A stretch of 64,000 bases of DNA. Source: Flavobacteriales bacterium UBA7666 (GTDB lineage Bacteria; Bacteroidota; Bacteroidia; Flavobacteriales_D; Crocinitomicaceae). The notes beneath the pieces were generated by a model. It was not told the DNA's origin, ran no database searches, and saw only the letters and a program-made list of their open reading frames with translations. Below, in pieces: positions 1 through 64,000 of the stretch. The position numbers were made by a program, and so were the translations under genes. Position 1 is the stretch's first letter, and every line of letters begins with the position of its first letter. The DNA is taken from contig DLHO01000022.1 in the NCBI GenBank assembly GCA_002483265.1, positions 18,308 to 82,307 of the forward strand. The letters are read 5' to 3'.

Positions 1-320
1 ATAAATGAGTCTCGTGCACTTAGGTAGAAGGGGGTGGAAGCAATAATCCCAATAACTGTAATAACGATACTGGTAACAATGGGCCTTTTGTTCTGGATTA
101 ACATTCGAGAGATTATGTAGTTGATTAAAAGGGTTATGAGGGATAAGATTGCGACCTTAATGAATATGTTTGTTGCGACATCATTTGCAGTCTCAAATGC
201 TTTGTTTGGACCTGATCGACCATTGATTAATCCATAGCTTAAAATTGCTGTTACAGCAATCAGATATATGAATGCTCCATTTAGAATGATTAGTAGTGTG
301 ATTCCGATTTTTTGTTTCAT
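1..320 (-). CDS. Hypothetical membrane protein, 3' end runs off the window
   Basis: Translated by hand from ATG at 320: MKQKIGITLLIILNGAFIYLIAVTAILSYG..., open to base 1 with about 3 hydrophobic segments. Absent from the ORF track because no stop codon is in the window. Confidence 0.7.
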   Translation of the reverse strand, partial: MKQKIGITLLIILNGAFIYLIAVTAILSYGLINGRSGPNKAFETANDVATNIFIKVAILSLITLLINYIISRMLIQNKRPIVTSIVITVIGIIASTPFYLSARDSF

Positions 321-464
321 GATATTAAAAATATCAAATCTATTAATAATAAGATCTATCAATTTATTTAGTTGAACATCACTTGGTTTCCTGGCTAAAG
401 TGTCTAATATAAAAAACGCCTCCCCGCCACAGCGGAAAAGCGTTTCCTGTATTAAACATGCGAT

Positions 465-689
465 TTATTTCTCTTCGTCGTATTCGCCTTTCAAAGCGTA
501 AATCCCGAAGATGGCTAAACCAATGACAATGAGTGGGGTGAGAATAAAGAGAATGATTATTCCAAATACTAAATCATCCTGACTTCCTGTGGAGAACTTG
601 GGAATTCCAAATTTCATGACGCAGAAGTATGCTGAAAGTGCGGCTAGTAAAAGCCATATAACACCTAAAATTCGTTTGAAGATATTCAT
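465..689 (-). CDS. Small two-TM membrane protein, DUF6814-like
   Basis: 74 aa, two hydrophobic helices, C-terminal ALKGEYD motif; directly downstream of the MFS gene. Confidence 0.75.
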   Translation of the reverse strand: MNIFKRILGVIWLLLAALSAYFCVMKFGIPKFSTGSQDDLVFGIIILFILTPLIVIGLAIFGIYALKGEYDEEK

Positions 690-719
690 AGCGTATTTTT
701 TAAATTAGTAATTGCATTT

Positions 720-2261
720 TCAATTAGTTACTTGTTCAGGTTTCTTATCCTTCACGTAAATCAATCCAATTAAGAAGCTGACTCCTGCAATGATAATCGG
801 ATACCACAAACCATCGAGGTAAAACTCTGCATTTCCTACTTCTTTTGATTGAGTTACAAGGTAAGTCGAAATTGCGGGTAAAAGTCCACCAAAGATCCCG
901 TTTCCAATATGATAAGGTAAGGACATGGAAGTATAACGAATTTGCACGGGGAACATTTCCACTAGGAAAGCTGCAATCGGCCCGTAAACCATTGTTACGA
1001 AAATTACTTGAATAAAAACTAAGAAAATGAGGAACCATTTATCTGAACTCGGAATGGTGATCGCGATTTTGTTATCAATTCTTGGTTTTCCAGCTGCCAC
1101 GATCACTTTGTTTTCCTTGTCTAAATGCACGGTTTTCTTTTGGTTCCAAACTGTTCCGTCTGAATAGTTTGTTGTGGTTGCGTACAAGGAATCTGTTCCT
1201 GTGGCTACCAATGTTGCCGATGCATCTGTTTTGGTTGATACGATCAATTCCTTTTTGGTTTCCACATTTGTGCGCTCATACATCAGTCGGTAGATCGGAC
1301 GATAGCATACAATGGCCAAAAGCATTCCAGCGAGCATGATCTTCTTTCGACCTATTTTATCTGACATCCAGCCAAAGACGACGAAGAACGGTGTTCCCAT
1401 GAGAAGTGCAATTCCCATGAGTGTGTCCACTTGTTGTGCATCGATGCTCATCACTGTTTTGAGGAAGCTCATGGCGTAGAATTGTCCCGTGTACCAGACG
1501 ACCCCTTGTCCCATCGCAACACCGAATAAAGCAAGTAACACGAATTTGAAATTCAATTTATTCCCGAAACTTTCTTTCAATGGATTTTTAGAGATCTTTC
1601 CTTCTGTTTTTGCTTTTTCGAATTCAGGAGACTCGTGCATTTTCTTGCGGATGAGGTAAGAAACCAAGACCATTAGGATTGAAACCCAGAATGGTACACG
1701 CCATCCCCAACTGTCGAATTGTTCTTCGCTTAAAGCACCTCGGGTTACGAGGATTACCATCAGGGAAACGAATAACCCGAAAGTAGCAGTGGTTTGAATC
1801 CAGGAAGTCCAATATCCGCGTTGATTACCCGGCGAATGTTCGGCTACATAAGTTGCGGCTCCTCCATATTCCCCACCGAGTGCAAGTCCCTGAAGTAAGC
1901 GGAGTACTAAAATTAAAATGGGTGCAAACACTCCAATGCTTTCATAGGAGGGAACACAACCGATTAAGAAAGTAGCTCCACCCATCAAGAGAAGTGTAAC
2001 CATGAAGGTGTATTTTCGACCGATTAAATCACCCAATCTCCCGAAGAATAAAGCTCCGAAAGGTCGCACGACGAAACCGGCAGCGAAAGTTGCTAAAGTG
2101 GATAGAAATGCTGCGACAGGATTATCAGCAGGGAAAAATTTAGTAGAAATGACTACTGCAAGGCTTCCGAATATGTAGAAGTCGTACCATTCAATGAGGG
2201 TTCCGACAGAGGAGGCGGAAATGACTTTCCAAATTCCTTTTGTTGATGTATTGTTACTCAT
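720..2261 (-). CDS. MFS transporter, metabolite:H+ symporter (MHS) family
   Basis: EWYDFYIFG, RPFGALFFGRLGDLIGRK, RLLQGLALGGEYGGA and ESPEF motifs; periplasmic insertion in the C-terminal half. Confidence 0.93.
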   Translation of the reverse strand: MSNNTSTKGIWKVISASSVGTLIEWYDFYIFGSLAVVISTKFFPADNPVAAFLSTLATFAAGFVVRPFGALFFGRLGDLIGRKYTFMVTLLLMGGATFLIGCVPSYESIGVFAPILILVLRLLQGLALGGEYGGAATYVAEHSPGNQRGYWTSWIQTTATFGLFVSLMVILVTRGALSEEQFDSWGWRVPFWVSILMVLVSYLIRKKMHESPEFEKAKTEGKISKNPLKESFGNKLNFKFVLLALFGVAMGQGVVWYTGQFYAMSFLKTVMSIDAQQVDTLMGIALLMGTPFFVVFGWMSDKIGRKKIMLAGMLLAIVCYRPIYRLMYERTNVETKKELIVSTKTDASATLVATGTDSLYATTTNYSDGTVWNQKKTVHLDKENKVIVAAGKPRIDNKIAITIPSSDKWFLIFLVFIQVIFVTMVYGPIAAFLVEMFPVQIRYTSMSLPYHIGNGIFGGLLPAISTYLVTQSKEVGNAEFYLDGLWYPIIIAGVSFLIGLIYVKDKKPEQVTN

Positions 2262-2404
2262 GTTTGTTCGAATTACGGTTTAATAAGTTCGTAGCTAAAA
2301 CAACTGTTGAGTTCCGGAAGCTCGTTTGTTGTTTTCGTTTTACCAATATTCCGTAATTCAGACTAAAGTGAAAAAAGAGTTATATATTTTTGTAAATAGT
2401 ATAG

Positions 2405-2824
2405 TTAGTCTCTGAATCGTTCCCATTTGATCAGCATGAACTTGTCGCCTAATTCGGTGATAATCATACCTGCTCCTGTAAGAAATTCTTTGTGTTTCAA
2501 TTGTTCCAGAAGCTCTTGATGAGTAATGATACGGTAGGTTGGGTGATACATCCCGTCGTTTAAGCGCTTGATTTTGTAGTGTCTTACCCAGTTGGAAACT
2601 GTGACATGAGAAACACCGATGATTCGTTCAATTTCCCGGTAGCTCAATCCTTCTAAATAGAGTTGAAGCGCCTTGGTGATATAGTAATCATCGATCTTCT
2701 TTCCAATTTTATCGACTGTAAAGTTGTAAGAACATTGCTTGCAGGTGTAGCGCTGACGACTGTTTACAATACCGCTCTTGATGATTTTTGGGCTTCTGCA
2801 TTTGGGACAGCTTTCAATTTTCAT
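2405..2824 (-). CDS. IS1 InsA-like zinc-ribbon + HTH protein, probably a domesticated regulator
   Basis: CPKC...KSG...QRYTCKQC zinc ribbon followed by YLEGLSYREIERIIGVSHVTVSNWVR HTH; no InsB/DDE ORF adjacent. Confidence 0.8.
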   Translation of the reverse strand: MKIESCPKCRSPKIIKSGIVNSRQRYTCKQCSYNFTVDKIGKKIDDYYITKALQLYLEGLSYREIERIIGVSHVTVSNWVRHYKIKRLNDGMYHPTYRIITHQELLEQLKHKEFLTGAGMIITELGDKFMLIKWERFRD

Positions 2825-2882
2825 CGGATACTATTTTATTTTTGCATAAATATAGTATTTTAGCGATATGTTGTCAAGTTTT

Positions 2883-3338
2883 TTATGGAAATGACTGTTT
2901 TTGAGTTGCTTTATTGAGTTTTTGAAAGTTCATATAAAATTCCAAGAACTCTTTATTTGCACTTTTTGAGAATTGATTAGATTGGGTTATTGTTAATTTG
3001 AATCCATTCATTAGGTGAAGTTGGATTCGCATTCCGTTAAATGATTCTATTTTCCAAAATAGAATATCCGAAAATTTTATTTGACCAAACTTCTTCGTTA
3101 TTATCGAAGTCTCGTCCAATTCAATGTTTTCCTTTGAATAGGAACTTCGAAGAGATAGGAACAATGATAAAGGAATTAGCAAGATTCCAATAATTTCAAT
3201 GAGCAACAAGAATGTTTTATCTATGTTTTGGGGCAGAAAAAGAATGATTGCAGGCAGAATAAGAAGATAGGCAACGATAGATAGAATTAACCGGAGAGTC
3301 ATTTTTTTATGATCTACTAAAAGTACCTTATAGGACAT
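2883..3338 (-). CDS. Hypothetical membrane protein
   Basis: 151 aa, two N-terminal TM helices then a soluble domain; AT-rich. Confidence 0.65.
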   Translation of the reverse strand: MSYKVLLVDHKKMTLRLILSIVAYLLILPAIILFLPQNIDKTFLLLIEIIGILLIPLSLFLSLRSSYSKENIELDETSIITKKFGQIKFSDILFWKIESFNGMRIQLHLMNGFKLTITQSNQFSKSANKEFLEFYMNFQKLNKATQKQSFP

Positions 3339-3365
3339 TTTGCAGGATAATTTAAGTCGTTAAAG

Positions 3366-3405
3366 AATAAAACCTGTATAACTAGAAAGTTACACAGGTT
3401 TTTAT
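3366..3405. terminator. Intrinsic terminator-like hairpin
   Basis: AAAACCTGT...ACAGGTTTT arms (3369-3377/3394-3402) with inner TAACT/AGTTA. Confidence 0.65.
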
Positions 3406-3422
3406 GATTGATTTTTTCAGTT

Positions 3423-4073
3423 TTATCCTCTTCTTCTTTCCAATAGAATCATCATCATCAAGGAAAGCACGATGCACTCATCTTCGCTTGCATTGTGTGT
3501 TGGTCCGATTTTTTCAAGTGTAAACTTTCTTCCGAACATGGAAGCGTTTTTCTTTAAGCGCATGACTTTCGATCCGTCGGGTCTTCCAACAATGTATTTT
3601 GGATTGAATACGTATCCTGTGAACATTCCTAATACCGGAATTTCGCTGAACAAGCTGTCAAACACCTTCGTCCATGCATTTTCTTCCATGATGTGGAATG
3701 CCAAGTGTTCGTTCTGATCATAGATATCGTAGCGCGCTTTCCAGATAGAAGCCCATCCTTTACGTGCAACACGCCCTTTCTCCACACCATTTTTATCCGT
3801 AAACACATAAGCAGCAGAGAAATCGATCCATTTGTTTGCTTTGATAGTGAATTCGAGGTTCTTTTTGCTTGTGTCTGTAAAAACCTGAATTTCGTCAATA
3901 AACTTGAACATTTTCTGGCGCACATAAGCCAAAGTTGCAGAACTGGCGTCTTCAATCACAAAGTCGTTGGACAATGTTCCAATCTTGAAACTAAACTTTA
4001 GCGGATAGTTCAAGTTGCTAAGATCCACGTTCTTTTGAGCGAAAAAGCTCATGTTATCTAATACTTCACTCAT
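3423..4073 (-). CDS. LURP-one/scramblase (tubby C-terminal-like) protein
   Basis: FKIGTLSNDFVIED...LAYVRQKMFKF and GRVARKGWASIWKARYDI pattern typical of LURP-one-related proteins. Confidence 0.7.
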   Translation of the reverse strand: MSEVLDNMSFFAQKNVDLSNLNYPLKFSFKIGTLSNDFVIEDASSATLAYVRQKMFKFIDEIQVFTDTSKKNLEFTIKANKWIDFSAAYVFTDKNGVEKGRVARKGWASIWKARYDIYDQNEHLAFHIMEENAWTKVFDSLFSEIPVLGMFTGYVFNPKYIVGRPDGSKVMRLKKNASMFGRKFTLEKIGPTHNASEDECIVLSLMMMILLERRRG

Positions 4074-4075
4074 GT

Positions 4076-4534
4076 TTATTTCTTTTTAATTGCTTTTTCA
4101 TAGATGGAGATCCAGTCTTCCATACTCATTTTGCTTACTAATTTACCGATTAATTCGAAAGGAATCTGATCCGGTTTTTTAAATCGCACACAACTTTTCC
4201 CCATATCCAATTTGGTTTTACTTACTTGTTGAAATTCGCTGACGAACCAATCGAGTAATTCTTTATGGGCATACATTCCCATGTGATAGAATGCAATGAA
4301 ATTTTTTTGTGAAGCAAAACTCATAAATGGAAGCGGTAATTTGGGATCGCAATGATAACCTGACGGATACAAAGAATGCGGAACGGCGTACCCGATCATC
4401 CCATATCCGATACCTTCCTTGAATCCTGTCGGGAGATTGTCCAGGATTGTTTTTCTTAGCTTCATCATAGCTTCCTGTCGTTCTTCCGGACAGTTTGCTA
4501 TCACCTCTTCGGGTGTTGTTCCTTGTGTTTTCAT
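4076..4534 (-). CDS. DUF1801 (YdhG-like) protein
   Basis: EGIGYGMIGY, FASQKNFIAFY and LDMGKSCVRFKK motifs. Confidence 0.88.
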   Translation of the reverse strand: MKTQGTTPEEVIANCPEERQEAMMKLRKTILDNLPTGFKEGIGYGMIGYAVPHSLYPSGYHCDPKLPLPFMSFASQKNFIAFYHMGMYAHKELLDWFVSEFQQVSKTKLDMGKSCVRFKKPDQIPFELIGKLVSKMSMEDWISIYEKAIKKK

Positions 4535-4661
4535 GACTCTTCGAAGATACCAAAAAGATTCAAACCTGAATTCCGATTAACAGCACATCATCTAACTGTT
4601 CTCGTCCTGCCAAAACCAATTTAATCACCTATGAAAAGTGTGAAAATCTCTTGGTTTCATT

Positions 4662-4701
4662 AAACAAAAAGACCGATTCATTGAGAAGTCGGTCTTTGTT
4701 T
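4662..4701. terminator. Intrinsic terminator-like hairpin
   Basis: AAAGACCGA (4668-4676) / TCGGTCTTT (4689-4697) with A/T tails, just after the T9SS gene stop. Confidence 0.7.
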
Positions 4702-4717
4702 CTGAATGAGAAATGAT

Positions 4718-6589
4718 TTATTCGATAATGATTTTATGTGTTGAAAGGGTTTTTCCTTCTTGTGAAATCGTCAATAAGTAAAATCCATTCTGAAATTCGC
4801 GGATATCTATTGAATTATACGTTAATCCTTTCTGAACAACTTGATTGCTGTTGAAGACTTTTTGCCCGTTCAAGGTAGAAAGAGTTAATTGGTAAGTTGT
4901 TTCCGTTTTAGAAGAGAGAACCACATTGAGATTGTTATCAGCAGGATTTGGAAAGGTTTTTACGAGTTCCAGGTCGTTCATGAATTCTTGTTCAATCGCC
5001 AAGGTATTTGAAGTGGTGTTTGTTCCATTCTCACGAACCAATCTTACACGGTAATATGCCATACCGCTAATCGGTTGTAAATCTTCAAACTGATAAGTCA
5101 ATGCTTCCAAACTTAAACCGTGCGCTTCAATTGTTCCGATGTCCATGTAATTGTTTCCGTTTTCACTGCGTTCAATCACATACTTGTCCACATTGAATTC
5201 GCTTGAACTTGTCCATTGCAAAGCATTGAATCCGGATTCATTTTTACCTGTGAGACTCATCGATTCAATTCCAAGAGCAGAGCAGCTTACTACCGCAGTT
5301 CCACCAAATGATAGGGGAACTGTTGTGATAGCGGAAGAGTAATTGGATAAACAAATTAGGTATTGCGTTAAAGATCCCGGGTTTAAAGGGGCTTCCCAGT
5401 TAGTCATGGAAGTTGCTCCGGCTGGCAAAGTACTTGAGATTCCCGTGAATTGCTCGCATGATCCATTGTAATTGCATCGGATAGGGGCTTGTGTACCTGC
5501 CGAGATATTGGCACAAGTACCGGGAGTGTATGCCCACATAGACCAATCCAGACAATTGAACGTTCCGGAATTGGGAGTTCCCAGTGAGAACGTTAAACTA
5601 CCTCCGGTATATACATTGACAACCATCCAGGTGCTATTTAATTCTTCGGACAAAAGACATCCCGGGTTCGTTCCAGAGACATTCAGATCCGGATTTGCAG
5701 CACAGGTTCCTGCAATACAAATTTCATCGATTGCACCGTAACCATTCGGATCGATTGAGAAAGAGGCATTGGAACAAACATTGGCAGCTACAACACAATC
5801 TCCTGCAGTTGTTGGCCCACCTGCCGGACAGGTTAATGAGAATGTAATACCAGCTGCTGCTGTAGAGGTTGCATCCATTACAAAATAATACGTTGTGCCT
5901 GCGGTAAGTGCAATAGATCCTACTGAACCTGGAACTGTAGCTGTTCCTGCGCAATTCCATCCTGTGGCTGAGCATCCTCCGGTTTTCCATCCGATTGCAT
6001 AACCTCCTCCTGTTACGGATGTCACGTTAAATGAATAGTTTCCGGTTGTCGTTGCTGTATAACTGTACATTTGTTCCAAACCGGGTGTCGTAGTTGCACA
6101 CAAAGTAGAAATGAACGATGATGCACCTGTTGTAGTGAGGGTGAAGGCCTGCCCACATCCTGAAATAGGTGAAGCTGTAGCGCAGGGGCCTGTTCCGCAT
6201 GAGGTACAAGTAATGGTTGTTGTTAAACAAGTTGAAGCCGTTCCGCAACCTACACAGTTTGTGTTCAAAGTCATATAGTAAGTCCCTGAAGCAGCGGCTG
6301 TGAATGGAACTGATGACGAACCAAATGCAACTACGGGTCCGGTTGGTGATCCACTGTGAATGGTGATGCAGGCAGCGGGCGTGACGGTGAATAAATAACT
6401 ATTTCCTGCAACAACACCTGTGATTGTGTTGTAATCACCGGCATAATTACAAGAGCTGATTGTTGTAGCGCCAGTTCCGGTTGGTGCTAAGGCTGTTAGA
6501 AAAGCAAAACCTCCAGAGCATTGTGCCCGACTGTTTTCTGACCAACTGGTAAACAGTGAAATAAGTAATAGTAAGTACAAATTTTTCAT
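4718..6589 (-). CDS. Cys-rich secreted protein with T9SS type A sorting domain
   Basis: Signal peptide ending SRA|Q, APIRCNY Cys-rich domain, C-terminal FPNPA...NGFYLLTI sorting domain. ORF track starts at 6607; MKNLYLLLL at 6589 is preferred. Confidence 0.88.
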   Translation of the reverse strand: MKNLYLLLLISLFTSWSENSRAQCSGGFAFLTALAPTGTGATTISSCNYAGDYNTITGVVAGNSYLFTVTPAACITIHSGSPTGPVVAFGSSSVPFTAAASGTYYMTLNTNCVGCGTASTCLTTTITCTSCGTGPCATASPISGCGQAFTLTTTGASSFISTLCATTTPGLEQMYSYTATTTGNYSFNVTSVTGGGYAIGWKTGGCSATGWNCAGTATVPGSVGSIALTAGTTYYFVMDATSTAAAGITFSLTCPAGGPTTAGDCVVAANVCSNASFSIDPNGYGAIDEICIAGTCAANPDLNVSGTNPGCLLSEELNSTWMVVNVYTGGSLTFSLGTPNSGTFNCLDWSMWAYTPGTCANISAGTQAPIRCNYNGSCEQFTGISSTLPAGATSMTNWEAPLNPGSLTQYLICLSNYSSAITTVPLSFGGTAVVSCSALGIESMSLTGKNESGFNALQWTSSSEFNVDKYVIERSENGNNYMDIGTIEAHGLSLEALTYQFEDLQPISGMAYYRVRLVRENGTNTTSNTLAIEQEFMNDLELVKTFPNPADNNLNVVLSSKTETTYQLTLSTLNGQKVFNSNQVVQKGLTYNSIDIREFQNGFYLLTISQEGKTLSTHKIIIE

Positions 6590-6599
6590 ATACAGCAAA

Positions 6600-7223
6600 T
6601 TAGTCAATGATTAAATAATTTAATTCCGTCAAAATCTGTGTGCGTCTTGCATCTTCCATTGTTTTGAATTCGTTAAAACGGATGTGGAGACGATTCGCAT
6701 CAGAGGTTATTTGCAGATAAGCTGCAGGATAGTCTTTCGCCCAATCCCAAACTTGTTCTTTATAGGTTTGAAAGTCAGATTCGGAAAAGCCATAGCTTGT
6801 CCAAACCGGAAAAGGTCTTTCAGGAAGTTCATGAAGCAGTGAATTCAAGTTGTAACCCTGAAGCAGGTTGTTTAATTCCGTTCCTGACTTCAAAGTGATT
6901 AGAATACTGCTTCGAAACATGAATTGAACGGGTTGATTATCTTGTCTTAAATGCTCGTATTCGGATACGTCGAAATGCTGAATATTTAATAGCTCTTGAA
7001 TAGAAATACCTGTTTCAGAACTATTAAATGAAAAACTGGTTGTAAAGTAGTTCCACAATACCTGAAGTCTTTGAGGATCAATCTGTGCGATTTTTTGAAT
7101 TCTTTCCGGTAAGTGATGCTTCTGAATCATGCGGTTGGATGCAATCACAGAATAGTCAGTTTGAGCCAAAGTTGCACCGGATATGCTCACTGACAAACAC
7201 AGTAGCAGGTATAATGTCTTCAT
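6600..7223 (-). CDS. Hypothetical secreted protein, cotranscribed with the T9SS cargo gene
   Basis: Signal peptide MKTLYLLLCLSVSISGATLA|Q; stop lies 10 bp from the next start. ORF track starts at 7259. Confidence 0.75.
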   Translation of the reverse strand: MKTLYLLLCLSVSISGATLAQTDYSVIASNRMIQKHHLPERIQKIAQIDPQRLQVLWNYFTTSFSFNSSETGISIQELLNIQHFDVSEYEHLRQDNQPVQFMFRSSILITLKSGTELNNLLQGYNLNSLLHELPERPFPVWTSYGFSESDFQTYKEQVWDWAKDYPAAYLQITSDANRLHIRFNEFKTMEDARRTQILTELNYLIID

Positions 7224-7397
7224 AATCACAGGATTTAAGACAAGTATACAAAATAACAAATGGTTAAAAGAATAACAATCGCTTCAATGAATAAACCGAA
7301 CGCTTTATCGATCAGATGTTAAATCTGAGTGAATATTTCATGAATTTTAGACTAAATCGACTTGCTAAGTGTTTGATAAGCAGTTTATTGGGGTGGA

Positions 7398-8024
7398 CTA
7401 GACGCTTGTATCAACGTATACCACTGCTTTTGTCTCGAAAAACTCACCGGAAAAAACAGTTTGCAGTGAGTGGATTTTGTAAGGATATTTAACTGGCGAC
7501 ATTTCTTCTTTCAAGTCACCACCTTTCAAGTATAAAATCCCATTTGGTAGCGAATTTTTACTTTCTTTCAAAAATTTTCCTTTTGTCCAGAGTAAAAATG
7601 CAGGCATTGCAGTCACAGCTCTGCTTACTATAAAATCAAATTGTTCTTTGATTTCTTCTGCTCTTGCGTGTGTTGCTCGAACATTTTTTAAGCCCAAAGC
7701 CTGAGTGACTTCATTTACTACCTTGATCTTTTTTCCTATGGAATCTACGAGGTGAAATTGAACGTCAGGAAATAAGATCGCTAATGGAATTCCCGGAAAA
7801 CCACCACCTGTTCCAATATCTAAAACAGAAGAACCGGACGTGAACTCCATGATTTTTGCAATTCCAAGTGAATGCAGTACATGTCGTTCGTAAAATTCGT
7901 CCGTATCCTTTCTGGAAATTACATTAATCTGCGCATTCCAGAATAAATACAATTCCTGCAACTGCTCAAATTGTTTTTTTTGAACGGCTGTTAAATTTGG
8001 AAAGTATTTGAGGATTAGATCCAT
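7398..8024 (-). CDS. rsmG: 16S rRNA m7G527 methyltransferase
   Basis: INVISRKD, HVLHSL, LDIGTGGGFPGIPLA, LVDSIGKKI, SRAV and LYLKG motifs. Confidence 0.97.
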   Translation of the reverse strand: MDLILKYFPNLTAVQKKQFEQLQELYLFWNAQINVISRKDTDEFYERHVLHSLGIAKIMEFTSGSSVLDIGTGGGFPGIPLAILFPDVQFHLVDSIGKKIKVVNEVTQALGLKNVRATHARAEEIKEQFDFIVSRAVTAMPAFLLWTKGKFLKESKNSLPNGILYLKGGDLKEEMSPVKYPYKIHSLQTVFSGEFFETKAVVYVDTSV

Positions 8025-8107
8025 AGAGAATGGAGAATGTAAAATTGAAAATGGAAAAGAAGGTGACTTCGACTCCGCTCAGCCACCTTTTCAATTCTCA
8101 ATTATTA
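8025..8107. repeat. Heptamer-array inverted repeat with central CTTCGACTCCGCTCAG REP-like hairpin
   Basis: GAGAATG/GAAAATG repeats, core AAGGTGACTTCGACTCCGCTCAGCCACCTT (8060-8089), then TTCAATT/CTCAATT repeats. Confidence 0.7.
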
Positions 8108-10342
8108 ATTTTCAATTAGGTTTCCAAGTGCATTATCAAAAATCTCTTTTGCTTCAGAGATAAATCCGAAATGCTCATCGTCAACCATCATTTTACCTTT
8201 TGTAACATGACCAAGAAGTGTGTAATTCACACCGCTTCCCATCATGAATTCAATGAAGTCTTCTTCGGTGTTTTCTGAAACAGTCACTACGACACGACTT
8301 TGAGCTTCACCAAATAAGAAAGCATCTTCACGAACTTCTGAGTCAGTAACGATATCGAAACCAAGTCCGCGAGGCATAGACATTTCAACCAATGAAACGA
8401 ACAATCCACCGTCAGCACAATCGTGCGCTGAGTTGATTAATTCCTGACTGATCAATCCTTTTACTGCTTCTTGCAAAACGTATTCTTTTTCCAAATCGAA
8501 ATGTGGAGCAGGAGAAGCTTCAATTTTGTGGTATTTCGCCAAATATTCAGAAGATGAAATATCGTTTACACAATCTCCAAGAATGAAGATCAAATCACCT
8601 TTTTGTTTGAAATCCAAAGACATGATTTTTGACTTGTCTTCCACAACACCAATCATTCCGATTGTTGGAGTAGGGAAAACCGGGATCTCTTTTCCACCGA
8701 TATTACTTTGGTTGTAGAAAGAAACGTTTCCACCTGTTACCGGTGTTCCGAATTTCAAACAAGCTTTTGACATTCCTTTGATTGCACCTACAAATTGCCA
8801 GTAGGATTCCGGATTGTATGGGTTTCCAAAGTTCAAACAGTTTGTAATTGCGCTAGGAATTCCTCCCGAAACAACGATGTTACGAGCGGCTTCCGAAACT
8901 GCGATTGCCGTTCCGATTTCCGGATCTGCATTTACGTATCGTGAGTTGCAGTCAACTGTCATTGCTAAAGCCTTTTCAGTTCCTTTCAAGTTCACAATTC
9001 CAGCATTCGTTGGACGGTTGGTGGTCATTGTTTTTGTTCCAACCATGGAGTCGTACTGTTCGTAAACCCAACGCTTAGAAGCAATATTTGGCTGACTCAA
9101 TAAGAAGAAACCGATTTCCTTTAAGTTATCCGGTTGTTCTACTGAATCAATATTGAATTTTTTGTATTCCTGGTAATAAGCAGGTTCTGAATATTCACGT
9201 TGGTAAACTGGGGCACCACCTCCAAGAACCAATGATTCTGCAGGAACGTCTCCAACCAATTCTCCGTTCATGTAATAGCGAACACGACCGTCATCCGTAA
9301 CAGTTCCGATCTCTTCAGCGTGTAAGTCCCATTTATCAAAAATGCGTTTTACGATATCTTCTTTTCCTTTTTGGATCACAACCAACATACGTTCTTGAGA
9401 TTCCGAAAGCAAAATTTCATATGGAAGCATATTTTCCTGACGTGTAGGAACGCGATCCAAATGGATTTCCATTCCAACTCCGCCTCCAGCACTCATTTCA
9501 CAAGTAGAGCAAGTGATTCCTGCTGCACCCATGTCCTGCATTCCAACGATTGCATCGGTATTTGCCAATTCCATGGTAGCTTCCAAAAGCAATTTCTCCA
9601 TGAAAGGATCCCCAACCTGAACAGATGGTAAATCCTGAGCGGACTCTTCTGTAATATCTTTAGATGCAAATGCAGCTCCAGCGATTCCGTCTTTACCTGT
9701 GGAAGAACCCACGATGTAAACCGGATTTCCCGGTCCTTTCGCTTTTGCAGAAATAACTTTCTTCGTATCGATGATTCCTGCAGAAAATGCATTTACCAAC
9801 GGGTTTTGGTTATAAGATTTATCGAAGAATACTTCTCCTCCAACGATTGGAATTCCGAAAGCATTTCCGTAATCACCAATTCCTTTAACAACCCCTTTTA
9901 CTAACCATTTTGTGCGGGCTTCAGAGATATCTCCAAAACGCAATGAGTTTAACTGTGCAACCGGACGAGCTCCCATTGTGAAAATGTCGCGGTTGATTCC
10001 ACCAACTCCAGTTGCAGCTCCTTGATAAGGCTCCAAAGCAGAAGGGTGATTGTGAGATTCTATTTTGAAAACACAACCGATTCCACCTCCCAAGTCTACT
10101 AATCCAGCGTTTTCTTCACCAGCTTTTACCAACATGTGCGGGCCATCTTTCGGTAACTGTTTTAACCAATAAATGGAATTTTTGTAAGAACAGTGTTCAG
10201 ACCACATGACAGAATAAACTGCTGTTTCAGTGAAGTTTGGTGTACGACCTAAAATTCCTTTGATCATTTCAAATTCATCAGCTCGTAAACCTAATTCAAC
10301 CGCTTGCTCAAGCGTAGCTTCTTGTTTAATGGAAGTACTCAT
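8105..10342 (-). CDS. purL: Phosphoribosylformylglycinamidine synthase subunit PurL
   Basis: MWSEHCSYK, GEENAG, KIESHNHPS and QDMGAAG motifs. Start at 10342 follows a TACTTTTG -7 box (10361-10368); ORF track starts at 10363. Confidence 0.97.
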   Translation of the reverse strand: MSTSIKQEATLEQAVELGLRADEFEMIKGILGRTPNFTETAVYSVMWSEHCSYKNSIYWLKQLPKDGPHMLVKAGEENAGLVDLGGGIGCVFKIESHNHPSALEPYQGAATGVGGINRDIFTMGARPVAQLNSLRFGDISEARTKWLVKGVVKGIGDYGNAFGIPIVGGEVFFDKSYNQNPLVNAFSAGIIDTKKVISAKAKGPGNPVYIVGSSTGKDGIAGAAFASKDITEESAQDLPSVQVGDPFMEKLLLEATMELANTDAIVGMQDMGAAGITCSTCEMSAGGGVGMEIHLDRVPTRQENMLPYEILLSESQERMLVVIQKGKEDIVKRIFDKWDLHAEEIGTVTDDGRVRYYMNGELVGDVPAESLVLGGGAPVYQREYSEPAYYQEYKKFNIDSVEQPDNLKEIGFFLLSQPNIASKRWVYEQYDSMVGTKTMTTNRPTNAGIVNLKGTEKALAMTVDCNSRYVNADPEIGTAIAVSEAARNIVVSGGIPSAITNCLNFGNPYNPESYWQFVGAIKGMSKACLKFGTPVTGGNVSFYNQSNIGGKEIPVFPTPTIGMIGVVEDKSKIMSLDFKQKGDLIFILGDCVNDISSSEYLAKYHKIEASPAPHFDLEKEYVLQEAVKGLISQELINSAHDCADGGLFVSLVEMSMPRGLGFDIVTDSEVREDAFLFGEAQSRVVVTVSENTEEDFIEFMMGSGVNYTLLGHVTKGKMMVDDEHFGFISEAKEIFDNALGNLIEN

Positions 10343-10428
10343 TTTGTTATAACTTTGATGCAAAAGTAATCATTCCTTTGTTCATAGGAGGTTGAACTTT
10401 TCCGTTTTTTTCCACAGAATAACAGTTG

Positions 10429-10497
10429 GAATTATCAATTATTAATTATCAAGAGGGAGACTTCTTGATAATTACAAGCTTCATAATTGATAATTAA
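10429..10497. repeat. AATTATC heptamer-based inverted repeat
   Basis: AATTATCAATTA...TAATTATCAAGA / TCTTGATAATTA...TAATTGATAATT between the divergent purL and membrane protein genes. Confidence 0.55.
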
Positions 10498-10514
10498 TTT
10501 AATTTAGAGCCCAC

Positions 10515-11963
10515 ATGATATTTACACTAGTCCTGATTGGTTTAACTTGGTTTGTTTGGAAGTTCAAAACAGATGGTTTGTCGCGAACTAATTTGCTGAT
10601 TGGGTGGGGGATTAAAGTTCTTTTTGGTGTTTTGTTTATGATTGTCCATACCAAGATTTACGGTATAGGTGAAATTACCGTTGACTGGGAAGAATACATG
10701 GAGGATAGCATGACATTAAATGGTGTCGCTTATCAGTCGTTTGGTGATTACCTGAAGTTTTTATTCGGAATGAACTCAGAAGCCGCGATTCAGCAGTATT
10801 TAGCAAATACAAATCATTGGTCGGCCGGAGACTTGGATCTAATGAATGACTCACGAAATGTTTTGCGCGTAAATAGTTTAATTGTATTCCTTTCCAAAGG
10901 AAATGTGTACGTCCATATTTTATTTTTCTCTTTCTTTTCTTTCATTGGATTACGTGAAATCTTTCTTGCATTTAAGAATCGTGTTTTTTATGATAAACGC
11001 TGGTTTTGGTTCGCATTGTTTCTCTTCCCTACTTTAAGTTTCTGGACGAGTTCTGTTTTGAAAGAGCCCTTGATGCTTTTAGGATTTGCTTTTCTTTTGA
11101 ATGCACTCCTTGGAGAATTATCCTGGAAATCCCGTATTTGGAGAATCGTCCTCGGTTTTGTATTGATGCTAGGGTTCAAGCCATACGTACTAGGATGTTT
11201 GCTGCTGTGTATTCCGATGTTTTTATTAGGGAAGTTTGTTTTTAAGAAACGTGTGTTCTTAGCTCCATTGACCATTTTCGGAGTTATTGCAATTGTATTC
11301 ATGCTGTTTGGAGGCCTAAGAACAAATGTAACTCATCGCCTCACGCGGATGCAATTTGATTTTATCAATGTTGGAAGGGGAGGAACTCATGTATCTGCAG
11401 ATTCTTGCTTTTATTATTTCAGTAAGGATCAGTACCCCTATTTGAATTTTCTGGAGAATAGAACTGTTCAGGTTAAAAGGGATCTAACAGCTAAAAAAGT
11501 AACGTTCGGAATGAATTATCCATTTCAGGATGTTCAATTAAAACCGAGCGAAGGTCCTTGGAAAGTTGTCTTTATGGGGAATGAATGTGGAAGTTATATC
11601 GAGTTGACACCAATTGGGAATGATTTTAGCCGACTGATTAAAAATGTACCGGAAGCACTTTCGAATGCGACTTTCAGGCCTACTTTTTGGGATCCGGGAG
11701 GGAAGCTTAAAATCATTAGTTTTTTAGAAACAATAGGTTTATTTGTGCTCCTTACTTTTGGGTTTTGGCACAATCGAAAATACCGAACAGCGGAAGAAAA
11801 GAATATCCTGTTTTTTCTACTCACTTTTTCTGTTGTTTTATTGGTGTTAATCGGTTGGACAACTCCGGTTTTGGGAGCAATTGTTCGTTATCGAATGCCT
11901 GCATATTTAACCCTGTTTTTGATGGCTTTTATCGGTTCAAGACCGTTCAAATTTAAATTATGA
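10515..11963 (+). CDS. Polytopic membrane protein, possibly GT-C/Wzy-like
   Basis: 482 aa, about 11 hydrophobic segments, FWTSSVLKE loop, a large soluble loop and C-terminal GAIVRYR; family by resemblance only. Confidence 0.65.
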   Translation: MIFTLVLIGLTWFVWKFKTDGLSRTNLLIGWGIKVLFGVLFMIVHTKIYGIGEITVDWEEYMEDSMTLNGVAYQSFGDYLKFLFGMNSEAAIQQYLANTNHWSAGDLDLMNDSRNVLRVNSLIVFLSKGNVYVHILFFSFFSFIGLREIFLAFKNRVFYDKRWFWFALFLFPTLSFWTSSVLKEPLMLLGFAFLLNALLGELSWKSRIWRIVLGFVLMLGFKPYVLGCLLLCIPMFLLGKFVFKKRVFLAPLTIFGVIAIVFMLFGGLRTNVTHRLTRMQFDFINVGRGGTHVSADSCFYYFSKDQYPYLNFLENRTVQVKRDLTAKKVTFGMNYPFQDVQLKPSEGPWKVVFMGNECGSYIELTPIGNDFSRLIKNVPEALSNATFRPTFWDPGGKLKIISFLETIGLFVLLTFGFWHNRKYRTAEEKNILFFLLTFSVVLLVLIGWTTPVLGAIVRYRMPAYLTLFLMAFIGSRPFKFKL

Positions 11964-12724
11964 AGAAATACGTTTTTATTACCGGAGCAACTGCCGGTTT
12001 TGGAGAAGCAACAGCGCGAATATTTGCTGATAATGGCTGGAACCTGATTTTAACCGGGCGACGAATGGAGCGTTTGGAATTAGTAAAAAAAGAACTTCAA
12101 GCGAAGGGAGTTGACATCGTATTGCTGAATTTTGATGTGCGAATTGAAAATGAAGTGAATCAAGCAGTTCATTCCTTATCGGAAGAAGTGAAAAGCAATT
12201 TGGCTATTTTGATTAATAACGCAGGGTTGGCAGTTGGTCGCGGACCGATAGATTCCGGTGAAACGGATGACTGGGATCGGATGATTGATACCAACGTGAA
12301 AGGATTGTTGTATGTAACACGTGCTATTTCTCCGATTTTGAAGAAGAACGGAGGCGGACATATTGTAAACATTGCAAGTATCGCCGGCAAAGAAGTGTAT
12401 GCAGGAGGAAATGTTTACTGTGCTACCAAACATGCTGTTGATGCATTGTCCCGAGCGATCCGAATTGATTTAGTACATGATCATATAAAAGTGACAAATA
12501 TTGCTCCCGGTGCAGCAGAAACAGAGTTTTCTCTGGTGCGGTTTAAAGGAGATGAACAAACAGCTAAAAATGTATACGATGGATTTGATCCGCTGATGGC
12601 AGAAGACATTGCTGATGCGGTTTATTACGTTTGTTCCAGACCAAAACATGTTTGTATTAACGATTTGGTGATTATGCCAAGCGCACAGGCGAGTTCAACA
12701 ATTTTTCATAAAAACCATTCCTAA
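11960..12724 (+). CDS. SDR family NAD(P)-dependent oxidoreductase (YdfG-like)
   Basis: TGATAGFG, NNAGLA and YCATK catalytic motif. Confidence 0.93.
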   Translation: MKKYVFITGATAGFGEATARIFADNGWNLILTGRRMERLELVKKELQAKGVDIVLLNFDVRIENEVNQAVHSLSEEVKSNLAILINNAGLAVGRGPIDSGETDDWDRMIDTNVKGLLYVTRAISPILKKNGGGHIVNIASIAGKEVYAGGNVYCATKHAVDALSRAIRIDLVHDHIKVTNIAPGAAETEFSLVRFKGDEQTAKNVYDGFDPLMAEDIADAVYYVCSRPKHVCINDLVIMPSAQASSTIFHKNHS

Positions 12725-14352
12725 TGCGATATTTTCAGTTCTTTTTGGTTTTATTGGTCGGTGCTTCCTGCATGAAAGGCCAATCCGTTGATTTGGTAAT
12801 CCACAATGCGAAGATCCATACGATGGATGATAAAAATTCTGTTGTACAAGCTATTGCAATCCGGGATGGAAAAGTGGTAGAAGTTGGTCCGGATCGCCAG
12901 ATCATGAATAAATACAGTGCAGACGAATTTATCGATGCAGAAGGAAAAGATATTTTTCCCGGATTGGCAGATGCGCACGGGCACTTGATGAGTTTGGCGC
13001 GCCAAAGGCTATCGGTAAATCTGGTTGGAACAGCTTCCATGGAAGAGTTGATTGTTCGGGTAGAAAAGTATTCGCAGCGAAAAGAACGTGCTGTAATTGT
13101 TGGCGGAGGCTGGGATCAAAGTTTGTGGAATACTAAAGACTTACCCACAAATGAACTGTTGAATGAAAAATTCCCGAATAAACCGGTGGTTTTGTATCGG
13201 ATTGACGGACATGCAGTTTTGGCAAATAATGCAGCACTGAAGAAATACGGAGTAACTGAATTGTCTCACATTGATGGTGGTGCGATTTTGAAAAAGGAAG
13301 ACGGAAGTTTGACAGGAATTTTATTAGATAACGCTATTTCATTAATTAGTGATCGGCTGCCTGATTTTCCAGATAATGAGTTGACTAAGGCTCTAATGGA
13401 AATCCAACAGGAATTATATGGATATGGAATCACAGATGTGCATGAGGCAGGTTTAACTCCGCACGATTTCAAACTTATTCGCCGTTTGGTGAATGACAAT
13501 AAACTCACGATTGGAATTTATGGAATGTTGTATCCCGAAAAGGAAAATGCCGACTTCGCTAAGGAACATGGATTTCTAACCGAAAAAAACTTACTTGTTC
13601 GGTCATTTAAGGTTATTGGTGATGGAGCTCTAGGGTCAAGAGGAGCACTTTTAAAGCTACCTTATTCGGATGATCTGCACAATCATGGTTTATTGACGAC
13701 TTCCCTTGCCGATATGAAACGCTATTCTTCATTGGCTGAATTGACGGGATATCAATTGAATATTCACGCAATCGGAGATTCTACCAATCGTCTGGTGTTG
13801 GAGTTAATTCGGGATTATTCGAAAAAGAATCCGGATCATCGCTGGAGATTGGAGCATGCACAAGTAATTGACCCGAAAGATTTTGATTTGCTGGAAAGCT
13901 CAGGAGCATTTCCTTCTGTGCAGCCAACTCATGCCGTGAGTGATCAACGCTGGGCAGAATCACGTTTGGGTAAAGCGCGTTTGAAAGGAGCGTATGCTTA
14001 CAATACCTTGTTAAAAAGAGCAGGCATGTTAGCGATCGGGACCGATTTCCCGGTTGAAAGCACCAATCCGTTCCTGACCATTCATGCAGCTGTAAACAGA
14101 AAGAATGCAGAAGGCGATCCGATAGATGGATTTTTGATTGAAGAAGCGCTTACGGAAGAAGCGTGTTTGCGTGGAATGACTATTTGGGCAGCTTTTGCTA
14201 GTTTTCAGGAAGAAACCAAAGGAAGTTTGGAAAAAGGAAAGGATGCTACTTTGGTAATTTTGGAAAGTCCGTTCTCTTCAAAAGGATCCTATAATCCGAA
14301 TTATTCCAACAGGACATTTGTCAAAGGAAAAGTGGTGTTTTCTATGGAATAA
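12724..14352 (+). CDS. Amidohydrolase family 3 (YtcJ-like)
   Basis: PGLADAHGH, DGALGSRGA, IHAIGD, RLEHAQ and GTDFP metal-binding motifs. Confidence 0.92.
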   Translation: MRYFQFFLVLLVGASCMKGQSVDLVIHNAKIHTMDDKNSVVQAIAIRDGKVVEVGPDRQIMNKYSADEFIDAEGKDIFPGLADAHGHLMSLARQRLSVNLVGTASMEELIVRVEKYSQRKERAVIVGGGWDQSLWNTKDLPTNELLNEKFPNKPVVLYRIDGHAVLANNAALKKYGVTELSHIDGGAILKKEDGSLTGILLDNAISLISDRLPDFPDNELTKALMEIQQELYGYGITDVHEAGLTPHDFKLIRRLVNDNKLTIGIYGMLYPEKENADFAKEHGFLTEKNLLVRSFKVIGDGALGSRGALLKLPYSDDLHNHGLLTTSLADMKRYSSLAELTGYQLNIHAIGDSTNRLVLELIRDYSKKNPDHRWRLEHAQVIDPKDFDLLESSGAFPSVQPTHAVSDQRWAESRLGKARLKGAYAYNTLLKRAGMLAIGTDFPVESTNPFLTIHAAVNRKNAEGDPIDGFLIEEALTEEACLRGMTIWAAFASFQEETKGSLEKGKDATLVILESPFSSKGSYNPNYSNRTFVKGKVVFSME

Positions 14353-14381
14353 AAAAGGGTTCGCCGGCAAACGAACCCTAC
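14353..14381 (+). terminator. Hairpin after the amidohydrolase stop
   Basis: AGGGTTCG (14356-14363) / CGAACCCT (14372-14379); the A-tract precedes it, so it suits the minus strand better. Confidence 0.45.
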
Positions 14382-14611
14382 AAACCAAAAAACCAAAAAC
14401 GATCAAACACAAGTCAGTAATTCTTTGTAACTTTCCAACTAGTTCATGAATTGCACTTGATCGAAGTTAGAAACTATATTCCCACAATATAAAAGTATGA
14501 ACTAGTTTCTTAACATCATGCTGTGAAAAAACAAACGATGGTTTTGGATGAACATTTTTGCGCTATTGCTTAATTTTTAATACATATATTGTGAGTGCTA
14601 TTACAACTGAT

Positions 14612-16387
14612 ATGAATGAAGTAAGACGACTATTTGACGTGCCTGCTTATCAATTGAATAACTTTCCAAACGCCTCCATGTTTGTTACCAAAACTGAGGG
14701 GGTGTGGGTACCTATGACGACCGAAGGATTTGTAGCGCTTACAAATCAAATTTCCAAGGGACTTGTGGCACTCGGTGTTTCAGTTGGTGAACGTGTGGCA
14801 TTGGTTTCACCAAACCGGGTGGAGTGGAATATCATGGATATTGCAATCCAACAGGTGGGAGCCGTTGTGGTTCCGGTTTATCCGAATATTTCGGAGCACG
14901 ATTATGTGTACATTTTTAATGACGCAGGAATTCGTCATGCATTTGTTGGAGGTGAAGAATTATCCCATAAAATTCAAGGGGTATCTTCCCAAATTCCTTC
15001 TTTGGAAAAGATCTTTACGTTTGATCAACTCCCAGATTTTGCTAATTATAAAGACTTAATTGCACTGGGTTCGGATATTCCTCAGAATAAGATCACGGAA
15101 TTAAAGGCAAATGTGCGCAATCAGGATTTAGCTACGATCATTTATACCTCCGGAACAACTGGAAATCCGAAAGGAGTTATGTTATCTCATAACAACCTGC
15201 TTTCCAATGTGCTTTCCTGTAAGTTTAGTATTCCGGCTGATGAAACTTCACGTGTATTGACATTCTTACCGGTTTGTCACGTATATGAACGCATGTTGCA
15301 TTACCTATATATGTATTGCGGATCTTCAATCTATTTCGCAGAATCAATGGATACAATTGGTGAGAACCTGAAGGAGGTAAAACCGAATGTGTTCACAGCA
15401 GTTCCGCGTTTATTGGAAAAGGTCTTCGATAAGATTATGCTGACAGGTGAGGGATTGACCGGCTTTAAACGCAGAATATTCTTCTGGTCGGTTGGCGTTG
15501 CGGAACAATATCACACGGGAAAACTAGGATTTTGGTATAGGATTAAATTGGGAATTGCCCGTAAACTGGTATTCTCAAAATGGCAGGCAGCGTTGGGAGG
15601 TGAAGTAAAAGCCGTAGCTTCAGGTTCTGCAGCATTGCAGCCTCGCTTAGCACAAATTTTTATGGCTGCAGGAATTCCGGTATTGGAAGGTTATGGGTTA
15701 ACGGAAACTTCTCCGGTGATTTCCGTAAACTGTTTGAAAAAAGGAGTGAAGATTGGAACTGTTGGGCCACTGATTGATGGTGTGAAGGTGAAAATTGCTG
15801 AAGACGGAGAGATTTTGGTGAAAGGGCCGAATGTCATGATTGGTTATTACAATTTACCAGATAAAACTGCTGAGGCTATTGATTCGCAAGGCTGGTTCCA
15901 TACGGGGGATATCGGAACGTTTGAAGATGGAATCTTCTTGAAGATAACCGACCGTAAGAAAGAAATTTTTAAAACTTCAGGAGGGAAATACATTATTCCG
16001 CAAGCAATGGAAAACACTTTCAAAGAATCGCGATTTATAGAACAAATCATGGTTTTGGGTGAAGGACAGAAATTTCCTTCCGCATTCATTGTTCCTGCAT
16101 TCCCGTTTGTGAAAGAATGGGCGAATCGTAAGAACATCCAAATTGGAACAACGAATGAAGAGATTGCGAAGAATCCGGATGTGATTGCACGTGTTCAAAA
16201 GGAAGTAGATCGCATCAATGAAGGTTACGGAAGCTGGGAGAAAATCAAGAAGTTTGCGCTCTTGCCTCAGGAATTTGGAATTGCAACCGGTGAATTGACT
16301 CCGACACTAAAATTAAAACGAAAGATTATTCTTGAACAGTATAAAACGATTGTGGATGGTTTTTATAAGGAAGATCATCATGAGTAA
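14612..16387 (+). CDS. Long-chain fatty acid-CoA ligase (AMP-dependent synthetase)
   Basis: IIYTSGTTGNPKG, EGYGLTETSP, WFHTGDIG and ITDRKK motifs. ORF track starts at 14558. Confidence 0.93.
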   Translation: MNEVRRLFDVPAYQLNNFPNASMFVTKTEGVWVPMTTEGFVALTNQISKGLVALGVSVGERVALVSPNRVEWNIMDIAIQQVGAVVVPVYPNISEHDYVYIFNDAGIRHAFVGGEELSHKIQGVSSQIPSLEKIFTFDQLPDFANYKDLIALGSDIPQNKITELKANVRNQDLATIIYTSGTTGNPKGVMLSHNNLLSNVLSCKFSIPADETSRVLTFLPVCHVYERMLHYLYMYCGSSIYFAESMDTIGENLKEVKPNVFTAVPRLLEKVFDKIMLTGEGLTGFKRRIFFWSVGVAEQYHTGKLGFWYRIKLGIARKLVFSKWQAALGGEVKAVASGSAALQPRLAQIFMAAGIPVLEGYGLTETSPVISVNCLKKGVKIGTVGPLIDGVKVKIAEDGEILVKGPNVMIGYYNLPDKTAEAIDSQGWFHTGDIGTFEDGIFLKITDRKKEIFKTSGGKYIIPQAMENTFKESRFIEQIMVLGEGQKFPSAFIVPAFPFVKEWANRKNIQIGTTNEEIAKNPDVIARVQKEVDRINEGYGSWEKIKKFALLPQEFGIATGELTPTLKLKRKIILEQYKTIVDGFYKEDHHE

Positions 16388-16401
16388 TTGAAAATTAAAA
16401 A

Positions 16402-16441
16402 AAAACAGTAGGGGCGGAAAATTTTCCGCCCCTACTGTTTT
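16402..16441. repeat. GTAG-type REP-like 40-bp perfect palindrome, may also terminate transcription
   Basis: AAAACAGTAGGGGCGGAAAA|TTTTCCGCCCCTACTGTTTT read directly from the sequence. Confidence 0.75.
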
Positions 16442-16489
16442 ATGGTTTGGAATAGTTATTTTCACGATAACTATTCACAACTTATTATT

Positions 16490-17863
16490 ATGCAGGTTCA
16501 GGCAAATCATCAATCAGAAAAATCCAATCAATCAGAAAATAAACTGACTTCTGAAAAACCCTATGCAGGAGGTATTGCAACTTTTCAATTTGCAGATAAC
16601 CGAGAGGAAGCTGCTCAACTGCGGGAAATACAGGCAGGCGGTGACAATAGCTCGGGTTCAAAGCAAATAGCACAGTTGAAGGTAAGCCAGGACACCTTAA
16701 GTATTCAACGGAAGATCAATAAAACCGGATTGCCGGATAATTTGAAGTCCGGGATTGAAAATCTTTCCGGTTATAGCATGGATCAGGTAAAAGTGCATTA
16801 TAATTCGGATAAACCTGCCCAATTGCAAGCTCATGCTTATGCGCAAGGAACAGATATACATGTTGCTTCGGGACAGGAAAAACATGTGCCTCATGAAGCT
16901 TGGCATGTGGTGCAGCAAATGCAGGGAAGGGTAAACCCAACGATGCAATTGAAGGGAAATGGAATAAATGATGATGCAGGATTGGAAAAAGAAGCAGATG
17001 TTCTTGGAAGTAAAGCTTTACAAGCCGGAAATTTGGAAAATGCACATGTTCAACAAAATAAATCCTATTTGCCAATCCAGAAAAAATCCAGCAACCCGAT
17101 TCAGAGAGTAACGATTATTACGAATAAATCAACAGAGCTAAAGTACGAAGAGGCTTCAACCAGTGATGATGAGACACAAGAAGTTGGTACGGAAATGAAG
17201 GCGATATTAGACCCAAAGAACCCTGTTCAGGGAACCGGAACAACCACACAAAAAGCGGATTTATACGCTAGTTTACGTACTTATTATCCTGGTGATAAAT
17301 ATGTGCAGGGACATTTGTTGAATGCTCGTTTGGGAGGGCAGGCAAAAACAGAAAATCTTTTCCCAATTACAGAGGAAGCGAATAAAAGTCATGCTGAATT
17401 TGAATTGCTAGCTAAACAAGTATTACTCAGCGAGTATGAGAAGGCGGAAGATGGGAAACCTTATTCCTATGTTGGATATAATGTAACAATTACAGAAAAG
17501 AGTACAACCCCAAATTTTGATGATAGCCCAAATGCAGATATTGATTGTGACGTTCACTCGGTTAACCCGGTAAACGGAGCTAAAGGTCCTAGCGTAACAG
17601 CAAATATTAAATCGGTGCAATCGGCGGCTACAGATGGGGTTTCTACGAAACTGGACGAAGCAGGTTGGGGATATGCTAAAACGAAATCCGGAAAAAATGC
17701 AACGGGTTCTGGCAGTGGGCCTAATGAGACCAGATGGTTTGATGCAGTTGATATTGTAGAACTTCCTGATTTTAAACTGAAATTCCCTGGGGGAGTAGCA
17801 AAATTACGAGGAGGAAGGGTGAAAGCTAATGGTAAAGTGCTTTCTGTGGAAATAACCGATTAA
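16490..17863 (+). CDS. DUF4157 (eCIS core domain) protein with C-terminal His-Me DNA/RNA non-specific endonuclease; putative toxin effector
   Basis: N-terminal TGLPDNLKSGIENLSG...AHAYAQGTDIH...HEAWHVVQQ...LEKEAD; C-terminal QGHLLNARLGG...NLFPITEEANKSH. ORF track starts at 16442. Confidence 0.87.
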   Translation: MQVQANHQSEKSNQSENKLTSEKPYAGGIATFQFADNREEAAQLREIQAGGDNSSGSKQIAQLKVSQDTLSIQRKINKTGLPDNLKSGIENLSGYSMDQVKVHYNSDKPAQLQAHAYAQGTDIHVASGQEKHVPHEAWHVVQQMQGRVNPTMQLKGNGINDDAGLEKEADVLGSKALQAGNLENAHVQQNKSYLPIQKKSSNPIQRVTIITNKSTELKYEEASTSDDETQEVGTEMKAILDPKNPVQGTGTTTQKADLYASLRTYYPGDKYVQGHLLNARLGGQAKTENLFPITEEANKSHAEFELLAKQVLLSEYEKAEDGKPYSYVGYNVTITEKSTTPNFDDSPNADIDCDVHSVNPVNGAKGPSVTANIKSVQSAATDGVSTKLDEAGWGYAKTKSGKNATGSGSGPNETRWFDAVDIVELPDFKLKFPGGVAKLRGGRVKANGKVLSVEITD

Positions 17864-17880
17864 GCTCGAAGAAATAATAA

Positions 17881-17908
17881 AAAAGGATCCGTTGTAGCAG
17901 ATCCTTTC
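17881..17908. terminator. Hairpin between convergent genes
   Basis: AAAGGATC / GATCCTTT arms. Confidence 0.55.
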
Positions 17909-17942
17909 ATGATAGGTTTAGTTTGCGGGTTTATTTATGATC

Positions 17943-18545
17943 TTAAATCGCGTCTTTTGTTTGTTCCATCATTTGAGCCAGGAAATCACGCGCTCTGAAT
18001 AACTGAGCTTTTACAGTTCCCAATGGAAGGTTCAATTCATCAGCTATTTCTTCGTAACTCAATTCTTCAAAATATCGTTTTTCAATCAATTCACGGTAGC
18101 GGGGTTTTAGCTTGCTTACTAAGTTACGCATGTGTTTTACCTTCTGACTGTGAATGATGTGCTCTTCCGGGTCGCGTGTGTCCGATCTGGCATCAATGCC
18201 TACTGCTTCTCCATCCTCATTGGTGTATCCCGTATCCATGGAAGTCAACTTGATGCGCTTCTTACGGATAAAGTCAATGCAATTATTGGAGGCGATTTTG
18301 AATAGCCAAGTAGAGAATGCAAAGCTTGGGGAATATTGATCCAAACGACTAAATGCTTTTCCAAAAGCTTCGATGGTTAAATCGTCCGCATCGTCTGAAT
18401 TGCGAACCATTTTCATCATCATGAAATAGATGGATTCACGGTATCGGTCCATTAATTGGGCATAAGCCGCCTGGTCGCCGTTTCTAGCCTGGCCAACTAA
18501 CACCAAGTCTATACGCGCTTTATCCGATAAGTGATCTACTTCCAT
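17943..18545 (-). CDS. ECF RNA polymerase sigma-70 factor
   Basis: DADDLTIEAFGKAF, FSTWLFKIASNNCIDFIRKK (region 2) and SYEEIADELNLPLGTVKAQLFRAR (region 4). Confidence 0.95.
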   Translation of the reverse strand: MEVDHLSDKARIDLVLVGQARNGDQAAYAQLMDRYRESIYFMMMKMVRNSDDADDLTIEAFGKAFSRLDQYSPSFAFSTWLFKIASNNCIDFIRKKRIKLTSMDTGYTNEDGEAVGIDARSDTRDPEEHIIHSQKVKHMRNLVSKLKPRYRELIEKRYFEELSYEEIADELNLPLGTVKAQLFRARDFLAQMMEQTKDAI

Positions 18546-19672
18546 TTCGAAGAGTTTTTTTGCAATGCTGAATAATAAAAAAATGGAAGTATCAAAACAT
18601 ATACCAAGTCCGTAATAGGCAATAAAGCAATGAATCCGGGTGATTTCAACTTCTTAAAACACATTCCAAGAAGCCACCACTTTATCACTGTTACAAAACC
18701 AAATCCGGCCAAGGCATGTATCCACCATCCACTTTGTAGCATCAAAAGAACAAAAGATATCAGCATCAAAATCAGGGTAGTTGGATATATTCCTAACATC
18801 ACTTTCTTGAAAACCTTGTATCGCGGAGACGTAGTGTAGTGTCTGGACTTCTGAAGAACAAAAGATTCCCAGTTGTCTTTTGCTTCACTGTATTGAAATG
18901 TATCCGGATCCAGTTGAATTGTGTAGTTACTTTTTCGAGCCGCTTCCTGGATAAACAGATCATCATCACCGGACATCAGGGAGTAATGAGATTTAAAACC
19001 CTTCGTTGAATTAAATACCTCCTTGGTGTAGGCCATGTTTCGCCCCACGCCCATGTAAGGAACTTTATTGATCGCCATTGAAAAGTAGTTCACCGCAATC
19101 ATTGTTGTATCGAATCGAATAACCTTATTGAGGAATCCTTTTTTCTTCGTGTAAGGGCCGTATCCCAAAACAATTTGTTTTTTATCACTGAATCGTTCAA
19201 CCAGTTTGCGCAGCCACAAATTACTTGCAGGAGTACAATCGGCATCCGTCAAAACCAAATGCTCGTAACGTGCTTTTTTGATTCCCAGAGTTAATGGAAA
19301 CTTCTTGCTTGGCATCAAATGTTTGCTTCGTTCCACCTCCATCACAACCAGGTTTGGATATTGACGACTCAGAGCATCCAATAAATACTTGGAATCGTCC
19401 ATGGATTGATTGTTGATCACCACCACTTCAAAAGGAGCCGGATAATCCTGCTCTAGTATTTTAGGTAGATTCTCATACAAATTGTCTGATTCATTGCGTG
19501 CTGCAATGACAATCGAAACCGCTGGTAAGCTGGTTTGAGCGGGTTTGCTTTTCCAAAAAGCTAATCTCCCGAAGAAAAGTACGGAGTATATCAACTGTAT
19601 AGCCAATAGTCCAGCAAAAATCCAAAAGATATAAAATACGCCTGTTTCCTGTAATTCGGGGATAATTTTCAT
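18536..19672 (-). CDS. GT2 family glycosyltransferase
   Basis: VSIVIAARNE, LTDADC and SGDDDL motifs with TM helices. ORF track starts at 19720. Confidence 0.92.
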   Translation of the reverse strand: MKIIPELQETGVFYIFWIFAGLLAIQLIYSVLFFGRLAFWKSKPAQTSLPAVSIVIAARNESDNLYENLPKILEQDYPAPFEVVVINNQSMDDSKYLLDALSRQYPNLVVMEVERSKHLMPSKKFPLTLGIKKARYEHLVLTDADCTPASNLWLRKLVERFSDKKQIVLGYGPYTKKKGFLNKVIRFDTTMIAVNYFSMAINKVPYMGVGRNMAYTKEVFNSTKGFKSHYSLMSGDDDLFIQEAARKSNYTIQLDPDTFQYSEAKDNWESFVLQKSRHYTTSPRYKVFKKVMLGIYPTTLILMLISFVLLMLQSGWWIHALAGFGFVTVIKWWLLGMCFKKLKSPGFIALLPITDLVYVLILPFFYYSALQKNSSKWK

Positions 19673-19721
19673 TAAAGTGTCTTCTTCGCTTACAAAGATG
19701 GGGCTCTTTCCTAAATACACT

Positions 19722-19729
19722 TATCTTTG
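19722..19729 (+). promoter_or_regulatory. Bacteroidota -7 promoter box for tgt
   Basis: TATCTTTG matches TAnnTTTG, 24 bp upstream of the ATG at 19754. Confidence 0.7.
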
Positions 19730-19753
19730 CAGCGTTTATTTTTCAACACAATT

Positions 19754-20884
19754 ATGCACTTTGAACTGAAGCATACCGATCCACACTCAAAAGCCAGAGC
19801 AGGACTTGTTCACACGGATCACGGAACAATTGAAACTCCGATATTTATGCCTGTTGGAACGCAAGGAACAGTAAAAGGTGTTCACCAACAAGAATTACGT
19901 GACGATGTGGAAGCTCAGATTATTTTGGGAAATACCTTCCATTTGTATCTGCGTCCGGGATTGGATGTAATTGGAGGAGCAGGAGGATTGCACCAGTTTA
20001 TTGGCTGGGAAAGACCAATTCTTACGGATAGTGGTGGTTATCAGGTTTATTCTTTGGCAACCAGCCGGAAAATTACTGAAGAAGGCGTTCGTTTTCAGTC
20101 GCATCACGATGGGAGTTACCACTTTTTCTCTCCGGAAAGAGCCATTGACATTCAACGTGTAATCGGTGCAGATATCATCATGGCATTCGATGAATGTACA
20201 CCATATCCTTGCGATTACAACTATGCGAAACGTTCCATGCATATGACACACCGTTGGTTAAAGCGTTGTATTACTCAAATGGATTCTACGGAACCAAAAT
20301 ATGGTTATTCCCAGGCGTTATTTCCAATTATTCAGGGAAGTGTTTATCCTGATTTGAGAAAAGAATCTGCTGAATTTATTGCAGAGCAAAATGCCGTAGG
20401 AAATGCAATCGGTGGATTATCTGTTGGTGAACCGGATGAAGACATGTACAGCATGACTGATTTGGTTTGTTCTATTTTACCTACCGATAAACCACGTTAT
20501 TTAATGGGAGTTGGGACTCCGGTTAATTTATTGGAATCCATCGCGTTAGGGGTTGATATGTTTGATTGTGTAATGCCTTCCAGAAATGCAAGGCACGGAA
20601 TGTTGTTTACTTCAGAGGGAACAATCAATATCAAAAACCAACAGTGGAAAATGGATTTTTCTCCTTTGGACATCAATGGCACGGCTTATGTAGATCAGGT
20701 TTACACCAAAGCATATTTACATCACTTGATTAAAGCAAAGGAAAATTTAGCCATTCAAATTGCGACTATTCACAATTTAGCCTTTTATTTGGCGTTGGTT
20801 AAAGAAGCCCGCAGACGAATTTTGGATGGAACATTCAGAACATGGAAAGATGAACAAGTGAAAAAACTGGGAAGAAGAATTTAA
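19754..20884 (+). CDS. tgt: tRNA-guanine transglycosylase
   Basis: TPIFMPVGT, ILTDSGGYQV, GVDMFDCVMP motifs and zinc-site HN. Confidence 0.97.
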   Translation: MHFELKHTDPHSKARAGLVHTDHGTIETPIFMPVGTQGTVKGVHQQELRDDVEAQIILGNTFHLYLRPGLDVIGGAGGLHQFIGWERPILTDSGGYQVYSLATSRKITEEGVRFQSHHDGSYHFFSPERAIDIQRVIGADIIMAFDECTPYPCDYNYAKRSMHMTHRWLKRCITQMDSTEPKYGYSQALFPIIQGSVYPDLRKESAEFIAEQNAVGNAIGGLSVGEPDEDMYSMTDLVCSILPTDKPRYLMGVGTPVNLLESIALGVDMFDCVMPSRNARHGMLFTSEGTINIKNQQWKMDFSPLDINGTAYVDQVYTKAYLHHLIKAKENLAIQIATIHNLAFYLALVKEARRRILDGTFRTWKDEQVKKLGRRI

Positions 20885-21997
20885 ATGCTTAAAATCTTAG
20901 ATCGATATATCATTCGAAAGTTTCTTTCAACATTCTTTTTTATGTTGGGAGTTATTATGCTATTGGCAATGGTATTCGATATTGCTGAGCGTTTATCGGA
21001 ATTCATTAAGAATCAAGCGCCACTGCAGTCAATCATTTTGGATTATTATCTCAACTTCTTATTGTATTACGGGAATACCTTCTCTTCTATGATCGTTTTC
21101 ATTTCGGTGATTTGGTTCACTGCGAAAATGGCCCAGGAAGCAGAAATTATTCCGATACTGAACAGTGGAAGACCATTTACACGTTTTCTTCGACCTTATA
21201 TGGTTGCAGCAACCATTTTGATGGTGATGTCTTTGGTTCTGAATCATTTTGTTTTGCCACGAGCCAATCGGGTGCGTTTGGATTTTGAGGAATCGTTTTA
21301 CCGAGATCGCTTGTTGGTTGAAAACTATCATGCGGAATTCCCTGGAAATGAGCTGGTTCATTATGCTAGTTATAATTCCAAGGAAAACATCATTAATGAT
21401 TTCGTTGTCGAAAAGTATGACAATCACAACCGACTTGTTCATTTTCTAAAGTCCCGGACTGCAACAGTTGCTCATGGTTCCTCGAATTGGCATTTGGTTG
21501 ATGTCTTTGAACGTCGAATAAACTACAATGACACGCTTGCTTTTAATGATCAGATGCTCAATCAAAAAATCCAATTGACGGAAGAGCACAAAAAAGACAC
21601 GGTATTACCATATAAGATTGAGGATATGGCTATTCGCGACAACATAGCTGAAGCAATGACTTATTCTGAACTGAAACAGTTCATTAAAAAGGAGAAAGAA
21701 AAAGGAAATGCGAGTGTCCCGACCTTTGAGATTGAGCTTCACCAGCGAACGAGTTATCCTTTTGCAACGTATATTTTGACTTTGATAGGAGTAAGTGTTT
21801 CCAGCAGGAAAAAGCGGGGAGGTATTGGTGTCAATATCGCTATCGGCTTATTGTTCGTCTTTATTTACATTTTCGCCATGAAAGTAACAACGGTAGCAGC
21901 CACAACAGTTGGTTTTCCTCCGATTGCGGCAGTTTGGTTGCCGAATTTTATTTTTGGTATTTTAGCCATCTTCATGTATCGCATTGCGCCTAAATAA
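20885..21997 (+). CDS. LptF/LptG family LPS export permease
   Basis: LDRYIIRK N-terminus, SGRPFTRFLRP, 3+3 TM layout and AVWLPN. Confidence 0.92.
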   Translation: MLKILDRYIIRKFLSTFFFMLGVIMLLAMVFDIAERLSEFIKNQAPLQSIILDYYLNFLLYYGNTFSSMIVFISVIWFTAKMAQEAEIIPILNSGRPFTRFLRPYMVAATILMVMSLVLNHFVLPRANRVRLDFEESFYRDRLLVENYHAEFPGNELVHYASYNSKENIINDFVVEKYDNHNRLVHFLKSRTATVAHGSSNWHLVDVFERRINYNDTLAFNDQMLNQKIQLTEEHKKDTVLPYKIEDMAIRDNIAEAMTYSELKQFIKKEKEKGNASVPTFEIELHQRTSYPFATYILTLIGVSVSSRKKRGGIGVNIAIGLLFVFIYIFAMKVTTVAATTVGFPPIAAVWLPNFIFGILAIFMYRIAPK

Positions 21998-22758
21998 TGA
22001 AATTCGTTGGGTTATTTTCTGTTTTGATTTGTTGCGTTTTTGGTTTAAATGCACAGATCGTCAATATTGAAAATAGGCGTATTTATGAAGATACATCCGG
22101 GTGGAGTGGTGCGCTGGATGCCGGATTTGCTGTCACCCAAAATTCACCTGACATCTTGTATTCGGGGAATTTGCGTCCCAGAGTTCAATATAAAACCCGC
22201 AAAAATCACTTCTTACTAATTTGTGATCTGAATTATACCGCTTCCAATAAAACGACCTACGCGAATTCCGGTATGTCGCACTTTCGCTATGCCAGACGAA
22301 TTAAGAATAGCCCGTGGAAATGGGAGGCTTATACTCAGATCCAGTACAATCAGTTATTGAATCAACGCGTAAGGTACCTGGTTGGTACTGGTCCCAGGTG
22401 GAAGTTTATTGATACCAACAACGTGCGTTTTTTTGTTGGATCCTCTACTTTTTGGGAATATGAAGAATTAACGGAAGATGGTATAATTAACGACAATTTT
22501 CGCTGGAGCAATTACCTGAGTTGGTTTATTCGCACGCAATCCGGATTTAGCTTTTCAGGAACCACCTATTATCAGCCCAGATGGGACCGATTTAAAGATT
22601 TCCGCTTTTCCGGACAGTACTCAATTAGTCAGGCAATCACCAAACGATTGGACATGCGAATTGAATTTAATATCTATTATGACAGTGCACCACCTGTAAA
22701 TGTGAGAAAGACAGTTTTTAGCTCCTCAGCGGGTATACACCTGCGTTTGGGAGAATAG
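21997..22758 (+). CDS. DUF481-like outer-membrane beta-barrel protein
   Basis: Signal peptide ending NA|QIVNIE and alternating beta-strand pattern. Confidence 0.75.
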   Translation: MKFVGLFSVLICCVFGLNAQIVNIENRRIYEDTSGWSGALDAGFAVTQNSPDILYSGNLRPRVQYKTRKNHFLLICDLNYTASNKTTYANSGMSHFRYARRIKNSPWKWEAYTQIQYNQLLNQRVRYLVGTGPRWKFIDTNNVRFFVGSSTFWEYEELTEDGIINDNFRWSNYLSWFIRTQSGFSFSGTTYYQPRWDRFKDFRFSGQYSISQAITKRLDMRIEFNIYYDSAPPVNVRKTVFSSSAGIHLRLGE

Positions 22759-22863
22759 CCCCGTATTTATTTGTTACATATGTTTTGGATTTAACAAAAG
22801 TTGACTCTTTGGTGGATTTATTCAGAGTATCTTCAATCAAGTTAGAAACTAAAAACGGACATT

Positions 22864-23079
22864 ATGAAAAAGTTAATTTTAGGAGTTTCGGCAATGGCAT
22901 TGCTGGGCTTGGCATCTTGTAAGAAAGATTATAATTGTGAGTGTACTTATCAGAATACAGGTAGCACGACAGTTACAGAGAATAAAACAATTAAAAATGC
23001 ATCATTGGATGACGCGAAGAAAACCTGTGATGGTTATGAAACCGATGGATCGATCACAAAAACATGTACGCTTCTATAA
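22864..23079 (+). CDS. Small Cys-containing lipoprotein
   Basis: Lipobox LAS|C followed by KKDYNCEC; 71 aa with four further Cys. Confidence 0.85.
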   Translation: MKKLILGVSAMALLGLASCKKDYNCECTYQNTGSTTVTENKTIKNASLDDAKKTCDGYETDGSITKTCTLL

Positions 23080-23136
23080 GTTGCGGAATGTTAATCTGAT
23101 TGATTAAAGGTTTGTAAAAACCTTTAAGTTATAAAT

Positions 23137-23177
23137 GCCATGTCTTGGAGTAGATACAATCTATTTCAAGACATGGC
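23137..23177. terminator. Bidirectional terminator-like hairpin
   Basis: GCCATGTCTTG / CAAGACATGGC arms between convergent genes. Confidence 0.7.
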
Positions 23178-23191
23178 TTTACTATTTCCAG

Positions 23192-24421
23192 TTAAAACTC
23201 GTCTAAATGATTGCTTGTGATATCTTTTTTCCGTGTCAGGAGAAACAGAATAAGAACAGTCAATGCACAGAAGAAAAAACCAATTCCAGCAACAATTGTA
23301 GCTATGCGATAGTTTCCGTCTCCAATTCCATTATAGATCTTATTTCCGATGAATAGTGATAAAAATCCATATGCTGCAAGTGCTGCTCCGGAATAAGTTG
23401 CCATCAATTTCTTAGGGGAATATTGAAGAATGAGGCTCAGGAATATGGGAACGATCAAAATCTCTCCGATGAAATTCAGGCTGACAAAACTGATAATGAA
23501 TTTGGGATCGTCTGTTTGACTGTTTGCCATGGTTAAAATTGCCGCAAAAATTGAAATAGTAGCTGCACCAAAGCCTATTGCTATTTTAAGAATAGGTGAA
23601 AATTTGAAGCGATTCCAAATAATTCCAAAAACAAGGTAGCCAGCTAAAGGGATTAAAGTCGGAAGCATGCTTACGAATCGGTCAACATTTCCGGATCTGA
23701 AACCGCTATAATTGAAGTTTGACATGGAATTCTTCAATAATTGCTCGAACAACCAGTAAAGAAATAATCCTAAAATAGAAAGAGTAATCGTTTCAGTCAC
23801 ACGACTATTCAAATCTCCTGTTGCCTGATTTATTTCATTCGAGTCTTTTGGGTATTTGATCAGGAAACAAAGTCCGATAATAATCAGAAAACAGATGATG
23901 CAGGAAAGGAATCCTCTATCAAAAGTACTGGCCAAATCCATGTAGTGAAATGCCAATGGAGCTAAAAAAGAACCAAGAGCTATGGTGAAGAAATTGATAG
24001 TGAGAGCTCCATCCAGTTTGTTTTTTTTGTCTGAGTAGATTGTTCCGATAGATTTTAATACCGCAGGGGAGAATATGGATTGTCCCACAATAAAGACAAA
24101 CATTCCCAGATAAAATGTTCCCAGTTGCTTTTGCATGAATAACAAAATTCCCAGAATCTGAAGTGCACAACTCACAATAATAGAAACCTTATTTCCTAAG
24201 AGAAAGTCTACAATTAATCCTCCAAAGATTCGTGCAAATAGCAGGGCAGAAGAGAAAGTGAGTAATAAATCGCTGGCATCATCTCCATATAGGTTCATGT
24301 ACTCACTGATGAGGTAACTGTAGGCGAAGGTTTGCAATCCGTAGAAAGCAAATCGTTCTAAAAAAAGTAAACTATTCAGAATACTTGATTGTTCCAGGTA
24401 GTAGTATTTATTGGTCGACAT
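23192..24421 (-). CDS. POT/PTR family peptide MFS transporter, divergent
   Basis: LERFAFYG (degenerate ExxERFxYYG), GGLIVDFLLG and NFIGEILIVP; about 12 TM helices. Confidence 0.8.
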   Translation of the reverse strand: MSTNKYYYLEQSSILNSLLFLERFAFYGLQTFAYSYLISEYMNLYGDDASDLLLTFSSALLFARIFGGLIVDFLLGNKVSIIVSCALQILGILLFMQKQLGTFYLGMFVFIVGQSIFSPAVLKSIGTIYSDKKNKLDGALTINFFTIALGSFLAPLAFHYMDLASTFDRGFLSCIICFLIIIGLCFLIKYPKDSNEINQATGDLNSRVTETITLSILGLFLYWLFEQLLKNSMSNFNYSGFRSGNVDRFVSMLPTLIPLAGYLVFGIIWNRFKFSPILKIAIGFGAATISIFAAILTMANSQTDDPKFIISFVSLNFIGEILIVPIFLSLILQYSPKKLMATYSGAALAAYGFLSLFIGNKIYNGIGDGNYRIATIVAGIGFFFCALTVLILFLLTRKKDITSNHLDEF

Positions 24422-24445
24422 AGTTACTGTAATTGATTTTTATAA

Positions 24446-24529
24446 AAAAGTTCAAATGTTTACGCCGTGGCGAATTCAAATGTTCAAATTTGAGTTTAAA
24501 TACATTGAACCCATTGAACCCATTGAACT
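24446..24529. repeat. GTTCAAAT / CATTGAACC short-period inverted repeat with CGCC-GT-GGCG core
   Basis: GTTCAAATGTT-TACGCCGTGGCGAA-TTCAAATGTTCAAAT followed by CATTGAACC x3 (24503-24529); related TTTGAACATTTGAAC at about 26925-26939. Confidence 0.6.
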
Positions 24530-26665
24530 TTACTTTATCCACATTAGTTTTTCTCGTTCTACTTTCAGGCGCATAAATCCAAAAGCAACTGTAAGCACAT
24601 GACCTTTTATTTCTTCGACTGTTCCGGTTTGTTTGGTTTCAATCATTTTTACTGTTGAACCAACTACAATTTTGTCGCGTTGATAGGTGTCTTCTTCCGG
24701 CTTTTGTGTGTTGCGTTTTTTCGCTGCCGGTTTTTGTGGTTTGGCTTGTGCTTGGATCAATTCCACTTTTCGTTTCGCTTCCTCAATTTTTGATTTCTCC
24801 ACCATCAGGTATTTGCGCACATCTTCCAATAAAGGATTGTTTGCATCTTTCTTTCTGGTTCTGGTTTGATACCGGTCAATGAATGACTTCATCTTTTTGC
24901 CGGAATTGATGAACAGATTATTCTTCTCTGCCAAATCTTGCTGCGCACGCAAACGCTCATCTATTTTCTGTTTCTTTTCGATGAATTCTTCCCGGGCATT
25001 ATTAGCCAGTTGCTGTGCTTCAATGTGTTCATTGTTCAAACGTTGCAGGTACATTTTTTCCCGATTCAGTTCGTTCAACAGTTGATCCATTTTCACCCGG
25101 CTTTGATCTAGTTTTCCTTTGGCTTGTTCAATTAAATCCAGTGGAATTCCATTCATTTGAGCCACCTCAAAGGTGAAGGAACTTCCGGGTTGTCCCATGG
25201 AAAACCGATACAAGGGTTCCAGTGTTTCAGTATTGAAAAGCATACATCCGTTTACAGCATTGGGTAATCGGTCGGCTTTCAGTTTTATATTGGCGTAATG
25301 TGTGGTGATTACTCCGTAAGATTTTCGTTTATACAATTCTTCAAAAAACACTTCAGCTAAAGCGCCACCCAGTTCCGGATCAGAACCTGTTCCAAATTCA
25401 TCCAGCAACAGCAAGGTTCTTCTATTCGAAACCTTTAAAAAGAATTTCATCCGTTTCAGGCGATAGGAATAGGTGCTCAATTCATTTTCAATGGACTGAT
25501 TGTCTCCGATATCCGTTAGAACCTGTTGGAAGAAACAAAACTTACTGTTTTCATGAACCGGAATCAATAAGCCCGCCTGGAGCATCACCTGTAATAATCC
25601 AATGGTTTTTAATGTAATGGATTTTCCTCCGGCATTCGGTCCGGAAATCACCAGCATTCTGCTTGTTGCGTCCAGAATCAAGCTTTGAGAAAGTGTTACT
25701 TTTCCAAGTGTTTTATTGGTTTTCCAAAGAATGGGGTGAAATGCGTCGATCAATTCAATACGCGTATTTCGGACAATTCCCGGTAAATTGGCATTCAGAT
25801 CAAGAGCCAGTTTGGTTTTCGAATTGATAAAGTCAAATTCCGTAAGTAATTCCTGATACGCTTCGATCAAAGGAAGGTGATGTGCAATATCCCGGGTCAA
25901 TTCCTGAAGAATGCGGAAAATCTCTTTTCGTTCATCGTCCAAAGACATTTCCAATTCATTATTCAGTGGAATATTGATGGCAGGTTCAATGAACGTCAAA
26001 CTTCCGGTTTTAGATGACCCGACTGCAATTCCTCCAATTTTTCGCTTGTGACTTGATTGAACGGTCAGAACACGGCGTTCGTTGATGAATGCTTCTTTCG
26101 TATCACCCAGCAATCCTTCTTTCAGATACCGGCGCATTTCCTTGTCGAAATTGCGGTTGATCTGATTGCGTAATTTCGCGATTTGTTGTCGGATTGCATA
26201 TAGTTCAGCCGAAGCATCGTCTTTTATCAGTCCTCTTCGATCAAATACCTTTTCAATGGCCTCGATCAGTTCACGGGTAAAATAAACGTTCTTTAAAAGA
26301 CCAAACAGATTCGGATAATCCTGTGAGCGTTTATCAAAGAAATGGAGCATGTGATTTACCAATTCCGAAGCCCTGGTGATTCGTACAAAACCCTCTTGCT
26401 GCAAAACCGCATTTTGAATGGGAAGCAATTTGATTTCCGCCAATAATTCTTCAAAATCGAGAGCCGGAAAAGATTCTCCTTCCACACGGATACTTTTGAA
26501 TTCGTTTACTCTAAGCAGCTCAAATTCGATCGCATCAAAATCATTATTGGGTGATAAATTTTCCAATCTGTTTTGAGCCGTTGCACCAATACTAAAAGCA
26601 GCCAACCATTCCCTGATTTGGTTAAATTCTAAATCGTGAAGTGTTTGCTGATCAAATCCTTTCAT
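24530..26665 (-). CDS. mutS2: MutS2-family ATPase with C-terminal KOW-like domain and no Smr domain
   Basis: ISGPNAGGKSITLK Walker A, DIGDNQSIENELSTYS, LLDEFGTGSDP and ITTHY motifs; coiled coil; ends after the KOW-like domain. Confidence 0.88.
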   Translation of the reverse strand: MKGFDQQTLHDLEFNQIREWLAAFSIGATAQNRLENLSPNNDFDAIEFELLRVNEFKSIRVEGESFPALDFEELLAEIKLLPIQNAVLQQEGFVRITRASELVNHMLHFFDKRSQDYPNLFGLLKNVYFTRELIEAIEKVFDRRGLIKDDASAELYAIRQQIAKLRNQINRNFDKEMRRYLKEGLLGDTKEAFINERRVLTVQSSHKRKIGGIAVGSSKTGSLTFIEPAINIPLNNELEMSLDDERKEIFRILQELTRDIAHHLPLIEAYQELLTEFDFINSKTKLALDLNANLPGIVRNTRIELIDAFHPILWKTNKTLGKVTLSQSLILDATSRMLVISGPNAGGKSITLKTIGLLQVMLQAGLLIPVHENSKFCFFQQVLTDIGDNQSIENELSTYSYRLKRMKFFLKVSNRRTLLLLDEFGTGSDPELGGALAEVFFEELYKRKSYGVITTHYANIKLKADRLPNAVNGCMLFNTETLEPLYRFSMGQPGSSFTFEVAQMNGIPLDLIEQAKGKLDQSRVKMDQLLNELNREKMYLQRLNNEHIEAQQLANNAREEFIEKKQKIDERLRAQQDLAEKNNLFINSGKKMKSFIDRYQTRTRKKDANNPLLEDVRKYLMVEKSKIEEAKRKVELIQAQAKPQKPAAKKRNTQKPEEDTYQRDKIVVGSTVKMIETKQTGTVEEIKGHVLTVAFGFMRLKVEREKLMWIK

Positions 26666-26958
26666 GGTGTAAAAATAATGTCAATTTGGAAGCTGACAAA
26701 GAGAAGTGAGAAAAGAACACGCTTGCAGGGGATTTTAACTCAAATGCACCTTTTTTTACGCTCCTGCCAGTAGCACCAGTATATTTTAAAGCGAGTGCGG
26801 CAGCCTCGCTATTTAATCTAGGCATCAGCGGTAAATAAAATGAATACTGCTTTTCATTTTTGGCTCAAATTCACGGGCAAAATTCTATTTTTACTGCTTA
26901 AAGGTTTTCGAGCGATATCGAAACTTTGAACATTTGAACTTTTTCAACTTATTTAAAT

Positions 26959-27723
26959 ATGAAACTTCTGTCCTTTAACGTTAACGGAATTCGCGCAATT
27001 GCAGGAAAATCTTTCCTTACTGATATGAAAGAAATGCAGGCAGATGTTATTTGTCTGCAAGAAACAAAAGCAACTGTGGAGCAAGTGTTGGAAACGGTAA
27101 ATCCGTTAGGTTATCCATTCGTTTATGCAAATGAAGCGGGTAGAAAAGGATATTCCGGAACTGCAATTATTTCCAAAACACAGCCGATTTCGGTGGTTTA
27201 CGATATGGGAATTGCACAACATGACGAAGAAGGACGCGTGATCTGTGCAGAATACGATAAGTTTTATCTCATCACGGTTTACGTTCCAAATTCAGGAAGT
27301 GAATTATTGCGCTTACCTTATCGTCAAGGTTGGGATGCTGATTTTCTGTTGTATTTGAAGAAACTTGAAGCAAAGAAACCGGTGATCGTTTGTGGTGATT
27401 TCAACGTAGCACACAAGGCAATTGATTTAGCTCGACCAAAAGCAAATTACAATAAATCTGCCGGATACATGCAGGAAGAAATCGACGGAATGGATGCGTT
27501 CATTGGAAGTGGTTTGGTAGATTCCTGGCGCGTATTAAATGGTGACGAGATCAAATATTCATGGTGGAGCTACCGGGGCGGAGCAAGAGAGAAGAACGTT
27601 GGCTGGCGGATTGATTATTTCTTAGTGTCTGAAGCATTTATTCCAAGTTTGAAAGCTGCAACAATCCATAACGAGATTTTTGGTTCTGACCATTGTCCGG
27701 TTGGGTTGGAATTGAGTTTGTGA
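26959..27723 (+). CDS. xth: Exodeoxyribonuclease III
   Basis: SFNVNGIRA, LQETK, GYSG, VYVPN, GDFNVAH, WRIDYF and SDHCP motifs. Confidence 0.96.
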   Translation: MKLLSFNVNGIRAIAGKSFLTDMKEMQADVICLQETKATVEQVLETVNPLGYPFVYANEAGRKGYSGTAIISKTQPISVVYDMGIAQHDEEGRVICAEYDKFYLITVYVPNSGSELLRLPYRQGWDADFLLYLKKLEAKKPVIVCGDFNVAHKAIDLARPKANYNKSAGYMQEEIDGMDAFIGSGLVDSWRVLNGDEIKYSWWSYRGGAREKNVGWRIDYFLVSEAFIPSLKAATIHNEIFGSDHCPVGLELSL

Positions 27724-27842
27724 ACCATATAGATACATAGCCACACATAGTTTGTTTTTTATTAATTGGTTTCTTGTTTCAGGGAATTTTTACTCATTGA
27801 GTTCACTCTCACGCTATATGAACTATGTTTCTATGTGGTTCA
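27721..27842. repeat. CATAG-type inverted-repeat element
   Basis: TGAACCATATAGATACATAG (27721-27740) matches the reverse complement of 27823-27842 at 18/20. Confidence 0.7.
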
Positions 27843-27974
27843 AATAATGTATACACTCTTCCAAAATGAAATTCTTCTTTTCCAAAATGAAATAGATTCG
27901 TCTTTTTGGCACGGATCTCATTTGCGTTGATCTCCTTCTGGAAGCATTGCTGTGCTTAGCGTTTAAGTTTTTTT

Positions 27975-28205
27975 GTGAGAGTAAAAACAGGTTTAAGGCA
28001 TGGATTTGGCCTTATCTGTTTCAAATGTTTAAGCTTATTGAGAGATGGAAACTCAACTCAAGAACAGAGAATACCGAATGGGCAATATTCACAGGTGTCA
28101 ACGAGAGCAGGATGGGATTTTAAAATAAACCATGGCGATGGTTCCTCATCCACTCCACGCTATAAAAATCAATGGCTTCAGCTAACACTGGGTTACAGAT
28201 TCTAG
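27975..28205 (+). pseudogene. C-terminal remnant of a porin/PorT-like outer-membrane beta-barrel gene
   Basis: Ends ...GWDFKINHGDGSSSTPRYKNQWLQLTLGYRF*, a typical barrel C-terminal strand; no signal peptide or N-terminal barrel; followed by a terminator. Confidence 0.55.
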
Positions 28206-28228
28206 TCTAGAAGTCAGATATTGATTTG

Positions 28229-28262
28229 GAAAGACCTTTCATTTTATGGAAGGTCTTTTTTT
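28229..28262 (+). terminator. Intrinsic terminator
   Basis: AAAGACCTT / AAGGTCTTT stem followed by a T-tract. Confidence 0.75.
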
Positions 28263-28429
28263 GTTACAATATTCATACTTTGCGTTCTTAGCTTCTTAGC
28301 GGTTAGTAAAAAATCATTTCGATATGCTCCTGATTTTTCAAAATACTAACCAATTGTTAATAAGTACTGTTCATTAAGTCTTAGTAACTTATTATTAAAC
28401 TTTACCATCCAAGCCATCCTTTGATTCTG

Positions 28430-28437
28430 TATCTTTG
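28430..28437 (+). promoter_or_regulatory. -7 promoter box for dnaB
   Basis: TATCTTTG 4 bp upstream of the ATG at 28442, implying a nearly leaderless mRNA. Confidence 0.65.
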
Positions 28438-28441
28438 CTCC

Positions 28442-30019
28442 ATGGAAGAACAACAGCCAAACAATTCCCGTAGGGTAGGAGCTCGTACCAAGAATACAAT
28501 TTTACCGCTTGCAAATGAAATGGGGAAAATTCCACCCCAGGCAATTGACGTAGAACAAGCCGTTCTCGGAGCAATGATGCTGGATAAGAATGCAGTAACT
28601 GATACCATTGATATGTTATCGGCAGAGAGTTTTTACGATCCGAAGCATACTTACATTTACGGAGCAATCAGAGAATTATTTGGAACTTCCAATCCAATTG
28701 ACTTATTGACTGTTGCAGAGAAATTGAAGCAACGTGGTGAGCTGGAAGCTTGCGGTGGAGTTGTTTATTTGTCTTCCCTTACGCAGCGAGTTGGTTCCGT
28801 TGCGCATATTGAATACCATGCACGAATCATTTCTCAAAAGCACATTCAGCGCGAAATTATCCGCATGTGTTCTGAAACACTCCGGGATGCATACGATGAA
28901 ACATCTGACGTTTTTGAATTGTTGACAAAGGCTGAAGGAGCTTTATTCGGAATTGCTGAAAACAACATGAAAAAATCCGTTTCCACCATGAATATTGTGG
29001 TGAGTGAAGCGATTAAGGAAATTGAACAGGCAGCTAAAAACAGTGATGGACTTTCCGGAGTTCCAACCGGTTTCCGAAAATTGGATGAGGTAACTTCCGG
29101 CTGGCAGCGATCAGATATGATTGTAATTGCAGCTCGTCCGGCGATGGGAAAAACGGCTTTCGTATTATCCATGGCCAGAAATACCGCCGTTGATTTCAAT
29201 ATGGGAGTTGCGGTATTCTCTTTGGAGATGTCCTCTGTCCAACTGGTAAAACGTTTGATCTCGGCAGAAAGTATGATTTCGGCAGAGAAACTAAGAAAAG
29301 GAAAACTGGAAGAATACGAATTCCAGCAGCTATACAGCCGTGTTACAAAATTAGCGGAAGCTCCCATCTATATTGATGATACACCAGGTTTGAGCGTGTT
29401 CGATTTACGTGCAAAATGCCGTCGATTGAAAATGCAGTACGATATTCAAATGGTCATCATCGATTACTTGCAGTTAATGTCAGCAGGTGGTGGAAAAGGT
29501 ACCGGAAATCGCGAGCAGGAAATTTCAACCATTTCCCGTTCCATTAAGGAAATCGCAAAAGAATTAAATATCCCAATCATTGCACTTTCCCAGCTTTCCC
29601 GTTCAGTAGAAACGCGTGGTGGAGATAAACGACCGGTTCTTTCCGACTTACGTGAATCGGGAGCGATTGAGCAGGATGCCGATATCGTAGCGTTCTTGTA
29701 TCGACCGGAATATTACGGAATTACAACTGCAGAAGACGGTTCTTCCAATGAAGGAGTTGGTGAAGTGATTATTGCAAAACACCGGAATGGTGGATTGGAA
29801 AATGTGCGGATGCGTTTCGTTGGAAAATATGCCCGATTCGAAAACATGGAAGATCAGTACAACAGTGCTCCCGGAAATGATTTCAACCCGAATGCAATGA
29901 GTGCCGGAATGTCTATGAACAGAGGTTTTGATGAATCTCCACGAACCATTACATTAGGAAGTAATATGAATAATGTTCCGGATGAAGATTTCAACGGGCC
30001 GGACGAAACACCATTTTAA
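28442..30019 (+). CDS. dnaB: Replicative DNA helicase
   Basis: PPQAIDVEQAVLG, AARPAMGKT, FSLEM, IDYLQL, LSQLSR and DLRESGAIEQDAD motifs. ORF track starts at 28421. Confidence 0.98.
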   Translation: MEEQQPNNSRRVGARTKNTILPLANEMGKIPPQAIDVEQAVLGAMMLDKNAVTDTIDMLSAESFYDPKHTYIYGAIRELFGTSNPIDLLTVAEKLKQRGELEACGGVVYLSSLTQRVGSVAHIEYHARIISQKHIQREIIRMCSETLRDAYDETSDVFELLTKAEGALFGIAENNMKKSVSTMNIVVSEAIKEIEQAAKNSDGLSGVPTGFRKLDEVTSGWQRSDMIVIAARPAMGKTAFVLSMARNTAVDFNMGVAVFSLEMSSVQLVKRLISAESMISAEKLRKGKLEEYEFQQLYSRVTKLAEAPIYIDDTPGLSVFDLRAKCRRLKMQYDIQMVIIDYLQLMSAGGGKGTGNREQEISTISRSIKEIAKELNIPIIALSQLSRSVETRGGDKRPVLSDLRESGAIEQDADIVAFLYRPEYYGITTAEDGSSNEGVGEVIIAKHRNGGLENVRMRFVGKYARFENMEDQYNSAPGNDFNPNAMSAGMSMNRGFDESPRTITLGSNMNNVPDEDFNGPDETPF

Positions 30020-30098
30020 TTTCTGATTCACAATTTATGTTGTAAATCCGGCGTTATTTAATTTTTGAATTAAATTTAGTGTCTATCACAAAAGAATT

Positions 30099-31352
30099 AT
30101 GAAATTTTTCCTGACAATCGCATTTCTGATCGTTGTTAAAACTGTTTCGGCCTCTTCAATCCTGGTTCCAATGGACGAGCGGCAAGCCAATCATTTGAAG
30201 GCCTATGGAGTTTCATTCTGGGTACTTGAAAATGGAGTGGTGATGGAATGGCTGCTCAATTACCGCGGGGGCTCTTTTTTATTTCCTCATTTACAGACCA
30301 TTGAAGAAGAATTGATTATTCGCGGAGTAAGCTATGAAATTGTAGCAGACGGCCAGGTGAATGCTATTCGAACTGAGATTGCGAATCCGGAAGTAAATAT
30401 GGAAATTGTGCAATTGGAAAAAGCACCTAAAATTGCGGTTTATACTCCAAATAGTGCGCTTCCCTGGGATGATGCCGTGACAATGGTGTTGGATTATGCC
30501 GAAATTCCTTATGATAAAATTTACGATTCTGCCATTGTAATGGGAGTTCTTCCAAAATACGATTGGCTGCATTTGCATCACGAAGATTTTACAGGACAAT
30601 ATGGTAAATTCTATGCGTCTTTTCATCGGGAGGCTTGGTATGTAAATCAGGTTGCAGATTCAGAAAAGGATGCCGCAAGTTTGGGGTTTGCAAAAGTGTC
30701 GCAGTTGAAACTGGCGGTTGCAAATAATCTTCGGAATTTTGTGATGGGTGGAGGTTTTCTATTCACTATGTGCAGCGGAACAGATAGTTTTGATATTGGA
30801 CTTTCTGCTCACGATACGGATATTTGCGAACGCATGTTTGACGGAGATCCGAGAGATCCGAATTGTCAGAATAAACTGGATTACAACATGACCTTTGCAT
30901 TCAAGGATTTCATTTTGATTCAGGATCCGATGGTTTATGAATATTCGAATATTGACGGAACGGATTTACACCGATTACCTGAAAGTCAGGATAAATTTAC
31001 GCTATTCGATTTTTCTGCTAAATGGGATGTTGTTCCTGCTATGTTGACGCAATGTCACACAGACGTAATTGATGGATTCATGGGGCAGACAACTGATTTC
31101 AGACGTGATTTGATAAAATCGAACGTGTTGGTGATGGGTGAAAATAAAGCACTGAACACTGCGCGATACATTCATGGAGAATTGGGGCAAGGAACCTGGA
31201 CATTTTACGGAGGTCACGACCCGGAAGATTTTCAACACAAGGTGGGAGATCCTCCAACAGATTTGAATTTACACCCGAATTCTCCAGGATATCGATTGAT
31301 CTTGAATAACATTCTTTTTCCAGCTGCGAAGAAACAGAAGAGAAAAACTTAG
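30099..31352 (+). CDS. Conserved Bacteroidota exported protein (often mislabelled asparagine synthetase B)
   Basis: Signal peptide, QANHLKAYG, WLLNYRGGSF, YDWLHLHHEDFTGQYGKF and GGHDPED; no AsnB motifs seen. Confidence 0.8.
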   Translation: MKFFLTIAFLIVVKTVSASSILVPMDERQANHLKAYGVSFWVLENGVVMEWLLNYRGGSFLFPHLQTIEEELIIRGVSYEIVADGQVNAIRTEIANPEVNMEIVQLEKAPKIAVYTPNSALPWDDAVTMVLDYAEIPYDKIYDSAIVMGVLPKYDWLHLHHEDFTGQYGKFYASFHREAWYVNQVADSEKDAASLGFAKVSQLKLAVANNLRNFVMGGGFLFTMCSGTDSFDIGLSAHDTDICERMFDGDPRDPNCQNKLDYNMTFAFKDFILIQDPMVYEYSNIDGTDLHRLPESQDKFTLFDFSAKWDVVPAMLTQCHTDVIDGFMGQTTDFRRDLIKSNVLVMGENKALNTARYIHGELGQGTWTFYGGHDPEDFQHKVGDPPTDLNLHPNSPGYRLILNNILFPAAKKQKRKT

Positions 31353-31398
31353 AATTACGAATTACGTCCCGATAGCTATCGGGATACGAATTACGAAT
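31353..31398. repeat. AATTACG heptamer array with an inserted 18-bp palindrome
   Basis: AATTACG AATTACG [TCCCGATAGCTATCGGGA 31367-31384] TACG AATTACG AAT. Confidence 0.8.
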
Positions 31399-31416
31399 CT
31401 CAACCTTAAATTTTTC

Positions 31417-31779
31417 TCAAGATTTACCTTGGTTTATTTCCAGTGTCTTAATAATGGAAGTGAGGATTTTCAAAAGTTCTTCACATCCTTGAATTAGTTT
31501 TGCTGCAATTTCAAATTGTAAATACTTTGTTGTTTCGAGCAACTTTAGCCAATAGAGGGTTTCATTGGTTTCTTTCCTTGAAATCTGAAGTTTATGAATA
31601 AAATCTTTTGAAGATTGTCCACGAATTGCCTCCGAAATATTTGCTCCAATTGATGTTCCTGATCGTAAAAGTTGTTTGGACAGAACGAATTCTTTTTTTT
31701 CGAATGCCAAATATTTATAAGTTTCGACAATTTGAACTGCAAAATCAAAACTTTTACTTTGAATGATATTTTCTTTCAT
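31417..31779 (-). CDS. Four-helix-bundle protein (TIGR02436 / IVP-like)
   Basis: KSFDFA...LSKQLLRSGTSIGANISEA...FIHKLQISRKETNETLYWLKLL signature. Confidence 0.93.
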   Translation of the reverse strand: MKENIIQSKSFDFAVQIVETYKYLAFEKKEFVLSKQLLRSGTSIGANISEAIRGQSSKDFIHKLQISRKETNETLYWLKLLETTKYLQFEIAAKLIQGCEELLKILTSIIKTLEINQGKS

Positions 31780-32075
31780 CTGAATAGTGTTTCTTATTTA
31801 AGATAATAAAAATTGTGAATTGATTAATTAGGAATTATTCGCATTAAAAAATCCAAAAGTTCATTTGAATCGTAAGTGATATGAATAGTTGCAGATCTGA
31901 TCTGTAAATAGATGTGTTTGTTAGGTACGACTTAATTGTCTGAACAATTTTAGGGGTTAGGTTTAAGTTTGAAAACTCTGGTTCACTTCGGTTAATCAGA
32001 GTTTTTGTTTTTGCAAAGAGGATTCAAGTCCTAAAATCTTAATATCCTGATGTCCTAAATATCCTAAAGTCTTCG

Positions 32076-32083
32076 TATCTTTG
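32076..32083 (+). promoter_or_regulatory. -7 promoter box for trhO
   Basis: TATCTTTG upstream of the ATG at 32114. Confidence 0.65.
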
Positions 32084-32113
32084 CCCCAACTTTTTACAAA
32101 AAACAAACATAGC

Positions 32114-33157
32114 ATGCAACTGTGGAACACATTTAGTAAAGAGGAATTAGAGCAAAAATTGCGCGAGGCTGGTCATGAATTTGCGACCATTTCTTTCTAT
32201 AAATATGCAAAAATTGCCAATCCTCAAATTTTCAGAGATTATTTATACCAACTATTGGACAATGTTCAGGTTGTTGGTCGTATTTATGTAGCGCACGAAG
32301 GAATCAATGCGCAGATCTCAGTACCAACCAATCGATTGAATGATTTTCGTTCGGAGCTTTATTCGATTGATTTTTTAGACGGTGTAAGATTAAATATCGC
32401 CGTTGAAGAAGAAGGGGCAGAGTTCCCATTCTTAAAACTAAAGGTTAAAGTTCGAAACAAGATCCTGGCTGATGGTTTATCAGATGAATCTTTTGATGTA
32501 AGGGATATCGGAAAGCACTTGAAAGCAGAAGAGTTCAATGCACTGACTCAAGATCCCGATACCATTTTGATCGATTTCAGAAATCACTACGAACACGAAG
32601 TGGGTCATTTTAAAGGAGCGATCCTTCCGGATGTAGATACTTTTCGCGAATCCTTGCCAATCATTGAAGATGCTTATTTGAAAGGAAACGAAGATAAGAA
32701 TATCGTCATGTATTGTACCGGAGGAATTCGTTGTGAAAAGGCTTCAGCTTGGTTTAAACACCGCGGATTTAAGAATGTACATCAGCTGGAAGGCGGAATC
32801 ATTAAGTACGCAAATGAATGCAAGGAAAAAGGACTGGAAAATCGGTTCATAGGTAAGAATTTCGTTTTTGATGAACGACGTGGCGAACGCATTACGGATG
32901 ATGTTGTTTCAAATTGTCATCAGTGTGGCGAACCCGCAGATGTGCATGTGAATTGTGCAAATGAAGCGTGCCATTTACTATTCATCCAGTGTGAAAAATG
33001 TAATACAAAGTATGAAAGCTGCTGTACACCGGAATGTCAGGAAATTACGCATCTTTCTTTCGAAGAGCAAAAAGCCTTGAGAAAAGGATTGGACAACAGT
33101 AATAAAATTTTCAAAAAAGGAAGAGCTGAGCATTTATTGCAGAAATTGAATCAATAA
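32114..33157 (+). CDS. trhO: Rhodanese-domain tRNA uridine(34) hydroxylase (YceA/TrhO)
   Basis: GRIYVAHEGINAQ, DFRNHYEHEVGHF, YCTGGIRCEKAS, LEGGII and NFVFDER motifs. ORF track starts at 32081. Confidence 0.93.
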   Translation: MQLWNTFSKEELEQKLREAGHEFATISFYKYAKIANPQIFRDYLYQLLDNVQVVGRIYVAHEGINAQISVPTNRLNDFRSELYSIDFLDGVRLNIAVEEEGAEFPFLKLKVKVRNKILADGLSDESFDVRDIGKHLKAEEFNALTQDPDTILIDFRNHYEHEVGHFKGAILPDVDTFRESLPIIEDAYLKGNEDKNIVMYCTGGIRCEKASAWFKHRGFKNVHQLEGGIIKYANECKEKGLENRFIGKNFVFDERRGERITDDVVSNCHQCGEPADVHVNCANEACHLLFIQCEKCNTKYESCCTPECQEITHLSFEEQKALRKGLDNSNKIFKKGRAEHLLQKLNQ

Positions 33158-33189
33158 AACAGCTATCTTCGACCAACAAAATCAAACAC

Positions 33190-34077
33190 GTGGAATTAGC
33201 AATTGACTGGAAGGTAGATTCACAACTGGTAGACGGATGGTCTACACCGAACTTATACGGATTGTTGTTTGTAGGGGGAATGATCTTCGGATACTACATC
33301 ATTAAAAGGATGTTTAAATCTGAAGGGATCTCTGAAAAATACCTCGATAAATTATTGTTGTATGTTGTTCCTGCAACTATTATCGGTGCGCGCTTAGGCC
33401 ATGTGTTTTTCTACGGACCCTATCACGATGGTTTTAACGCAAAAGGCCAGTTCGAAGAAGGATACTTTGATCATCCCCTGTCTATCTTAAAAGTTTGGGA
33501 AGGTGGTTTAGCAAGTCATGGTGCTGCAATTGTGATCCTGATCATGTTGTATGTTTATTCCAAAAAAGTCATTCACCGTCCCATGTTGTGGATTTTGGAT
33601 CGAATCGTAGCTCCCATTGCAATTGCGGGATGTTTCATTCGCCTAGGAAATTTAGTAAATCACGAGATTATAGGTGTTCCAACAGATTTGCCTTGGGGAT
33701 TCAATTTCTTCAATGCCGGCCCGGATTATTTAGTCAACGGGAAAGTAGTTCCGCGTCATCCTGCTCAGTTGTATGAATCTATTACTTATTTGTTCTCATT
33801 CGTCGTTTTGTTTCGAATGTATTGGAAAACAAATGCCAAAGTAATTCCAGGAAGACTATTCGGGATGTTTATGATTCTGATCTGGACTGCGCGATTCACT
33901 ATTGAATTTGTTAAAGTTGGTCAGACAGATCGTGATGATTCATGGGCATTGAATACAGGACAGTTGTTAAGCATTCCATTTATTCTCATTGGATTGTATT
34001 TGACTTTCCGAAAAGTCCCTGAAAAAGAACAAGCCAAATTTGATGAAGCGGTTGCAACACCACTTCCTTTACAATAA
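33190..34077 (+). CDS. lgt: Prolipoprotein diacylglyceryl transferase
   Basis: IIGARLGHV, WEGGLASHG, IRLGNLVNHEIIG, RHPAQLYE and RFTIEF motifs; GTG start. Confidence 0.96.
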   Translation: MELAIDWKVDSQLVDGWSTPNLYGLLFVGGMIFGYYIIKRMFKSEGISEKYLDKLLLYVVPATIIGARLGHVFFYGPYHDGFNAKGQFEEGYFDHPLSILKVWEGGLASHGAAIVILIMLYVYSKKVIHRPMLWILDRIVAPIAIAGCFIRLGNLVNHEIIGVPTDLPWGFNFFNAGPDYLVNGKVVPRHPAQLYESITYLFSFVVLFRMYWKTNAKVIPGRLFGMFMILIWTARFTIEFVKVGQTDRDDSWALNTGQLLSIPFILIGLYLTFRKVPEKEQAKFDEAVATPLPLQ

Positions 34078-34081
34078 TAGA

Positions 34082-34113
34082 GAAAGCCCTTACGATAAAT
34101 GTGGGGCTTTTTT
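34082..34113 (+). terminator. Intrinsic terminator of lgt
   Basis: AAAGCCC...GGGCTTT stem followed by a T-tract. Confidence 0.75.
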
Positions 34114-34172
34114 TATGCTTATTTCGGAATAAAGATCTATTTATTTTGAAGAATTGAGATAGCGGACAGATA

Positions 34173-34360
34173 CTCAATTACACGACCGGTAGAAACGTTA
34201 TAGAATTCCAAATAGTTAGCCGCCCTACTGGGTGTTTCGTAGAAGCGCCAATCAGCTGATACGGTTGCCAATCCCGAAAAGTGCTTGTCATTTGGGATCC
34301 TGATCCCGTCTTTTCGTGGATAGGTCTGTATCGGCTGGTTGGCTGAATGATGTAATTGAG
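34173..34360 (+). ncRNA. Candidate structured RNA of unknown class
   Basis: 10-bp closing stem 34173-34182/34351-34360; 18-bp helix 34247-34264/34326-34343 with three G-U pairs on the + strand; inner hairpins. Confidence 0.45.
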
Positions 34361-34361
34361 C

Positions 34362-34514
34362 AAGAGGCCGCATAGCGGGCGAAGACGAATAGCAACAAAC
34401 GTTAGTGCGAAAGCTATGAGGTAGCAGTTTTGCCTACTTTTTCTGCCTTGGAAAGAGGCCGCGTAGCGGGTGAAGACGCACAGCAACAAACGTTAGTGCG
34501 AAAGCTGTAAGGTA
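34362..34514. repeat. Two 62-bp direct repeats separated by 29 bp
   Basis: 34362-34423 and 34453-34514 are 56/62 identical, including a compensatory T-A to C-G change. Confidence 0.85.
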
Positions 34515-34609
34515 AGTAAGGGGAATAAAGAGTAATTGTATAGAGGGTATCGAAATCTGAACTTAGAACCACTGATTTTTCAATTTTCAATTCGCTGAAG
34601 AATTTAGCG

Positions 34610-34617
34610 TATCTTTG
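34610..34617 (+). promoter_or_regulatory. -7 promoter box for rimO
   Basis: TATCTTTG upstream of the ATG at 34644. Confidence 0.65.
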
Positions 34618-34643
34618 TGCCCCTTTTAGTATCGTTTGATTTC

Positions 34644-35957
34644 ATGAAAACAAAAACACTTCGTAAGAATAAAGTAAATGTCATAACACTTGGATGTGCA
34701 AAGAATACCTTTGACTCTGAAGTTTTGATGGCTCAATTGAAAGCCAATAAATTTGAAGTGGAACATGAAGCAAAGCAAGATGATTCCGAGATTGTCATTA
34801 TCAATACCTGTGGTTTTATCGACAATGCGAAACAGGAATCAATTGATACGATTTTGCGTTATGCAGATGCCAAGAATGAAGGGTTGGTTGACAAAGTGTA
34901 CGTTACAGGTTGTCTTGTTCAACGTTATAAAGACGACTTAGAACAAGAAATTCCGGAAGTAGATGCATTTTTTGGTACAAGAGACTTGCCACGCTTGCTA
35001 AAAACATTAAAAGCAGATTACAAGCACGAATTGGTTGGAGAGCGTTTATTGACGACTCCTTCACATTATGCGTATTTCAAAATAGCTGAAGGTTGCGACA
35101 GACCTTGTTCTTTCTGTGCAATCCCATTGATGAGAGGAAAGCACGTTTCAACTCCAATGGATCAATTGGTAAACTCTGCAAAAAGTTTGGCTGCTCAGGG
35201 AGTAAAAGAGATTTTATTAATAGCACAAGATCTTACATACTACGGATTAGATATTTACAAAAAGCGAAATCTGGCAGAATTGATAGATCAATTGGCTGCA
35301 GTTGAGGGAATCGAATGGATTCGTTTACATTATGCATTTCCGGCAGGTTTCCCAATGGACGTACTAGATGCGATGGTGAAACATCCGAACGTATGTCTGT
35401 ACTTGGATATGCCATTGCAACATGGCTCAACGAAAATTCTTCAATCCATGCGAAGAGGAATCACGCGTGAGAAAACAGAAGCTTTGGTGAATACCATCCG
35501 TGAAAAAGTTCCGGGAGTTGCCATTCGCACCACTATGATTGCCGGATATCCGGGAGAAACGGAAGAAGATTTCCGGGAAATGTATGAGTTTGTGGAACGC
35601 ATGCGTTTTGACCGCTTGGGAATTTTTACTTACTCTCATGAAGAAGATACACATGCATATTCTTTGGAAGATGATGTGCCGGAAGAGGTAAAACGCCAGC
35701 GTGCAGATGAGATCATGGAACTGCAATCAGGAATCAGCTATGAAATGAACCAGGAAAAGATTGGGAAGACGTTTAAAGTTCTTTTTGATCGCATTGAAGG
35801 GGATTATTTCATTGGTAGAACGGAATTTGACTCACCTGAGGTGGACAACGAAGTATTGGTGAAAAAATCGGAAGGATATGTGAGTATCGGGGATTTTGCG
35901 TTGGTTGAGATTACTTCTGCTGATCATTACGATCTTTATGGAAAATTCGTTTTATAA
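34644..35957 (+). CDS. rimO: Ribosomal protein S12 methylthiotransferase
   Basis: TLGCAKNTFDSE, INTCGFI, KIAEGCDRPCSFCAIP radical-SAM motif and DSPEVD in the TRAM domain. Confidence 0.97.
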   Translation: MKTKTLRKNKVNVITLGCAKNTFDSEVLMAQLKANKFEVEHEAKQDDSEIVIINTCGFIDNAKQESIDTILRYADAKNEGLVDKVYVTGCLVQRYKDDLEQEIPEVDAFFGTRDLPRLLKTLKADYKHELVGERLLTTPSHYAYFKIAEGCDRPCSFCAIPLMRGKHVSTPMDQLVNSAKSLAAQGVKEILLIAQDLTYYGLDIYKKRNLAELIDQLAAVEGIEWIRLHYAFPAGFPMDVLDAMVKHPNVCLYLDMPLQHGSTKILQSMRRGITREKTEALVNTIREKVPGVAIRTTMIAGYPGETEEDFREMYEFVERMRFDRLGIFTYSHEEDTHAYSLEDDVPEEVKRQRADEIMELQSGISYEMNQEKIGKTFKVLFDRIEGDYFIGRTEFDSPEVDNEVLVKKSEGYVSIGDFALVEITSADHYDLYGKFVL

Positions 35958-36303
35958 GTTAGTTTTTTATTAAATTTTCATTAAATATTTACTCAACCAC
36001 TGAGTTGGCTAATTCATAGGTGGAATATGCTCATTTGTCGATGGGTTTAGTTGTAACCGCTTGATTTCTTAGTACTTTTGTTTTTACATATACTATTACT
36101 TAATTAAAAATAAAGGTTACTATTCACAGATGAAATCTAGACAGGGAAGAAGGTTGTTTTCGATAATCTTCAGTTGAAATTCATAACCGTTTACAGCGCA
36201 TTTTTCGACCCAAGGGTAAACCCCTGATTTTCTTTTTCGACTGTTTTTAGTATTCACTGCGATGCGTAATTCTCTATTTTTGAATAACTAAACACAGATT
36301 ACC

Positions 36304-36657
36304 ATGAAAAAAAAGTTACTATTCATCGGACTTTTCATGTGCTCATTATCATTTGTGAGCTATGGACAGTCCCAAACTAAAACACAAAAGGAATCGACTC
36401 CTATTGTTGTTTCATCCCATCCGGATTTAAGTACTCAACGTGCAAAATTGGATTCAAAGCAAGCGGAGATCAATCAATCAACTGCTACGTCCAGAGCTCA
36501 GATGAGTAAATTGAATGACGAATTTCGTGTGTTGAAAGAAGAATACCTTCGGTTGCTAAAAGTTGAGTTAGAGAAAACTTCTGACGAGCAGTTGAAAGGT
36601 CAATTGCAAGAAGAAATCACACGTTATTCAGAAGTAACGAATCCTCAAACCCGTTAA
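36304..36657 (+). CDS. Small secreted coiled-coil protein
   Basis: Signal peptide ending SYG|Q; helical heptad-like remainder; TATTTTTG box at 36275-36282. Confidence 0.8.
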   Translation: MKKKLLFIGLFMCSLSFVSYGQSQTKTQKESTPIVVSSHPDLSTQRAKLDSKQAEINQSTATSRAQMSKLNDEFRVLKEEYLRLLKVELEKTSDEQLKGQLQEEITRYSEVTNPQTR

Positions 36658-36669
36658 TTCACTGAACTT

Positions 36670-38949
36670 ATGAAAACAAGAATTTTAAAACTGGCTGCTT
36701 TATGTGGCCTATTTGTACTTGGAAGTATCTCCAAATACAATGCGCAATCATTCTCAGAATCCTTTAATGATATTACTCTCCTTGCTGGAAATGGCTGGGT
36801 AATGACCAATGCGAGTGTTGCTGTTGGTTCAACAAACTGGTTTCAGGGAAATCCTGTTGGAGCAGGCGGACCATTTGATGCCTTTAATGGAGCAACAAAT
36901 GCCTATATTGGAGCAAACTACAACAATACCGGATCAACTGGAACAATCAGTAACTGGTTGATGACTCCAAACCGCACTTTTAGAAATGGGGACGTGATTA
37001 CTTTTTATACGCGAAAACCATCACCCGATAGCTACGCGGATAGATTGGAAGTTCGTTTAAGTACAAATGGTGCGAGTACATCCGTTGGAACAGGAATGGC
37101 TGTTGGTGATTATACCACACTTTTGATGAGTGTCAATCCATCATTGGTGCTAGGAGTTTATCCAACTACGTGGACACTATACACAATCACTATTTCAGGT
37201 TTACCTGCGCCAACTTCAGGACGAATTGGTTTCAGATATTTTGTTACCGGTGCAGGACTCTCCGGTACAAATTCTGATTACATTGGAATTGATCAAGTAG
37301 ATTACACACCATATGTTTGCCCGGCGTTCACAATGACAACAGGTGGAGCATTGACAGGTGGAACTGCAGGTTCGGCATATTCATTGGGTTTAACTCAAAC
37401 AGGAGCGTTGGGAGCACCAAGCTATGCTGTTACAGGAGGAGCTCTTCCTCCGGGATTGACTCTAAGCGCTGCTGGAACAATATCAGGAACACCAACTGCT
37501 ACAGGAACATTTAATTTTACTGCTACTGTAAGTGATGCCAGCGGATGTTCAGGATCTCAATCTTATTCGATTACGGTAGTTTGTCCTGCAAACCCAATTG
37601 TATTTACCACTGCGCCTGCATTGTGCGATAATGCTGGCTCCTATACATTGGTAGAAGGTTCCCCGGCAGGTGGGACGTACTCAGGAACAGGAGTTACCGG
37701 AGGGCAATTCGATCCGGCGGCCGGAACACAAACTGTTACCTATGATTACACAAATGCTTTTGGATGTCCATACAATTCAAATTATACCATAACTGTAAAC
37801 AATGCTCCGGCAGTTTCATTGCCTCCTATTTCTGCAGTATGCGATAACTCGGGAACATTGGCATTGACTGGTGGAAGCCCAGCTGGTGGAACTTATAGTG
37901 GTACAGGTGTTACAGGATCAAATTTCGATCCGGCAGCAGGAACACAAACGATTACCTATACTTTTACGGATGTTAACAGTTGTACAGATAATACTTCGAC
38001 TACAATTACCGTAAATCCGGCTCCGGCGGTTACTCAAAGTGCAATTTCAGCAGTTTGTGATAATTCCGGGACGTTTGCCTTGACAGGTGGAAGCCCAGCA
38101 ACAGGTACTTACAGTGGAACAGGTGTTACGTTGAATACTTTTGATCCTTCAGCAGGAACACAGACAGTTACTTATACTTATACAGATGTAAATGGTTGTA
38201 CGGATGATGCTTCAACTACAATTACAGTAAATGCTGCTCCAACAGTTGCTCAAAGTGCAATTTCAGCGATTTGCAGTAACTCAGGAACTTTAGCATTGAC
38301 AGGTGGAAGCCCTGCAGGAGGAACTTACAGCGGAACAGGAGTTACTGGAAGCAACTTTAATCCTGCATCAGGAACACAAACAGTGACTTATACATTCACG
38401 GATGCCAACGGTTGTACAGATGATGCCGCGACAACGATTACAGTAAATACAGCTCCAACAGTTGCATTTACATCTCCAGTTGCAAACATGTGTTTGAATC
38501 ACGCACCATTGACACTTTCAGGTGGAACTCCAGCAGGAGGAACATATAGTGGAACAGGTGTAAGTGGAGGAGTGTTGAATCCTACTACTGCAGGTGCAGG
38601 AAGTCATGTAATTACCTATTCATTCACGGATGCAAATGGGTGTGACGGTCAAGCAACCTTTACAATTAATGTAAGTGCTTGTTTAGGTCTTACAGAAAAC
38701 GGTCAGGAATTCGGTTTAGAAGTTTATCCAAACCCAACAACCGGTAAGTTTACTGCAAGTATAACATCAGGAGTGGATTTCTCCATTGTAAACGTGGTTG
38801 ATATTCAAGGAAAAGAGATTCCATTCGGATCGTCTAAATCTTCCGCTACAGCAACGGATATTGATTTTTCAAATCAAGTACCGGGACTTTATTTTGTAAA
38901 TGCAACGGTTGATGGCCAGCGTTTCACGTTCCGTGTTCAAAAACAATAA
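36670..38949 (+). CDS. T9SS-sorted adhesin-like protein: choice-of-anchor J / cleaved-adhesin domain, Ig-like domain, about 5 tandem repeats
   Basis: ISNWLMTP...DRLEVRLST...RIGFRY...IGIDQV domain; GALPPGLTLSAAGTISGTPT Ig-like; repeated C..G...LTGGSPAGGTYSGTGV units; YPNP sorting domain. Confidence 0.9.
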   Translation: MKTRILKLAALCGLFVLGSISKYNAQSFSESFNDITLLAGNGWVMTNASVAVGSTNWFQGNPVGAGGPFDAFNGATNAYIGANYNNTGSTGTISNWLMTPNRTFRNGDVITFYTRKPSPDSYADRLEVRLSTNGASTSVGTGMAVGDYTTLLMSVNPSLVLGVYPTTWTLYTITISGLPAPTSGRIGFRYFVTGAGLSGTNSDYIGIDQVDYTPYVCPAFTMTTGGALTGGTAGSAYSLGLTQTGALGAPSYAVTGGALPPGLTLSAAGTISGTPTATGTFNFTATVSDASGCSGSQSYSITVVCPANPIVFTTAPALCDNAGSYTLVEGSPAGGTYSGTGVTGGQFDPAAGTQTVTYDYTNAFGCPYNSNYTITVNNAPAVSLPPISAVCDNSGTLALTGGSPAGGTYSGTGVTGSNFDPAAGTQTITYTFTDVNSCTDNTSTTITVNPAPAVTQSAISAVCDNSGTFALTGGSPATGTYSGTGVTLNTFDPSAGTQTVTYTYTDVNGCTDDASTTITVNAAPTVAQSAISAICSNSGTLALTGGSPAGGTYSGTGVTGSNFNPASGTQTVTYTFTDANGCTDDAATTITVNTAPTVAFTSPVANMCLNHAPLTLSGGTPAGGTYSGTGVSGGVLNPTTAGAGSHVITYSFTDANGCDGQATFTINVSACLGLTENGQEFGLEVYPNPTTGKFTASITSGVDFSIVNVVDIQGKEIPFGSSKSSATATDIDFSNQVPGLYFVNATVDGQRFTFRVQKQ
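37600..38670 (+). repeat. Intragenic tandem repeats of about 72 aa (about 216 bp), 5 copies
   Basis: Recurrent GGSPAGGTYSGTGVTG...FDP.AGTQT.TYT.TD.NGC unit; boundaries approximate. Confidence 0.8.
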
Positions 38950-38984
38950 GGCGTATCAATTATTTGATTGTCAATGATTTAATG

Positions 38985-39017
38985 AAAGCCGTTCTGATTT
39001 TACAGAACGGCTTTTTT
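38985..39017 (+). terminator. Intrinsic terminator
   Basis: AAAGCCGTTCTG / CAGAACGGCTTT stem followed by a T-tract. Confidence 0.85.
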
Positions 39018-39124
39018 TGTGAAAATGGCAAAGTTGATTCTCGATGAGGCTTGTAGTTTGTTGATTGAAAATGGCTGAATACTAATTAGTTGTACTATAG
39101 ATTTAATTGTAAACTATCTTTAGT

Positions 39125-40447
39125 ATGAAACTTAAGCGTATGAACTACTCACTACAACTGAAAGCAATTAAAATTGCTCTACTATTACTGGTCTCAACTT
39201 CTTTTGCCTCGGCGCAAACAAGCTATGAAATTTCAGTACCTCAAAGTTATCTTACCAAAGATTTCCTTTCTTTGGCTACAGATAATATTACGAATCAAGG
39301 AAGGTTCATCACTGGGGATAAATTTGAATTGATTCTCGAACAGAAACATGCTGAAAATTATGTGAGGTCTGTTTTTGAATCAGTAGGAATTCCGGTATTG
39401 AATGTTAGCAGCACCAAACAAATGGATGTTTTCCGTGAGAAAGCTGGAGGAAATGATTGTGAAGCTGCTGAATTGTTATGTTCCAATACTTCACAGACAG
39501 CGAATAGCGGTGGTGCCGGAGCAACACAAGAATTAAACGGAACTAATCAGGGGTGTCTTGGTGTTGAGCATCAATCCTCCTGGTATTATCTAAATGTTCA
39601 AACAGGTGGATCATTAACAATGACGATTTCACCCACTAGTGGAACTGATGATTATGATTTTGCTATTTGGGGACCTTTCACGAGTGCTACAGCAGGTGCA
39701 AATTGTCCACCAACATCAGCTCCAATCCGTTGCAGTTATTCCTCCGCAACCGGAAATACCGGATTGATGATTCCATTTTCCGGACAAAGCAGCTCCATAG
39801 GATGTGGTTTTTTGGGATTATTTCCGTGTACCGGATTGATTACAACAACCAATAACCCGGCTGATAACAGTGAAGGTGCCGGAGGTGATAAATGGGTCAG
39901 TAATTTAACCACGACAGCGAATCAGGTTTACATCCTATTGGTTGACAACTTCTCAAATTCTGGTCAACCATACAACATGTCGTTCGGAGGAACATCTGTT
40001 TTGGGCTGTACTCCGGTGGTTCTGCCGGTTGAGTTAAGTTCATTTAAGGCGATTAAGACTACCAAGGGGAATAGTTTAAACTGGACTACCGAAGCAGAAA
40101 ACAGATCGAACTTCTTTACCGTTGAATGGACTACAGATCCTGCTTCCGGAAATTGGAAGGAAATAGCACATGTACAGGCACAAGGAAATTCTCAGGAAAT
40201 TCAGGATTACGGTACTTTTCACTCCAATCCATCGTTGATAGATATTAATTATTACCGATTGATCTTGACTGATTTGGATGGTTCCAGAACAGTTTATGAT
40301 TCATTTATCCAAAGTGTGGATAATCTTCAGGGTTCTAAGAAAGTGGAACACATTTTTAATATGATGGGACAAGAAGTAGATGAAAATTGCAAAGGAGTGG
40401 TGATCTACTATTACTCAGACGGAACAACTGAGAGAGTGTATAGATAA
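39125..40447 (+). CDS. Cys-rich secreted protein with a short T9SS-like C-terminus
   Basis: Signal peptide ending ASA|Q, DYDFAIWGP and APIRCSY domain, C-terminal IFNMMGQEV...YYYSDGTTERV. Confidence 0.85.
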   Translation: MKLKRMNYSLQLKAIKIALLLLVSTSFASAQTSYEISVPQSYLTKDFLSLATDNITNQGRFITGDKFELILEQKHAENYVRSVFESVGIPVLNVSSTKQMDVFREKAGGNDCEAAELLCSNTSQTANSGGAGATQELNGTNQGCLGVEHQSSWYYLNVQTGGSLTMTISPTSGTDDYDFAIWGPFTSATAGANCPPTSAPIRCSYSSATGNTGLMIPFSGQSSSIGCGFLGLFPCTGLITTTNNPADNSEGAGGDKWVSNLTTTANQVYILLVDNFSNSGQPYNMSFGGTSVLGCTPVVLPVELSSFKAIKTTKGNSLNWTTEAENRSNFFTVEWTTDPASGNWKEIAHVQAQGNSQEIQDYGTFHSNPSLIDINYYRLILTDLDGSRTVYDSFIQSVDNLQGSKKVEHIFNMMGQEVDENCKGVVIYYYSDGTTERVYR

Positions 40448-40499
40448 TTCAGAGATCTGAAAGTGAATTGCATATTCAATAAAAATTCTACTTTTGAGT

Positions 40500-41504
40500 A
40501 TGGACATTCAAAACCGACTACTTGAACAACTAAAGGCAAAATTACCTCCTGATACTTCATTGGGAAAATTGTTGATGGATGATTTGGAATTGTCACGTGA
40601 TTCTGCTTATAGGAGAGCACGTGGTGAAACAGCATTGAAACCTGAAGAAATCCACCTGTTGTGTCAGAAATACGATCTGTCGATTGATAAAATCATTGGT
40701 GTTTCAGGTAAGAGTGTGACCTTTCAATACAACCCGATTCAGCGTTCAGAGTTTTCTTTTGAAACGTATTTGAACGGAATCATGGATGGATTTAAGCGAA
40801 TGGTTGCCCAGCGTACGCAGGAACTCTATATGTCTAATCTGGATCTGATCATCTTTCAATTATTGAATTCCCCTGCTCTCTTGCGATTTAAGCTTCTTTA
40901 CTTTGGAAAGTGCTATTTGAAATTGGGACAATTAGAAGATGTCAAATTTCACAAAGGATGGAAAGGTGATATTTCCGATGAACAATTGCAACAAATGTCG
41001 AACTTTTATATTCGTGTAAAATCCACGGAAGTTATTGGATACGACGCGGGGAAAGGCTTGATTCGTGAAATCGTTTCTTTTTATGAATTGGGGTATTTCG
41101 AAACACCCGAAGATGCAATTTTTCTCATCGATGAGGTAGCTTCCTTGGTTGATCATATCAAAAAACAAGCTGAGATCGGTCGTAAATTTATCAAAGGTCA
41201 ACCCGTAATTACAGAAGCCGATAATTTCCATTTATACCTACATCAAACCTATATTCAGGACAACACGATCATTTCAGAAACAAATGCTTACCGTATGCTA
41301 TATATAACGCATAACATGCTGAATTATTTGTTCACTATTGATCAGGATTATGTCAATAAATCATTTGCAGTTTTCCAATCCATGCTTAAAAGTTGCGTTA
41401 AAATTTCGGAAGAAAATCAACGTCAGCGAAATGCCTATTTTGAAAGCCTTGGACAGTTTATTTCGAAGGCAAGAATCCGTATCGAAGGAACTGACTTGTA
41501 TTAA
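40500..41504 (+). CDS. HTH (BetR-like) transcriptional regulator
   Basis: N-terminal LELSRDSAYRRARGETAL...LCQKYDLSID HTH; TACTTTTG box at 40489-40496. ORF track starts at 40494. Confidence 0.8.
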   Translation: MDIQNRLLEQLKAKLPPDTSLGKLLMDDLELSRDSAYRRARGETALKPEEIHLLCQKYDLSIDKIIGVSGKSVTFQYNPIQRSEFSFETYLNGIMDGFKRMVAQRTQELYMSNLDLIIFQLLNSPALLRFKLLYFGKCYLKLGQLEDVKFHKGWKGDISDEQLQQMSNFYIRVKSTEVIGYDAGKGLIREIVSFYELGYFETPEDAIFLIDEVASLVDHIKKQAEIGRKFIKGQPVITEADNFHLYLHQTYIQDNTIISETNAYRMLYITHNMLNYLFTIDQDYVNKSFAVFQSMLKSCVKISEENQRQRNAYFESLGQFISKARIRIEGTDLY

Positions 41505-41655
41505 TTTTTTGATATCAGGCAACCTTTCGTTTTTGGGAGGAGTAACTAAGCCGGAATGAAAAAAATTTTGAGGGGAAAAAGGGAGTTTTCTATTCGTTTG
41601 ACCAATTAATTTCGTGAAATCGAATTGGAGTAGGACGCAAGAAGGGTGTTAAGTA

Positions 41656-42195
41656 GTGCTGACTAAAGAAATAGAGGAACAATTTTCAAAGGGTAATCGA
41701 AAGGCTTTCGATGCTGTTTATGCTGCGTTTTCTGCGGCTATGTTCGGTCTATGTCTGCGTTATACACGCTGTTCTGATGATGCAAAGGATATTTTACAGG
41801 AAGCATTCATCAAAATTTACAAAAACTGCGATCAGTATTCGACGGATAAACCCCTTGCTGCATGGATAAAAACAATTACGATAAATACGGCATTAACATA
41901 CATCAAGAGAAATTACCGGTTTGAACTTCATGAAGATGACGGATTTTTTGATGAACAGCAGGAAGTTCCATTTGATTCGGAAGATCAGGAAAATTTAAAG
42001 AAAAAATTAATCCAGATACTGAATGAATTACCAGATGGTTACAGAACGATTTTCAATCTTTTTGTAATCGAAAATTTGACGCATAAGGAAATAGCAGAAT
42101 ATTTGTCGATTTCCGAAAGTACCAGTAAAACCCAATACTTCAAGGCTAAGAAAATGATTCTTAGCTTGCTTGAGGTTTCAAACCAAAACGCATGA
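41656..42195 (+). CDS. ECF RNA polymerase sigma-70 factor
   Basis: DAKDILQEAFIKIY, AWIKTITINTAL and LPDGYRTIFNLFVIENLTHKEIAEYL motifs. Confidence 0.93.
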   Translation: MLTKEIEEQFSKGNRKAFDAVYAAFSAAMFGLCLRYTRCSDDAKDILQEAFIKIYKNCDQYSTDKPLAAWIKTITINTALTYIKRNYRFELHEDDGFFDEQQEVPFDSEDQENLKKKLIQILNELPDGYRTIFNLFVIENLTHKEIAEYLSISESTSKTQYFKAKKMILSLLEVSNQNA

Positions 42196-43703
42196 CAGAG
42201 GAAAATAACATAGAAAAGTTATTCCAGGATGCCTTTGAAAATTTCGAAGTGACTCCTCCTGTTTCTGTGAAAATGGAAATTGATAAGGAGCTTGGACCTA
42301 AAAGAAGGTACCGATTTATTTTTTGGTGGCTTCCGGTTTTGATTTTGCTATTGACCGGAGCTGCTTTCGCGGTAATTAATTACAACTCCAATTCATCGGC
42401 TGCAAAACAAGTCGTTGCTGCTTCGGACTCAAACTCAGAACCAGTTGATTCGAACGAACCTTCAATAAAGACTGATTCTGAAATTCGTGAATCAGTAACT
42501 AATCCGGAAAAAAAGTCAATTGATCCGGAAGAACTTGTTGATACAAAAGAATCGAAATCGAATTCGGATGAGAAGAATAGGTCAAGTCAGACTGGAAAGA
42601 AACAGCAATCGGTTAAATTAAAAACAGGAAGCACGAATTCAATCTCTCAGAATGAGAATGAAACTACGAAACCCCTTGTTTCTGCTAAATCCAAAAAGTT
42701 TCTGCAGCGCAAGACAACGATTCAAACAAAGAAGAAAACGCCAAAGAAGTTTAACAAAGGAATTGGAGGGACGCTCGTTGCTGTGTCTTCAAACGATTAC
42801 AAGGAAAAAGGAGTGTCAGGAATGTTAGACGGAGGCTCAAAACAAAATCCGGATTCGGAAAAAACGGACGCAGCAGATGCAAAAGAGAAGGGTGGATCGG
42901 TTGAAACAAATCCCGTTGAAAAAGATCCGCAAGGGAAGGAGAAAATAGATTCAGTACAAAAAGCTGATTCGTTAGTAACTGCTGCTAATTCGGTTGATTC
43001 TGTTTGGAAACCCGATAATCCGGGAAGAGTGAAGCCTCCGGAAGACAATTCAAAAGCTAGAAACTGGATGGTAGAAATCTATGGAGGACCTCGTTTTGGG
43101 ACAAAAACTTCAAAATCTGATTTTACTTTGAAAGAATCGAATGCCTATCAAATTGGTTTGGGCTTTTCCCGAAGACTAAATCTGGGACCAATGAAATACG
43201 TGACATTGGATGGAGAATATGGATCAGGAAAGGAAAGTTATCGTTCGGAAACCACTACCGCTTCCTTCATTTTTACAGGAATTGATTCTGTTCCGGTTTT
43301 AGATTCGACAATGACAGATACACTCGGCTATACCTACCAGAATCTTTATGATACAATTAATACGATTACTGAAAACAACAGCACTTCAATGGTAACCCGA
43401 TTTGCATTTGGATTGAGAACACAGTTCAATTTTGATTTGGGAGGAGGTTTTGGACTGGCTGTTATGCCGGGATATTATTATTCCATGAGCAAATTCAAGT
43501 TTTCCGACAGCTCGAATACCTCAAAGAGCACTAGTTCGCAAATTCTATTGGGGCTTAGCGCTTATTATGATTGGAATCGCTTTCGTTTCCGGATCGGACT
43601 GGATACGAGATATGAATTGATGGGGAAAAATCAGAATGTATTTATTGATAGAAGAAAATCCTTCCTGTTCTCACCACAATTCGGAATTGCATTTAAGTTT
43701 TAG
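42192..43703 (+). CDS. Putative dual-membrane-spanning anti-sigma factor (TM + disordered linker + beta-barrel)
   Basis: Short N-terminal IEKLFQDAFENFEVTPP, one TM helix, a long S/K/E-rich low-complexity stretch and a barrel ending GIAFKF; overlaps the sigma stop (ATGA). Confidence 0.8.
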   Translation: MTEENNIEKLFQDAFENFEVTPPVSVKMEIDKELGPKRRYRFIFWWLPVLILLLTGAAFAVINYNSNSSAAKQVVAASDSNSEPVDSNEPSIKTDSEIRESVTNPEKKSIDPEELVDTKESKSNSDEKNRSSQTGKKQQSVKLKTGSTNSISQNENETTKPLVSAKSKKFLQRKTTIQTKKKTPKKFNKGIGGTLVAVSSNDYKEKGVSGMLDGGSKQNPDSEKTDAADAKEKGGSVETNPVEKDPQGKEKIDSVQKADSLVTAANSVDSVWKPDNPGRVKPPEDNSKARNWMVEIYGGPRFGTKTSKSDFTLKESNAYQIGLGFSRRLNLGPMKYVTLDGEYGSGKESYRSETTTASFIFTGIDSVPVLDSTMTDTLGYTYQNLYDTINTITENNSTSMVTRFAFGLRTQFNFDLGGGFGLAVMPGYYYSMSKFKFSDSSNTSKSTSSQILLGLSAYYDWNRFRFRIGLDTRYELMGKNQNVFIDRRKSFLFSPQFGIAFKF

Positions 43704-43714
43704 TTTCTAATCAG

Positions 43715-43744
43715 AAGGTGGCTGAGCGGAGTCGAAGTAACCTT
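43715..43744. repeat. Second copy of the CTTCGACTCCGCTCAG REP-like element, inverted
   Basis: Reverse complement matches 8060-8089 at 29/30. Confidence 0.85.
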
Positions 43745-44650
43745 TTAGTTGTTTGTATTCCTGGGATGATACGTCAAAATAGCCTCCCGCAAAAAACGTT
43801 GGTCCAAATGCGTATAAATTTCTGTTGTGGTGATGTTTTCATGTCCAAGCATGTCCTGAACGGCACGTAAATTGGCTCCGCCTTCAATCAGGTGTGTTGC
43901 AAAGGAATGCCTGAAAGTATGTGGACTGATTTTTTTCTTGATTCCTGCAACTTCTGCTAATCGCGTGATGATGGTATAAATCATAATGCGCGTCAACTGA
44001 GCACCACGCCGGTTCAGGAAAACGATTGCCTCACTTCCCTTTTTTATCGGGACATTTTCCCGGTCATTTTCCGCATAAAAGGTAACTTCTTCAATCACGC
44101 TTGGGCTCACAGGAACCAAACGTTCTTTGTTTCCTTTTCCAATTACGCGTATAAACCCTTCTTCAAAAAAACAATCTTCAAATCTCAATGAAACCAATTC
44201 GCTTACCCGCAGTCCACAGCTGTAAAGTGTTTCCAGGATAGCTTTGTTTCGCTGACCTTCATTCGAACTTAAATCAATTGCTGCGATTAATGCATCAATC
44301 TCTTCTAAGGTTAATACCTCAGGCAGCTTTCTGCCAATTTTGGGCAACTCCAGGTTTTCAGAAGGATCGTCTTTTCGAATATCCTCTTGCAGTAAAAAAT
44401 CAAAAAATTGTTTCCAACCGCTGATAATACGAGCTTGAGAACGCGCGCTTAATCCCATGTCATATAACTCAGCGATAAATTGTTTTAAATGTCCGGTTTG
44501 AATGTGCTCGGGAGAAAGTGTGTAAGATTCACAAAAGTCGCGTAACTTAGCAACATCTTGCTGATAGGCAAAAATGGAGTTTTCGGCTAAACTGCGTTCT
44601 ATCTTAAGATAATGAACAAATTGTTTAATATATAGTTCCCAGTTTTTCAA
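43745..44650 (-). CDS. xerD: Site-specific tyrosine recombinase XerD
   Basis: SARSQARIISG, LYSCGLRVSEL, GKGNKER, HTFRHSFATH and LGHENITTTEIY motifs; TTG start. Confidence 0.9.
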   Translation of the reverse strand: MKNWELYIKQFVHYLKIERSLAENSIFAYQQDVAKLRDFCESYTLSPEHIQTGHLKQFIAELYDMGLSARSQARIISGWKQFFDFLLQEDIRKDDPSENLELPKIGRKLPEVLTLEEIDALIAAIDLSSNEGQRNKAILETLYSCGLRVSELVSLRFEDCFFEEGFIRVIGKGNKERLVPVSPSVIEEVTFYAENDRENVPIKKGSEAIVFLNRRGAQLTRIMIYTIITRLAEVAGIKKKISPHTFRHSFATHLIEGGANLRAVQDMLGHENITTTEIYTHLDQRFLREAILTYHPRNTNN

Positions 44651-45084
44651 TGATGCGTATTCTAATTCTCAATGGCCCGAATTTAAATCTTTTAGGAACA
44701 CGAGAGCCTGAAATTTATGGAAATCGTACTTTTTTGCAGGTTTTGGAAGAGTTGAAAAAGAATTTTCCCGGTGAGATCGATTACATTCAAAGCAATGTGG
44801 AAGGTGAATTAATCAATGCACTTCACGACTCAAAACACGATGGAATCATACTAAATGCCGGAGGTTATTCGCACACCAGCGTAGCTATCCGCGATGCCAT
44901 TTCTGGAATTCAGGTTCCGGTTGTAGAAGTTCATATCAGTAACCTGGCGCAGCGCGAAGAATTCCGCCATAACTCATTCATTACAGCTGTCTGTGAAGGT
45001 TCCATCATGGGCTTCGGAATGGAAAGCTATCGTTTGGGATTGGAATGGTTTAAGGGAAATCCGAGAGGGAAAATCGGGTACTAG
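44650..45084 (+). CDS. aroQ: Type II 3-dehydroquinate dehydratase
   Basis: LNGPNLNLLGTREPEIYG, QSNVEG, NAGGYSHTS and EVHISN motifs. Confidence 0.97.
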   Translation: MMRILILNGPNLNLLGTREPEIYGNRTFLQVLEELKKNFPGEIDYIQSNVEGELINALHDSKHDGIILNAGGYSHTSVAIRDAISGIQVPVVEVHISNLAQREEFRHNSFITAVCEGSIMGFGMESYRLGLEWFKGNPRGKIGY

Positions 45085-45087
45085 TTT

Positions 45088-45146
45088 TTGACCACGAAGC
45101 ACATTAATGAACTTCAAAACTATATAGCTTATGTTTCTATGTGAAA
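45088..45146. repeat. Degenerate second CATAG-type element
   Basis: TATGTTTCTATGTG (45130-45143) is identical to 27824-27837; ACCACGAAGCAC left arm. Confidence 0.5.
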
Positions 45147-45169
45147 TAAAAACGTGCTCGATTCACTAG

Positions 45170-45310
45170 CTTAACCAATTGATTATCAATAATATGTAGT
45201 GTTGTTTCGGATTCAGGGTACGAAAAAGGGTTATAATTGTACTCCTACGTACCAAAAGGATCATACAAAATCCTATGATTTCCTATGGATTCCTATCTTT
45301 ATCAAGCTAA
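45170..45310. mobile_element. Candidate att-like end of an integrative element
   Basis: ATTGAT-T-ATCAAT palindrome (45178-45190), GTAC(G/C)AAAA direct repeats, and period-10 TCCTATnnnn x3 (45271-45300) resembling integrase arm sites. Confidence 0.45.
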
Positions 45311-45367
45311 AACACTTAATTCTTAGAGAAACGAAGGAAACAATTTTAGAGAAGTTATCCTAATACA

Positions 45368-45964
45368 TTAACAACAATCTTCACCCTTTTGAATTGGCGG
45401 ACATTTTACAGTTCCGTAACTGCAATAAACACAGCAATCACCTTTCAATGGTTTGAGTACAGTTTTACAATTTTCACACTCGTAAAAGTAAGAACAAGCA
45501 TCGGTTGGCATAATTTCATCTTTCCTGTATCCGCAATTCGGACAAGTTATTGTAGAGTTTAATTCTACTTCTTCCGATTCACAGCAACGACCATGCAATC
45601 TGTGTCGGTAATAATCCACGATTGTTGCAATCAATAAACCAAGCATTCCTGCATAAAGGAAATATACCCAGTATTTGCTATCGTTGAAATGGTAACCGTA
45701 AAATATAAGAATAGCGCTTGGTACTGCAATTAGTACGGGGTAAAGACATCCGTGTTTTCGACGTGAAATAAAAAAACCAACAAGTGAAACTATGACCGTT
45801 ATTTGAAAAACCCACATTGTCCAACCCCCGAAAACCTCGAAACTCCCTAAACCGAGAGCAGAAGCGGCAAGTGCAAATATTGGAAAACAACAAGGTGAAA
45901 GGATTGCTACCAACAGCATTCCAATTACACCCCAGTTACTTAGATTTTTCCCTCTACTTCTCAC
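45368..45964 (-). CDS. merC: MerC-like membrane protein fused to a GDCCVxC metal-binding domain
   Basis: PCCFPIFALAASALGLG resembles MerC CAACFPALASFGAAIGLG; 4 TM helices; C-terminal STITCPNCG...MPTDAC...CENC...GDCCVYCSYG. Confidence 0.75.
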   Translation of the reverse strand: MRSRGKNLSNWGVIGMLLVAILSPCCFPIFALAASALGLGSFEVFGGWTMWVFQITVIVSLVGFFISRRKHGCLYPVLIAVPSAILIFYGYHFNDSKYWVYFLYAGMLGLLIATIVDYYRHRLHGRCCESEEVELNSTITCPNCGYRKDEIMPTDACSYFYECENCKTVLKPLKGDCCVYCSYGTVKCPPIQKGEDCC

Positions 45965-45975
45965 AATTTCGAATA

Positions 45976-46329
45976 TTATTCCTCTCCTTTACAACAACCG
46001 TCCCGTTGCTTATACCCGTTCGGATCAGCTTTCACTTCATCCGCATCAAAACCGCGTAGTGATATTTCCTTACGGATTTTATCAGGAGTTATTTTCTTCG
46101 TCCAGTACACAACGGTTGTTGTTTGGTCTGCTTCGTTATAAGTTACTAGTTGAATCCCTTTTACGAAGACCAAATCTCCTTCCAGTTTCCCTCCACACGT
46201 TTCGCAAACTTTGCAATGATCGCAAGTGTTCGGTGTTTTAATAGTAATGGTTTGTCTTTTCTGCTCTTTCTGTGCGAGAAGTACTTGAGACGCAAATAAG
46301 AATGCTATAAATAAGGATGTTTTAATCAT
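45976..46329 (-). CDS. Periplasmic heavy-metal-associated (HMA/MerP-like) protein
   Basis: Signal peptide ending LA|Q, CDHCKVCETC motif, C-terminal GYKQRDGCCK. Confidence 0.8.
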   Translation of the reverse strand: MIKTSLFIAFLFASQVLLAQKEQKRQTITIKTPNTCDHCKVCETCGGKLEGDLVFVKGIQLVTYNEADQTTTVVYWTKKITPDKIRKEISLRGFDADEVKADPNGYKQRDGCCKGEE

Positions 46330-46335
46330 GATCGT

Positions 46336-46845
46336 TTATTTTTTAAGTTTTACTAATGCTTCGTATAAAAGGTCTTCATCACCAGGTGCATAATTATTTC
46401 GGGAATAAACAATTTCACCATTTTCGTTTATCAGAAAAGTATGTGGCGTATTGTTCACCCCCATTGCTCGTTTGAAATCACTATTCGAATCCATCAAAAC
46501 TAAGAATTCCCAGCCATTTGCATTTACCAATGTGGGGACATTGTTCTTTGTTTTTTCATCGTCGAGTGATACGGCAACAATAGTAACTCCTGTTTCTTCC
46601 TGCCAATCGGAATAGAGGTCGCTTAAAGTTCCCATTTCTCTTTTGCAGGTTGGACACCATGATGCCCAAAACGTTATAATAATCGGTCCTTTAATACCTA
46701 AAGAACCCGTATTGACCTGTTCACCGTCCATTGTTCTCAAAGAAACGGATGGAAGTTTTTTCAACTCGGTATTTGCTGTCCCGTTTTGTGCAAAGGAGAC
46801 TAAGCCTATCATGAATACCGCGATTGCTAATATGTGTTTTGTCAT
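46336..46845 (-). CDS. TlpA family thiol-disulfide reductase
   Basis: Signal peptide, FWASWCPTC and NNTPHTFLI motifs. Confidence 0.9.
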   Translation of the reverse strand: MTKHILAIAVFMIGLVSFAQNGTANTELKKLPSVSLRTMDGEQVNTGSLGIKGPIIITFWASWCPTCKREMGTLSDLYSDWQEETGVTIVAVSLDDEKTKNNVPTLVNANGWEFLVLMDSNSDFKRAMGVNNTPHTFLINENGEIVYSRNNYAPGDEDLLYEALVKLKK

Positions 46846-46895
46846 AGCTATTTCAATTATTCTAAATTAAACTTTTACTTCGGTAACGCGAGTGT

Positions 46896-48911
46896 CTATT
46901 GAATTCTCATTCTTTGGATTCTAACCGCATTTAAAATCGCCAATAAAGCAACTCCAACGTCTGCAAAAACGGCTTCCCAAAGCGTTGCAATTCCTCCTGC
47001 TCCCAACACTAGAACGATTACTTTTACTCCCATTGCAAGAATGATATTTTGCCAAACAATTTTCTTGGTGATTCGTCCGATTTTTATTGCTCTGACGATT
47101 TTTGAGGGTTCGTCGTTTTGAATCACAATATCTGCTGTTTCAATGGTGGCATCGCTTCCCAAACCACCCATGGCAATTCCTGCATCTGCCAATGCAATTA
47201 CGGGTGCATCGTTCACGCCATCACCCACAAACGCAAGAATCCTGTTTTGGTACTTCAAAGCCTGTACTTTATCCACTTTGTTTTCGGGAAGTAAATCACC
47301 AAAAGCATCGTCAATACCTAGTTTCTTGGCAACCTTATCCACTACACTTTGCTTATCTCCTGAAAGCATAACCGTTTTGATTCCTAAGCTGTGCATTTCG
47401 GTTATTGCCTGTTTTGCATCCTTCTTGATTTCATCTGCGATGGTTATATATCCCGCATATTTTCCATCAATGGCAACTACGACAATGGTATCGACTACTT
47501 TTTCAATTTCGGCAGGATAGTCGATATCGAATTTCTTCAACAATTTCAGGTTTCCAGCCATTACATCTTTTCCACCAATCTTACCTCGTAAGCCATGTCC
47601 TGAAATCTCTTTTACTTTTTCAGCTTCTACACCTTTTATAGCACCACCTGCATAGTCAACTACTGCTGTTGCAATTGGATGAGTTGATTTACTTTCAATG
47701 ATGGCTGTAAGTCTTACGAGTTCTTTTTCGGTTATGCCCTCCGTAACTATCTCCTGAACTTTGAAAACACCTTTGGTGAGGGTTCCCGTTTTGTCCATAA
47801 CAACGGTATTGATCTTCGTCATAACGTCGAGGTAATTAGAGCCTTTGAACAGGATTCCATTTCGTGAAGCCAAGCCAATTCCACCGAAGTAACCGAGCGG
47901 AATCGAAATCACTAAAGCACACGGACAAGAAATAACTAGAAATACCAATGATCGGTAGAGCCATTCTTTAAACTGGTAATCAGAAACGAATAAATACGGA
48001 AGCAAACAAATTGCAATGGCAAGAAAGACCACAATCGGAGTGTAAACCTTCGCAAATTTGGAAATGAATAATTGGGTTGGTGCTTTTCGGCTTGTAGCAT
48101 CCTGAACCATCTCCAATATTTTAGACAATTTACTGTCTTTGAACAAAGCTGTAACCTGAATGTCGGAAACGGAATGAAGGTTAATCATTCCTGCCAATAC
48201 GGTATCGCCTTTGCCTTTCGTATCGGGTTTACTTTCGCCTGTTAATGCAGCAGTATTGAATGAGGCAGATTCGGAAACCAATTTCCCATCCAATGCTACT
48301 TTCTCACCAGATTTCACCTGAATTATTTCATCAATTTGAACTTCTGATGGCGAAACCGTTTTTAACTCTCCTTCTCGCAAAACATTCACCGTATCAGGAC
48401 GAACATCGAGCAATGCTTTAATGCTTCTTTTAGCTCGTGCTACGGCTAATGACTGAAACAATTCTCCAACAGAATAGAACACCATCACGGCAACTCCTTC
48501 GGAATATTCACCGATAAAAAATGCGCCTCCCGTGGCGATTGTCATTAGAAGGAATTCTGAGAAAAAAGCTCCTTTTGCAATGGATTTCACCGCATCAATC
48601 ATCACAGGTAAACCAACTGGAACGTAAGCAACCAAGTACCAAATGAGTTTGATATAACCTTCGAAAAAAGCAGGTTTAAATACTTGTTCGAACAAAATCC
48701 CTGTCAATAACAGCACAAAACTTATTGTTGCAGGAATATATTCCTTCCATGGTGCAGATTCGATTACAATTGCTTCTTTTTTCGGATGAGCCGTTTCATT
48801 ATTTAAATATGGTTCTCCTGTTGAAGCATCTATTTTTTCTTCTAGCGAGCAACACGTCATTCTGCCTTGAGCATCGTAGGTATGGACGTGATTTGGATCT
48901 TTATTAATCAT
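46896..48911 (-). CDS. cadA: Zn/Cd/Pb-exporting P1B-2 ATPase (CadA/ZntA)
   Basis: TGES, SCPCALVIS, DKTGTLT and GDGVNDAP; conserved Lys (GVK) and ADVG in the last TMs; N-terminal CCSLEEKI. Confidence 0.9.
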   Translation of the reverse strand: MINKDPNHVHTYDAQGRMTCCSLEEKIDASTGEPYLNNETAHPKKEAIVIESAPWKEYIPATISFVLLLTGILFEQVFKPAFFEGYIKLIWYLVAYVPVGLPVMIDAVKSIAKGAFFSEFLLMTIATGGAFFIGEYSEGVAVMVFYSVGELFQSLAVARAKRSIKALLDVRPDTVNVLREGELKTVSPSEVQIDEIIQVKSGEKVALDGKLVSESASFNTAALTGESKPDTKGKGDTVLAGMINLHSVSDIQVTALFKDSKLSKILEMVQDATSRKAPTQLFISKFAKVYTPIVVFLAIAICLLPYLFVSDYQFKEWLYRSLVFLVISCPCALVISIPLGYFGGIGLASRNGILFKGSNYLDVMTKINTVVMDKTGTLTKGVFKVQEIVTEGITEKELVRLTAIIESKSTHPIATAVVDYAGGAIKGVEAEKVKEISGHGLRGKIGGKDVMAGNLKLLKKFDIDYPAEIEKVVDTIVVVAIDGKYAGYITIADEIKKDAKQAITEMHSLGIKTVMLSGDKQSVVDKVAKKLGIDDAFGDLLPENKVDKVQALKYQNRILAFVGDGVNDAPVIALADAGIAMGGLGSDATIETADIVIQNDEPSKIVRAIKIGRITKKIVWQNIILAMGVKVIVLVLGAGGIATLWEAVFADVGVALLAILNAVRIQRMRIQ

Positions 48912-49007
48912 CTTATTTTCTTTAAAAAGGGCAAAGACCTCGGAGATGAAAAAGTCATTACTTGATGTTAAAAGCCTCTAAGACTTTGCCCAAATTTTCA
49001 GTTCTAT

Positions 49008-50234
49008 TTAATGTTCGTGTTCTCCGCCACCTTCGCTTTTCAACAAATGGCTTTGAATGTAGTAAGCGCCTTTCAATACAATTTGCGCATTCGCAGGAAT
49101 ATCTTGTAAGATTGTCACCTGAACATATCCCAATTGGGTAGTTCCTGTCTTTACCTCGATTCGTTGGAAGTGGTAAGTCTTCCCTTCAGTATGTTCATGA
49201 CCTTCTTCTTTTGCATGTTCTTCCAGTACAAAGATAAATTCTCTTCCGTCTGCTTTTACCACCGCATCAACTGGCAAAGCTTTTACATTATTTAAGCCTA
49301 CATCGATCAACGCATTTACATACATTCCCGGAATTAAAATCTGCTTGTCGTTTAGAATATCTGCATGAACCGCAACCGATTTGGTTTCATTTTCAAAGGC
49401 TTTCCCAATGCTAAAAATCTTTCCTTTAATTTCTACATTGTCCTGATTGGTCAGAATGAAGCGAACGGTTTGACCCGTTTTTACTTTTTGAAGGTCTTTC
49501 TCATATACCAATAAATCGACGTGCATTTTCGAATTGTCTACGATAGTGAACATGGGCTTTCCTGGTTCGGCATTCGTTCCAATTTTTACGTTCACTTCCG
49601 TAATGTATCCGCTGATTGGAGCTTTTACCGACATGGTAGAAATTGCACCGCCCGAACCCGACAAATTCAAGGTACTTAACTGTTTCTTCAATGAAGCATT
49701 CCGTGCTTTTTCTGTTTCGTAGTCTGATTTTGCACGTTGCAAGGCTTTCTTAGAATTGACGTTTTCATCATTCAAGGTTTTCTGACGTTCGTATTCGCTT
49801 GTCAGGTATTCCAAGTTGCTTTTAGACGTTAAGTATGCTTCCTGAAGTTTGGTGAATTCCAAGCTTTCGATAACCGCAATGGTTTGTCCTTTCTTCACAA
49901 ACTGACCTTCAATTACATTGATACTGCGCACAACTCCTGTAACAAGAACCGAAACATCTGCTTGGTTCTGCGGAGGGAGTTTTGTGTACCCATTTGCATT
50001 GATTACGGCACTCAAATTTTTCATTTCAAACGTTCCCAGTTCAATGTCTGATGCATTAAATTGAGCCTGATTCAATTCAACCTCTTTGGCGGTGATTGCT
50101 TCGCCTTCATGTTCTTCATGTGCTTCCTCTGTTTTTTCAGGTTCACTTTCACCTCCTGAGTAGGAAATCACACAAACAACCACCACTGTTAAAACAGCTA
50201 CGATTGCTATATATAGAATGTTTTTTCTTTTCAT
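49008..50234 (-). CDS. czcB: RND efflux periplasmic adaptor (CzcB-like)
   Basis: N-terminal anchor, His-rich HEEHEGE, barrel-sandwich hybrid, LIPGMYVNA and C-terminal GGGEHEH. Confidence 0.9.
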   Translation of the reverse strand: MKRKNILYIAIVAVLTVVVVCVISYSGGESEPEKTEEAHEEHEGEAITAKEVELNQAQFNASDIELGTFEMKNLSAVINANGYTKLPPQNQADVSVLVTGVVRSINVIEGQFVKKGQTIAVIESLEFTKLQEAYLTSKSNLEYLTSEYERQKTLNDENVNSKKALQRAKSDYETEKARNASLKKQLSTLNLSGSGGAISTMSVKAPISGYITEVNVKIGTNAEPGKPMFTIVDNSKMHVDLLVYEKDLQKVKTGQTVRFILTNQDNVEIKGKIFSIGKAFENETKSVAVHADILNDKQILIPGMYVNALIDVGLNNVKALPVDAVVKADGREFIFVLEEHAKEEGHEHTEGKTYHFQRIEVKTGTTQLGYVQVTILQDIPANAQIVLKGAYYIQSHLLKSEGGGEHEH

Positions 50235-50244
50235 CTTCTTCGAA

Positions 50245-53200
50245 TTATTGATTCAATAAGTATTGTAAATTGATAACTGCCTGATTGTAATTCAGAACAG
50301 CGCTCAAATAATTGGATTGCACGTCTAAGGATGTTTGAATTCCCTGAATGAACTCCACGTAGGAAATATCCCCGTTTTGGTAGCTTTTTCTTACGTTATC
50401 AGTGATATTTTTAGCAGAGGGCAAAGCCGAACTTTCATAATATTCCACCAAAGATTGATAGGTGAGTAACTGCTCTATCTGCTGTTCAAACTGGCTTTTC
50501 AATTGGGTGTGCAGGTATTCGGTGTTTTTCTGGTGAACCTGAACGGCTGTTTCTGCGGATCTGACTTTTGCACTACTGCTTCCAACGAAAATAGGAACGG
50601 AAACTCCAAAGGTTACGCCCTGAAATCTTGGCGCACCGTTGTAATAAACAGGCTGACCGTTCACGTCCTGATTTCCTGTAAGGGACTGAATGAAATAGCC
50701 CACTTTTAAGTCTGGAAGCATGGTGGATTTTTGCAGACGTTTGGAAGCTATCGCCTTTTGAACCTCCTGCATTGCCAATTCCATTTGCGGATTCTCACGC
50801 AATGCCGTGCTGTCGGTTACTGAAAGAGCGGGTAATACCACAAATTCACTTTCAGCAATGACGAAATCTGTTTGCAGGCTCATGTATGCTTTTAACCTCG
50901 ATTTTTCCATTGAAATCAGGGCTTCGGTTTGCTTAATCTGTTGTTGCAATTCCTGTTGTTTCACAATTGAAGTAGTCGATTCCAAAGGACTTACATCTCC
51001 TGCTTCGAACCTGATTTTTGCAGCCCGAACAAATTGAAGCAAAATGCTGTCTTGCTGTTTCAACACCTGATTGCGTTCCATCAAATACAACAAACTGTTC
51101 CACGACTGTCGAATGTTCAGGGTCATTTGTTGTTTGGTGAGGTCTAAACTCAGTTCACTGCTTTTTATGTTGGCATCAATCACGTCTTTTCGTGCGCCAA
51201 ATTCGAATGGATTGAATCCTTGCGAGATAGCATAATTCTGATCGAAAGCACGGGTATTGTACTGACCAAGCATTCCTGTGAGTTCTGTTTTTGGTAACTC
51301 GAAAGCCGTTGGTTTTAACTGGCTCTGTGAGATTACTTCCAACTCTCCTGCTTGTACCTGCTGATTGTTTTTCAATCCTGCTTCAATGGCAGATTGCAGG
51401 GTTAGCGTGGGAACGTCTTGTGATTGTGCAAAACCTGCAAACAATGTGAATCCAATAATCAATGTAACAGCTTTTGCACCACCTTGTTTGATTTTACGGG
51501 ACAACCCTTTTTCAAAATAGAAATAGAGGATGGGAAGTACAATCAGGGTCAATAAGGTAGCAGAGATCAATCCTCCGATCACGACTGTTGCCAACGGTTT
51601 TTGAACTTCAGCTCCTGCACTGGTACTCAATGCCATTGGTAAGAAGCCTAAAGATGCAACTGCGGCTGTGAGGATTACAGGGCGTAAACGCACTTTCGTT
51701 CCTTCATGGATTCGGTGAACTACATCATTCATACCCTCAGATTTTAATTGATTGAAATAACCGATCAGAACAATACCGTTTAGAACTGCTACTCCAAACA
51801 GGGCAATAAATCCAACACCTGCGGAAATACTGAAAGGCATATCTCGTAACCAAAGTGCAAAGACACCTCCAATAGCGGAGAATGGAATTGCGGTAAAGAT
51901 CAGTAACGATTGTTTCATGGAACGGAACGTAAAATAGAGTAATACAAAAATCAAGAGCAAGGCAACTGGAACAGCAATGGAAAGTCGTGCTGATGCTTCT
52001 ACCAAGTTTTCAAACTGTCCGCCATAAGTAACATAATAACCTGCGGGTAATTTCAGTTTTTTATCCAATTTTTGCTGAATTTCGTCTACCACACTTTTAA
52101 CGTCCCGACCTCTTACGTTGAAGCCGACTACAATTCTACGTTTTCCGTCTTCACGGCTAATCTGCATCGGTCCTGGTTCGTAATCAATGTCTGCAACCTG
52201 TTCCAATGGAATCTGACTTCCCGAAGGAAGCGTAATAAACAGCGTTTTCAAGTTTGAAATATCGCTTCTGCTTTCCGCAGCTAAACGCAACACCATGTCG
52301 AAACGTTTTTCACCCTCGTAAACAACGCCTGTTTTCTCTCCTGCGAACCCAATACGAACTACCTTGTTCAAATCGCCTACGTTCAATCCGTAAAGTGCCA
52401 GTTTATCTTTGTTATACCGAACCGAAATTTGAGGTAGTCCAGCCACTCGTTCGGCTTTGGCATCGGCAACACCGTTGATACTTTTAATGATGTTCAGTAC
52501 TTCGTCGCCTTTACTCACGAGCATGTCCAAATCTTCCCCGTAGATTTTTACGGCTACATCACTTCGAACACCCGTCATCAATTCGTTGAATCGCATTTGA
52601 ATAGGCTGTGAAAATTCGGTGGTAACTCCTGGAATATCAGCTAATGCTTCTTCCATTTTCTCCATGAGTTCTTCTTTCGTTTCCGCAGAAGTCCATTCGT
52701 CTCTGTCTTTCAGAAGGATAATCATATCTCCTGCTTCCATCGGCATGGGATCGGTAGGAATTTCAGCACTCCCGATTTTGGTAACAATCATTTTGATTTC
52801 AGGAAACTTGCTTTTCAGGATCTTTTCCGCTTTGGTGGTAGATTCAATTTCTTGTGAAAGCGAACTTCCCGAAGCAATAATCAAGTGCGTTGCAATGTCT
52901 CCTTCATCCAACGTAGGAATGAATTCTCCACCCATTTTACCGAACAGGACAAACGCTATCACTAACAAACCAATGGCAATCGATACGATCAACGATTTTG
53001 CCTGCAATGCTTTGGTTAATGCAGGTTGATACACTCTTTGCAATGCATCAATAATACGGTCGCTGATGTTTTTCTTATGACCTGTTTGTTTTTTCAAGGC
53101 TAGTGAAGCCATCATGGGAACATAAGTCAGTGATAAAAGGAACGCTCCGAGAATGGCAAACGAAACGGTTTGTGCCATTGGTCCGAACATCTTTCCTTCA

Positions 53201-54603
53201 ATACCAACCAAGGCAAGGATTGGCAAATAAACAATCAGGATAATGATTTCACCGAACGCTGCACTGCTTCTGATTTTTGACGAAGCTGTGTAAACTTCTG
53301 CATCCATTTCCTCTGCGGAAAGGATTCTACTTATTTTATCGCTTTGAAGTCGGTGAATGATCGCTTCTACGATAATTACCGCACCATCTACAATTAATCC
53401 GAAATCAATTGCCCCCAAACTCATTAAATTCCCGCTCACACCAAACAGGTGCATCATGCTAACGGCAAACAACAATGAAAGCGGAATGACCGAAGCCACC
53501 ACCAAACCTGCCCGCCAGTTCCCCAACAGCAATACGAGAATGAAAATAACAATCAATGCTCCTTCAATGAGGTTGGTTTGAACCGTTCCAATGGCTTTGT
53601 CTACCAATTTGGTGCGATCCATGAATGCTTCAATTTCAACTCCTTCGGGCAGAGATTTTTTAATCTGCTCCATTTTGTCTTTCACACGGGAAACGACTTC
53701 GGCGCTGTTTTCGCCTTTGAGCATCATCGCCATACCGCTTACTTCTTCACCGTGTCCGTCTTTGGTAACTGCTCCAAAACGAATACTGCTTCCCATCTGT
53801 ACTGTTGCCACATCACGAATTAGGATTGGAATGCCGTTTTGGTTTTTTACAACGATTTTGCTGATGTCCTCGAGACTCGTAACCATACCCACACCCCGAA
53901 TGAAATAGGCATACGGTTTTTTGTCGATGTATGCACCACCCGTGTTTTCATTGTTCTTTTCCAATGCGTCGAATACCTCGCTGATAGTGGTATTCATACT
54001 TTTCAGTTTGTCGGGCTGAATGGCAATTTCATATTGCTTCAAACTTCCACCAAGAGTATTTACTTCTGCAACGCCTGGTGTACCCAATAATTGAGGTCTG
54101 ATGATCCAATCCTGAATGGTACGAAGGTCGGTAGCATTGTACTTGTCTTCGTAGCCTTTTTTCGGGAAAACAACGTATTGGTAAATCTCGCCCAAACCTG
54201 TACTTACTGGCGCAATTTCGGGACTTCCCAAACCTTTAGGGATGGTGTTTTCTGCTTCTTTTAAGCGTTCATTGATTTGGGCACGTGCCCAGTAAATGTC
54301 TACATCTTCTTCAAAAACAACGGTTACCACACTCAATCCGAAACGACTGATGGAACGTAACTCTACCACCTTCGGGATTGGTTTTACCGAAATCTCGATT
54401 GGATAGGTAATGAATTGTTCCACTTCCTGCGTGGAAAGTGTGGGTGAAGATGTAATAATTTGCACCTGATTGTTGGTTATATCAGGTAATGCATCGATTG
54501 GGAGTCTGCTAAGTGAATAGCTTCCTACCGCAATCAATGCCAAGGTGAATAAGCCAATGATGAACTTATTCTTGATACTAAATTGAATGACTTTATCTAA
54601 CAT
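50245..54603 (-). CDS. czcA: CzcA-family heavy-metal RND transporter fused to a C-terminal TolC-like outer-membrane factor
   Basis: LPIDALPDITNNQVQI, GAIDFGLIVDGAVIIVE (CzcA acidic signature), RLRPVILT and QKPLATVVIGG; about 390-aa OMF domain after the last TM. ORF track starts at 54681. Confidence 0.92.
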   Translation of the reverse strand: MLDKVIQFSIKNKFIIGLFTLALIAVGSYSLSRLPIDALPDITNNQVQIITSSPTLSTQEVEQFITYPIEISVKPIPKVVELRSISRFGLSVVTVVFEEDVDIYWARAQINERLKEAENTIPKGLGSPEIAPVSTGLGEIYQYVVFPKKGYEDKYNATDLRTIQDWIIRPQLLGTPGVAEVNTLGGSLKQYEIAIQPDKLKSMNTTISEVFDALEKNNENTGGAYIDKKPYAYFIRGVGMVTSLEDISKIVVKNQNGIPILIRDVATVQMGSSIRFGAVTKDGHGEEVSGMAMMLKGENSAEVVSRVKDKMEQIKKSLPEGVEIEAFMDRTKLVDKAIGTVQTNLIEGALIVIFILVLLLGNWRAGLVVASVIPLSLLFAVSMMHLFGVSGNLMSLGAIDFGLIVDGAVIIVEAIIHRLQSDKISRILSAEEMDAEVYTASSKIRSSAAFGEIIILIVYLPILALVGIEGKMFGPMAQTVSFAILGAFLLSLTYVPMMASLALKKQTGHKKNISDRIIDALQRVYQPALTKALQAKSLIVSIAIGLLVIAFVLFGKMGGEFIPTLDEGDIATHLIIASGSSLSQEIESTTKAEKILKSKFPEIKMIVTKIGSAEIPTDPMPMEAGDMIILLKDRDEWTSAETKEELMEKMEEALADIPGVTTEFSQPIQMRFNELMTGVRSDVAVKIYGEDLDMLVSKGDEVLNIIKSINGVADAKAERVAGLPQISVRYNKDKLALYGLNVGDLNKVVRIGFAGEKTGVVYEGEKRFDMVLRLAAESRSDISNLKTLFITLPSGSQIPLEQVADIDYEPGPMQISREDGKRRIVVGFNVRGRDVKSVVDEIQQKLDKKLKLPAGYYVTYGGQFENLVEASARLSIAVPVALLLIFVLLYFTFRSMKQSLLIFTAIPFSAIGGVFALWLRDMPFSISAGVGFIALFGVAVLNGIVLIGYFNQLKSEGMNDVVHRIHEGTKVRLRPVILTAAVASLGFLPMALSTSAGAEVQKPLATVVIGGLISATLLTLIVLPILYFYFEKGLSRKIKQGGAKAVTLIIGFTLFAGFAQSQDVPTLTLQSAIEAGLKNNQQVQAGELEVISQSQLKPTAFELPKTELTGMLGQYNTRAFDQNYAISQGFNPFEFGARKDVIDANIKSSELSLDLTKQQMTLNIRQSWNSLLYLMERNQVLKQQDSILLQFVRAAKIRFEAGDVSPLESTTSIVKQQELQQQIKQTEALISMEKSRLKAYMSLQTDFVIAESEFVVLPALSVTDSTALRENPQMELAMQEVQKAIASKRLQKSTMLPDLKVGYFIQSLTGNQDVNGQPVYYNGAPRFQGVTFGVSVPIFVGSSSAKVRSAETAVQVHQKNTEYLHTQLKSQFEQQIEQLLTYQSLVEYYESSALPSAKNITDNVRKSYQNGDISYVEFIQGIQTSLDVQSNYLSAVLNYNQAVINLQYLLNQ

Positions 54604-54700
54604 GATGAATAGTCTAATCGTAAAACAATAGTCGGCAAACAAATTGCACGACTGCACAAGACATTCAAAGCCCTGCAACAATTATCTAATAAACGATTAG
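54604..54700 (-). promoter_or_regulatory. Structured leader-czcA intergenic region, putative translational control element
   Basis: 8-bp stem 54693-54700/54614-54621 containing the leader stop codon, plus an internal AGTCG-T-GCAA/TTGC-CGACT hairpin. Confidence 0.45.
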
Positions 54701-55089
54701 CTCAATTTTGGCGGTTGCCAAATAGCGGAATGAAATTCGGAAAATATGGATTGGTAAGGAGGCACAGGTGATTTTTGTACAACTAGCAGATGATCCTGAG
54801 AAATCACTTCCAATGTGGCTTTCTTTTCCAAAACAAATGTCAGAGAAACCAACACATGATCGTGGTTTGTCGGGCAGTTGTCTTGTTCGTGATGCTCCTT
54901 GCTTTTGTGATGACCTTCACTTAAATGCTCACCAACGAAATCTATAAAACTCAATTGGTGATGTTCTTCGTTGTGATGGTTGTAATGCGAAATGAATTTG
55001 GGAATAAAAGAAAAGGCATGAGCTGTTTCTCCGGGAAACATAATCACCAGAATCAGAAACAGTATGCTTGTCTTTTTCAAAAGATTCAT
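54697..55089 (-). CDS. His-rich exported leader-like protein ending IWQPPKLS
   Basis: Hydrophobic N-terminus; HYNHHNEEHH and HHKSKEHHEQDNCPTNHDH; TATCTTCG box upstream supports the start at 55089 (ORF track 55128). Confidence 0.8.
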   Translation of the reverse strand: MNLLKKTSILFLILVIMFPGETAHAFSFIPKFISHYNHHNEEHHQLSFIDFVGEHLSEGHHKSKEHHEQDNCPTNHDHVLVSLTFVLEKKATLEVISQDHLLVVQKSPVPPYQSIFSEFHSAIWQPPKLS

Positions 55090-55159
55090 TGTTAGCGAAG
55101 ATAGTGATTTTTTGATTTGATGAGACACTTGTTATAAAGAAGGGATTGAGTAGGTTTTT

Positions 55160-55207
55160 AATAAAAAGACAACTGCCCACCAATTGGTGGGCAGTTGTCT
55201 TTTTATT
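55160..55207. terminator. 48-bp perfect palindrome, bidirectional terminator-like
   Basis: AATAAAAAGACAACTGCCCACCAA|TTGGTGGGCAGTTGTCTTTTTATT. Confidence 0.8.
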
Positions 55208-55271
55208 GTTTCGTGACCCCTGATGAGTCGGTTCTAACTTTCCAATAGAAGATTTAGAACCGACTTTAGAA

Positions 55272-56696
55272 TCAATTCTTCAATAATTGAATTGTTCTAG
55301 TTGTTCCTTCGAATTTCATTTCAAGAAAATATACTCCTTGACTCAAAAGCGAATTATCTATTTCAATGACACCATTGGTACGGTTGAAAACACTTGTATG
55401 TGCAATCCCAAGTCCATCAAACAATTGTAATTCAACGTTTTCATCAATTGATGAAATAGCCCATACTGTATTGGATGGATTCGGATAGACAATTGGATTA
55501 AATTTACTTGTTTCATCCAATCCAACTGACTGTTCAACCGTTCCTATCAAGTACTTCACATCATTATCATCACTGTACACAACATGAAATTTACCGTTTG
55601 AATATTCAAGATCAGGACGTGTTTGACTTCCGCTAAATGTTGCAGTCAGCGTATCAATGACAACACCTAGACCGCTTGCACCTGTAACTGAGCTGGTGAA
55701 AAAGACTCTTGGAGTTCCGGCATCCGAACCTTGCCAAACCACTCCTAACGTATCACCACTCCCTGCAATAATCGGATAGTTTTGCGTTCCCATTCCCATA
55801 GGGAATATTTGGAATTGAATTCCATTCTGTTGAGTTGTAAGATTTGTTGTTCCAACATATACCTTACCGTTACTCATCCATGTTGAAACAAGAGAATCTC
55901 CGCTGATTATATTAGACGGTCCGCTTGAAGGACAAGACATAATCATCCAATCCGTTTCATCGATTTCTGATGAAACCGGATAACTTGCACTACCATCTGT
56001 GGAATAAGAAGCCCACATATTGCGAATGTTATTGTCATTGTTCCTGTAAGTCACCACATGCTGATTACCGTTTGCAATGATTGTTGCAGGACAGCAATCA
56101 CAAACAGTTCCAACCGCCCCAAGCGATGGGGTTATTGATGGCATGTAACTGCTTCCACCATTCATAGATCTTGCAACTGCATATTCGGCGTTACCAAAAC
56201 CCGAGTCAAGGCGCATAAAAGCAACAACTGGATTCCCACCATTACCTACTGCAATTGTTGGAAAACGTGGAACATCCGTTCCAATTTGATCCACACGAAC
56301 AGTGTCTTGAAAAGTCATTCCTCCATCCAGTGATCTAACTGTATATACTTTACTTGTTTGACTGAAATCGGTACTGAAGGTTACAAAAACTGTGTCTCCG
56401 GAAGATGCAATTTCTGACCCTGCCCAATTAGCTATAAAGGGCATTACACCTGTAGGACTTATTGTCAATGGCATATTGAAAGATGCTCCATTCCAGCGAG
56501 CGGTATAAATTTTATTGTTGTTATCATTCATCCACGAGACGACTGGTACATCATTGTTAGTTAAAGTGAGCCTTGGATAAATGTTGTTATACATGCTTCC
56601 CATTGCAACAGTAGTGGGAGGATTCCATGTAATAGTCTGGGCAGAAGCCTTAATTGATAAAGCCGACAAAGCCAGCACTAAGTAATATTTTTTCAT
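55272..56696 (-). CDS. T9SS-sorted BNR/sialidase-like beta-propeller with CDCC and WxxxxCPxxGP motifs
   Basis: Signal peptide ending ASA|Q; Asp-box repeats RSLDGGMTF, RSMNGGSSY and YSTDGSASY; C-terminal YPNP...GVYFL sorting domain. Confidence 0.85.
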   Translation of the reverse strand: MKKYYLVLALSALSIKASAQTITWNPPTTVAMGSMYNNIYPRLTLTNNDVPVVSWMNDNNNKIYTARWNGASFNMPLTISPTGVMPFIANWAGSEIASSGDTVFVTFSTDFSQTSKVYTVRSLDGGMTFQDTVRVDQIGTDVPRFPTIAVGNGGNPVVAFMRLDSGFGNAEYAVARSMNGGSSYMPSITPSLGAVGTVCDCCPATIIANGNQHVVTYRNNDNNIRNMWASYSTDGSASYPVSSEIDETDWMIMSCPSSGPSNIISGDSLVSTWMSNGKVYVGTTNLTTQQNGIQFQIFPMGMGTQNYPIIAGSGDTLGVVWQGSDAGTPRVFFTSSVTGASGLGVVIDTLTATFSGSQTRPDLEYSNGKFHVVYSDDNDVKYLIGTVEQSVGLDETSKFNPIVYPNPSNTVWAISSIDENVELQLFDGLGIAHTSVFNRTNGVIEIDNSLLSQGVYFLEMKFEGTTRTIQLLKN

Positions 56697-56747
56697 GGTA
56701 GTAATTTTTACTAATGTAAATGAATTGTTTGTATTTGTATTCTGGTC

Positions 56748-57251
56748 TTATTTATCCAGTTCTTTTAGTTTTCGTTTCATGAAGGCAATTTCTTTTTCCT
56801 GGGCTTCAATAATTTCTTTTGCCAGTTCCCGTATTTCGGGATCACTAAGATCAGTTTGTTTAACCATCAGCACTGCTGCTGCGTGGTGTGGAATCATGGA
56901 CTTTAGAAATTGTTTATCAGAAACAGCTGTCTGCTTTCGAATCCCAAACCAAAACGCTGCCAAAGCAACGAATCCAATAACTACAATCGTCGCGTTGACC
57001 TTCCGATTGCGGTACATTTTTCCCATAAGAAGCATCTCGATAACAACCATTGCGGCAGTCATGAGACCCGCCATATAAAATTGATTGATATTCGGAATAG
57101 CATTTTCAAAGCGATCCACCATGGCGTACATCAGTATGTACATCGCAAAGAAAGACAGGATAATCATTAGAATGAACTTTTTATAAGACATCTGATGATG
57201 ATTTTGGTGTTTGGCGTGTTGATCTTGCTGTTCATGCATTTGCTCTTTCAT
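56748..57251 (-). CDS. DUF305 (CopM-like) membrane protein
   Basis: His/Gln-rich N-terminus, TM helices and FLKSMIPHHAAAVLM...IIEAQEKEI. Confidence 0.88.
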   Translation of the reverse strand: MKEQMHEQQDQHAKHQNHHQMSYKKFILMIILSFFAMYILMYAMVDRFENAIPNINQFYMAGLMTAAMVVIEMLLMGKMYRNRKVNATIVVIGFVALAAFWFGIRKQTAVSDKQFLKSMIPHHAAAVLMVKQTDLSDPEIRELAKEIIEAQEKEIAFMKRKLKELDK

Positions 57252-57272
57252 AATCGTATATTTTAGTATTAA

Positions 57273-59492
57273 TCAATACGTAAACGTAAATCCTCCACCA
57301 AACCCCATGTCACTATCATAATGAGCAGATAGAGAAAAAGACTTGTTCAAGACATACTTTAAACCAGCCATATATTCAAAATCCGAATTGTACATCAGCC
57401 CCAAGCGTAAACGCTTCGTTAGGGGAATATCTTCCCGCATCAATTGCAAACGTAATTTTCCATCGGTATCAACCCTTGCATCGGCTATGATGAGCATAGG
57501 CAAAGTGTATTGCAAACCAAAACATATTACCCCACGTTGGTCTTTTGTATTTGTCTGCCCAAACAGATTACGTTCTACTTCGCCCATTTCCATTTTACGA
57601 TACCGCCAGTCAAATCCAACATAAGGGAAGAACCATTGCATTTTTCCGATATATCGACCAAAGTGCGCTTCTGTTTCATAGCCATGCATATCGTTATAAC
57701 CCAATCTCCATTCTGCCTGCAAGTTCCAACGAGTGTTTTGCAACATCATTTCACCGTCATTTCCATTGGTTGCAAAGTCATTTTGAAACATAAAGTGAAA
57801 TTCACGGTCGTCGGCATATAATTTTCTCAGTGCCTTTTTCGGATCGGGCAATTGTGGATTGGGAGGTGAATTCTCGTAGGTAAAAATGCGTCCCATTCCA
57901 CTCATCATGTGATATAGTATGTGACAATGGAAAAACCAATCTCCACTTTCCGTAGCTGCAAATTCAATTGTATCGGTTTCCATAGGCATGATGTCCAATA
58001 CATTCTTCAATGGAGAATACTCACCATTACCGTTAACGATGCGGAAGAAATGTCCGTGCAGGTGCATCGGGTGGCGCATCATCGAATTATTGTAGAGGAT
58101 CATCCGCACATTCTCACCTTTCTTTATCAGTATTTTATCCGTTTCGGAAACCGTTTTGTTGTTAATACTCCAAACATAACGGTTCATATTCCCAGTGAGC
58201 TCAAAATTGTATGTGGTTGTGGGGACATTAGGCAAAGTAGTCTTTACAGGCGAACGGAGCATATTGTAATTCAATGTTACAATTTCTGAAAGCTGATTAC
58301 TCTTATACTGACTGCCATCGGTCATATTCATGTGCTTCATCTTCTGCTTTTTCTTTTTCTTCGAGCCAGTAATTTCAGGATACATCACCACATTCATGTC
58401 CATTTGTTGAAGGCTCATATTCATGCCCATATCGTCCAGATTCCCATCCATCTTAATCATGTCGTTCATCATTTGCATACCTTCAAAATACTTCAATGGT
58501 TCTAATGGTGAGATCAATTGCTTAACACCCTTTCCGAGCCATAGTGACGTGCTTCTTATTCTGTCTTCGGAAGTTGCTTGTAGTTCGAAGGAAGTGTTAT
58601 CCGAAGGAATGGTTATAATCACATCATAGGTTTCTGCCACAGCAATGATAAAGCGGTCAACTTCCACTGGAACAACATCCATTCCGTCACTTGCTATAAC
58701 GCTCATTTTACCCCCTGAATAGCGCATCCAAAAATAGGATGACGAACCACCGTTGATGATTCTTATTCGAACTTTATCACCAGCTTTGAAGAGTGGTGCA
58801 TTATCATCTAATTTACCATTAGTAAGAAGCTTATCATAGTACACATCGCTCACATCCATGGCGAGCATTCGCTTCCATTCGTTTCCAAATTTTGTTTTAA
58901 GACTTCCTGCTCCAATTGCATCGGCATAACTTTGAACCGCACCTTTTTGAAGATTAGCTTTTTTGATTGCTGACCAGTCATTAGCCATGTGCAATCTCCG
59001 GTGCACCTCAAATGGTTTCATGTCTGTCCAATCACTTAAAACAACCGTATATTCAAGCATTTTGGGTTCATCTCTTTTGTGAATAATAAACGCCCCATAC
59101 ATACCACCCTGTTCCTGCAAGCCCGTATGTGAGTGATACCAATAGGTTCCGTTTTGAACGATCGGAAATTTGTACAAATGAGTTGTTCCTGCTTTAATTG
59201 GTGCTGTTGTCAGATAGGGTACGCCGTCTTGTTCATTTGGTAAGATGATTCCGTGCCAATGGATGGAAGTTTCTGTTTTCAACTCATTGTGTACCCATAT
59301 TTCAGCAGTGTCTCCTTCCGTAAATTGCAATTCAGGCATTGGAATACTTCCGTTAACGGAGTAAGCATGTCGCTCTTTCCCCGTGAAATTAACAGTGGTA
59401 TCCCTGACGTATAGATCGTATCGCACCGTTTTTTGGGCAAAAGTTGCCAAGTGCATCAATACCGCCACTATCATTAACATTCGTTTTTTCAT
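57273..59492 (-). CDS. Multicopper oxidase with a C-terminal beta-barrel-like (CopB/PcoB-like) domain
   Basis: IHWHG, YWYHSH, HPMHLHGH and HCHILYHM copper motifs; Met-rich insert; barrel-like C-terminus. ORF track starts at 59501. Confidence 0.92.
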   Translation of the reverse strand: MKKRMLMIVAVLMHLATFAQKTVRYDLYVRDTTVNFTGKERHAYSVNGSIPMPELQFTEGDTAEIWVHNELKTETSIHWHGIILPNEQDGVPYLTTAPIKAGTTHLYKFPIVQNGTYWYHSHTGLQEQGGMYGAFIIHKRDEPKMLEYTVVLSDWTDMKPFEVHRRLHMANDWSAIKKANLQKGAVQSYADAIGAGSLKTKFGNEWKRMLAMDVSDVYYDKLLTNGKLDDNAPLFKAGDKVRIRIINGGSSSYFWMRYSGGKMSVIASDGMDVVPVEVDRFIIAVAETYDVIITIPSDNTSFELQATSEDRIRSTSLWLGKGVKQLISPLEPLKYFEGMQMMNDMIKMDGNLDDMGMNMSLQQMDMNVVMYPEITGSKKKKKQKMKHMNMTDGSQYKSNQLSEIVTLNYNMLRSPVKTTLPNVPTTTYNFELTGNMNRYVWSINNKTVSETDKILIKKGENVRMILYNNSMMRHPMHLHGHFFRIVNGNGEYSPLKNVLDIMPMETDTIEFAATESGDWFFHCHILYHMMSGMGRIFTYENSPPNPQLPDPKKALRKLYADDREFHFMFQNDFATNGNDGEMMLQNTRWNLQAEWRLGYNDMHGYETEAHFGRYIGKMQWFFPYVGFDWRYRKMEMGEVERNLFGQTNTKDQRGVICFGLQYTLPMLIIADARVDTDGKLRLQLMREDIPLTKRLRLGLMYNSDFEYMAGLKYVLNKSFSLSAHYDSDMGFGGGFTFTY

Positions 59493-59549
59493 CACATACA
59501 ATTTACGTCATTTAACCCTTTATTCCTTTATGAAAGGAGACTTTTAAGA

Positions 59550-59768
59550 CTATTTATCGTTGATTCGTTCGATCTGGAAGCCTGCTTGTTTTACTTTTTC
59601 TTCCACTTCTTCTGCCGTCAACTTATGTGAATTCACAGTAAGGATTTTAGCAGGAGTTAGGATGTCTACGTTCCATTCTTCCGGTGTAAGTTGGTCGTTC
59701 AGAAACGGTGTCACTTTTACGAGACATCCCGCACATTTGATTGTTGTTTTAAATTGAAGTGTTTCCAT
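59550..59768 (-). CDS. Small HMA copper chaperone (CopZ-like)
   Basis: FKTTIKCAGC motif, 72 aa. Confidence 0.88.
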   Translation of the reverse strand: METLQFKTTIKCAGCLVKVTPFLNDQLTPEEWNVDILTPAKILTVNSHKLTAEEVEEKVKQAGFQIERINDK

Positions 59769-59799
59769 GATATTTTATATTGTTTAATGATTACTAAGG

Positions 59800-59857
59800 C
59801 AAAGTTTGTCCTTTTAATGCGCTTTGTCTTTATAGTATTTACTAAACGATTTATGAT
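59800..59857 (-). promoter_or_regulatory. ATAA-N17-ATAA-N25-CTTTG promoter, putatively AraC-activated
   Basis: Minus-strand ATAA at 59851-54 and 59830-33; CTTTG at 59800-04. Confidence 0.6.
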
Positions 59858-59859
59858 TT

Positions 59860-62289
59860 TTACGACTTGTTTAACTTTCTGAATTTCAATAACAAACTAT
59901 TGCTAACTACACTCAACGAACTCAACGTCATAGCTGCACCAGCAATCATTGGGTTGAGTAAAAAGCCGTTAACTGGATATAGAACTCCAGCAGCAATTGG
60001 AATGCCGATTACATTATAGATAAATGCCCAAAAAAGGTTCTGTTTGATTGCCGAAACTGTTTGTTTTGACAGTTGGAATGCGATTGGAATTTTTGTCAAA
60101 TCGGAAGAAATAATGACCATCCTAGCAACGTCCATAGCAATATCACTTCCTTTCCCCATTGCGATACTAACGTCTGCCTGAGTGAGTGCATTGCTATCGT
60201 TGATTCCGTCTCCGACCATTGCGACCACTTTGCCCTGAGCTTGTAATTGTTTCACGAATGCAGATTTATCCGCAGGAAGAACCTCTGCTTTGTAATTGTC
60301 GATTCCCGTTTTCTCCGCAATGGCTTTGGCAGTTTGAGCGTTATCGCCTGTAAGCATATAGACTTCAATTCCTGACTTCTTCAATTGTCGGATAGCCTCT
60401 ACCGAAGTCTCCTTGATTTCATCGGAAATAGCTATAACTGCATGTCCTTGTTGGTTATCAGCAAAGAAAATAACTGTCTTCGCTTCACTAAGCCAAACAT
60501 TAGCTGTTACCAACAATTCTTTGGCTATAGTAATGTTGTTTTGATCCAGTAGCGCCTTGTTACCCACGAAGTAGGTTTTTCCATTTACTTCTGCTTTTGC
60601 ACCGAATCCAGTAATACTTTCAAATTGATTAACGGGAAGCGTTTCATTTTCATGGAGGTGTTTTACCACTGATTCAGCCAAGGGATGTTCAGATTGTTTT
60701 TCGATATTGTATAGTACAGACTTTAAAGAATCATCATTGTTCAACCATTGAATACCCGTCACTTTTGGTTTACCCTCTGTAATTGTTCCCGTTTTATCGA
60801 GTACTACCGCATTCACTTTGCGTCCAAGTTCAAGACTTTCAGCATCTTTAATCAGGATTCCGTTTTCAGCTCCTTTACCAACACCGACCATTATCGCAGT
60901 AGGTGTTGCCAGACCGAGCGCACAAGGACAAGCGATTACGAGCACGGTTACAAGGGATAGAACACCTTGTGTCCATCCGTTTTCTCCTCCCAGTGTAACC
61001 CAAAGAATCAGTGTCAGGATTGAAATACCAAGAACCACAGGCACAAAAATTCCTGCAATTTTATCGACAAGTTTCTGGACAGGCGCTTTACTTCCTTGTG
61101 CATCCTGAACCATTTTAATGATCTGACCAAGCATGGTTGCATCACCGACTTTCTCTGTTTTGAAATGGAAACTTCCTTTCTGATTGATCGTTCCAGCAAA
61201 AACTTCGGAACCTTCGGTTTTTTCAACCGCTAGTGGTTCACCACTTAACATACTTTCATCGACAAACGACTTTCCAGAAATTACCTTACCGTCCACGGCA
61301 ATTTTTTCTCCCGGTTTTACTATAATGGTGTCGCCGATATTAACCTTCACGATTGGAATTTCTTCGGATTCGCCATTTGCATTCAGAATTGTTACGGTTT
61401 TTGGTTGTAACCCAATCAGTTTTTTCAATGCAGAAGAGGTATTTCCTTTTGCTTTTTCCTCAAGTAATTTTCCAAGCAAAATAAAAGCAATGACAACTGA
61501 TGCCGCTTCAAAATACACATGAGCATGTAATCCTTTATTATGCCAAACCTCCATGAATAAAGTATTGAAAACACTAAAGAGATAGGCGATCCCTGTACTC
61601 AAAGCAACGAGGGTGTCCATATTTGCAGAGCGATGCTTTGCTTGTTTCCAGGCATTGATAAAAAAGTCTTTACCGAGCCAAACAACCACTGGTGTTGAAA
61701 AAGCCCACATGATATAATTCGCATAGGGCATGTCCATAAAAAACATTCCTATAGCAACTACTGGCAGCGATAACAGGATTGCGCCAAACGTTTTCAACTT
61801 CAACTTGCGGAACTTTTGACTTTGCAGTTCTTCAAGCGTGTCGTGTGCTGATTCGGTTTCGTCGATCATCAGATCATAGCCTATCGAACGCATCGCAGTT
61901 TGTAATTCCTTTGGATCCGTAATTGTAGGAATGTACTCCACGCTCGCTACGTTATTCGCATAGTTTACGGATACTCCTGTAACACCTCTTGTGCTTTCGA
62001 GAATAGTCTGCGCACTGATAGCACACGATGCACAGGTCATGTTCAATACCGGAAAATTCTTTTTCACAGTAGTAACACCATATCCCAGGTCACGAATAGC
62101 TTTTACGGCGTTCGGCAGGATATTGAACGCTTTTGTTTCGTTGATAATCGCACGGTTGTTATTTAGCTCAACCTTATGTGTAGTAATACCTTCCAGTTCT
62201 TTCAAACCATTGTCAACGATTAGTGCACAATGCTCGCTCTCCACTCCTTCGAGTGGGATATGAAGTAATTCTCGGTCTGTTGTTTCCAT
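59860..62289 (-). CDS. copA: Cu(I)-exporting P1B-1 ATPase
   Basis: HMA domains (SEHC degenerate; MTCASC), [21 protein letters not shown] and MxxSS in the last TMs. ORF track starts at 62310. Confidence 0.95.
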
Positions 62290-62307
62290 GATTTTCAATT
62301 TATACTG

Positions 62308-62365
62308 CAAAGTTCAGTTGAAAACGATGGGTATGCGTTATGATATTTCCTGATAGAGTTATGAC
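62308..62365 (-). promoter_or_regulatory. ATAA-N17-ATAA-N25-CTTTG promoter of copA, putatively AraC-activated
   Basis: TCATAAC repeated at 21-bp spacing (+ strand GTTATGA at 62337-43 and 62358-64); CTTTG at 62308-12. Confidence 0.65.
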
Positions 62366-62367
62366 TT

Positions 62368-62928
62368 TTACAAATGATCCAACGATTTCCGTTTAGATGC
62401 TTTTATGCTTTTGAAATGACTGGGGGTAAGCCCTACAACTTTCTTAAACTGAGTACTCAAATAGGCAACACTGCTATAACCCATTTGATCGGCAATCTCA
62501 CTGAGAGAAAGCTCATCGTAAACAAGCAATTCTTTCACACGTTCCAAACGTTGAGCTATGTAAAACTTTTCGATAGTTGTTCCTTCAACCTCTGAAAACA
62601 GGTTGCTCAAATAGTTATACTCCATGGGAATATACTGCATCAAGTAATCGGACACATTCATATTCAATTGTTCTTCCGAATGATGCACCAATTCCACCAC
62701 CAAGTTTTTGACCCGTTCAATCAGTCTGCTCTTTTTATCATCAATAAGCTCAAAGCCTAATTCGAGGAAACGTGTATTTATACGATCTTTCTCCTCGTTA
62801 GTCAAATCTTCTTTCAATTCCACTTCACCCAATTCCACCGTAAGGGGTTGAAGTCCGAGCTGTTCTAGCTCAGACTTCACCACCATCTTACAACGGTTGC
62901 ATACCATGTTTTTAATATAAATCTTCAT
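62368..62928 (-). CDS. AraC family regulator with an N-terminal HMA-like CxxC
   Basis: IKNMVCNRC N-terminus; YNYLSNLFSEVEG and LSEIADQMGYSSVAYLSTQFKK double HTH. Confidence 0.93.
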   Translation of the reverse strand: MKIYIKNMVCNRCKMVVKSELEQLGLQPLTVELGEVELKEDLTNEEKDRINTRFLELGFELIDDKKSRLIERVKNLVVELVHHSEEQLNMNVSDYLMQYIPMEYNYLSNLFSEVEGTTIEKFYIAQRLERVKELLVYDELSLSEIADQMGYSSVAYLSTQFKKVVGLTPSHFKSIKASKRKSLDHL

Positions 62929-62932
62929 TTAC

Positions 62933-63781
62933 TTACTTGATCGTCTGTGTAGTTTTCCCACAAGTCAACATTGAGCTTCCATAATATGGATTCTTCACCG
63001 CATTTTCCTTGCTTAACCAATCTGCACCCTTACCATCATTGTACATCGGACAATGTTGTAAGTAAGCCGTTTCATCAAGCTTAAACACTTTGGTTAACGA
63101 ATAGACATTTTGGGATAACATGGAAAAATGTTCCCGCTGATGTGCAATGTCTTTTGTCTCTCCGATGTGTTCAGCATGCATCAATAAATCAGCTTCTACT
63201 TTCATCCAGGCTGAATGCTCTTCGGATGACATTGATTTCATATCAACATCTTTGATTGTCTTCGCTAACGCCAACGCTTTTGTAGATGCTGTATTACCAT
63301 CATCCTTTACCAGCGCATCTTTTAATGCGAAATATTGATCATAGACTTTTGAAAGCACATTGATTTTCTCTTGTTCTTTCACAATGGGATCACCCTTAGA
63401 TGGCTCACTTACCGTGTTAGTGGTAACCGGAATGTCTTTTTTCATTCGATCATAATGACAACATCCCGGAAGTTTTGCATAAGCGTCGTCAGGAGCCAGA
63501 AACTGTTCGTTATCGTATCCTGCATAGGCAACTCGTTTCAGAACGTCTGATGCCGTAGTTTGCTTAGAATCGTAAGTAAGACTCATTACTTTTTTGTCTG
63601 TGTCCCATTCAGCCGAAGAAATGCCTTTCTTATTTGCAGCTGTTTCGATTGTTTTTTTACACATTTCACAATTACCTGCTACCTTATAGGTTTCGGTTTT
63701 TGCATTTTTTATTGGGGTTGCGCAACTGGTGAATGCCAACAATAATGACAATCCCAGCATGATGTGCTGTATCTTTTTCAT
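62933..63781 (-). CDS. HMA + DUF3347 lipoprotein
   Basis: Lipobox FTS|C, VAGNCEMC HMA motif, YAKLPGCC, HQREHF and HCPMY...WLS...NPYYGSSMLTCG. Confidence 0.9.
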   Translation of the reverse strand: MKKIQHIMLGLSLLLAFTSCATPIKNAKTETYKVAGNCEMCKKTIETAANKKGISSAEWDTDKKVMSLTYDSKQTTASDVLKRVAYAGYDNEQFLAPDDAYAKLPGCCHYDRMKKDIPVTTNTVSEPSKGDPIVKEQEKINVLSKVYDQYFALKDALVKDDGNTASTKALALAKTIKDVDMKSMSSEEHSAWMKVEADLLMHAEHIGETKDIAHQREHFSMLSQNVYSLTKVFKLDETAYLQHCPMYNDGKGADWLSKENAVKNPYYGSSMLTCGKTTQTIK

Positions 63782-63858
63782 AACATGAATTTTATTGAAT
63801 AACTATAGAATAACCCTTTAACAGGATTACAAATCAAATTTGCCTACTGGCTGAAATT

Positions 63859-64000
63859 CTATATTAGGAATGAATCGTTCTGTATGTAGATCGGTTCTTT
63901 GTACCTACCAGGTGGTAGATCTGGAGAGTAGCTTAGCGCCACTTTAGGTGTTACAATAATCGTATTTCGAATGAAACCGAAATCGAATTGTTTTTCTGCT
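63859..64000 (-). CDS. C-terminus of a HYC_CC_PP-like protein, start outside the window
   Basis: Translated by hand: ...AEKQFDFGFIRNTIIVTPKVALSYSPDLPPGRYKEPIYIQNDSFLI*. The PP...IY....FLI ending resembles this Bacteroidota family; the N-terminal motifs are not visible. Confidence 0.65.
   Translation of the reverse strand, partial: AEKQFDFGFIRNTIIVTPKVALSYSPDLPPGRYKEPIYIQNDSFLI

Follow-up and report, generated by a model that had tools for sequence, protein, structure and literature searches.

Between lgt and rimO in the window (the whole stretch of 64,000 nucleotides analysed here) lies a piece of spacer DNA that is predicted to fold elaborately, which raises the question of what this structure is and whether it belongs to either of the genes beside it. 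An earlier note on this DNA placed a candidate structured RNA at 34150-34360, past the lgt terminator and ahead of a promoter belonging to rimO itself, and offered three readings, namely an independent noncoding RNA, an RNA switch, or a relic of a mobile RNA. The fold is present within these coordinates, but the feature extends over about 34114-34575, limits that come from alignment of its ends to the arms of a unit bounded by terminal inverted repeats (TIRs) and are tentative. The location was borne out on both sides: a terminator scan places the lgt terminator at 34083-34113, and the rimO -7 box lies downstream of the element and is kept in all relatives, whatever their spacer holds. Of the three readings the mobile relic comes nearest, the segment being one copy of a multi-copy element, while neither a locus-specific RNA nor a switch is upheld by the results below. 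The parts of the window copy and its borders are these:

34083-34113, plus strand: intrinsic terminator of lgt, a hairpin and T-run
34114-34151, plus strand: left arm, comprising the left terminal repeat in degenerate form, a small hairpin (CTTATT-TCGG-AATAAAG) and then a T-rich TTTTG block
34152-34172, plus strand: leader with a GCGGAC that is semi-conserved in alignments, directly 5' of the closing stem
34173-34182, plus strand: 5' strand of the closing helix, CTCAATTACA, partner of 34351-34360
34183-34245, plus strand: variable 5' domain, two small hairpins and a conserved single-stranded AAAT.GTTA.CCG.CCT
34246-34344, plus strand: long hairpin, with helices 34247-64/34326-43, 34268-74/34318-24 and 34275-81/34310-16
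34282-83/34289-90, plus strand: mini-helix TG/CA of the three-way junction in the long hairpin, where other copies carry an optional 33-nt hairpin
34294-34307, plus strand: near-invariant apical hairpin GGGAT-CCTG-ATCCC
34351-34360, plus strand: 3' strand of the closing helix, TGTAATTGAG, partner of 34173-34182
34362-34423, plus strand: secondary insertion B1, a 62-nt structured mini-repeat that splits the first tail helix
34424-34454, plus strand: tail core, with helix S1 as GCAG (34424-27) / CTGC (34443-46) and the U-rich loop GTTTTG
34433-42, plus strand: 5' strand of helix S2, CCTACTTTTT, within the tail core
34453-34514, plus strand: secondary insertion B2, which splits the 3' strand of S2 in the tail
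34515-34575, plus strand: last part of S2 on its 3' side (AGTAAGG), followed by the right arm up to a degenerate right terminal repeat ending in GAACCACTGAT
34610-34646, plus strand: rimO -7 box TATCTTTG (34610-17) and start codon ATG (34644), outside the element

A mobile repeat in a variable spacer

The gene order around the element is common in the genus, as 26 of 30 fetched Fluviicola lgt loci have rimO downstream, and the spacer between the two genes, about 35 to 1100 nt long, harbours repeats that differ from one species to the next. The element itself occupies this spacer only in the genome from which the window comes (hereafter the source genome); the sites of all relatives are without it. 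Comparison of these loci shows the segment to be a mobile insertion in a spacer that varies between species. As to the other occupants, four GC-rich units of ~58 nt each (GTCCGCCGCGGCGGAAGGCTCCGTCTCACAAGACGGGCAAGCCGAAGGAAAAGCGCTA) follow one another in tandem in the spacer of one genome (G001, L128), and in further species (L122-L127) GC-rich palindromes stand in place of the lgt terminator of the window.

Homologues are abundant and covary, as a search with covariance modelling revealed. BLAST and iterated nhmmer searches found 13 full copies in the source genome, 65-75% identical to one another, along with several fragments, and a covariance model built from the 3' domain alone rather than the full length matched 162 times, in 23 of 36 Fluviicola genomes (0-19 copies per genome) and in none of 25 genomes outside Fluviicola. 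Because the element is present in such numbers in the genome and the genus, the idea of an independent RNA specific to this locus was abandoned. A family-level search added three more genera of the Crocinitomicaceae, with weaker copies (46-73 bits) that have the same architecture and entirely different helix sequences. When 185,579 species genomes were scanned for an exact 19-mer, matches fell in Fluviicola, the few elsewhere failing the covariance model, and the viral contigs searched contained no copy. The repeat is non-autonomous and occurs only in Fluviicola and a small number of sister genera, with elements of 340-470 bp and also tandem arrays of 411-nt units. One record titled Glaciecola amylolytica THG-3.7 (CP034120.1, L101) carries a full copy; since its score and G+C are identical to those of a copy in a Fluviicola genome (G012, L029), the name of this record is probably misleading and out of line with its placement among Fluviicola.

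The mode of spread is most readily seen in a young subfamily, comprising 18 copies of a 462-468-bp unit in three genomes, which ends in TIRs of 14-16 nt (ATCATTGTTGTCCG...CGGACAACAATGAT); 5-bp direct duplications (TCGGC, TAGGA, TCCTA, TTGGA, TCAAA, TGATA and others) flank 11 of these copies. [quoted passage not shown] Most copies, including those of the source genome, have no clear TIRs, and the ends of the window copy are degenerate, with about 10 of 20 positions matching. Its left arm (34114-34151) nevertheless matches positions 5-32 in an alignment with the complete TIR-bounded unit of the young subfamily, and 34515-34575 can be aligned over its whole length with the final 60 nt of that unit, within a right arm whose motif GGAGA.AAAGAG.A.T.TT is kept in many copies. 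The T-run of the lgt terminator appears to be the site at which the element inserted, with TTTTT (34109-13) and TTTTC (34576-80) as a putative, tentative 5-bp target duplication.

The combination of TIRs and 5-bp duplications is indicative of a DDE transposase rather than an omega-RNA or a retroelement, which bears on the proposal that the repeat is a relic of a TnpB/IscB guide-RNA system or a non-autonomous retroelement copied by reverse transcriptase. Orphan HEARO and IS605 RNAs do come to mind for a structured RNA of some 200 nt that has a pseudoknot and exists in many orphan copies, but we consider this origin very unlikely: Rfam gives no match, HEARO and IS605-orfB families included, the TnpB zinc-ribbon domain (PF07282) is absent from the source genome by a search that detects it in 8 control genomes, and reverse transcriptase (PF00078) is absent from three genomes with 16-19 copies each (G018, G019, G011), is present in genomes that have no element, and shows no correlation with it.

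No autonomous element with the same TIRs was found, the matches in five genomes (G013, G030, G007, G019, G011) bordering short elements or ordinary genes, and no cognate transposase adjoined any TIR that we examined. A 136-bp mini-element with the same TIRs has no RNA core (L158 3713-3848; G019 C18:77212-77347), and in G013 and G030, where the core is present 0 times and once, the TIR occurs in 9 and 4 exact copies, several of them at contig ends. The core-less mini-element and the TIRs in core-less genomes therefore indicate that the arms and the RNA core are separable modules. TIR-bounded insertions often lie inside short repeat arrays of the AATTCGNAATT or AATTACG type (L059, L097, L103, L104, L119; L047 4820-4880).

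The window copy has itself been invaded. Canonical copies have no insertion at the first site, GTAATTGGG.AAAGGC continuing directly into ATTTTTGCC where B1 now lies, and B2 is 90% identical to B1 and occupies a site that is also filled in the C3 copy and several others. Because these two later 62-nt insertions split the tail, the function of the window copy may be impaired. The mini-repeat B is a structured repeat in its own right (GAGGCCGC.TAGCGGG.GAAGACG...AGC-hairpin-AGTGCGAAAGCT..AAGGTA) with about 21 matches in the source genome. Three fixed sites in the tail of the main element are taken by B or by an oppositely oriented sister form in about 20 of 78 copies; the stems of B covary (ACAGC/GCTGT, ATAGC/GCTAT), and one internal hairpin differs in length between copies.

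The genes beside the copies are functionally unrelated and none recurs consistently. Both neighbouring genes were called for 73 distinct copies. Between tandem genes, 27 of these have the orientation of the genes and 16 are antisense, and convergent spacers hold 21 copies versus 9 in divergent ones, a bias that is the usual preference of intergenic repeats for the 3' ends of genes and is unlike that of a leader. Some copies begin 7-16 nt past a stop codon. Since 16 of the 43 copies between co-directional genes are antisense, read-through alone cannot transcribe the structured strand. No Bacteroidota -7 box (TAnnTTTG) was found at a fixed distance upstream of the copies, and the only enriched feature there is a TTTG block, which 33 of 75 copies have at -32..-30. 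There is also no consistently open reading frame; a 78-aa frame on the minus strand, which the earlier note had named as a possible coding region, is open for at least 75 aa in only 15 of 78 copies, so that coding conservation is not seen.

These contexts also decide the question of rimO. Two points speak for a cis-regulatory leader or riboswitch, namely that the window copy stands ahead of rimO in the same orientation and that an alternative pairing can form in this one copy; however, relatives keep the lgt-rimO pair without the element, the rimO promoter lies downstream of it, and other copies adjoin unrelated genes in all four orientation classes. The alternative pairing, between AATTGAG (upstream of the closing stem) and CTCAATT, from which two mutually exclusive folds and hence a switch had been proposed, fails the family test and is not conserved, with a mean longest run of 4.9 versus 4.65 in shuffled upstream sequence (75 copies). 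A leader for rimO is hardly credible on these results, and regulation of rimO by the window copy is unlikely because the gene keeps its own conserved promoter downstream.

The fold of the core and its retention in place

A full copy reads, from 5' to 3', left arm, GCGGAC leader, closing helix, 5' domain, long hairpin, linker, tail and right arm. The plus strand of 34150-34362 has a minimum free energy of -76.3 kcal/mol (z -4.93 versus dinucleotide shuffles, 0 of 200 being as good), and the minus strand folds with z -3.10. The two outer helices described for the window copy were confirmed: CTCAATTACA and TGTAATTGAG are perfectly complementary over the 10-bp closing stem, and the 18-bp helix 34247-64/34326-43 contains exactly three G-U pairs (T34252-G34338, T34257-G34333 and G34263-T34327). 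The inner pairings proposed with them gave way to others once the family was aligned. In place of a hairpin ATCCCGAA/TTTGGGAT, covariation pairs CGAAAAG (34275-81) with CTTTTCG (34310-16) and GGGAT (34294-98) with ATCCC (34303-07); instead of a hairpin CCT-ATCC/GGAT-AGG, GGATAGG (34318-24) finds its partner in CCAATCC (34268-74); and the pairing GAAACG/TGTTTC is not conserved by the family, TGTTTC lying in the loop of a small hairpin CTAC/GTAG.

Across the family, the closing helix is CCCAATTAC/GTAATTGGG, preceded by a leader whose CGGAC is retained in other genera too, and the 5' domain, two small variable hairpins in a full copy, is shrunk to about 12 nt in those genera. The long hairpin comprises some 35 bp in three helical segments with a three-way junction at its tip, where GAAAGTGC, CATTTGGGATCCTGATCCC and TCTTT are near-invariant and one arm is the optional 33-nt hairpin, itself covarying. 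In the window, the apical hairpin GGGATCCTGATCCC followed by TCTTTTCG (34293-34316) is flagged as terminator-like by a simple scan; the U-rich tract after this hairpin is paired with GAAAAG in the family consensus.

Compensatory changes were found in 26 of 44 predicted pairs among the 13 paralogues, including four of the eight pairs of the closing helix. In 84 distinct sequences of the 3' domain, aligned by fitting to the covariance model and so biased towards the structure, 93.7% of cells are paired versus 35-59% with the partners slid, double (compensatory) changes occur in 29 of 35 pairs, and 0 of 500 shuffles reach any of these measures. The distant genera provide an independent check, as their helices are almost wholly A-U with complementarity intact, and the loops are invariant across genera. 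G-U and U-G cells outnumber A-C and C-A cells by 127 to 27, and the fold is therefore that of the plus strand, as RNA or as single-stranded nucleic acid. Alignments of copies, both of copies with one another and of orthologous ones, show this plus-strand fold to be held by compensatory substitutions.

Two orthologous groups (the source genome copy at C24:529551 with G018, and G018 with G026 and G019) could be used to ask about selection in place. In these groups the 3' hairpin and tail are 0.89-0.95 identical, and the adjacent spacers and neighbouring coding sequence are 0.53-0.91 and 0.78 identical, respectively. Between C24:529551 and G018 six pairs differ, two by full compensatory swaps (U-A to C-G and U-A to G-C), and of the other four, one is kept through G-U, one gains pairing, one loses it, and one is unpaired in both. 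Within the source genome, cores are intact while arms and TIRs have decayed beyond recognition. The comparison favours selection on the structure in place after insertion, in a small sample in which gene conversion could mimic the same pattern. Retention of the 3' hairpin and tail above the flanks, with compensatory changes, suggests that the element functions at the RNA level. Downstream of the C24:529551 copy lies a further noncoding block of ~370 nt (source genome C24:~529060-529430, L006), whose identity to its orthologue in G018, 82-100%, far exceeds that of its surroundings, and which has no Rfam match at the gathering threshold.

The same observations bear on the possibility that the repeat is a purely selfish MITE relic with no function for the cell, whose fold serves its own spread, for instance as single-stranded DNA or by rendering insertions harmless, or was inherited from a structured master. 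The TIRs and 5-bp duplications of the young subfamily, the patchy copy number (0-19 per genome), the preference for gene 3' ends (convergent 21 versus divergent 9), the lack of a conserved neighbour, and the secondary insertions in the tails of about 20 of 78 copies are all what such a relic would display. Yet DDE-type transposition has no need of internal structure, the core is retained as arms and TIRs decay, loops are invariant across genera, and orthologues conserve the 3' domain above adjacent coding sequence with compensatory swaps in place; we therefore think that a relic of this kind is unlikely and that the element is probably a MITE-type interspersed repeat carrying a selected, strand-specific structured RNA module.

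An interlocked tail

The canonical tail is rich in U and A and reads AAGGCA-TTTTTG-CCTACTTTTTT-TGCCTT-GG-AAAAAAGTAGG, and its two helices, S1 (AAGGCA/TGCCTT) and S2 (CCTACTTTTTT/AAAAAAGTAGG), are interlocked. Among 52 distinct tails 89% of cells are paired, versus 44-58% when the partners are slid; S1 has double changes in 6 of 8 pairs, and S2 is 98.8% paired, with a C-G/U-A swap of 37:13, that is, U-A in 13 sequences. The other genera have replaced both helices outright, S1 by UCUUGAC/GUCAAGA and S2 by UUUCUUUUG/CAAAAGAAA. Because the connector between S1 and S2 is only 0-2 nt, a classical H-type pseudoknot would be strained, and the tail may be either a pseudoknot or two alternative hairpins, S1 and S2 then being alternatives rather than simultaneous.

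The U-run of the tail loop is invariant in the 52 tails and adjoins the A-run of S2; placed along the A-U part of that helix, it runs parallel to the A strand, which is the geometry of U.A-U triples, and from this we infer a triplex between the loop U-run and S2. H-type pseudoknots with triple helices are known from the SAM-II and SAM-V riboswitches, the telomerase RNA pseudoknot and ENE-type protectors of 3' ends. The present tail resembles them in its interlocked helices and in a U5 loop that may lie along an A-U-rich helix, but it has no Rfam match to SAM-II or SAM-V, its connector after the first helix is only 0-2 nt, and neither a ligand pocket nor a poly(A) partner is in evidence in it.

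A second, unrelated structured repeat of the source genome carries an interlocked tail of the same kind. This repeat is about 170 nt long with a closing stem GGCGC/GCGCC (loci L150, L151 and L153), and its copies are the following:

G000 C4:~137530-137720, minus strand: copy of the second repeat
G000 C16:~294160-294360, minus strand: copy of the second repeat
G000 C16:~286080-286290, minus strand: copy of the second repeat

The first tail helix of this repeat covaries (GCC/GGC, GTC/GAC, GAT/ATC), every copy lies directly after a co-oriented gene, and no Rfam match was obtained. Two other roles for the tail were considered and set aside. As an intrinsic terminator, a competing local hairpin GGCA/UGCC with the U-run is possible, yet covariation is not seen for it (GGCA/TGCC in the DNA); as a platform for a start codon, the tail of the second repeat does contain an ATG, but the frames behind it are of 8-130 aa and unrelated.

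Known repeats, possible action and significance

The repeat family is absent from Rfam and, as far as literature searches reached, undescribed. Rfam 15 gave no match to the element at the gathering threshold over the whole window, no relevant match at a permissive E<=10 over 33900-34800, and none for canonical copies or related repeats and loci, which agrees with the earlier note in leaving the fold outside any known RNA class; a literature search found no paper on Fluviicola repeats or RNAs. In kind, however, such elements are already known as structured interspersed repeats or MITEs, among them ERIC/IRU in enterobacteria, bcr1 in the Bacillus cereus group, BOX, RUP and Correia. Like ERIC, bcr1, BOX, RUP and Correia, the present element is small and noncoding, has tens of intergenic copies with a preference for gene 3' ends, is patchy between species and modular with internal insertions at fixed sites, has a predicted RNA fold with compensatory changes and, in at least part of the family, possesses TIRs and target duplications. 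It goes beyond the usual case in the complexity of the fold, in survival across genera, and in an interlocked tail common to a second repeat: unlike ERIC-type repeats, the fold is asymmetric and multi-helix with a three-way junction and near-invariant loops rather than a trivial hairpin of inverted ends, it survives complete turnover of helix sequence between genera, and orthologous copies are conserved above flanking genes.

If the probable reading given above holds, a core of roughly 230 nt would encode a strand-specific, RNA-type structure composed of closing helix, 5' domain, hairpin and tail; the plus strand would be transcribed, and the RNA rather than the DNA would be exposed to selection. 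In the mechanism that we prefer, the core would be a self-contained, nuclease-resistant RNA module whose invariant U5 loop sits in the groove of the tail A-U helix, forming U.A-U triples that shield a 3' end, and it might serve either as a small, stable RNA or as an insulating or transcript-end element. This account of a stable RNA or transcript-end module protected by a triplex-pseudoknot tail is a model that we would rate as tentative, with perhaps a quarter of the probability in its favour. A bolder form of it, in which a new class of RNA (stable, protein-binding or catalytic) rides a transposon and shares a 3' U.A-U triple-helix cap with the second family, seems improbable to us at this stage.

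The module could alternatively be the transcript of an independently expressed family of trans-acting sRNA genes riding a MITE, a counterpart in Flavobacteriia of the FopS RNAs, a possibility that is compatible with the main reading and would be one particular form of it. FopS comprises paralogous sRNAs of Bacteroides thetaiotaomicron, with ~14 copies per genome in species-variable number and spread by mobile DNA suspected; these RNAs are 65-70 nt long and have a single-stranded seed, canonical promoters and demonstrated targets (PMC11697453). The present family belongs to the same phylum and is likewise multi-copy with a copy number that varies between species, as described for FopS (PMC11697453), its structure is strand-specific, some copies lie beyond transcription from any neighbouring gene, and a TTTG block is positionally fixed upstream. 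On the other hand, it has no likeness to FopS in sequence or structure, its length of about 230-300 nt and heavy structure leave little single-stranded seed, the canonical TAnnTTTG box is absent, and no U-tract terminator follows the tail. We consider an sRNA family of this type somewhat unlikely.

For the annotation of the window, the element is best treated as an insertion that is no part of lgt or rimO regulation. If expressed, it would represent a well-populated and covariation-rich RNA family, absent from Rfam, in a poorly studied lineage (Crocinitomicaceae, Flavobacteriales), and a clear case of a transposable element that bears a complex selected RNA structure and not a simple palindrome. 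The tail module found in two unrelated structured repeats is a candidate bacterial triple-helix 3'-end cap and, if such a class of caps proves true, it would be the bacterial counterpart of the RNA triple helices that protect 3' ends in viruses and eukaryotes.

Follow-up and report, generated by a model that had tools for sequence, protein, structure and literature searches.

A pump–outer-membrane factor fusion of Bacteroidota carries an internal signal peptide and is predicted to be cut there by signal peptidase I

The window, a 64,000-nucleotide stretch of a Flavobacteriales genome, encodes within a single reading frame an entire RND pump of the CusA/CzcA type and, behind it, a complete TolC-like outer-membrane factor (OMF), and the linker that joins them is clearly the OMF's own export signal. 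The protein is therefore read as one precursor, most likely cut in two, and signal peptidase I would probably be the enzyme that resolves it into pump and OMF. Support for the cleavage is comparative and inferential. A cleaved polyprotein had been proposed in an earlier note on this DNA, and every prediction of that reading that could be tested at the level of sequence was borne out.

The open frame extends over 50245..54681 (-) and translates into 1478 aa. As homologues begin at MLDK, which corresponds to the ATG at 54603, the fusion protein is taken to be 1452 aa long from this conserved start (50245..54603 (-), with the stop codon at 50245..50247 (-)). Residues 1–1033 (51505..54603 (-)) form the RND pump domain of the CusA/CzcA heavy-metal efflux type with 12 TM helices, residues 1034–1061 the linker, and residues 1062–1452 (50248..51420 (-)) the predicted mature TolC/CzcC-like OMF. 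The Pfam family ACR_tran matches residues 32–1056 of the 1478-aa frame (964 bits, model positions 2–1020 of 1021), the NCBIfam model TIGR00914 (CusA/CzcA) is matched at 1235.3 bits over positions 1–1036 of 1051 (cut-off 701.45), and OEP (PF02321) matches two stretches in the C-terminal part of the fusion (103.5 bits). The nearest solved relatives of the pump are ZneA (4K0E, 678 bits) and CusA, whereas no solved structure containing a pump–OMF fusion was found. The charged motif AIDFGLIVDGAVIIVEA of TM4 is readable in the pump translation, and its residues D400, D406 and E413 do not vary in 118 homologues. The TM4 proton-relay motif DFG..DGA..VE defines the HME-RND family. In the alignment to CusA, Met573 pairs with His and Met623 with Ala (M672 lies beyond the aligned fragment); the CusA methionine triad is thus absent, which makes Cu(I)/Ag(I) specificity unlikely, and the pump substrates are probably divalent cations.

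The earlier note had placed an internal signal peptide in this CzcA-TolC fusion, with a junction at about 51420. Its elements RKIKQGGAK, AVTLIIGFTLFAGF, AQS↓QDVP and TLTLQSAIEAGLKNN are all present in the translation, and the junction proves exact, with the Gln1062 codon at 51420..51418. The linker, LSRKIKQGGAK-AVTLIIGFTLFAGF-AQS↓Q, directly follows the end of the pump domain, ...LPILYFYFEKG, which lies on the cytoplasmic side. Its n-region, LSRKIKQGGAK (residues 1034–1044, 51472..51504 (-), first codon TTG), holds five basic and zero acidic residues; the h-region AVTLIIGFTLFAGF (residues 1045–1058, 51430..51471 (-)) is followed by the c-region A-Q-S (residues 1059–1061, 51421..51429 (-)), which provides Ala at -3 and Ser at -1, and by Gln1062 (51418..51420 (-)), with which the mature OMF is predicted to start (+1) and which is expected to become pyroglutamate. 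A positive n-region, an apolar h-region of about 10–16 residues, small residues at -3/-1 and Gln at +1 are the attributes of a Sec type I signal peptide of the Bacteroidota Q-rule type, whereas the position differs from the canonical one, in that the segment starts at residue 1034, behind 12 TM helices, rather than at the N-terminus. The apolar run of the linker measures 15 residues, and its best 10-residue Kyte-Doolittle mean is 2.95. Median apolar runs are 15 residues for linkers, 14 for N-terminal signal peptides of the genome and 18 for internal TM-like segments, although the lengths of linkers and true TM helices overlap. The cleavage site was placed from residue counts across homologues, and AQS↓Q, the site named in the earlier note, is predicted because the invariant Gln of the family aligns with the second Gln; cleavage two residues upstream, at FA↓QSQ, was rejected on the same alignment. 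The stretch across the predicted cut reads ...FAGFAQSQDVPTLTLQSAIEAGLK, also ...FAGFAQSQDVPT..., and the N-terminal peptide of the mature OMF is predicted to be pyroGlu-DVPTLTLQSAIEAGLK.

In an alignment of 118 fused homologues (107 distinct linkers), the +1 residue is Gln in all 118. The -1 position is confined to small residues (A94/S20/G3/T1), the -3 position is distributed as A42/G26/T11/V10/L10/S10/M7/C1/F1, and the linker columns flanking the Gln are merely 25–60% identical. An even sample of 151 genomes across the phylum yielded 134 best HME-RND hits, of which 63 lie in frames of at least 1429 aa and 71 in frames of at most 1131 aa, with none between. The pump–OMF fusion is widespread in Bacteroidota: a fused HME-RND is present in 54/151 of the sampled genomes, in agreement with the earlier note, which had called it common. 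Junctions could be read in 37 of 40 cases (L014, L018 and L040 were left out, having no open frame with the pump end motif in the 361-nt piece), and a small residue and then Gln follow the apolar core in 36/37 of them, from 17 families; in this genome, by comparison, 1005 internal TM-like segments show the pattern in 7.3% of cases. The sole junction without Gln is that of L022 (...PLKS↓EIL). The net charge of the n-region ranges from +1 to +7 in the 118 homologues and in 36 phylum-wide junctions. Hence the alignment of linkers that the earlier note had suggested as a check gives a conserved outcome, in which the features of the linker are kept and its sequence is not. Two Gemmatimonadota contigs (GC 0.62–0.65) also retain A↓Q, so the invariant Gln may have a role in the OMF itself, in addition to the Q-rule of Bacteroidota.

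Signal peptidase I substrates of Bacteroidota obey this Q-rule (PMC5837995, PMC10653852), and the earlier note had likewise stated that their products usually start with Gln. The organism follows the rule too: the -3/-1/+1 Gln pattern is found at ∼50% of signal-like N-termini of this genome vs 5% of its other N-termini. All seven stand-alone non-lipoprotein OMFs of the genome begin with x↓Q and then ..LTLQQ.., and a second fused paralogue retains the site as GFS↓Q. The genome has genes for signal peptidase I (PF10502) and for a glutaminyl cyclase of the plant type (PF05096). Tannerella forsythia has a stand-alone OMF, Tanf_07615, for which the peptide pyroGlu-QEVLTLDQCR has been reported after the leader MKQFIFLWMAVILPFCAMA (supplement, PMC5837995), to be compared with QDVPTLTLQSAIE in the window. 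Q-rule substrates, including Tanf_07615, resemble the linker in their basic n-region and apolar core and in having a small residue at -1 before the Gln at +1, whereas in the former the signal peptide stands at the N-terminus of the pre-protein and in the window it begins only at residue 1034, behind the 12 TM helices.

The linker shares homology with the signal peptide at the N-terminus of OMF orthologues that have a gene of their own. Split operons of Flavobacterium and relatives (L002, L003, L005, L121, L122) are orthologous to the fusion and have the same neighbours, with the gene order DUF6660–czcA–OMF–adaptor; the window linker aligns with the N-terminus of their OMF, its signal peptide and its A↓Q site, but a stop codon separates the two genes. 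Here, the split czcA is ∼1040 aa long and ends about 15–20 residues past TM12, without a 13th helix, and the split OMFs have their own signal peptide ending in NA↓Q, TA↓Q or FA↓Q (L002, L003/L004, L005, L121, L122). The junctions of the split forms comprise a single spare base ahead of the ATG, an ATGA overlap, a 160-nt or ∼1-kb spacer and an inserted 121-aa gene. In an alignment of the window with stand-alone OMFs, 24/24 sequences have Gln at the position of Gln1062. In the OMF tree, split forms branch from within the fused clade, and the well-supported branches force at least five changes of state; the two layouts thus interconvert among close relatives.

The TolC-like nature of the domain behind the linker, as read in the earlier note, is upheld by the OEP match and by its fold. 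AF2 modelling of the linker plus OMF gave a complete OMF fold with beta-barrel strands (pLDDT 87.7), and Foldseek found it to resemble TolC (1EK9), CusC (3PIK), SilC (9RMM) and OprM at TM 0.70–0.78 (E 1e-16). In this model, the h-region is a helix of low confidence, the c-region A-Q-S has a pLDDT below 50, and ∼7 residues only lie between Gln1062 and the first helix of the OMF fold.

On these grounds, the following route is proposed. A precursor of ∼160 kDa would be made from one gene, and its 12-helix CzcA-type pump would insert in the inner membrane with the C-terminus in the cytoplasm. The linker, with its basic stretch and apolar core, would then engage the Sec translocon in an orientation that leaves its N-terminus inside and puts its C-terminus outside, and would presumably bring the OMF domain, of 391 residues, into the periplasm. 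There, signal peptidase I would cut after Ala-Gln-Ser1061, glutaminyl cyclase would turn Gln1062 into pyroglutamate, and the freed OMF would take the normal outer-membrane route and trimerise, whereas the signal segment would be expected to remain attached to the pump as its 13th helix. Together with the adaptor, which is translated separately, pump and OMF would assemble into an ordinary tripartite metal efflux pump, the two being produced strictly 1:1. The known architecture of such pumps is 3:6:3, with which a 1:1 stoichiometry fits.

If the linker were instead an uncleaved 13th TM helix, i.e. a signal anchor, the OMF would stay covalently on the pump. With its Kyte-Doolittle mean of 2.95 the linker is hydrophobic enough for a membrane span, and the overlap of apolar-run lengths with real TM helices is in line with such a role; yet a plain anchor needs neither an invariant Gln nor an always-small -1 residue, and the pump of the split orthologues works without this helix. 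Geometry also argues against the anchor. In the solved pumps (TolC and AcrAB-TolC structures), the corresponding end of the OMF is far from the inner membrane. As judged from the secondary structure of the model and the known dimensions of such pumps, the uncleaved tether could not reach the outer membrane, because ∼7 residues would be far too short for what is modelled as a complete TolC-like beta-barrel protein, and we consider an anchor quite improbable. We give slightly less credence to an OMF that arises by internal initiation at the TTG at 51504 (M-SRKIKQGG...), with the fused product as a by-product. The column of this TTG is Phe, a residue unable to start translation, in 60/118 homologues, and the n-region lacks Met in 87/118, so the start codon is not conserved, even if the TTG is a possible start in an A-rich context in this window and 31/118 homologues have a Met in the n-region. 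Also in favour of internal initiation, Bacteroidota are independent of Shine-Dalgarno sites. The promoters of Bacteroidota depart from the sigma-70 consensus. A full-length product would in any case still arise and need resolving, and the frame is open across the junction in the 54 genomes with the fusion, which indicates selection on read-through translation. As a general mechanism, an internal start codon was rejected at the family level.

That the precursor is cut by some different protease, or elsewhere in the chain, is very improbable: nothing specific was found in favour of this, and what is conserved matches precisely the features of signal peptidase I substrates, in this phylum as well as in this genome. 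That the fusion is an artefact of assembly or sequencing, or a gene in decay, is next to inconceivable. Nothing was found that favours it, and it is refuted by thousands of full-length fusion homologues of 1445–1452 aa, by the other fused paralogue of this genome, which is also intact, and by the bimodal frame lengths across the phylum. Processing by signal peptidase I at AQS↓Q therefore stands as the probable fate of the precursor.

The trio of RND pump, adaptor and OMF is the same as in the HME-RND systems CzcCBA, ZneCAB and CusCBA of Proteobacteria. The latter, however, have three genes and an OMF with an N-terminal signal or lipobox, whereas in the fusion pump and OMF share one ORF, the order is A-C-B and the OMF signal is internal. 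A parallel is offered by FbcH of Bradyrhizobium japonicum, reportedly described by Thony-Meyer and co-workers as a cytochrome b/c1 polyprotein resolved into two mature subunits. FbcH likewise combines in one chain a polytopic inner-membrane protein and an exported protein, with a signal peptide inside the chain ahead of the latter, but both of its products are said to stay at the inner membrane, whereas the second product of the fusion would reach the outer membrane. RND pumps and outer-membrane channels are textbook examples of separately made and separately targeted proteins. If the proposed route is correct, a precursor of inner- and outer-membrane proteins resolved by signal peptidase would be a rare bacterial polyprotein. 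It would explain how the pump:channel ratio is fixed without translational coupling in about a third of the sampled Bacteroidota genomes, and would lend itself, as a simple system, to work on how Sec copes with a large exported domain that follows 12 TM helices. A further and rather doubtful suggestion is that in much of Bacteroidota the OMF, a beta-barrel channel of the outer membrane, can arise only as the C-terminal portion of its own transporter, that the signal peptide is kept as a 13th helix with a periplasmic C-terminus, and that synthesis in cis does more than fix a 1:1 ratio; in that event, the OMF could be set free right beside the newly inserted partner pump, or synthesis in cis could serve as a checkpoint of assembly, and such a biogenesis route is not known to have been described for any efflux pump or outer-membrane protein. 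Databases label such proteins only 'CusA/CzcA', and the OMF half thus goes uncounted in resistance-gene and secretome surveys. The earlier note knew of no demonstration of the processing, and full-text literature searches likewise found no relevant paper on the fusion, its processing or proteomic evidence for it; the fusion is also unmentioned in the 2021 Chem Rev tripartite-pump review and in the Q-rule papers (PMC5837995, PMC10653852).

The adaptor gene, a CzcB/CusB-like periplasmic membrane-fusion protein (49008..50234 (-); HlyD_D23, TIGR01730 at 162.6 bits), begins 10 nt downstream of the fusion stop and holds the same position in split and fused relatives. Further downstream lies a P1B-type heavy-metal ATPase with a CPC motif (46896..48911 (-); Pfam E1-E2_ATPase and Hydrolase), whose position is also kept in the split relatives L002 and L003. 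Upstream, a small His-rich ORF (54697..55128 (-)) occupies the place of DUF6660 in the split relatives. It has no Pfam match even at E 0.1, and its only similarity to the DUF6660 gene of L002 is a C-terminal motif, Y.SI.S.F...IWQPP.L.

The fusion gene is a single uninterrupted open frame on translation (54681 to 50245, minus strand), with its start placed at the ATG at 54603 (MLDK, where homologues begin) to give a protein of 1452 aa. Residues 1–1033 constitute a complete heavy-metal RND pump (964 bits against Pfam ACR_tran; 1235 bits against NCBIfam TIGR00914, CusA/CzcA, cut-off 701), to which ZneA (678 bits) and CusA are the closest solved structures. Since His and Ala occupy two of the CusA methionine-triad positions, the pump substrate is more likely to be a divalent cation of the Zn/Cd/Co type than Cu(I). 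Residues 1062–1452 form a complete outer-membrane factor (OMF), and the TolC-like domain that the earlier note had recognized after the linker is borne out by two Pfam OEP repeats and by an AlphaFold model (pLDDT 87.7) that shows the family's long helices and beta strands and gives Foldseek TM scores of 0.70–0.78 to TolC, CusC, SilC and OprM. An adaptor gene (49008..50234, minus strand) lies 10 nt downstream, and the locus encodes an ordinary tripartite metal pump, the channel of which is most likely delivered within a precursor cut by signal peptidase. A structure search with the fusion protein found this architecture in no solved structure.

Pump and OMF are joined by LSRKIKQGGAK-AVTLIIGFTLFAGF-AQS↓QDVPTLTLQSAIEAGLKNN (linker residues 1034–1061; the arrow marks the predicted signal peptidase I site), and the string and junction at about 51420 reported in the earlier note are exact (Gln1062 codon, 51420..51418). 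The C-terminus of RND pumps after TM12 is cytoplasmic, as in the structures of AcrB, CusA and ZneA, and because the linker is basic on its N-terminal side it would insert in an N-in, C-out orientation, so that the A-Q-S site would be exposed on the periplasmic side of the membrane, the side of signal peptidase I activity. The apolar run of the linker is 15 residues, the medians in this genome being 14 for N-terminal signal peptides and 18 for internal TM-like segments, with overlapping distributions. An alternative site, FA↓QSQ, was rejected, as the invariant Gln column of the family aligns with the second Gln of the window, and AQS↓Q was thus kept.

The alignment comprised 118 fused homologues (1431–1467 aa), compared over the C-terminal 503 residues (last pump helices, linker and OMF), where identity to the window is 52–95%. 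Linker columns are just 0.25–0.6 identical, and the signal-like features are kept in all 118 despite 107 distinct linker strings: Gln is at +1 in 118/118, matching the site proposed earlier, the n-region net charge is always positive, and the residue at −1 is small throughout (A94, S20, G3, T1), with A42, G26, T11, V10, L10, S10, M7, C1 and F1 at −3. Across an even sample of the phylum (151 genomes), 134 best HME-RND matches were classed by open-frame length, 63 falling at 1429–1523 aa, 71 at 1030–1131 aa and none between. Fused frames are present in 54 of the 151 genomes and in at least 20 families. Forty junctions were cut out, of which 37 were readable; 36 of these, from 17 families, place a small residue and then Gln past the apolar core in linkers that are otherwise unrelated (L022 is the single readable junction without Gln), as against 7.3% for the genome's own internal TM-like segments (n = 1005) in the same search window.

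The predicted site also follows the pattern of the organism at large. Since the −3/−1/+1 Gln pattern is found in 50% of 1368 signal-like N-termini versus 5% of 1309 others in a crude gene set, the organism, judged by its predicted N-termini, obeys the Bacteroidetes Q-rule (PMC5837995); its genome encodes one signal peptidase I and one plant-type glutaminyl cyclase. Its eight RND pumps include six with separate OMF genes and two that are fused, the second being a divergent CzcA-OMF paralogue outside the window, in an open frame of 1479 aa (contig 6, 164533–168885), whose linker reads ...KVKSVPNIAAVIAFLLFSGFGFS↓QGNLLTLDQAI. All non-lipoprotein stand-alone OMFs of the genome (7/7) have a clear signal peptide followed by Gln and an ..LTLQQ.. 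motif; two further stand-alone OMFs are lipoproteins. The supplement of PMC5837995 lists the pyroGlu peptide QEVLTLDQCR after the leader MKQFIFLWMAVILPFCAMA in Tanf_07615, an ‘OM efflux protein’ of Tannerella forsythia. This stand-alone Bacteroidota OMF with the same N-terminal motif is thus known to be cut before Gln and cyclized, which bears on the fused protein by analogy and is no direct evidence of its cleavage.

In relatives with split genes, the halves are separated by a stop, one spare base and ATG (L002), an ATGA overlap (L003 and L004), 160 nt (L121), about 1 kb (L122) or a 121-aa gene (L005, Flavobacterium subsaxonicum, 4634–4999), and the flanking genes correspond to those of the window (DUF6660, followed by the adaptor and often a P-type ATPase). 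The L005 insert, precisely between czcA and OMF, encodes a four-helix bundle of the 23S-rRNA-intervening-sequence type. Split pumps stop about 15–20 residues past TM12 without a 13th helix, and split OMFs open with their own signal peptide ending in ...NA↓Q, ...TA↓Q or ...FA↓Q; when stand-alone OMFs were aligned to the linker and OMF of the window, Gln was present in 24/24 sequences. Several split-form leaders hold odd repeated strings, LLIANCQL and LPFAICL (e.g. L002, 6001–6100), which look as if a repetitive DNA element located there, between the two halves, were being translated. In a maximum-likelihood phylogeny built from the OMF domain, split forms nest at several points within the fused clade, and well-supported branches require at least five changes of state; the F. 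subsaxonicum OMF, for example, groups as sister to a fused protein (100% support). On this phylogeny, the two layouts therefore replace each other among close relatives, which is expected if both yield the same mature proteins.

Comparative evidence thus supports the cleaved-polyprotein reading of the earlier note, with cleavage of the precursor by signal peptidase inferred. Were the linker instead to remain uncleaved, the OMF would be tethered to the pump by the roughly seven residues that, by secondary structure, separate Gln1062 from the first OMF helix in the AlphaFold model. In TolC-type proteins the N-terminal end lies near the midpoint of the ~100-Å helical barrel, at its equatorial belt, and in assembled pumps the periplasmic domain of the pump and the adaptor ring separate it from the inner membrane (TolC and AcrAB-TolC structures); seven residues would be too short to span that distance. 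The OMF could also be made separately from an internal translation start, for which the first linker codon in the window, TTG, is a candidate, but this column is Phe in 60/118 homologues and any n-region Met is found in just 31/118, so that internal initiation, by this alignment, may raise expression of individual homologues but cannot be the conserved mechanism. A channel delivered by cleavage of the precursor would be widespread and easily testable, and it is undescribed as far as our literature search showed, in which no paper on the pump–OMF fusion or its processing was found.

The fusion is found in named records of Flavobacteriales, Cytophagales, Sphingobacteriales, Chitinophagales and Bacteroidales. 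The design also occurs outside Bacteroidota with Gln kept, on two contigs labelled Gemmatimonadota (L094 and L110; MAG, GC 0.62–0.65, 1466 aa), with linkers ...WALRA↓QSAPVRTLTLQQAI and ...SSLVGA↓QSASIRTVTLPEAI (sites ALRA↓Q and LVGA↓Q); as these keep A↓Q, the Gln may be important to the OMF itself besides the Q-rule. The record L051 (CP034120.1, GC 0.43), the title of which, Glaciecola amylolytica, names a gammaproteobacterial genus, has a fused gene with 76% identity to that of the window in the best aligned segment, reflecting either a wrong label or transfer.

The fusion gene is part of a metal-resistance cluster spanning about 18 kb (45368–63781), flanked by xerD-like and aroQ-like genes (43745–45084), that encodes a MerC-like membrane protein with a Cys-rich tail, an HMA-like protein, a redoxin, a CPC-type P1B ATPase, a DUF305 protein, a multicopper oxidase, a CopA-type ATPase, an AraC-type regulator and an HMA-DUF3347 protein. 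Immediately upstream of it, at the position of the DUF6660 gene in split relatives, the fusion gene has a small His-rich ORF (54697–55128, minus strand) without a match in the Pfam search; its resemblance to the DUF6660 gene is confined to a C-terminal motif, Y.SI.S.F...IWQPP.L (19 aa, 58% identical). The multicopper oxidase (742 aa; 57273–59501, minus strand) extends about 195 residues past its last Cu-oxidase domain without a Pfam match, and its end, ...GGGFTFTY, looks like that of an outer-membrane beta-barrel; it may be a further fusion of a periplasmic enzyme and an outer-membrane protein, perhaps CopB-like. A secreted protein of 474 aa that carries a C-terminal sorting domain for type IX secretion (Por_Secre_tail) is encoded between the pump operon and the copper genes (55272–56696, minus strand).

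Follow-up and report, generated by a model that had tools for sequence, protein, structure and literature searches.

Heavy-metal RND pumps are usually described under the control of two-component systems or MerR/ArsR regulators, and neither kind of regulator was found beside the czc operon in the window, the stretch of 64,000 nucleotides of DNA analyzed here. The locus raises the question of how its pump genes are controlled and what part is played by the 130-aa open reading frame (ORF) that heads the operon. The original prediction had read this ORF as a leader on which the ribosome arrests at a late Pro-Pro motif, with metal binding by the nascent chain setting the translation of czcA through an intergenic stem. 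In our reading, the ORF, referred to below as the leader, is probably the first czc cistron and a cis-acting, CutF-like sensor leader, not a stable protein. The coordinates of the features are collected in Table 1.

Table 1. Features of the leader and the czc operon, in positions of the window
Feature	Position	Strand	Remarks
Predicted Bacteroidota -7 promoter box	55096..55103	(-)	TATCTTCG, one mismatch to TAnnTTTG
Leader ORF, 130 aa	54697..55089 including stop	(-)	ATG at 55089, TAA at 54699-54697
Predicted Sec signal peptide, residues 1-25	55015..55089	(-)	MNLLKKTSILFLILVIMFPGETAHA, cleavage after AHA; by eye
Putative metal-sensing block, residues 35-55	54925..54987	(-)	HYNHHNEEHHQLSFIDFVGEH; carries H35, H39 and H55
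Second conserved block, residues 66-78	54856..54894	(-)	HHEQDNCPTNHDH; P73 invariant
IWQPPK, proposed arrest motif, residues 123-128	54706..54723	(-)	family conservation
5' arm of closing stem	54693..54702	(-)	AGCUAAUCGU; holds the leader stop UAA (54699-54697)
Interior of intergenic structure	54623..54687	(-)	minimum-energy fold: second helix and hairpins 1 and 2
3' arm of closing stem	54611..54621	(-)	ACGAUUAG-A-CU; 8-18 nt before the czcA start codon, within the initiation region
czcA fused in frame to czcC/TolC-like outer-membrane factor, 1452 aa	50245..54603	(-)	proposed controlled gene
czcB, periplasmic adaptor, same operon	49008..50234	(-)	TIGR01730, TIGR00999
Zn/Cd-type P1B ATPase, downstream	46896..48911	(-)	TIGR01525, TIGR01512; context for the metals involved

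The ORF, its export signal, its His-rich segment, the terminal IWQPPKLS and the two stem arms described in the original prediction were all found in place when the sequence was re-read. The N-terminus reads MNLLKKTS-ILFLILVIMFPG-ETAHA-FSF, which by eye shows a basic n-region, then a hydrophobic core and, ahead of FSF, an AxA site. This pattern of n-, h- and c-regions with an AHA-F cleavage site is kept among close relatives (alignment, by eye), the AlphaFold2 model places a helix at residues 3-17, and the nascent chain would presumably be exported. The His-rich part reads HYNHHNEEHH...EGHHKSKEHHEQDNCPTNHDH, and the putative metal-sensing block falls within two confidently predicted helices (residues 19-42 and 48-56). 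Residues 59-130 are modelled with pLDDT < 50, the C-terminal 70 residues being predicted as disordered. The Pro-Pro pair occupies residues 126-127 of 130 (codons 54714-54709) and is separated from the stop codon by three codons (K, L and S). A longer, 143-aa version initiated at GTG was ruled out by alignments of homologues.

By alignment, the leader belongs to an uncurated Bacteroidota family with the signature HYxxH ... IWQPP[KR]xx-stop and a median length of 130 aa. The search returned 34 close homologues and 188 representative clusters at E ≤ 0.001, and the family was present in 60 of 301 sampled Bacteroidota genomes (about 20%), covering 40 of 144 genera, with cultivable Fluviicola or Flavobacterium species among the carriers. 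The element [IV]WQPP[KR] is kept across the 182 aligned relatives, usually three residues short of the stop; of 162 members, 118 have three residues after PP and 29 have two. Over the 182 sequences, the mean frequency of the top residue is 0.91 in IWQPPK, 0.20-0.49 elsewhere in the protein and 0.20 in the linker that precedes the motif, and synonymous variation among relatives is seen in the codons for Ile, Gln and both Pro. The alignments point to conservation of IWQPP[KR] at the level of the peptide, far ahead of any other part of the family. The invariant positions outside the C-terminus are H35, H39, H55 and P73, the three histidines being conserved at 98-99% per column in the same 182 sequences, while the single cysteine of the leader, C72, is conserved in the close subfamily only, distant members having LPF in this part of the block. 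HYxxH and PP stand a median of 91 residues apart (5-95% range 88-96) despite identities < 25%, a fixed, ruler-like spacing between sensor and PP.

The family has no counterpart in the collections that were searched. The leader gave no match in Pfam or NCBIfam at E ≤ 1, ten distant relatives gave none in Pfam at E ≤ 0.01, and a PDB sequence search and a Foldseek search with the AlphaFold2 model returned no relatives. In the searchable literature, IWQPP or WQPPK occurs in unrelated fibronectin peptides alone and is absent as an arrest sequence. Membership in DUF2946 (Pfam PF11162), the family of copper leaders, was tried and rejected on three counts: hmmscan, PF11162 (cut-off 23.7 bits) searched against all six reading frames of the genome without a match at E ≤ 10, and a profile comparison (hhalign) of the leader family with six Bacteroidota DUF2946-like ORFs that gave a probability of 3.7%, with similarity confined to the signal peptide. 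The leader lacks the CXXC/CxxxC copper motif of DUF2946; its PP stands as near to the stop as the RAPP or PPP of that family, the motif itself being IWQPP[KR]. A relationship to the HYC_CC_PP proteins (NCBIfam NF047658) was likewise ruled out, with no match of the leader to NF047658 at E ≤ 1 and a profile comparison with an HYC_CC_PP protein giving a probability of 24% through similarity of the signal peptide only. An HYC_CC_PP gene does lie in the window, ending at 63859, and served as a positive control, scoring 57.9 bits to NF047658 (cut-off 28 bits). An ORF ending in RGPP was also seen on contig C18, 5' of a receptor-like gene.

The gene that follows the leader encodes a heavy-metal RND pump, its product matching TIGR00914 (CusA/CzcA family) with 1235 bits over residues 1-1031. 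It starts 93 nt 3' of the leader on the same strand; the N-terminus MLDKVIQFSIKNK is supported by relatives and sets the ATG at 54603-54601, and a TTG-extended start was ruled out by alignments of homologues. This arrangement recurs: of 47 loci that could be evaluated, about 40 have czcA directly 3' of the leader, the gaps measuring 53-207 nt, and in a second, more distant sample at least 14 of 20 loci do. Family members also sit 5' of other genes, including those for receptor-like secreted proteins, which suggests a portable regulatory module and not a CzcA-specific subunit.

The leader and czcA are connected by a stem that closes the intergenic region. Its core of 8 bp pairs the 5' arm CUAAUCGU (54700-54693) with the 3' arm ACGAUUAG (54621-54614), 11-18 nt before the czcA ATG, and in the minimum-energy fold it reaches 10 bp, interrupted by one bulge (54702-54693 with 54621-54611), the loop enclosing two inner hairpins. 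In this single sequence the stem is within chance. Its fold z-score is -1.16, with 25 of 200 shuffles equal or better, and the duplex between the stop region and the pre-start region (-10.6 kcal/mol) lies at the 9.5th percentile of 379 same-strand gene pairs of the same genome with gaps of 50-110 nt (mean -6.5, sd 2.7). The stem becomes significant only by comparison with relatives. RNAalifold, given 12 intergenic regions aligned with MAFFT, predicted no consensus structure. Since the intergenic interiors cannot be aligned, the stem was defined explicitly and its pairs were counted, and the duplex was assessed by an alignment-free permutation test. Across 27 dereplicated loci, the native duplexes average -10.85 kcal/mol and the cross-locus pairs -5.77, a value as low being reached in 0 of 20000 permutations, and a second, more distant set of loci gave -8.74 against -6.06 (2 of 20000 permutations).

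The conservation and covariation of the stem, on which the original prediction could have failed, were borne out in these comparisons. The stem between the stop codon and the start of czcA recurs across distant relatives with arms that are wholly different between lineages, for example CUAAUCGU/ACGAUUAG, UUAAUCAC/GUGAUUAA and AUAUAAUUUUUGAUUUU/AAAAUCAAAAAUUAUAU, and with compensatory changes. The bases opposite the stop follow the stop codon itself, in the combinations UAA/UUA, UGA/UCA and UAG/CUA; 87% of the cells are paired in the natural alignment and at most 51% with a slid partner, and three pairs change on both sides. A clear stem is missing in a few relatives (L030, L038, L039, L072 and L073). 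As for an arrest segment, we found conservation at the peptide level, a fixed distance from PP to the stop and a stop codon inside a conserved stem.

How far a ribosome paused at PP reaches into this stem was stated too generously at first. Such a ribosome was said to cover the 5' arm; with Pro126 or Pro127 in the P site it would reach to about 54699-54696, so that only 2-5 of the 8 core bases would be covered or unwound. In many relatives the arm begins at the Lys codon itself, and there its coverage would be complete. In the model, a ribosome at PP raises the unpaired probability of czcA positions -20 to -4 from 0.40 to 0.52 (paired test p = 0.001), a modest gain in predicted accessibility. 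Taken alone, the RNA structure would be explained by plain translational coupling without arrest, because any terminating ribosome also opens the stem.

This last point bears on the first alternative, in which the leader is a genuine small periplasmic or membrane-anchored metal-binding accessory protein, CzcI- or metallochaperone-like and made in fixed proportion to the pump, the stem serving translational coupling, for which a stem that contains the stop codon is equally well suited, and IWQPPK being a protein contact or sorting motif. The signal peptide, the conserved three-His site in confidently predicted helices and the position at the head of the operon agree with this view. CzcI of Cupriavidus metallidurans is likewise a small exported protein directly 5' of czcCBA and a proposed metal sensor, and it has no C-terminal Pro motif (PMC9973294); no Pfam or NCBIfam model links it to the leader. 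The element most conserved in the leader family is, however, the Pro-Pro motif at its fixed distance from the stop and not the metal site, and the 70 C-terminal residues predicted as disordered vary in sequence while remaining constant in length. The lack of any structural or sequence relative, the occurrence of family members before unrelated genes, and the analogous CutF and CruR proteins, which are undetectable or unstable and act only in cis, speak against an accessory protein as well, and we regard it as rather unlikely.

A second alternative concerns the interior of the intergenic region; the way in which the transcript begins is described first. A strong terminator at 55162-55205 closes the gene upstream of the leader, and the predicted -7 box ends 6 nt before the leader ATG. 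Of the 22 relatives whose start is credible, about 17 carry a TAnnTTT[G/A] element at -12 to -14 relative to the leader ATG, and in F. johnsoniae the G of the promoter box is at -5 from the transcription start (PMC6847099). Because the -7 box ends so close to the ATG, the leader transcript is predicted to be leaderless or nearly so (0-2 nt). Between the leader and czcA, the minimum-energy fold pairs AGAUAAU (54687-54681) with AUUGUUU (54629-54623) in a second helix, inside which are hairpin 1 (54676-54656) and hairpin 2 (54653-54630, -10 kcal/mol). With a U-rich run behind it, hairpin 2 resembles a terminator, AGUCGUGCAAUUUGUUUGCCGACU then AUUGUUUU (54653-54622). A riboswitch or other known RNA was ruled out here, the Rfam covariance models giving no match in 54604-54696 even at E ≤ 1 and the weak matches all falling on the 55162-55205 hairpin.

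The terminator-like element admits a CruR-like transcriptional control, in which RNA polymerase would stop at the hairpin and U run, or be stopped by Rho, depending on the position of the lead ribosome at WQPP, the closing stem being secondary. Of 27 loci, 13 carry a hairpin with a U run, where shuffles would give 2.0, and it always ends 24-32 nt before the czcA ATG, so that transcription attenuation may contribute, and CruR itself uses Rho-dependent termination (PMC9426467). The element is nevertheless missing in half of the loci, a terminator scan reports none between the leader and czcA, and the closing stem is the better conserved feature. In the window, the U run may be no more than the 3' strand of the second helix, which in the predicted fold extends the closing stem, and the run may be rich in U for this structural reason. 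A ribosome at PP would end about 40 nt before the hairpin, and an alternative antiterminator pairing was not identified. We consider transcriptional control unlikely as the main mechanism. A non-regulatory origin, by chance, of an inverted repeat beside a hypothetical ORF can be set aside as highly improbable, for although the stem of the window is unremarkable alone, the ORF family, its motif, spacing, synteny and stem are all conserved far beyond chance.

The reading of the locus as an arrest-type sensor leader is supported, as far as sequence can carry it, because it accommodates together the conserved IWQPP[KR], the three histidines, the fixed spacing, the disordered C-terminus, the czcA synteny and the stem. 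In the mechanism that we propose, the operon promoter abuts the leader ORF and translation would begin at the very 5' end of the transcript, the signal peptide leading the nascent chain into the Sec translocon. When the ribosome arrives at W124-Q125-P126-P127, about 127 residues would have been made, and the three-His block (H35, H39 and H55) would be outside the membrane because it is some 70-90 residues from the peptidyl-transferase center. The formation of the Pro-Pro bond is intrinsically slow, and with the invariant I-W-Q in the exit tunnel it would give a pause that is sensitive to pulling force. Two prolines with Lys next to them are, however, not known to rank with the strongest EF-P-dependent stallers. 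If the exposed histidines bind Zn, Cd, Co or Ni, the chain would fold or translocate differently, and the length of the pause would change with it. A ribosome at PP, or at the stop three codons on, would occupy or unwind the 5' arm of a stem that, when closed, would sequester the bases 8-18 nt before the czcA AUG. Initiation in Bacteroidota is Shine-Dalgarno-independent and tuned by mRNA structure (PMC6847099). Since the ribosomes of this phylum need an initiation region free of structure, opening of the stem would permit translation of czcA-czcC and, through it, of the pump. By analogy with CutF, we commit to a direction in which metal would prolong the stall and turn the pump on. This direction is taken from CutF, and CruR runs the opposite way.

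The idea is less new than the original prediction implied, its closest precedent being CutF of Rhodobacter capsulatus, which was not named there. In CutF, a Cu-dependent stall at a C-terminal Pro motif melts a stem-loop and thereby controls cutO (PMC9973294; bioRxiv 10.1101/2025.02.05.636593), and CutF-like leaders beside RND pump genes, including those of Bacteroidota, were already predicted in 2023 (PMC9973294). Classed as DUF2946 and encoded in the cutFOG operon, CutF is small (< 150 aa) and has a Sec signal, an exported metal motif and a Pro motif near the C-terminus; the leader, with its predicted signal peptide and putative metal site, follows the same plan. Held against the rules for CutF-like proteins of Ozturk et al. 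2023 (PMC9973294), the leader is < 150 aa, has its PP within the last 15 residues, takes the corresponding position before czcA and shows an evident signal peptide by eye. CutF is the first gene of a metal-detoxification operon as the leader is of the czc operon, and a short intergenic stem-loop that hides the initiation region of the next gene is comparable to the leader-czcA stem. CutF acts only in cis, with metal prolonging the stall and the next gene turned on (PMC9973294; bioRxiv 10.1101/2025.02.05.636593), and by analogy the leader would do the same.

The two differ in several respects, and no similarity of sequence or profile was detected between them. The sensor of CutF is a CxxxC motif with disulfides and the putative sensor of the leader three histidines (H-x3-H ... 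H), the Pro motif is PPP in CutF and IWQPP[KR] in the leader, and the target is a multicopper oxidase in the one case and a divalent-cation RND pump in the other. Unlike that of CutF, the stem of the leader covers an initiation region without a Shine-Dalgarno sequence together with the leader's own stop codon, and its transcript is likely to be leaderless. CruR (bp2923 of Bordetella pertussis, DUF2946) shares with the leader the position of an upstream ORF, and its signal peptide and metal motif have predicted counterparts there; CruR is also poorly structured, sensitive to the spacing between its motifs and placed at the head of a metal-homeostasis operon (PMC9426467). In contrast to the leader, it carries CXXC and RAPP motifs and works through Rho-dependent termination in an unstructured region of 162 nt. 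Its signal peptide is dispensable, copper relieves its stall and turns an uptake receptor off, and homology to the leader is not detectable.

In SecM, VemP, MifM and the RAPP-type ApdA and ApdP, the C-terminal arrest segment of an exported chain is relieved by pulling force and the stalled ribosome frees downstream initiation. These proteins share the arrest logic proposed for the leader, but they monitor secretion or insertion capacity, not a ligand, and their arrest sequences differ from that of the leader. Similar in size, signal peptide and late PP are the HYC_CC_PP proteins and those Bacteroidota DUF2946-like ORFs that end in RAPP or RGPP, which occur in the same genomes and metal islands; unlike the leader, they are Cys-based.

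Beyond this locus, we put forward tentatively that the IWQPP[KR] proteins may be an independent family, unrelated to DUF2946 and widespread in Bacteroidota, of trans-envelope nascent-chain metal sensors. In such proteins an outer three-His site would set the dwell of the ribosome on a new arrest motif, and the stalled ribosome would open a stem built on its own stop codon and so license an RND pump mRNA that has no Shine-Dalgarno sequence, the sensor transcript itself being leaderless. If true, this would be the first arrest-peptide system in Bacteroidota and the first for RND efflux of the Zn/Cd/Co type, and it would represent convergent evolution with CutF and CruR, extending to divalent cations and histidine the principle that those two apply to copper and cysteine. 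IWQPP[KR] would be a new and sharply defined candidate arrest motif for structural studies of the ribosome, and the family a natural test of how pulling force and ligand binding are transmitted across a membrane to the peptidyl-transferase center. Hundreds of small 'hypothetical' genes could be annotated by one criterion, an ORF of 125-135 aa that ends in WQPP[KR]xx 5' of czcA. Should the leader operate in the way proposed here, a large fraction of the Bacteroidota, a phylum with Shine-Dalgarno-blind ribosomes, would sense periplasmic Zn, Cd or Co by a nascent peptide, without a dedicated regulator protein.

The leader open reading frame encodes MNLLKKTSILFLILVIMFPGETAHAFSFIPKFISHYNHHNEEHHQLSFIDFVGEHLSEGHHKSKEHHEQDNCPTNHDHVLVSLTFVLEKKATLEVISQDHLLVVQKSPVPPYQSIFSEFHSAIWQPPKLS, a protein with a predicted signal peptide (basic n-region, hydrophobic core, and AHA/F site), a His-rich block, and the C-terminus IWQPPKLS. 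It heads the czc transcription unit, since a 20-bp terminator hairpin separates it from the upstream gene. In the czcA frame that follows, residues 1-1031 are an RND pump of the CusA/CzcA family (TIGR00914, 1235 bits) and the remainder is a czcC/TolC-like outer-membrane-factor domain fused in frame; downstream lie an RND adaptor (czcB) and then a Zn/Cd-type P1B ATPase. The joining of an inner-membrane pump to an outer-membrane channel wants explanation and may involve, for example, cleavage at an internal signal peptide; in a paralogous operon on another contig of the same genome, C6, pump and channel are likewise fused (1453 aa). The original prediction of a metal-sensing arrest leader had described an ORF with an export signal, a His-rich segment, and a terminal IWQPPKLS, together with an 8-bp stem between its stop-codon region and the bases before czcA. 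All of these are present in the window, and the observation is confirmed.

Features of the leader-czcA region and related elements (window coordinates unless a contig is named)
Feature	Coordinates	Strand	Remarks
Terminator hairpin	55162-55205		20 bp; between leader ORF and upstream gene
-7 box, imperfect, TATCTTCG	55103-55096	minus	ends 6 nt before leader ATG; equivalent position in related loci L002-L048
Leader ORF	55089-54697	minus	ATG at 55089, TAA at 54699-54697; 130 codons
PP codons	54714-54709	minus	within IWQPPKLS
Stem, 5' arm, CUAAUCGU	54700-54693	minus	pairs with 3' arm
Terminator-like hairpin, AGUCGUGCAAUUUGUUUGCCGACU	54653-54622	minus	-10 kcal/mol, with U-rich run; in leader-czcA spacer
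Stem, 3' arm, ACGAUUAG	54621-54614	minus	pairs with 5' arm
czcA-czcC fusion	50245-54603	minus	1452-aa frame; starts 93 bases 3' of leader ORF
HYC_CC_PP member	63859-64000	minus	NF047658, 57.9 bits; 139-aa signal-peptide ORF; runs off window end
Third family member, divergent	contig C6, 57972-58313	plus	C-terminus LFRPPCLV, not IWQPPKxx
110-aa ORF	contig C18, ~7465-7797	plus	signal peptide; CAFC and CC motifs; C-terminus LRGPPMSDLL

No Pfam or NCBIfam model was matched by the leader protein or by members of its family, which comprises 34 close homologues in a word-indexed search and 188 representative clusters (E ≤ 0.001) in an exhaustive HMMER search, nearly all of 120-135 aa and aligning end to end. 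In an alignment of 182 members, a single residue is present in more than 90% of sequences only at H35, H39, F51, H55, P73, and I123-W124-Q125-P126-P127, and the mean top-residue frequency is 0.91 for IWQPPK, 0.49 for the His block, and 0.20 for linker residues 79-109. Exactly three residues follow PP in 118 of 162 members and two in 29, and the distance from HYxxH to the first Pro has a median of 91 residues (5-95% range 88-96), even at less than 25% identity. Across 27 dereplicated loci, synonymous variation is seen in the Ile and Gln codons and in both Pro codons, and therefore selection acts on the peptide. AlphaFold2, with a 33-sequence alignment, gives confident helices at residues 3-17, 19-42, and 48-56 (pLDDT ~90) and a pLDDT below 50 across residues 59-130; a PDB sequence search and Foldseek both returned no relative.

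By profile search the family occurs in 60 of 301 evenly drawn Bacteroidota genomes and in 40 of 144 genera, the nearest loci being those of Fluviicola and other Crocinitomicaceae. On contig C6, the UBA7666 genome has a second full leader copy before a second czcA-czcC-czcB set, as well as the divergent third member, which probably has a non-ATG start and lies ~100 nt before the gene of an 801-aa secreted protein, not czcA. Three records look mislabelled or misbinned rather than products of horizontal transfer: L004 (CP034120.1), titled as the complete chromosome of the non-Bacteroidota Glaciecola amylolytica, has a leader 73-75% identical and flanks almost the same as those of a Fluviicola MAG (L003), and the titles of L020 and L040, both clear family members, name uncultured Rhizobium and uncultured Akkermansia MAGs.

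At about 40 of 47 evaluable loci from the close alignment, czcA (N-terminus MLDK/MLNK...FSIKNK) is directly 3' of the leader, and at six a signal-peptide protein of ~730 aa takes its place; gaps between leader and czcA are 53-207 nt, mostly 53-104 nt. Among 20 more distant loci from the genome survey, czcA comes next in at least 14 on pattern matching, and inspection by eye adds three. Shorter relatives with the C-terminal half only (~55-130), ending IWQPPKI.., occur at L024, L046, L047, L050, and L051, where the following genes encode ~730-aa signal-peptide proteins resembling TonB-dependent receptors and the stop codon falls within a local hairpin of the spacer, not a long-range stem. In one Crocinitomicaceae subgroup (L012, L014, L015, and L018-L021), the canonical czcA start is preceded at 57-63 nt by an in-frame ATG, which would add ~20 residues (MHMIKLSCCK... 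or MFIKSWCGM...) through the spacer and may be chance or an alternative start.

In the minimum-energy fold of the window, the closing stem has 10 bp with one bulge and closes a loop containing a second helix and two hairpins. The 151-nt window fold has a z-score of -1.16, and pairing of the stop region with the 35 nt that precede the czcA start has a duplex energy of -10.6 kcal/mol, only at the 9.5th percentile among 379 comparable same-strand gene pairs of the same genome (mean -6.5, sd 2.7). The window stem by itself is not more than chance, and the case rests on comparison with relatives. Nearly every czcA-linked locus has a closing stem in its minimum-energy fold, with a 5' arm containing the leader stop codon, often with the last one to three codons, and a 3' arm that ends ~5-20 nt before the czcA AUG; a convincing stem is missing at L030, L038, L039, L072, and L073. 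The arm sequences are wholly unlike between lineages (CUAAUCGU/ACGAUUAG, UUAAUCAC/GUGAUUAA, UUAAUACA/UGUAUUAA, UUAGUUAAAUGAC/GUCAUUUAACUAA, AUAUAAUUUUUGAUUUU/AAAAUCAAAAAUUAUAU, and CCUUUCCUGA/..CAGGAAAG), and the 3'-arm bases track the leader stop codon, UAA pairing with UUA, UGA with UCA, and UAG with CUA. In an alignment-free comparison of 27 dereplicated loci, the duplex energy is -10.85 kcal/mol for native versus -5.77 kcal/mol for cross-locus pairs, the native mean being reached in 0/20000 permutations; an independent distant set of 14 loci gives -8.74 versus -6.06 kcal/mol (2/20000). For the 8-bp stem in a MAFFT alignment of 12 closer sequences, 87% of cells are paired versus at most 51% with the 3' partner slid, and three pairs change on both sides. 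RNAalifold returned no consensus structure from this alignment because the spacer interiors do not align, and the leader-czcA intergenic region matched no Rfam family. The stem, on whose conservation the original prediction had staked itself, recurs in relatives, and judged from these sequences the RNA structure is conserved by covariation.

The stem taken alone would also be compatible with plain translational coupling to a stable accessory protein of the periplasm, but this reading sits poorly with a fixed PP-to-stop distance, with a C-terminal half that is predicted to be disordered and is variable yet length-constrained, and with family members that also precede unrelated genes. Transcription attenuation may add a second layer of control. 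A hairpin and then a U-rich run occur in 13 of 27 loci, against an expectation of 2.0 from shuffles, and in every case lie 24-32 nt ahead of the czcA AUG. Half of the loci, however, are without this element, the terminator scan does not call the one in the window, and in the predicted fold its U run pairs with A-rich sequence 3' of the leader stop codon; the window hairpin could be an attenuator or merely part of the folded spacer. On the comparative data, a chance inverted repeat can be dismissed.

If the P site holds Pro126 or Pro127 and the ribosome is taken to reach ~15 nt beyond the first base of that site, its leading edge falls at ~54699-54696, so a ribosome paused at PP, which had been expected to cover the 5' arm, would cover 2-5 of its 8 core bases in the window but not the whole arm. 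In many relatives the 5' arm begins at the Lys codon and would be covered entirely. In a partition-function model of 28 loci, czcA positions -20 to -4 have a mean unpaired probability of 0.40, and of 0.52 once pairing inside the ribosome footprint is forbidden (p = 0.001), a modelled gain in accessibility that is real but modest. The exit tunnel spans 30-40 residues and the translocon 20-30. On these established dimensions, a stall with ~127 residues made would leave residues up to ~60 outside the membrane, including the H35/H39/H55 block; the variable linker would thread the conduit, and the tunnel would hold the conserved last 6-19 residues.

CutF of Rhodobacter capsulatus, shorter than 150 aa, combines a signal peptide, a CxxxC motif, and a C-terminal PPP (PMC9973294). 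It must be translated in cis; Cu bound to its exported part lengthens the stall, during which the ribosome melts a stem-loop hiding the cutO ribosome-binding site (PMC9973294; bioRxiv 10.1101/2025.02.05.636593). In CruR of Bordetella the RAPP motif lies three residues from the C-terminal end; there the stall is relieved by copper, with termination of transcription by Rho (PMC9426467). The window leader shares their anatomy but has three His where they have Cys, and IWQPP[KR] in place of PPP (CutF) or RAPP (CruR). Unlike theirs, its target is an RND pump, and its stem takes in the stop codon of the leader itself and masks an initiation region that lacks a Shine-Dalgarno sequence. The ORF is under 150 aa, has PP within its last 15 residues, carries a putative signal peptide, and has a same-strand neighbour within 1000 nt, which are the rules by which Ozturk et al. 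2023 define a protein as 'CutF-like'. CutF-like proteins are frequent in Bacteroidota, with ACR_tran (CzcA/CusA) genes among their commonest neighbours, and His-only CutF-like clusters are linked to HupE/UreJ, not RND pumps (PMC9973294). No mention of IWQPP or WQPPK in this context was found in the searchable literature.

Membership in DUF2946 by sequence was rejected, with no hmmscan match, nothing for PF11162 in the genome at E ≤ 10, and an hhalign probability of 3.7% against six Bacteroidota DUF2946-like ORFs, which carry CxxC and end in RAPP or RGPP. Sequence comparison likewise rejected HYC_CC_PP membership of the leader ORF. The HYC_CC_PP member at the window end (MRMKRILS...THYCGGK...KCCEQ...LPPGRYKEPIYIQNDSFLI), with PP 16 residues before its stop, is followed closely, within the copper part of the island, by a 282-aa lipoprotein gene and may be a second, Cys-based leader-like gene. 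The 110-aa ORF on contig C18 of the same genome adjoins a 776-aa receptor-like secreted protein, 60 nt ahead of the gene; it has a RAPP/RGPP-type motif as in DUF2946/CruR, yet falls below the Pfam threshold. The HYC_CC_PP, RGPP, and IWQPPK ORFs together therefore make at least three kinds of PP-ending leader-like ORFs in this genome.

Of 22 relatives whose start is credible, ~17 have a TAnnTTT[G/A] motif, which we take to be the Bacteroidota -7 box, at -12 to -14 relative to the leader ATG. The -7 box of F. johnsoniae carries its G at position -5 relative to the transcription start (PMC6847099). From this spacing and the box position in relatives, leader transcription is predicted to start 0-2 nt before the AUG, giving a leaderless message. 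Leaders of >10 nt are present on 87% of F. johnsoniae transcripts (PMC6847099), and a leaderless czc message, if true, would be unusual for Bacteroidota.

We propose that the leader would act as a cis-acting sensor of the CutF type, in which metal would prolong the pause and switch the pump on; both the stall itself and the direction of control are what we infer, and the balance of probability leans modestly toward the mechanism as a whole. Bacteroidota ribosomes initiate blind to Shine-Dalgarno sequences, with mRNA structure tuning the process (PMC6847099, PMC7797042), and a stem hiding an initiation region of this kind fits that mode. As far as sequence comparison goes, the original interpretation is supported. 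The principle is already known through CutF and CruR; what sets this case apart is the family, the IWQPP[KR] motif, the putative histidine sensor, the stop-codon stem, and the setting in a Shine-Dalgarno-blind phylum.
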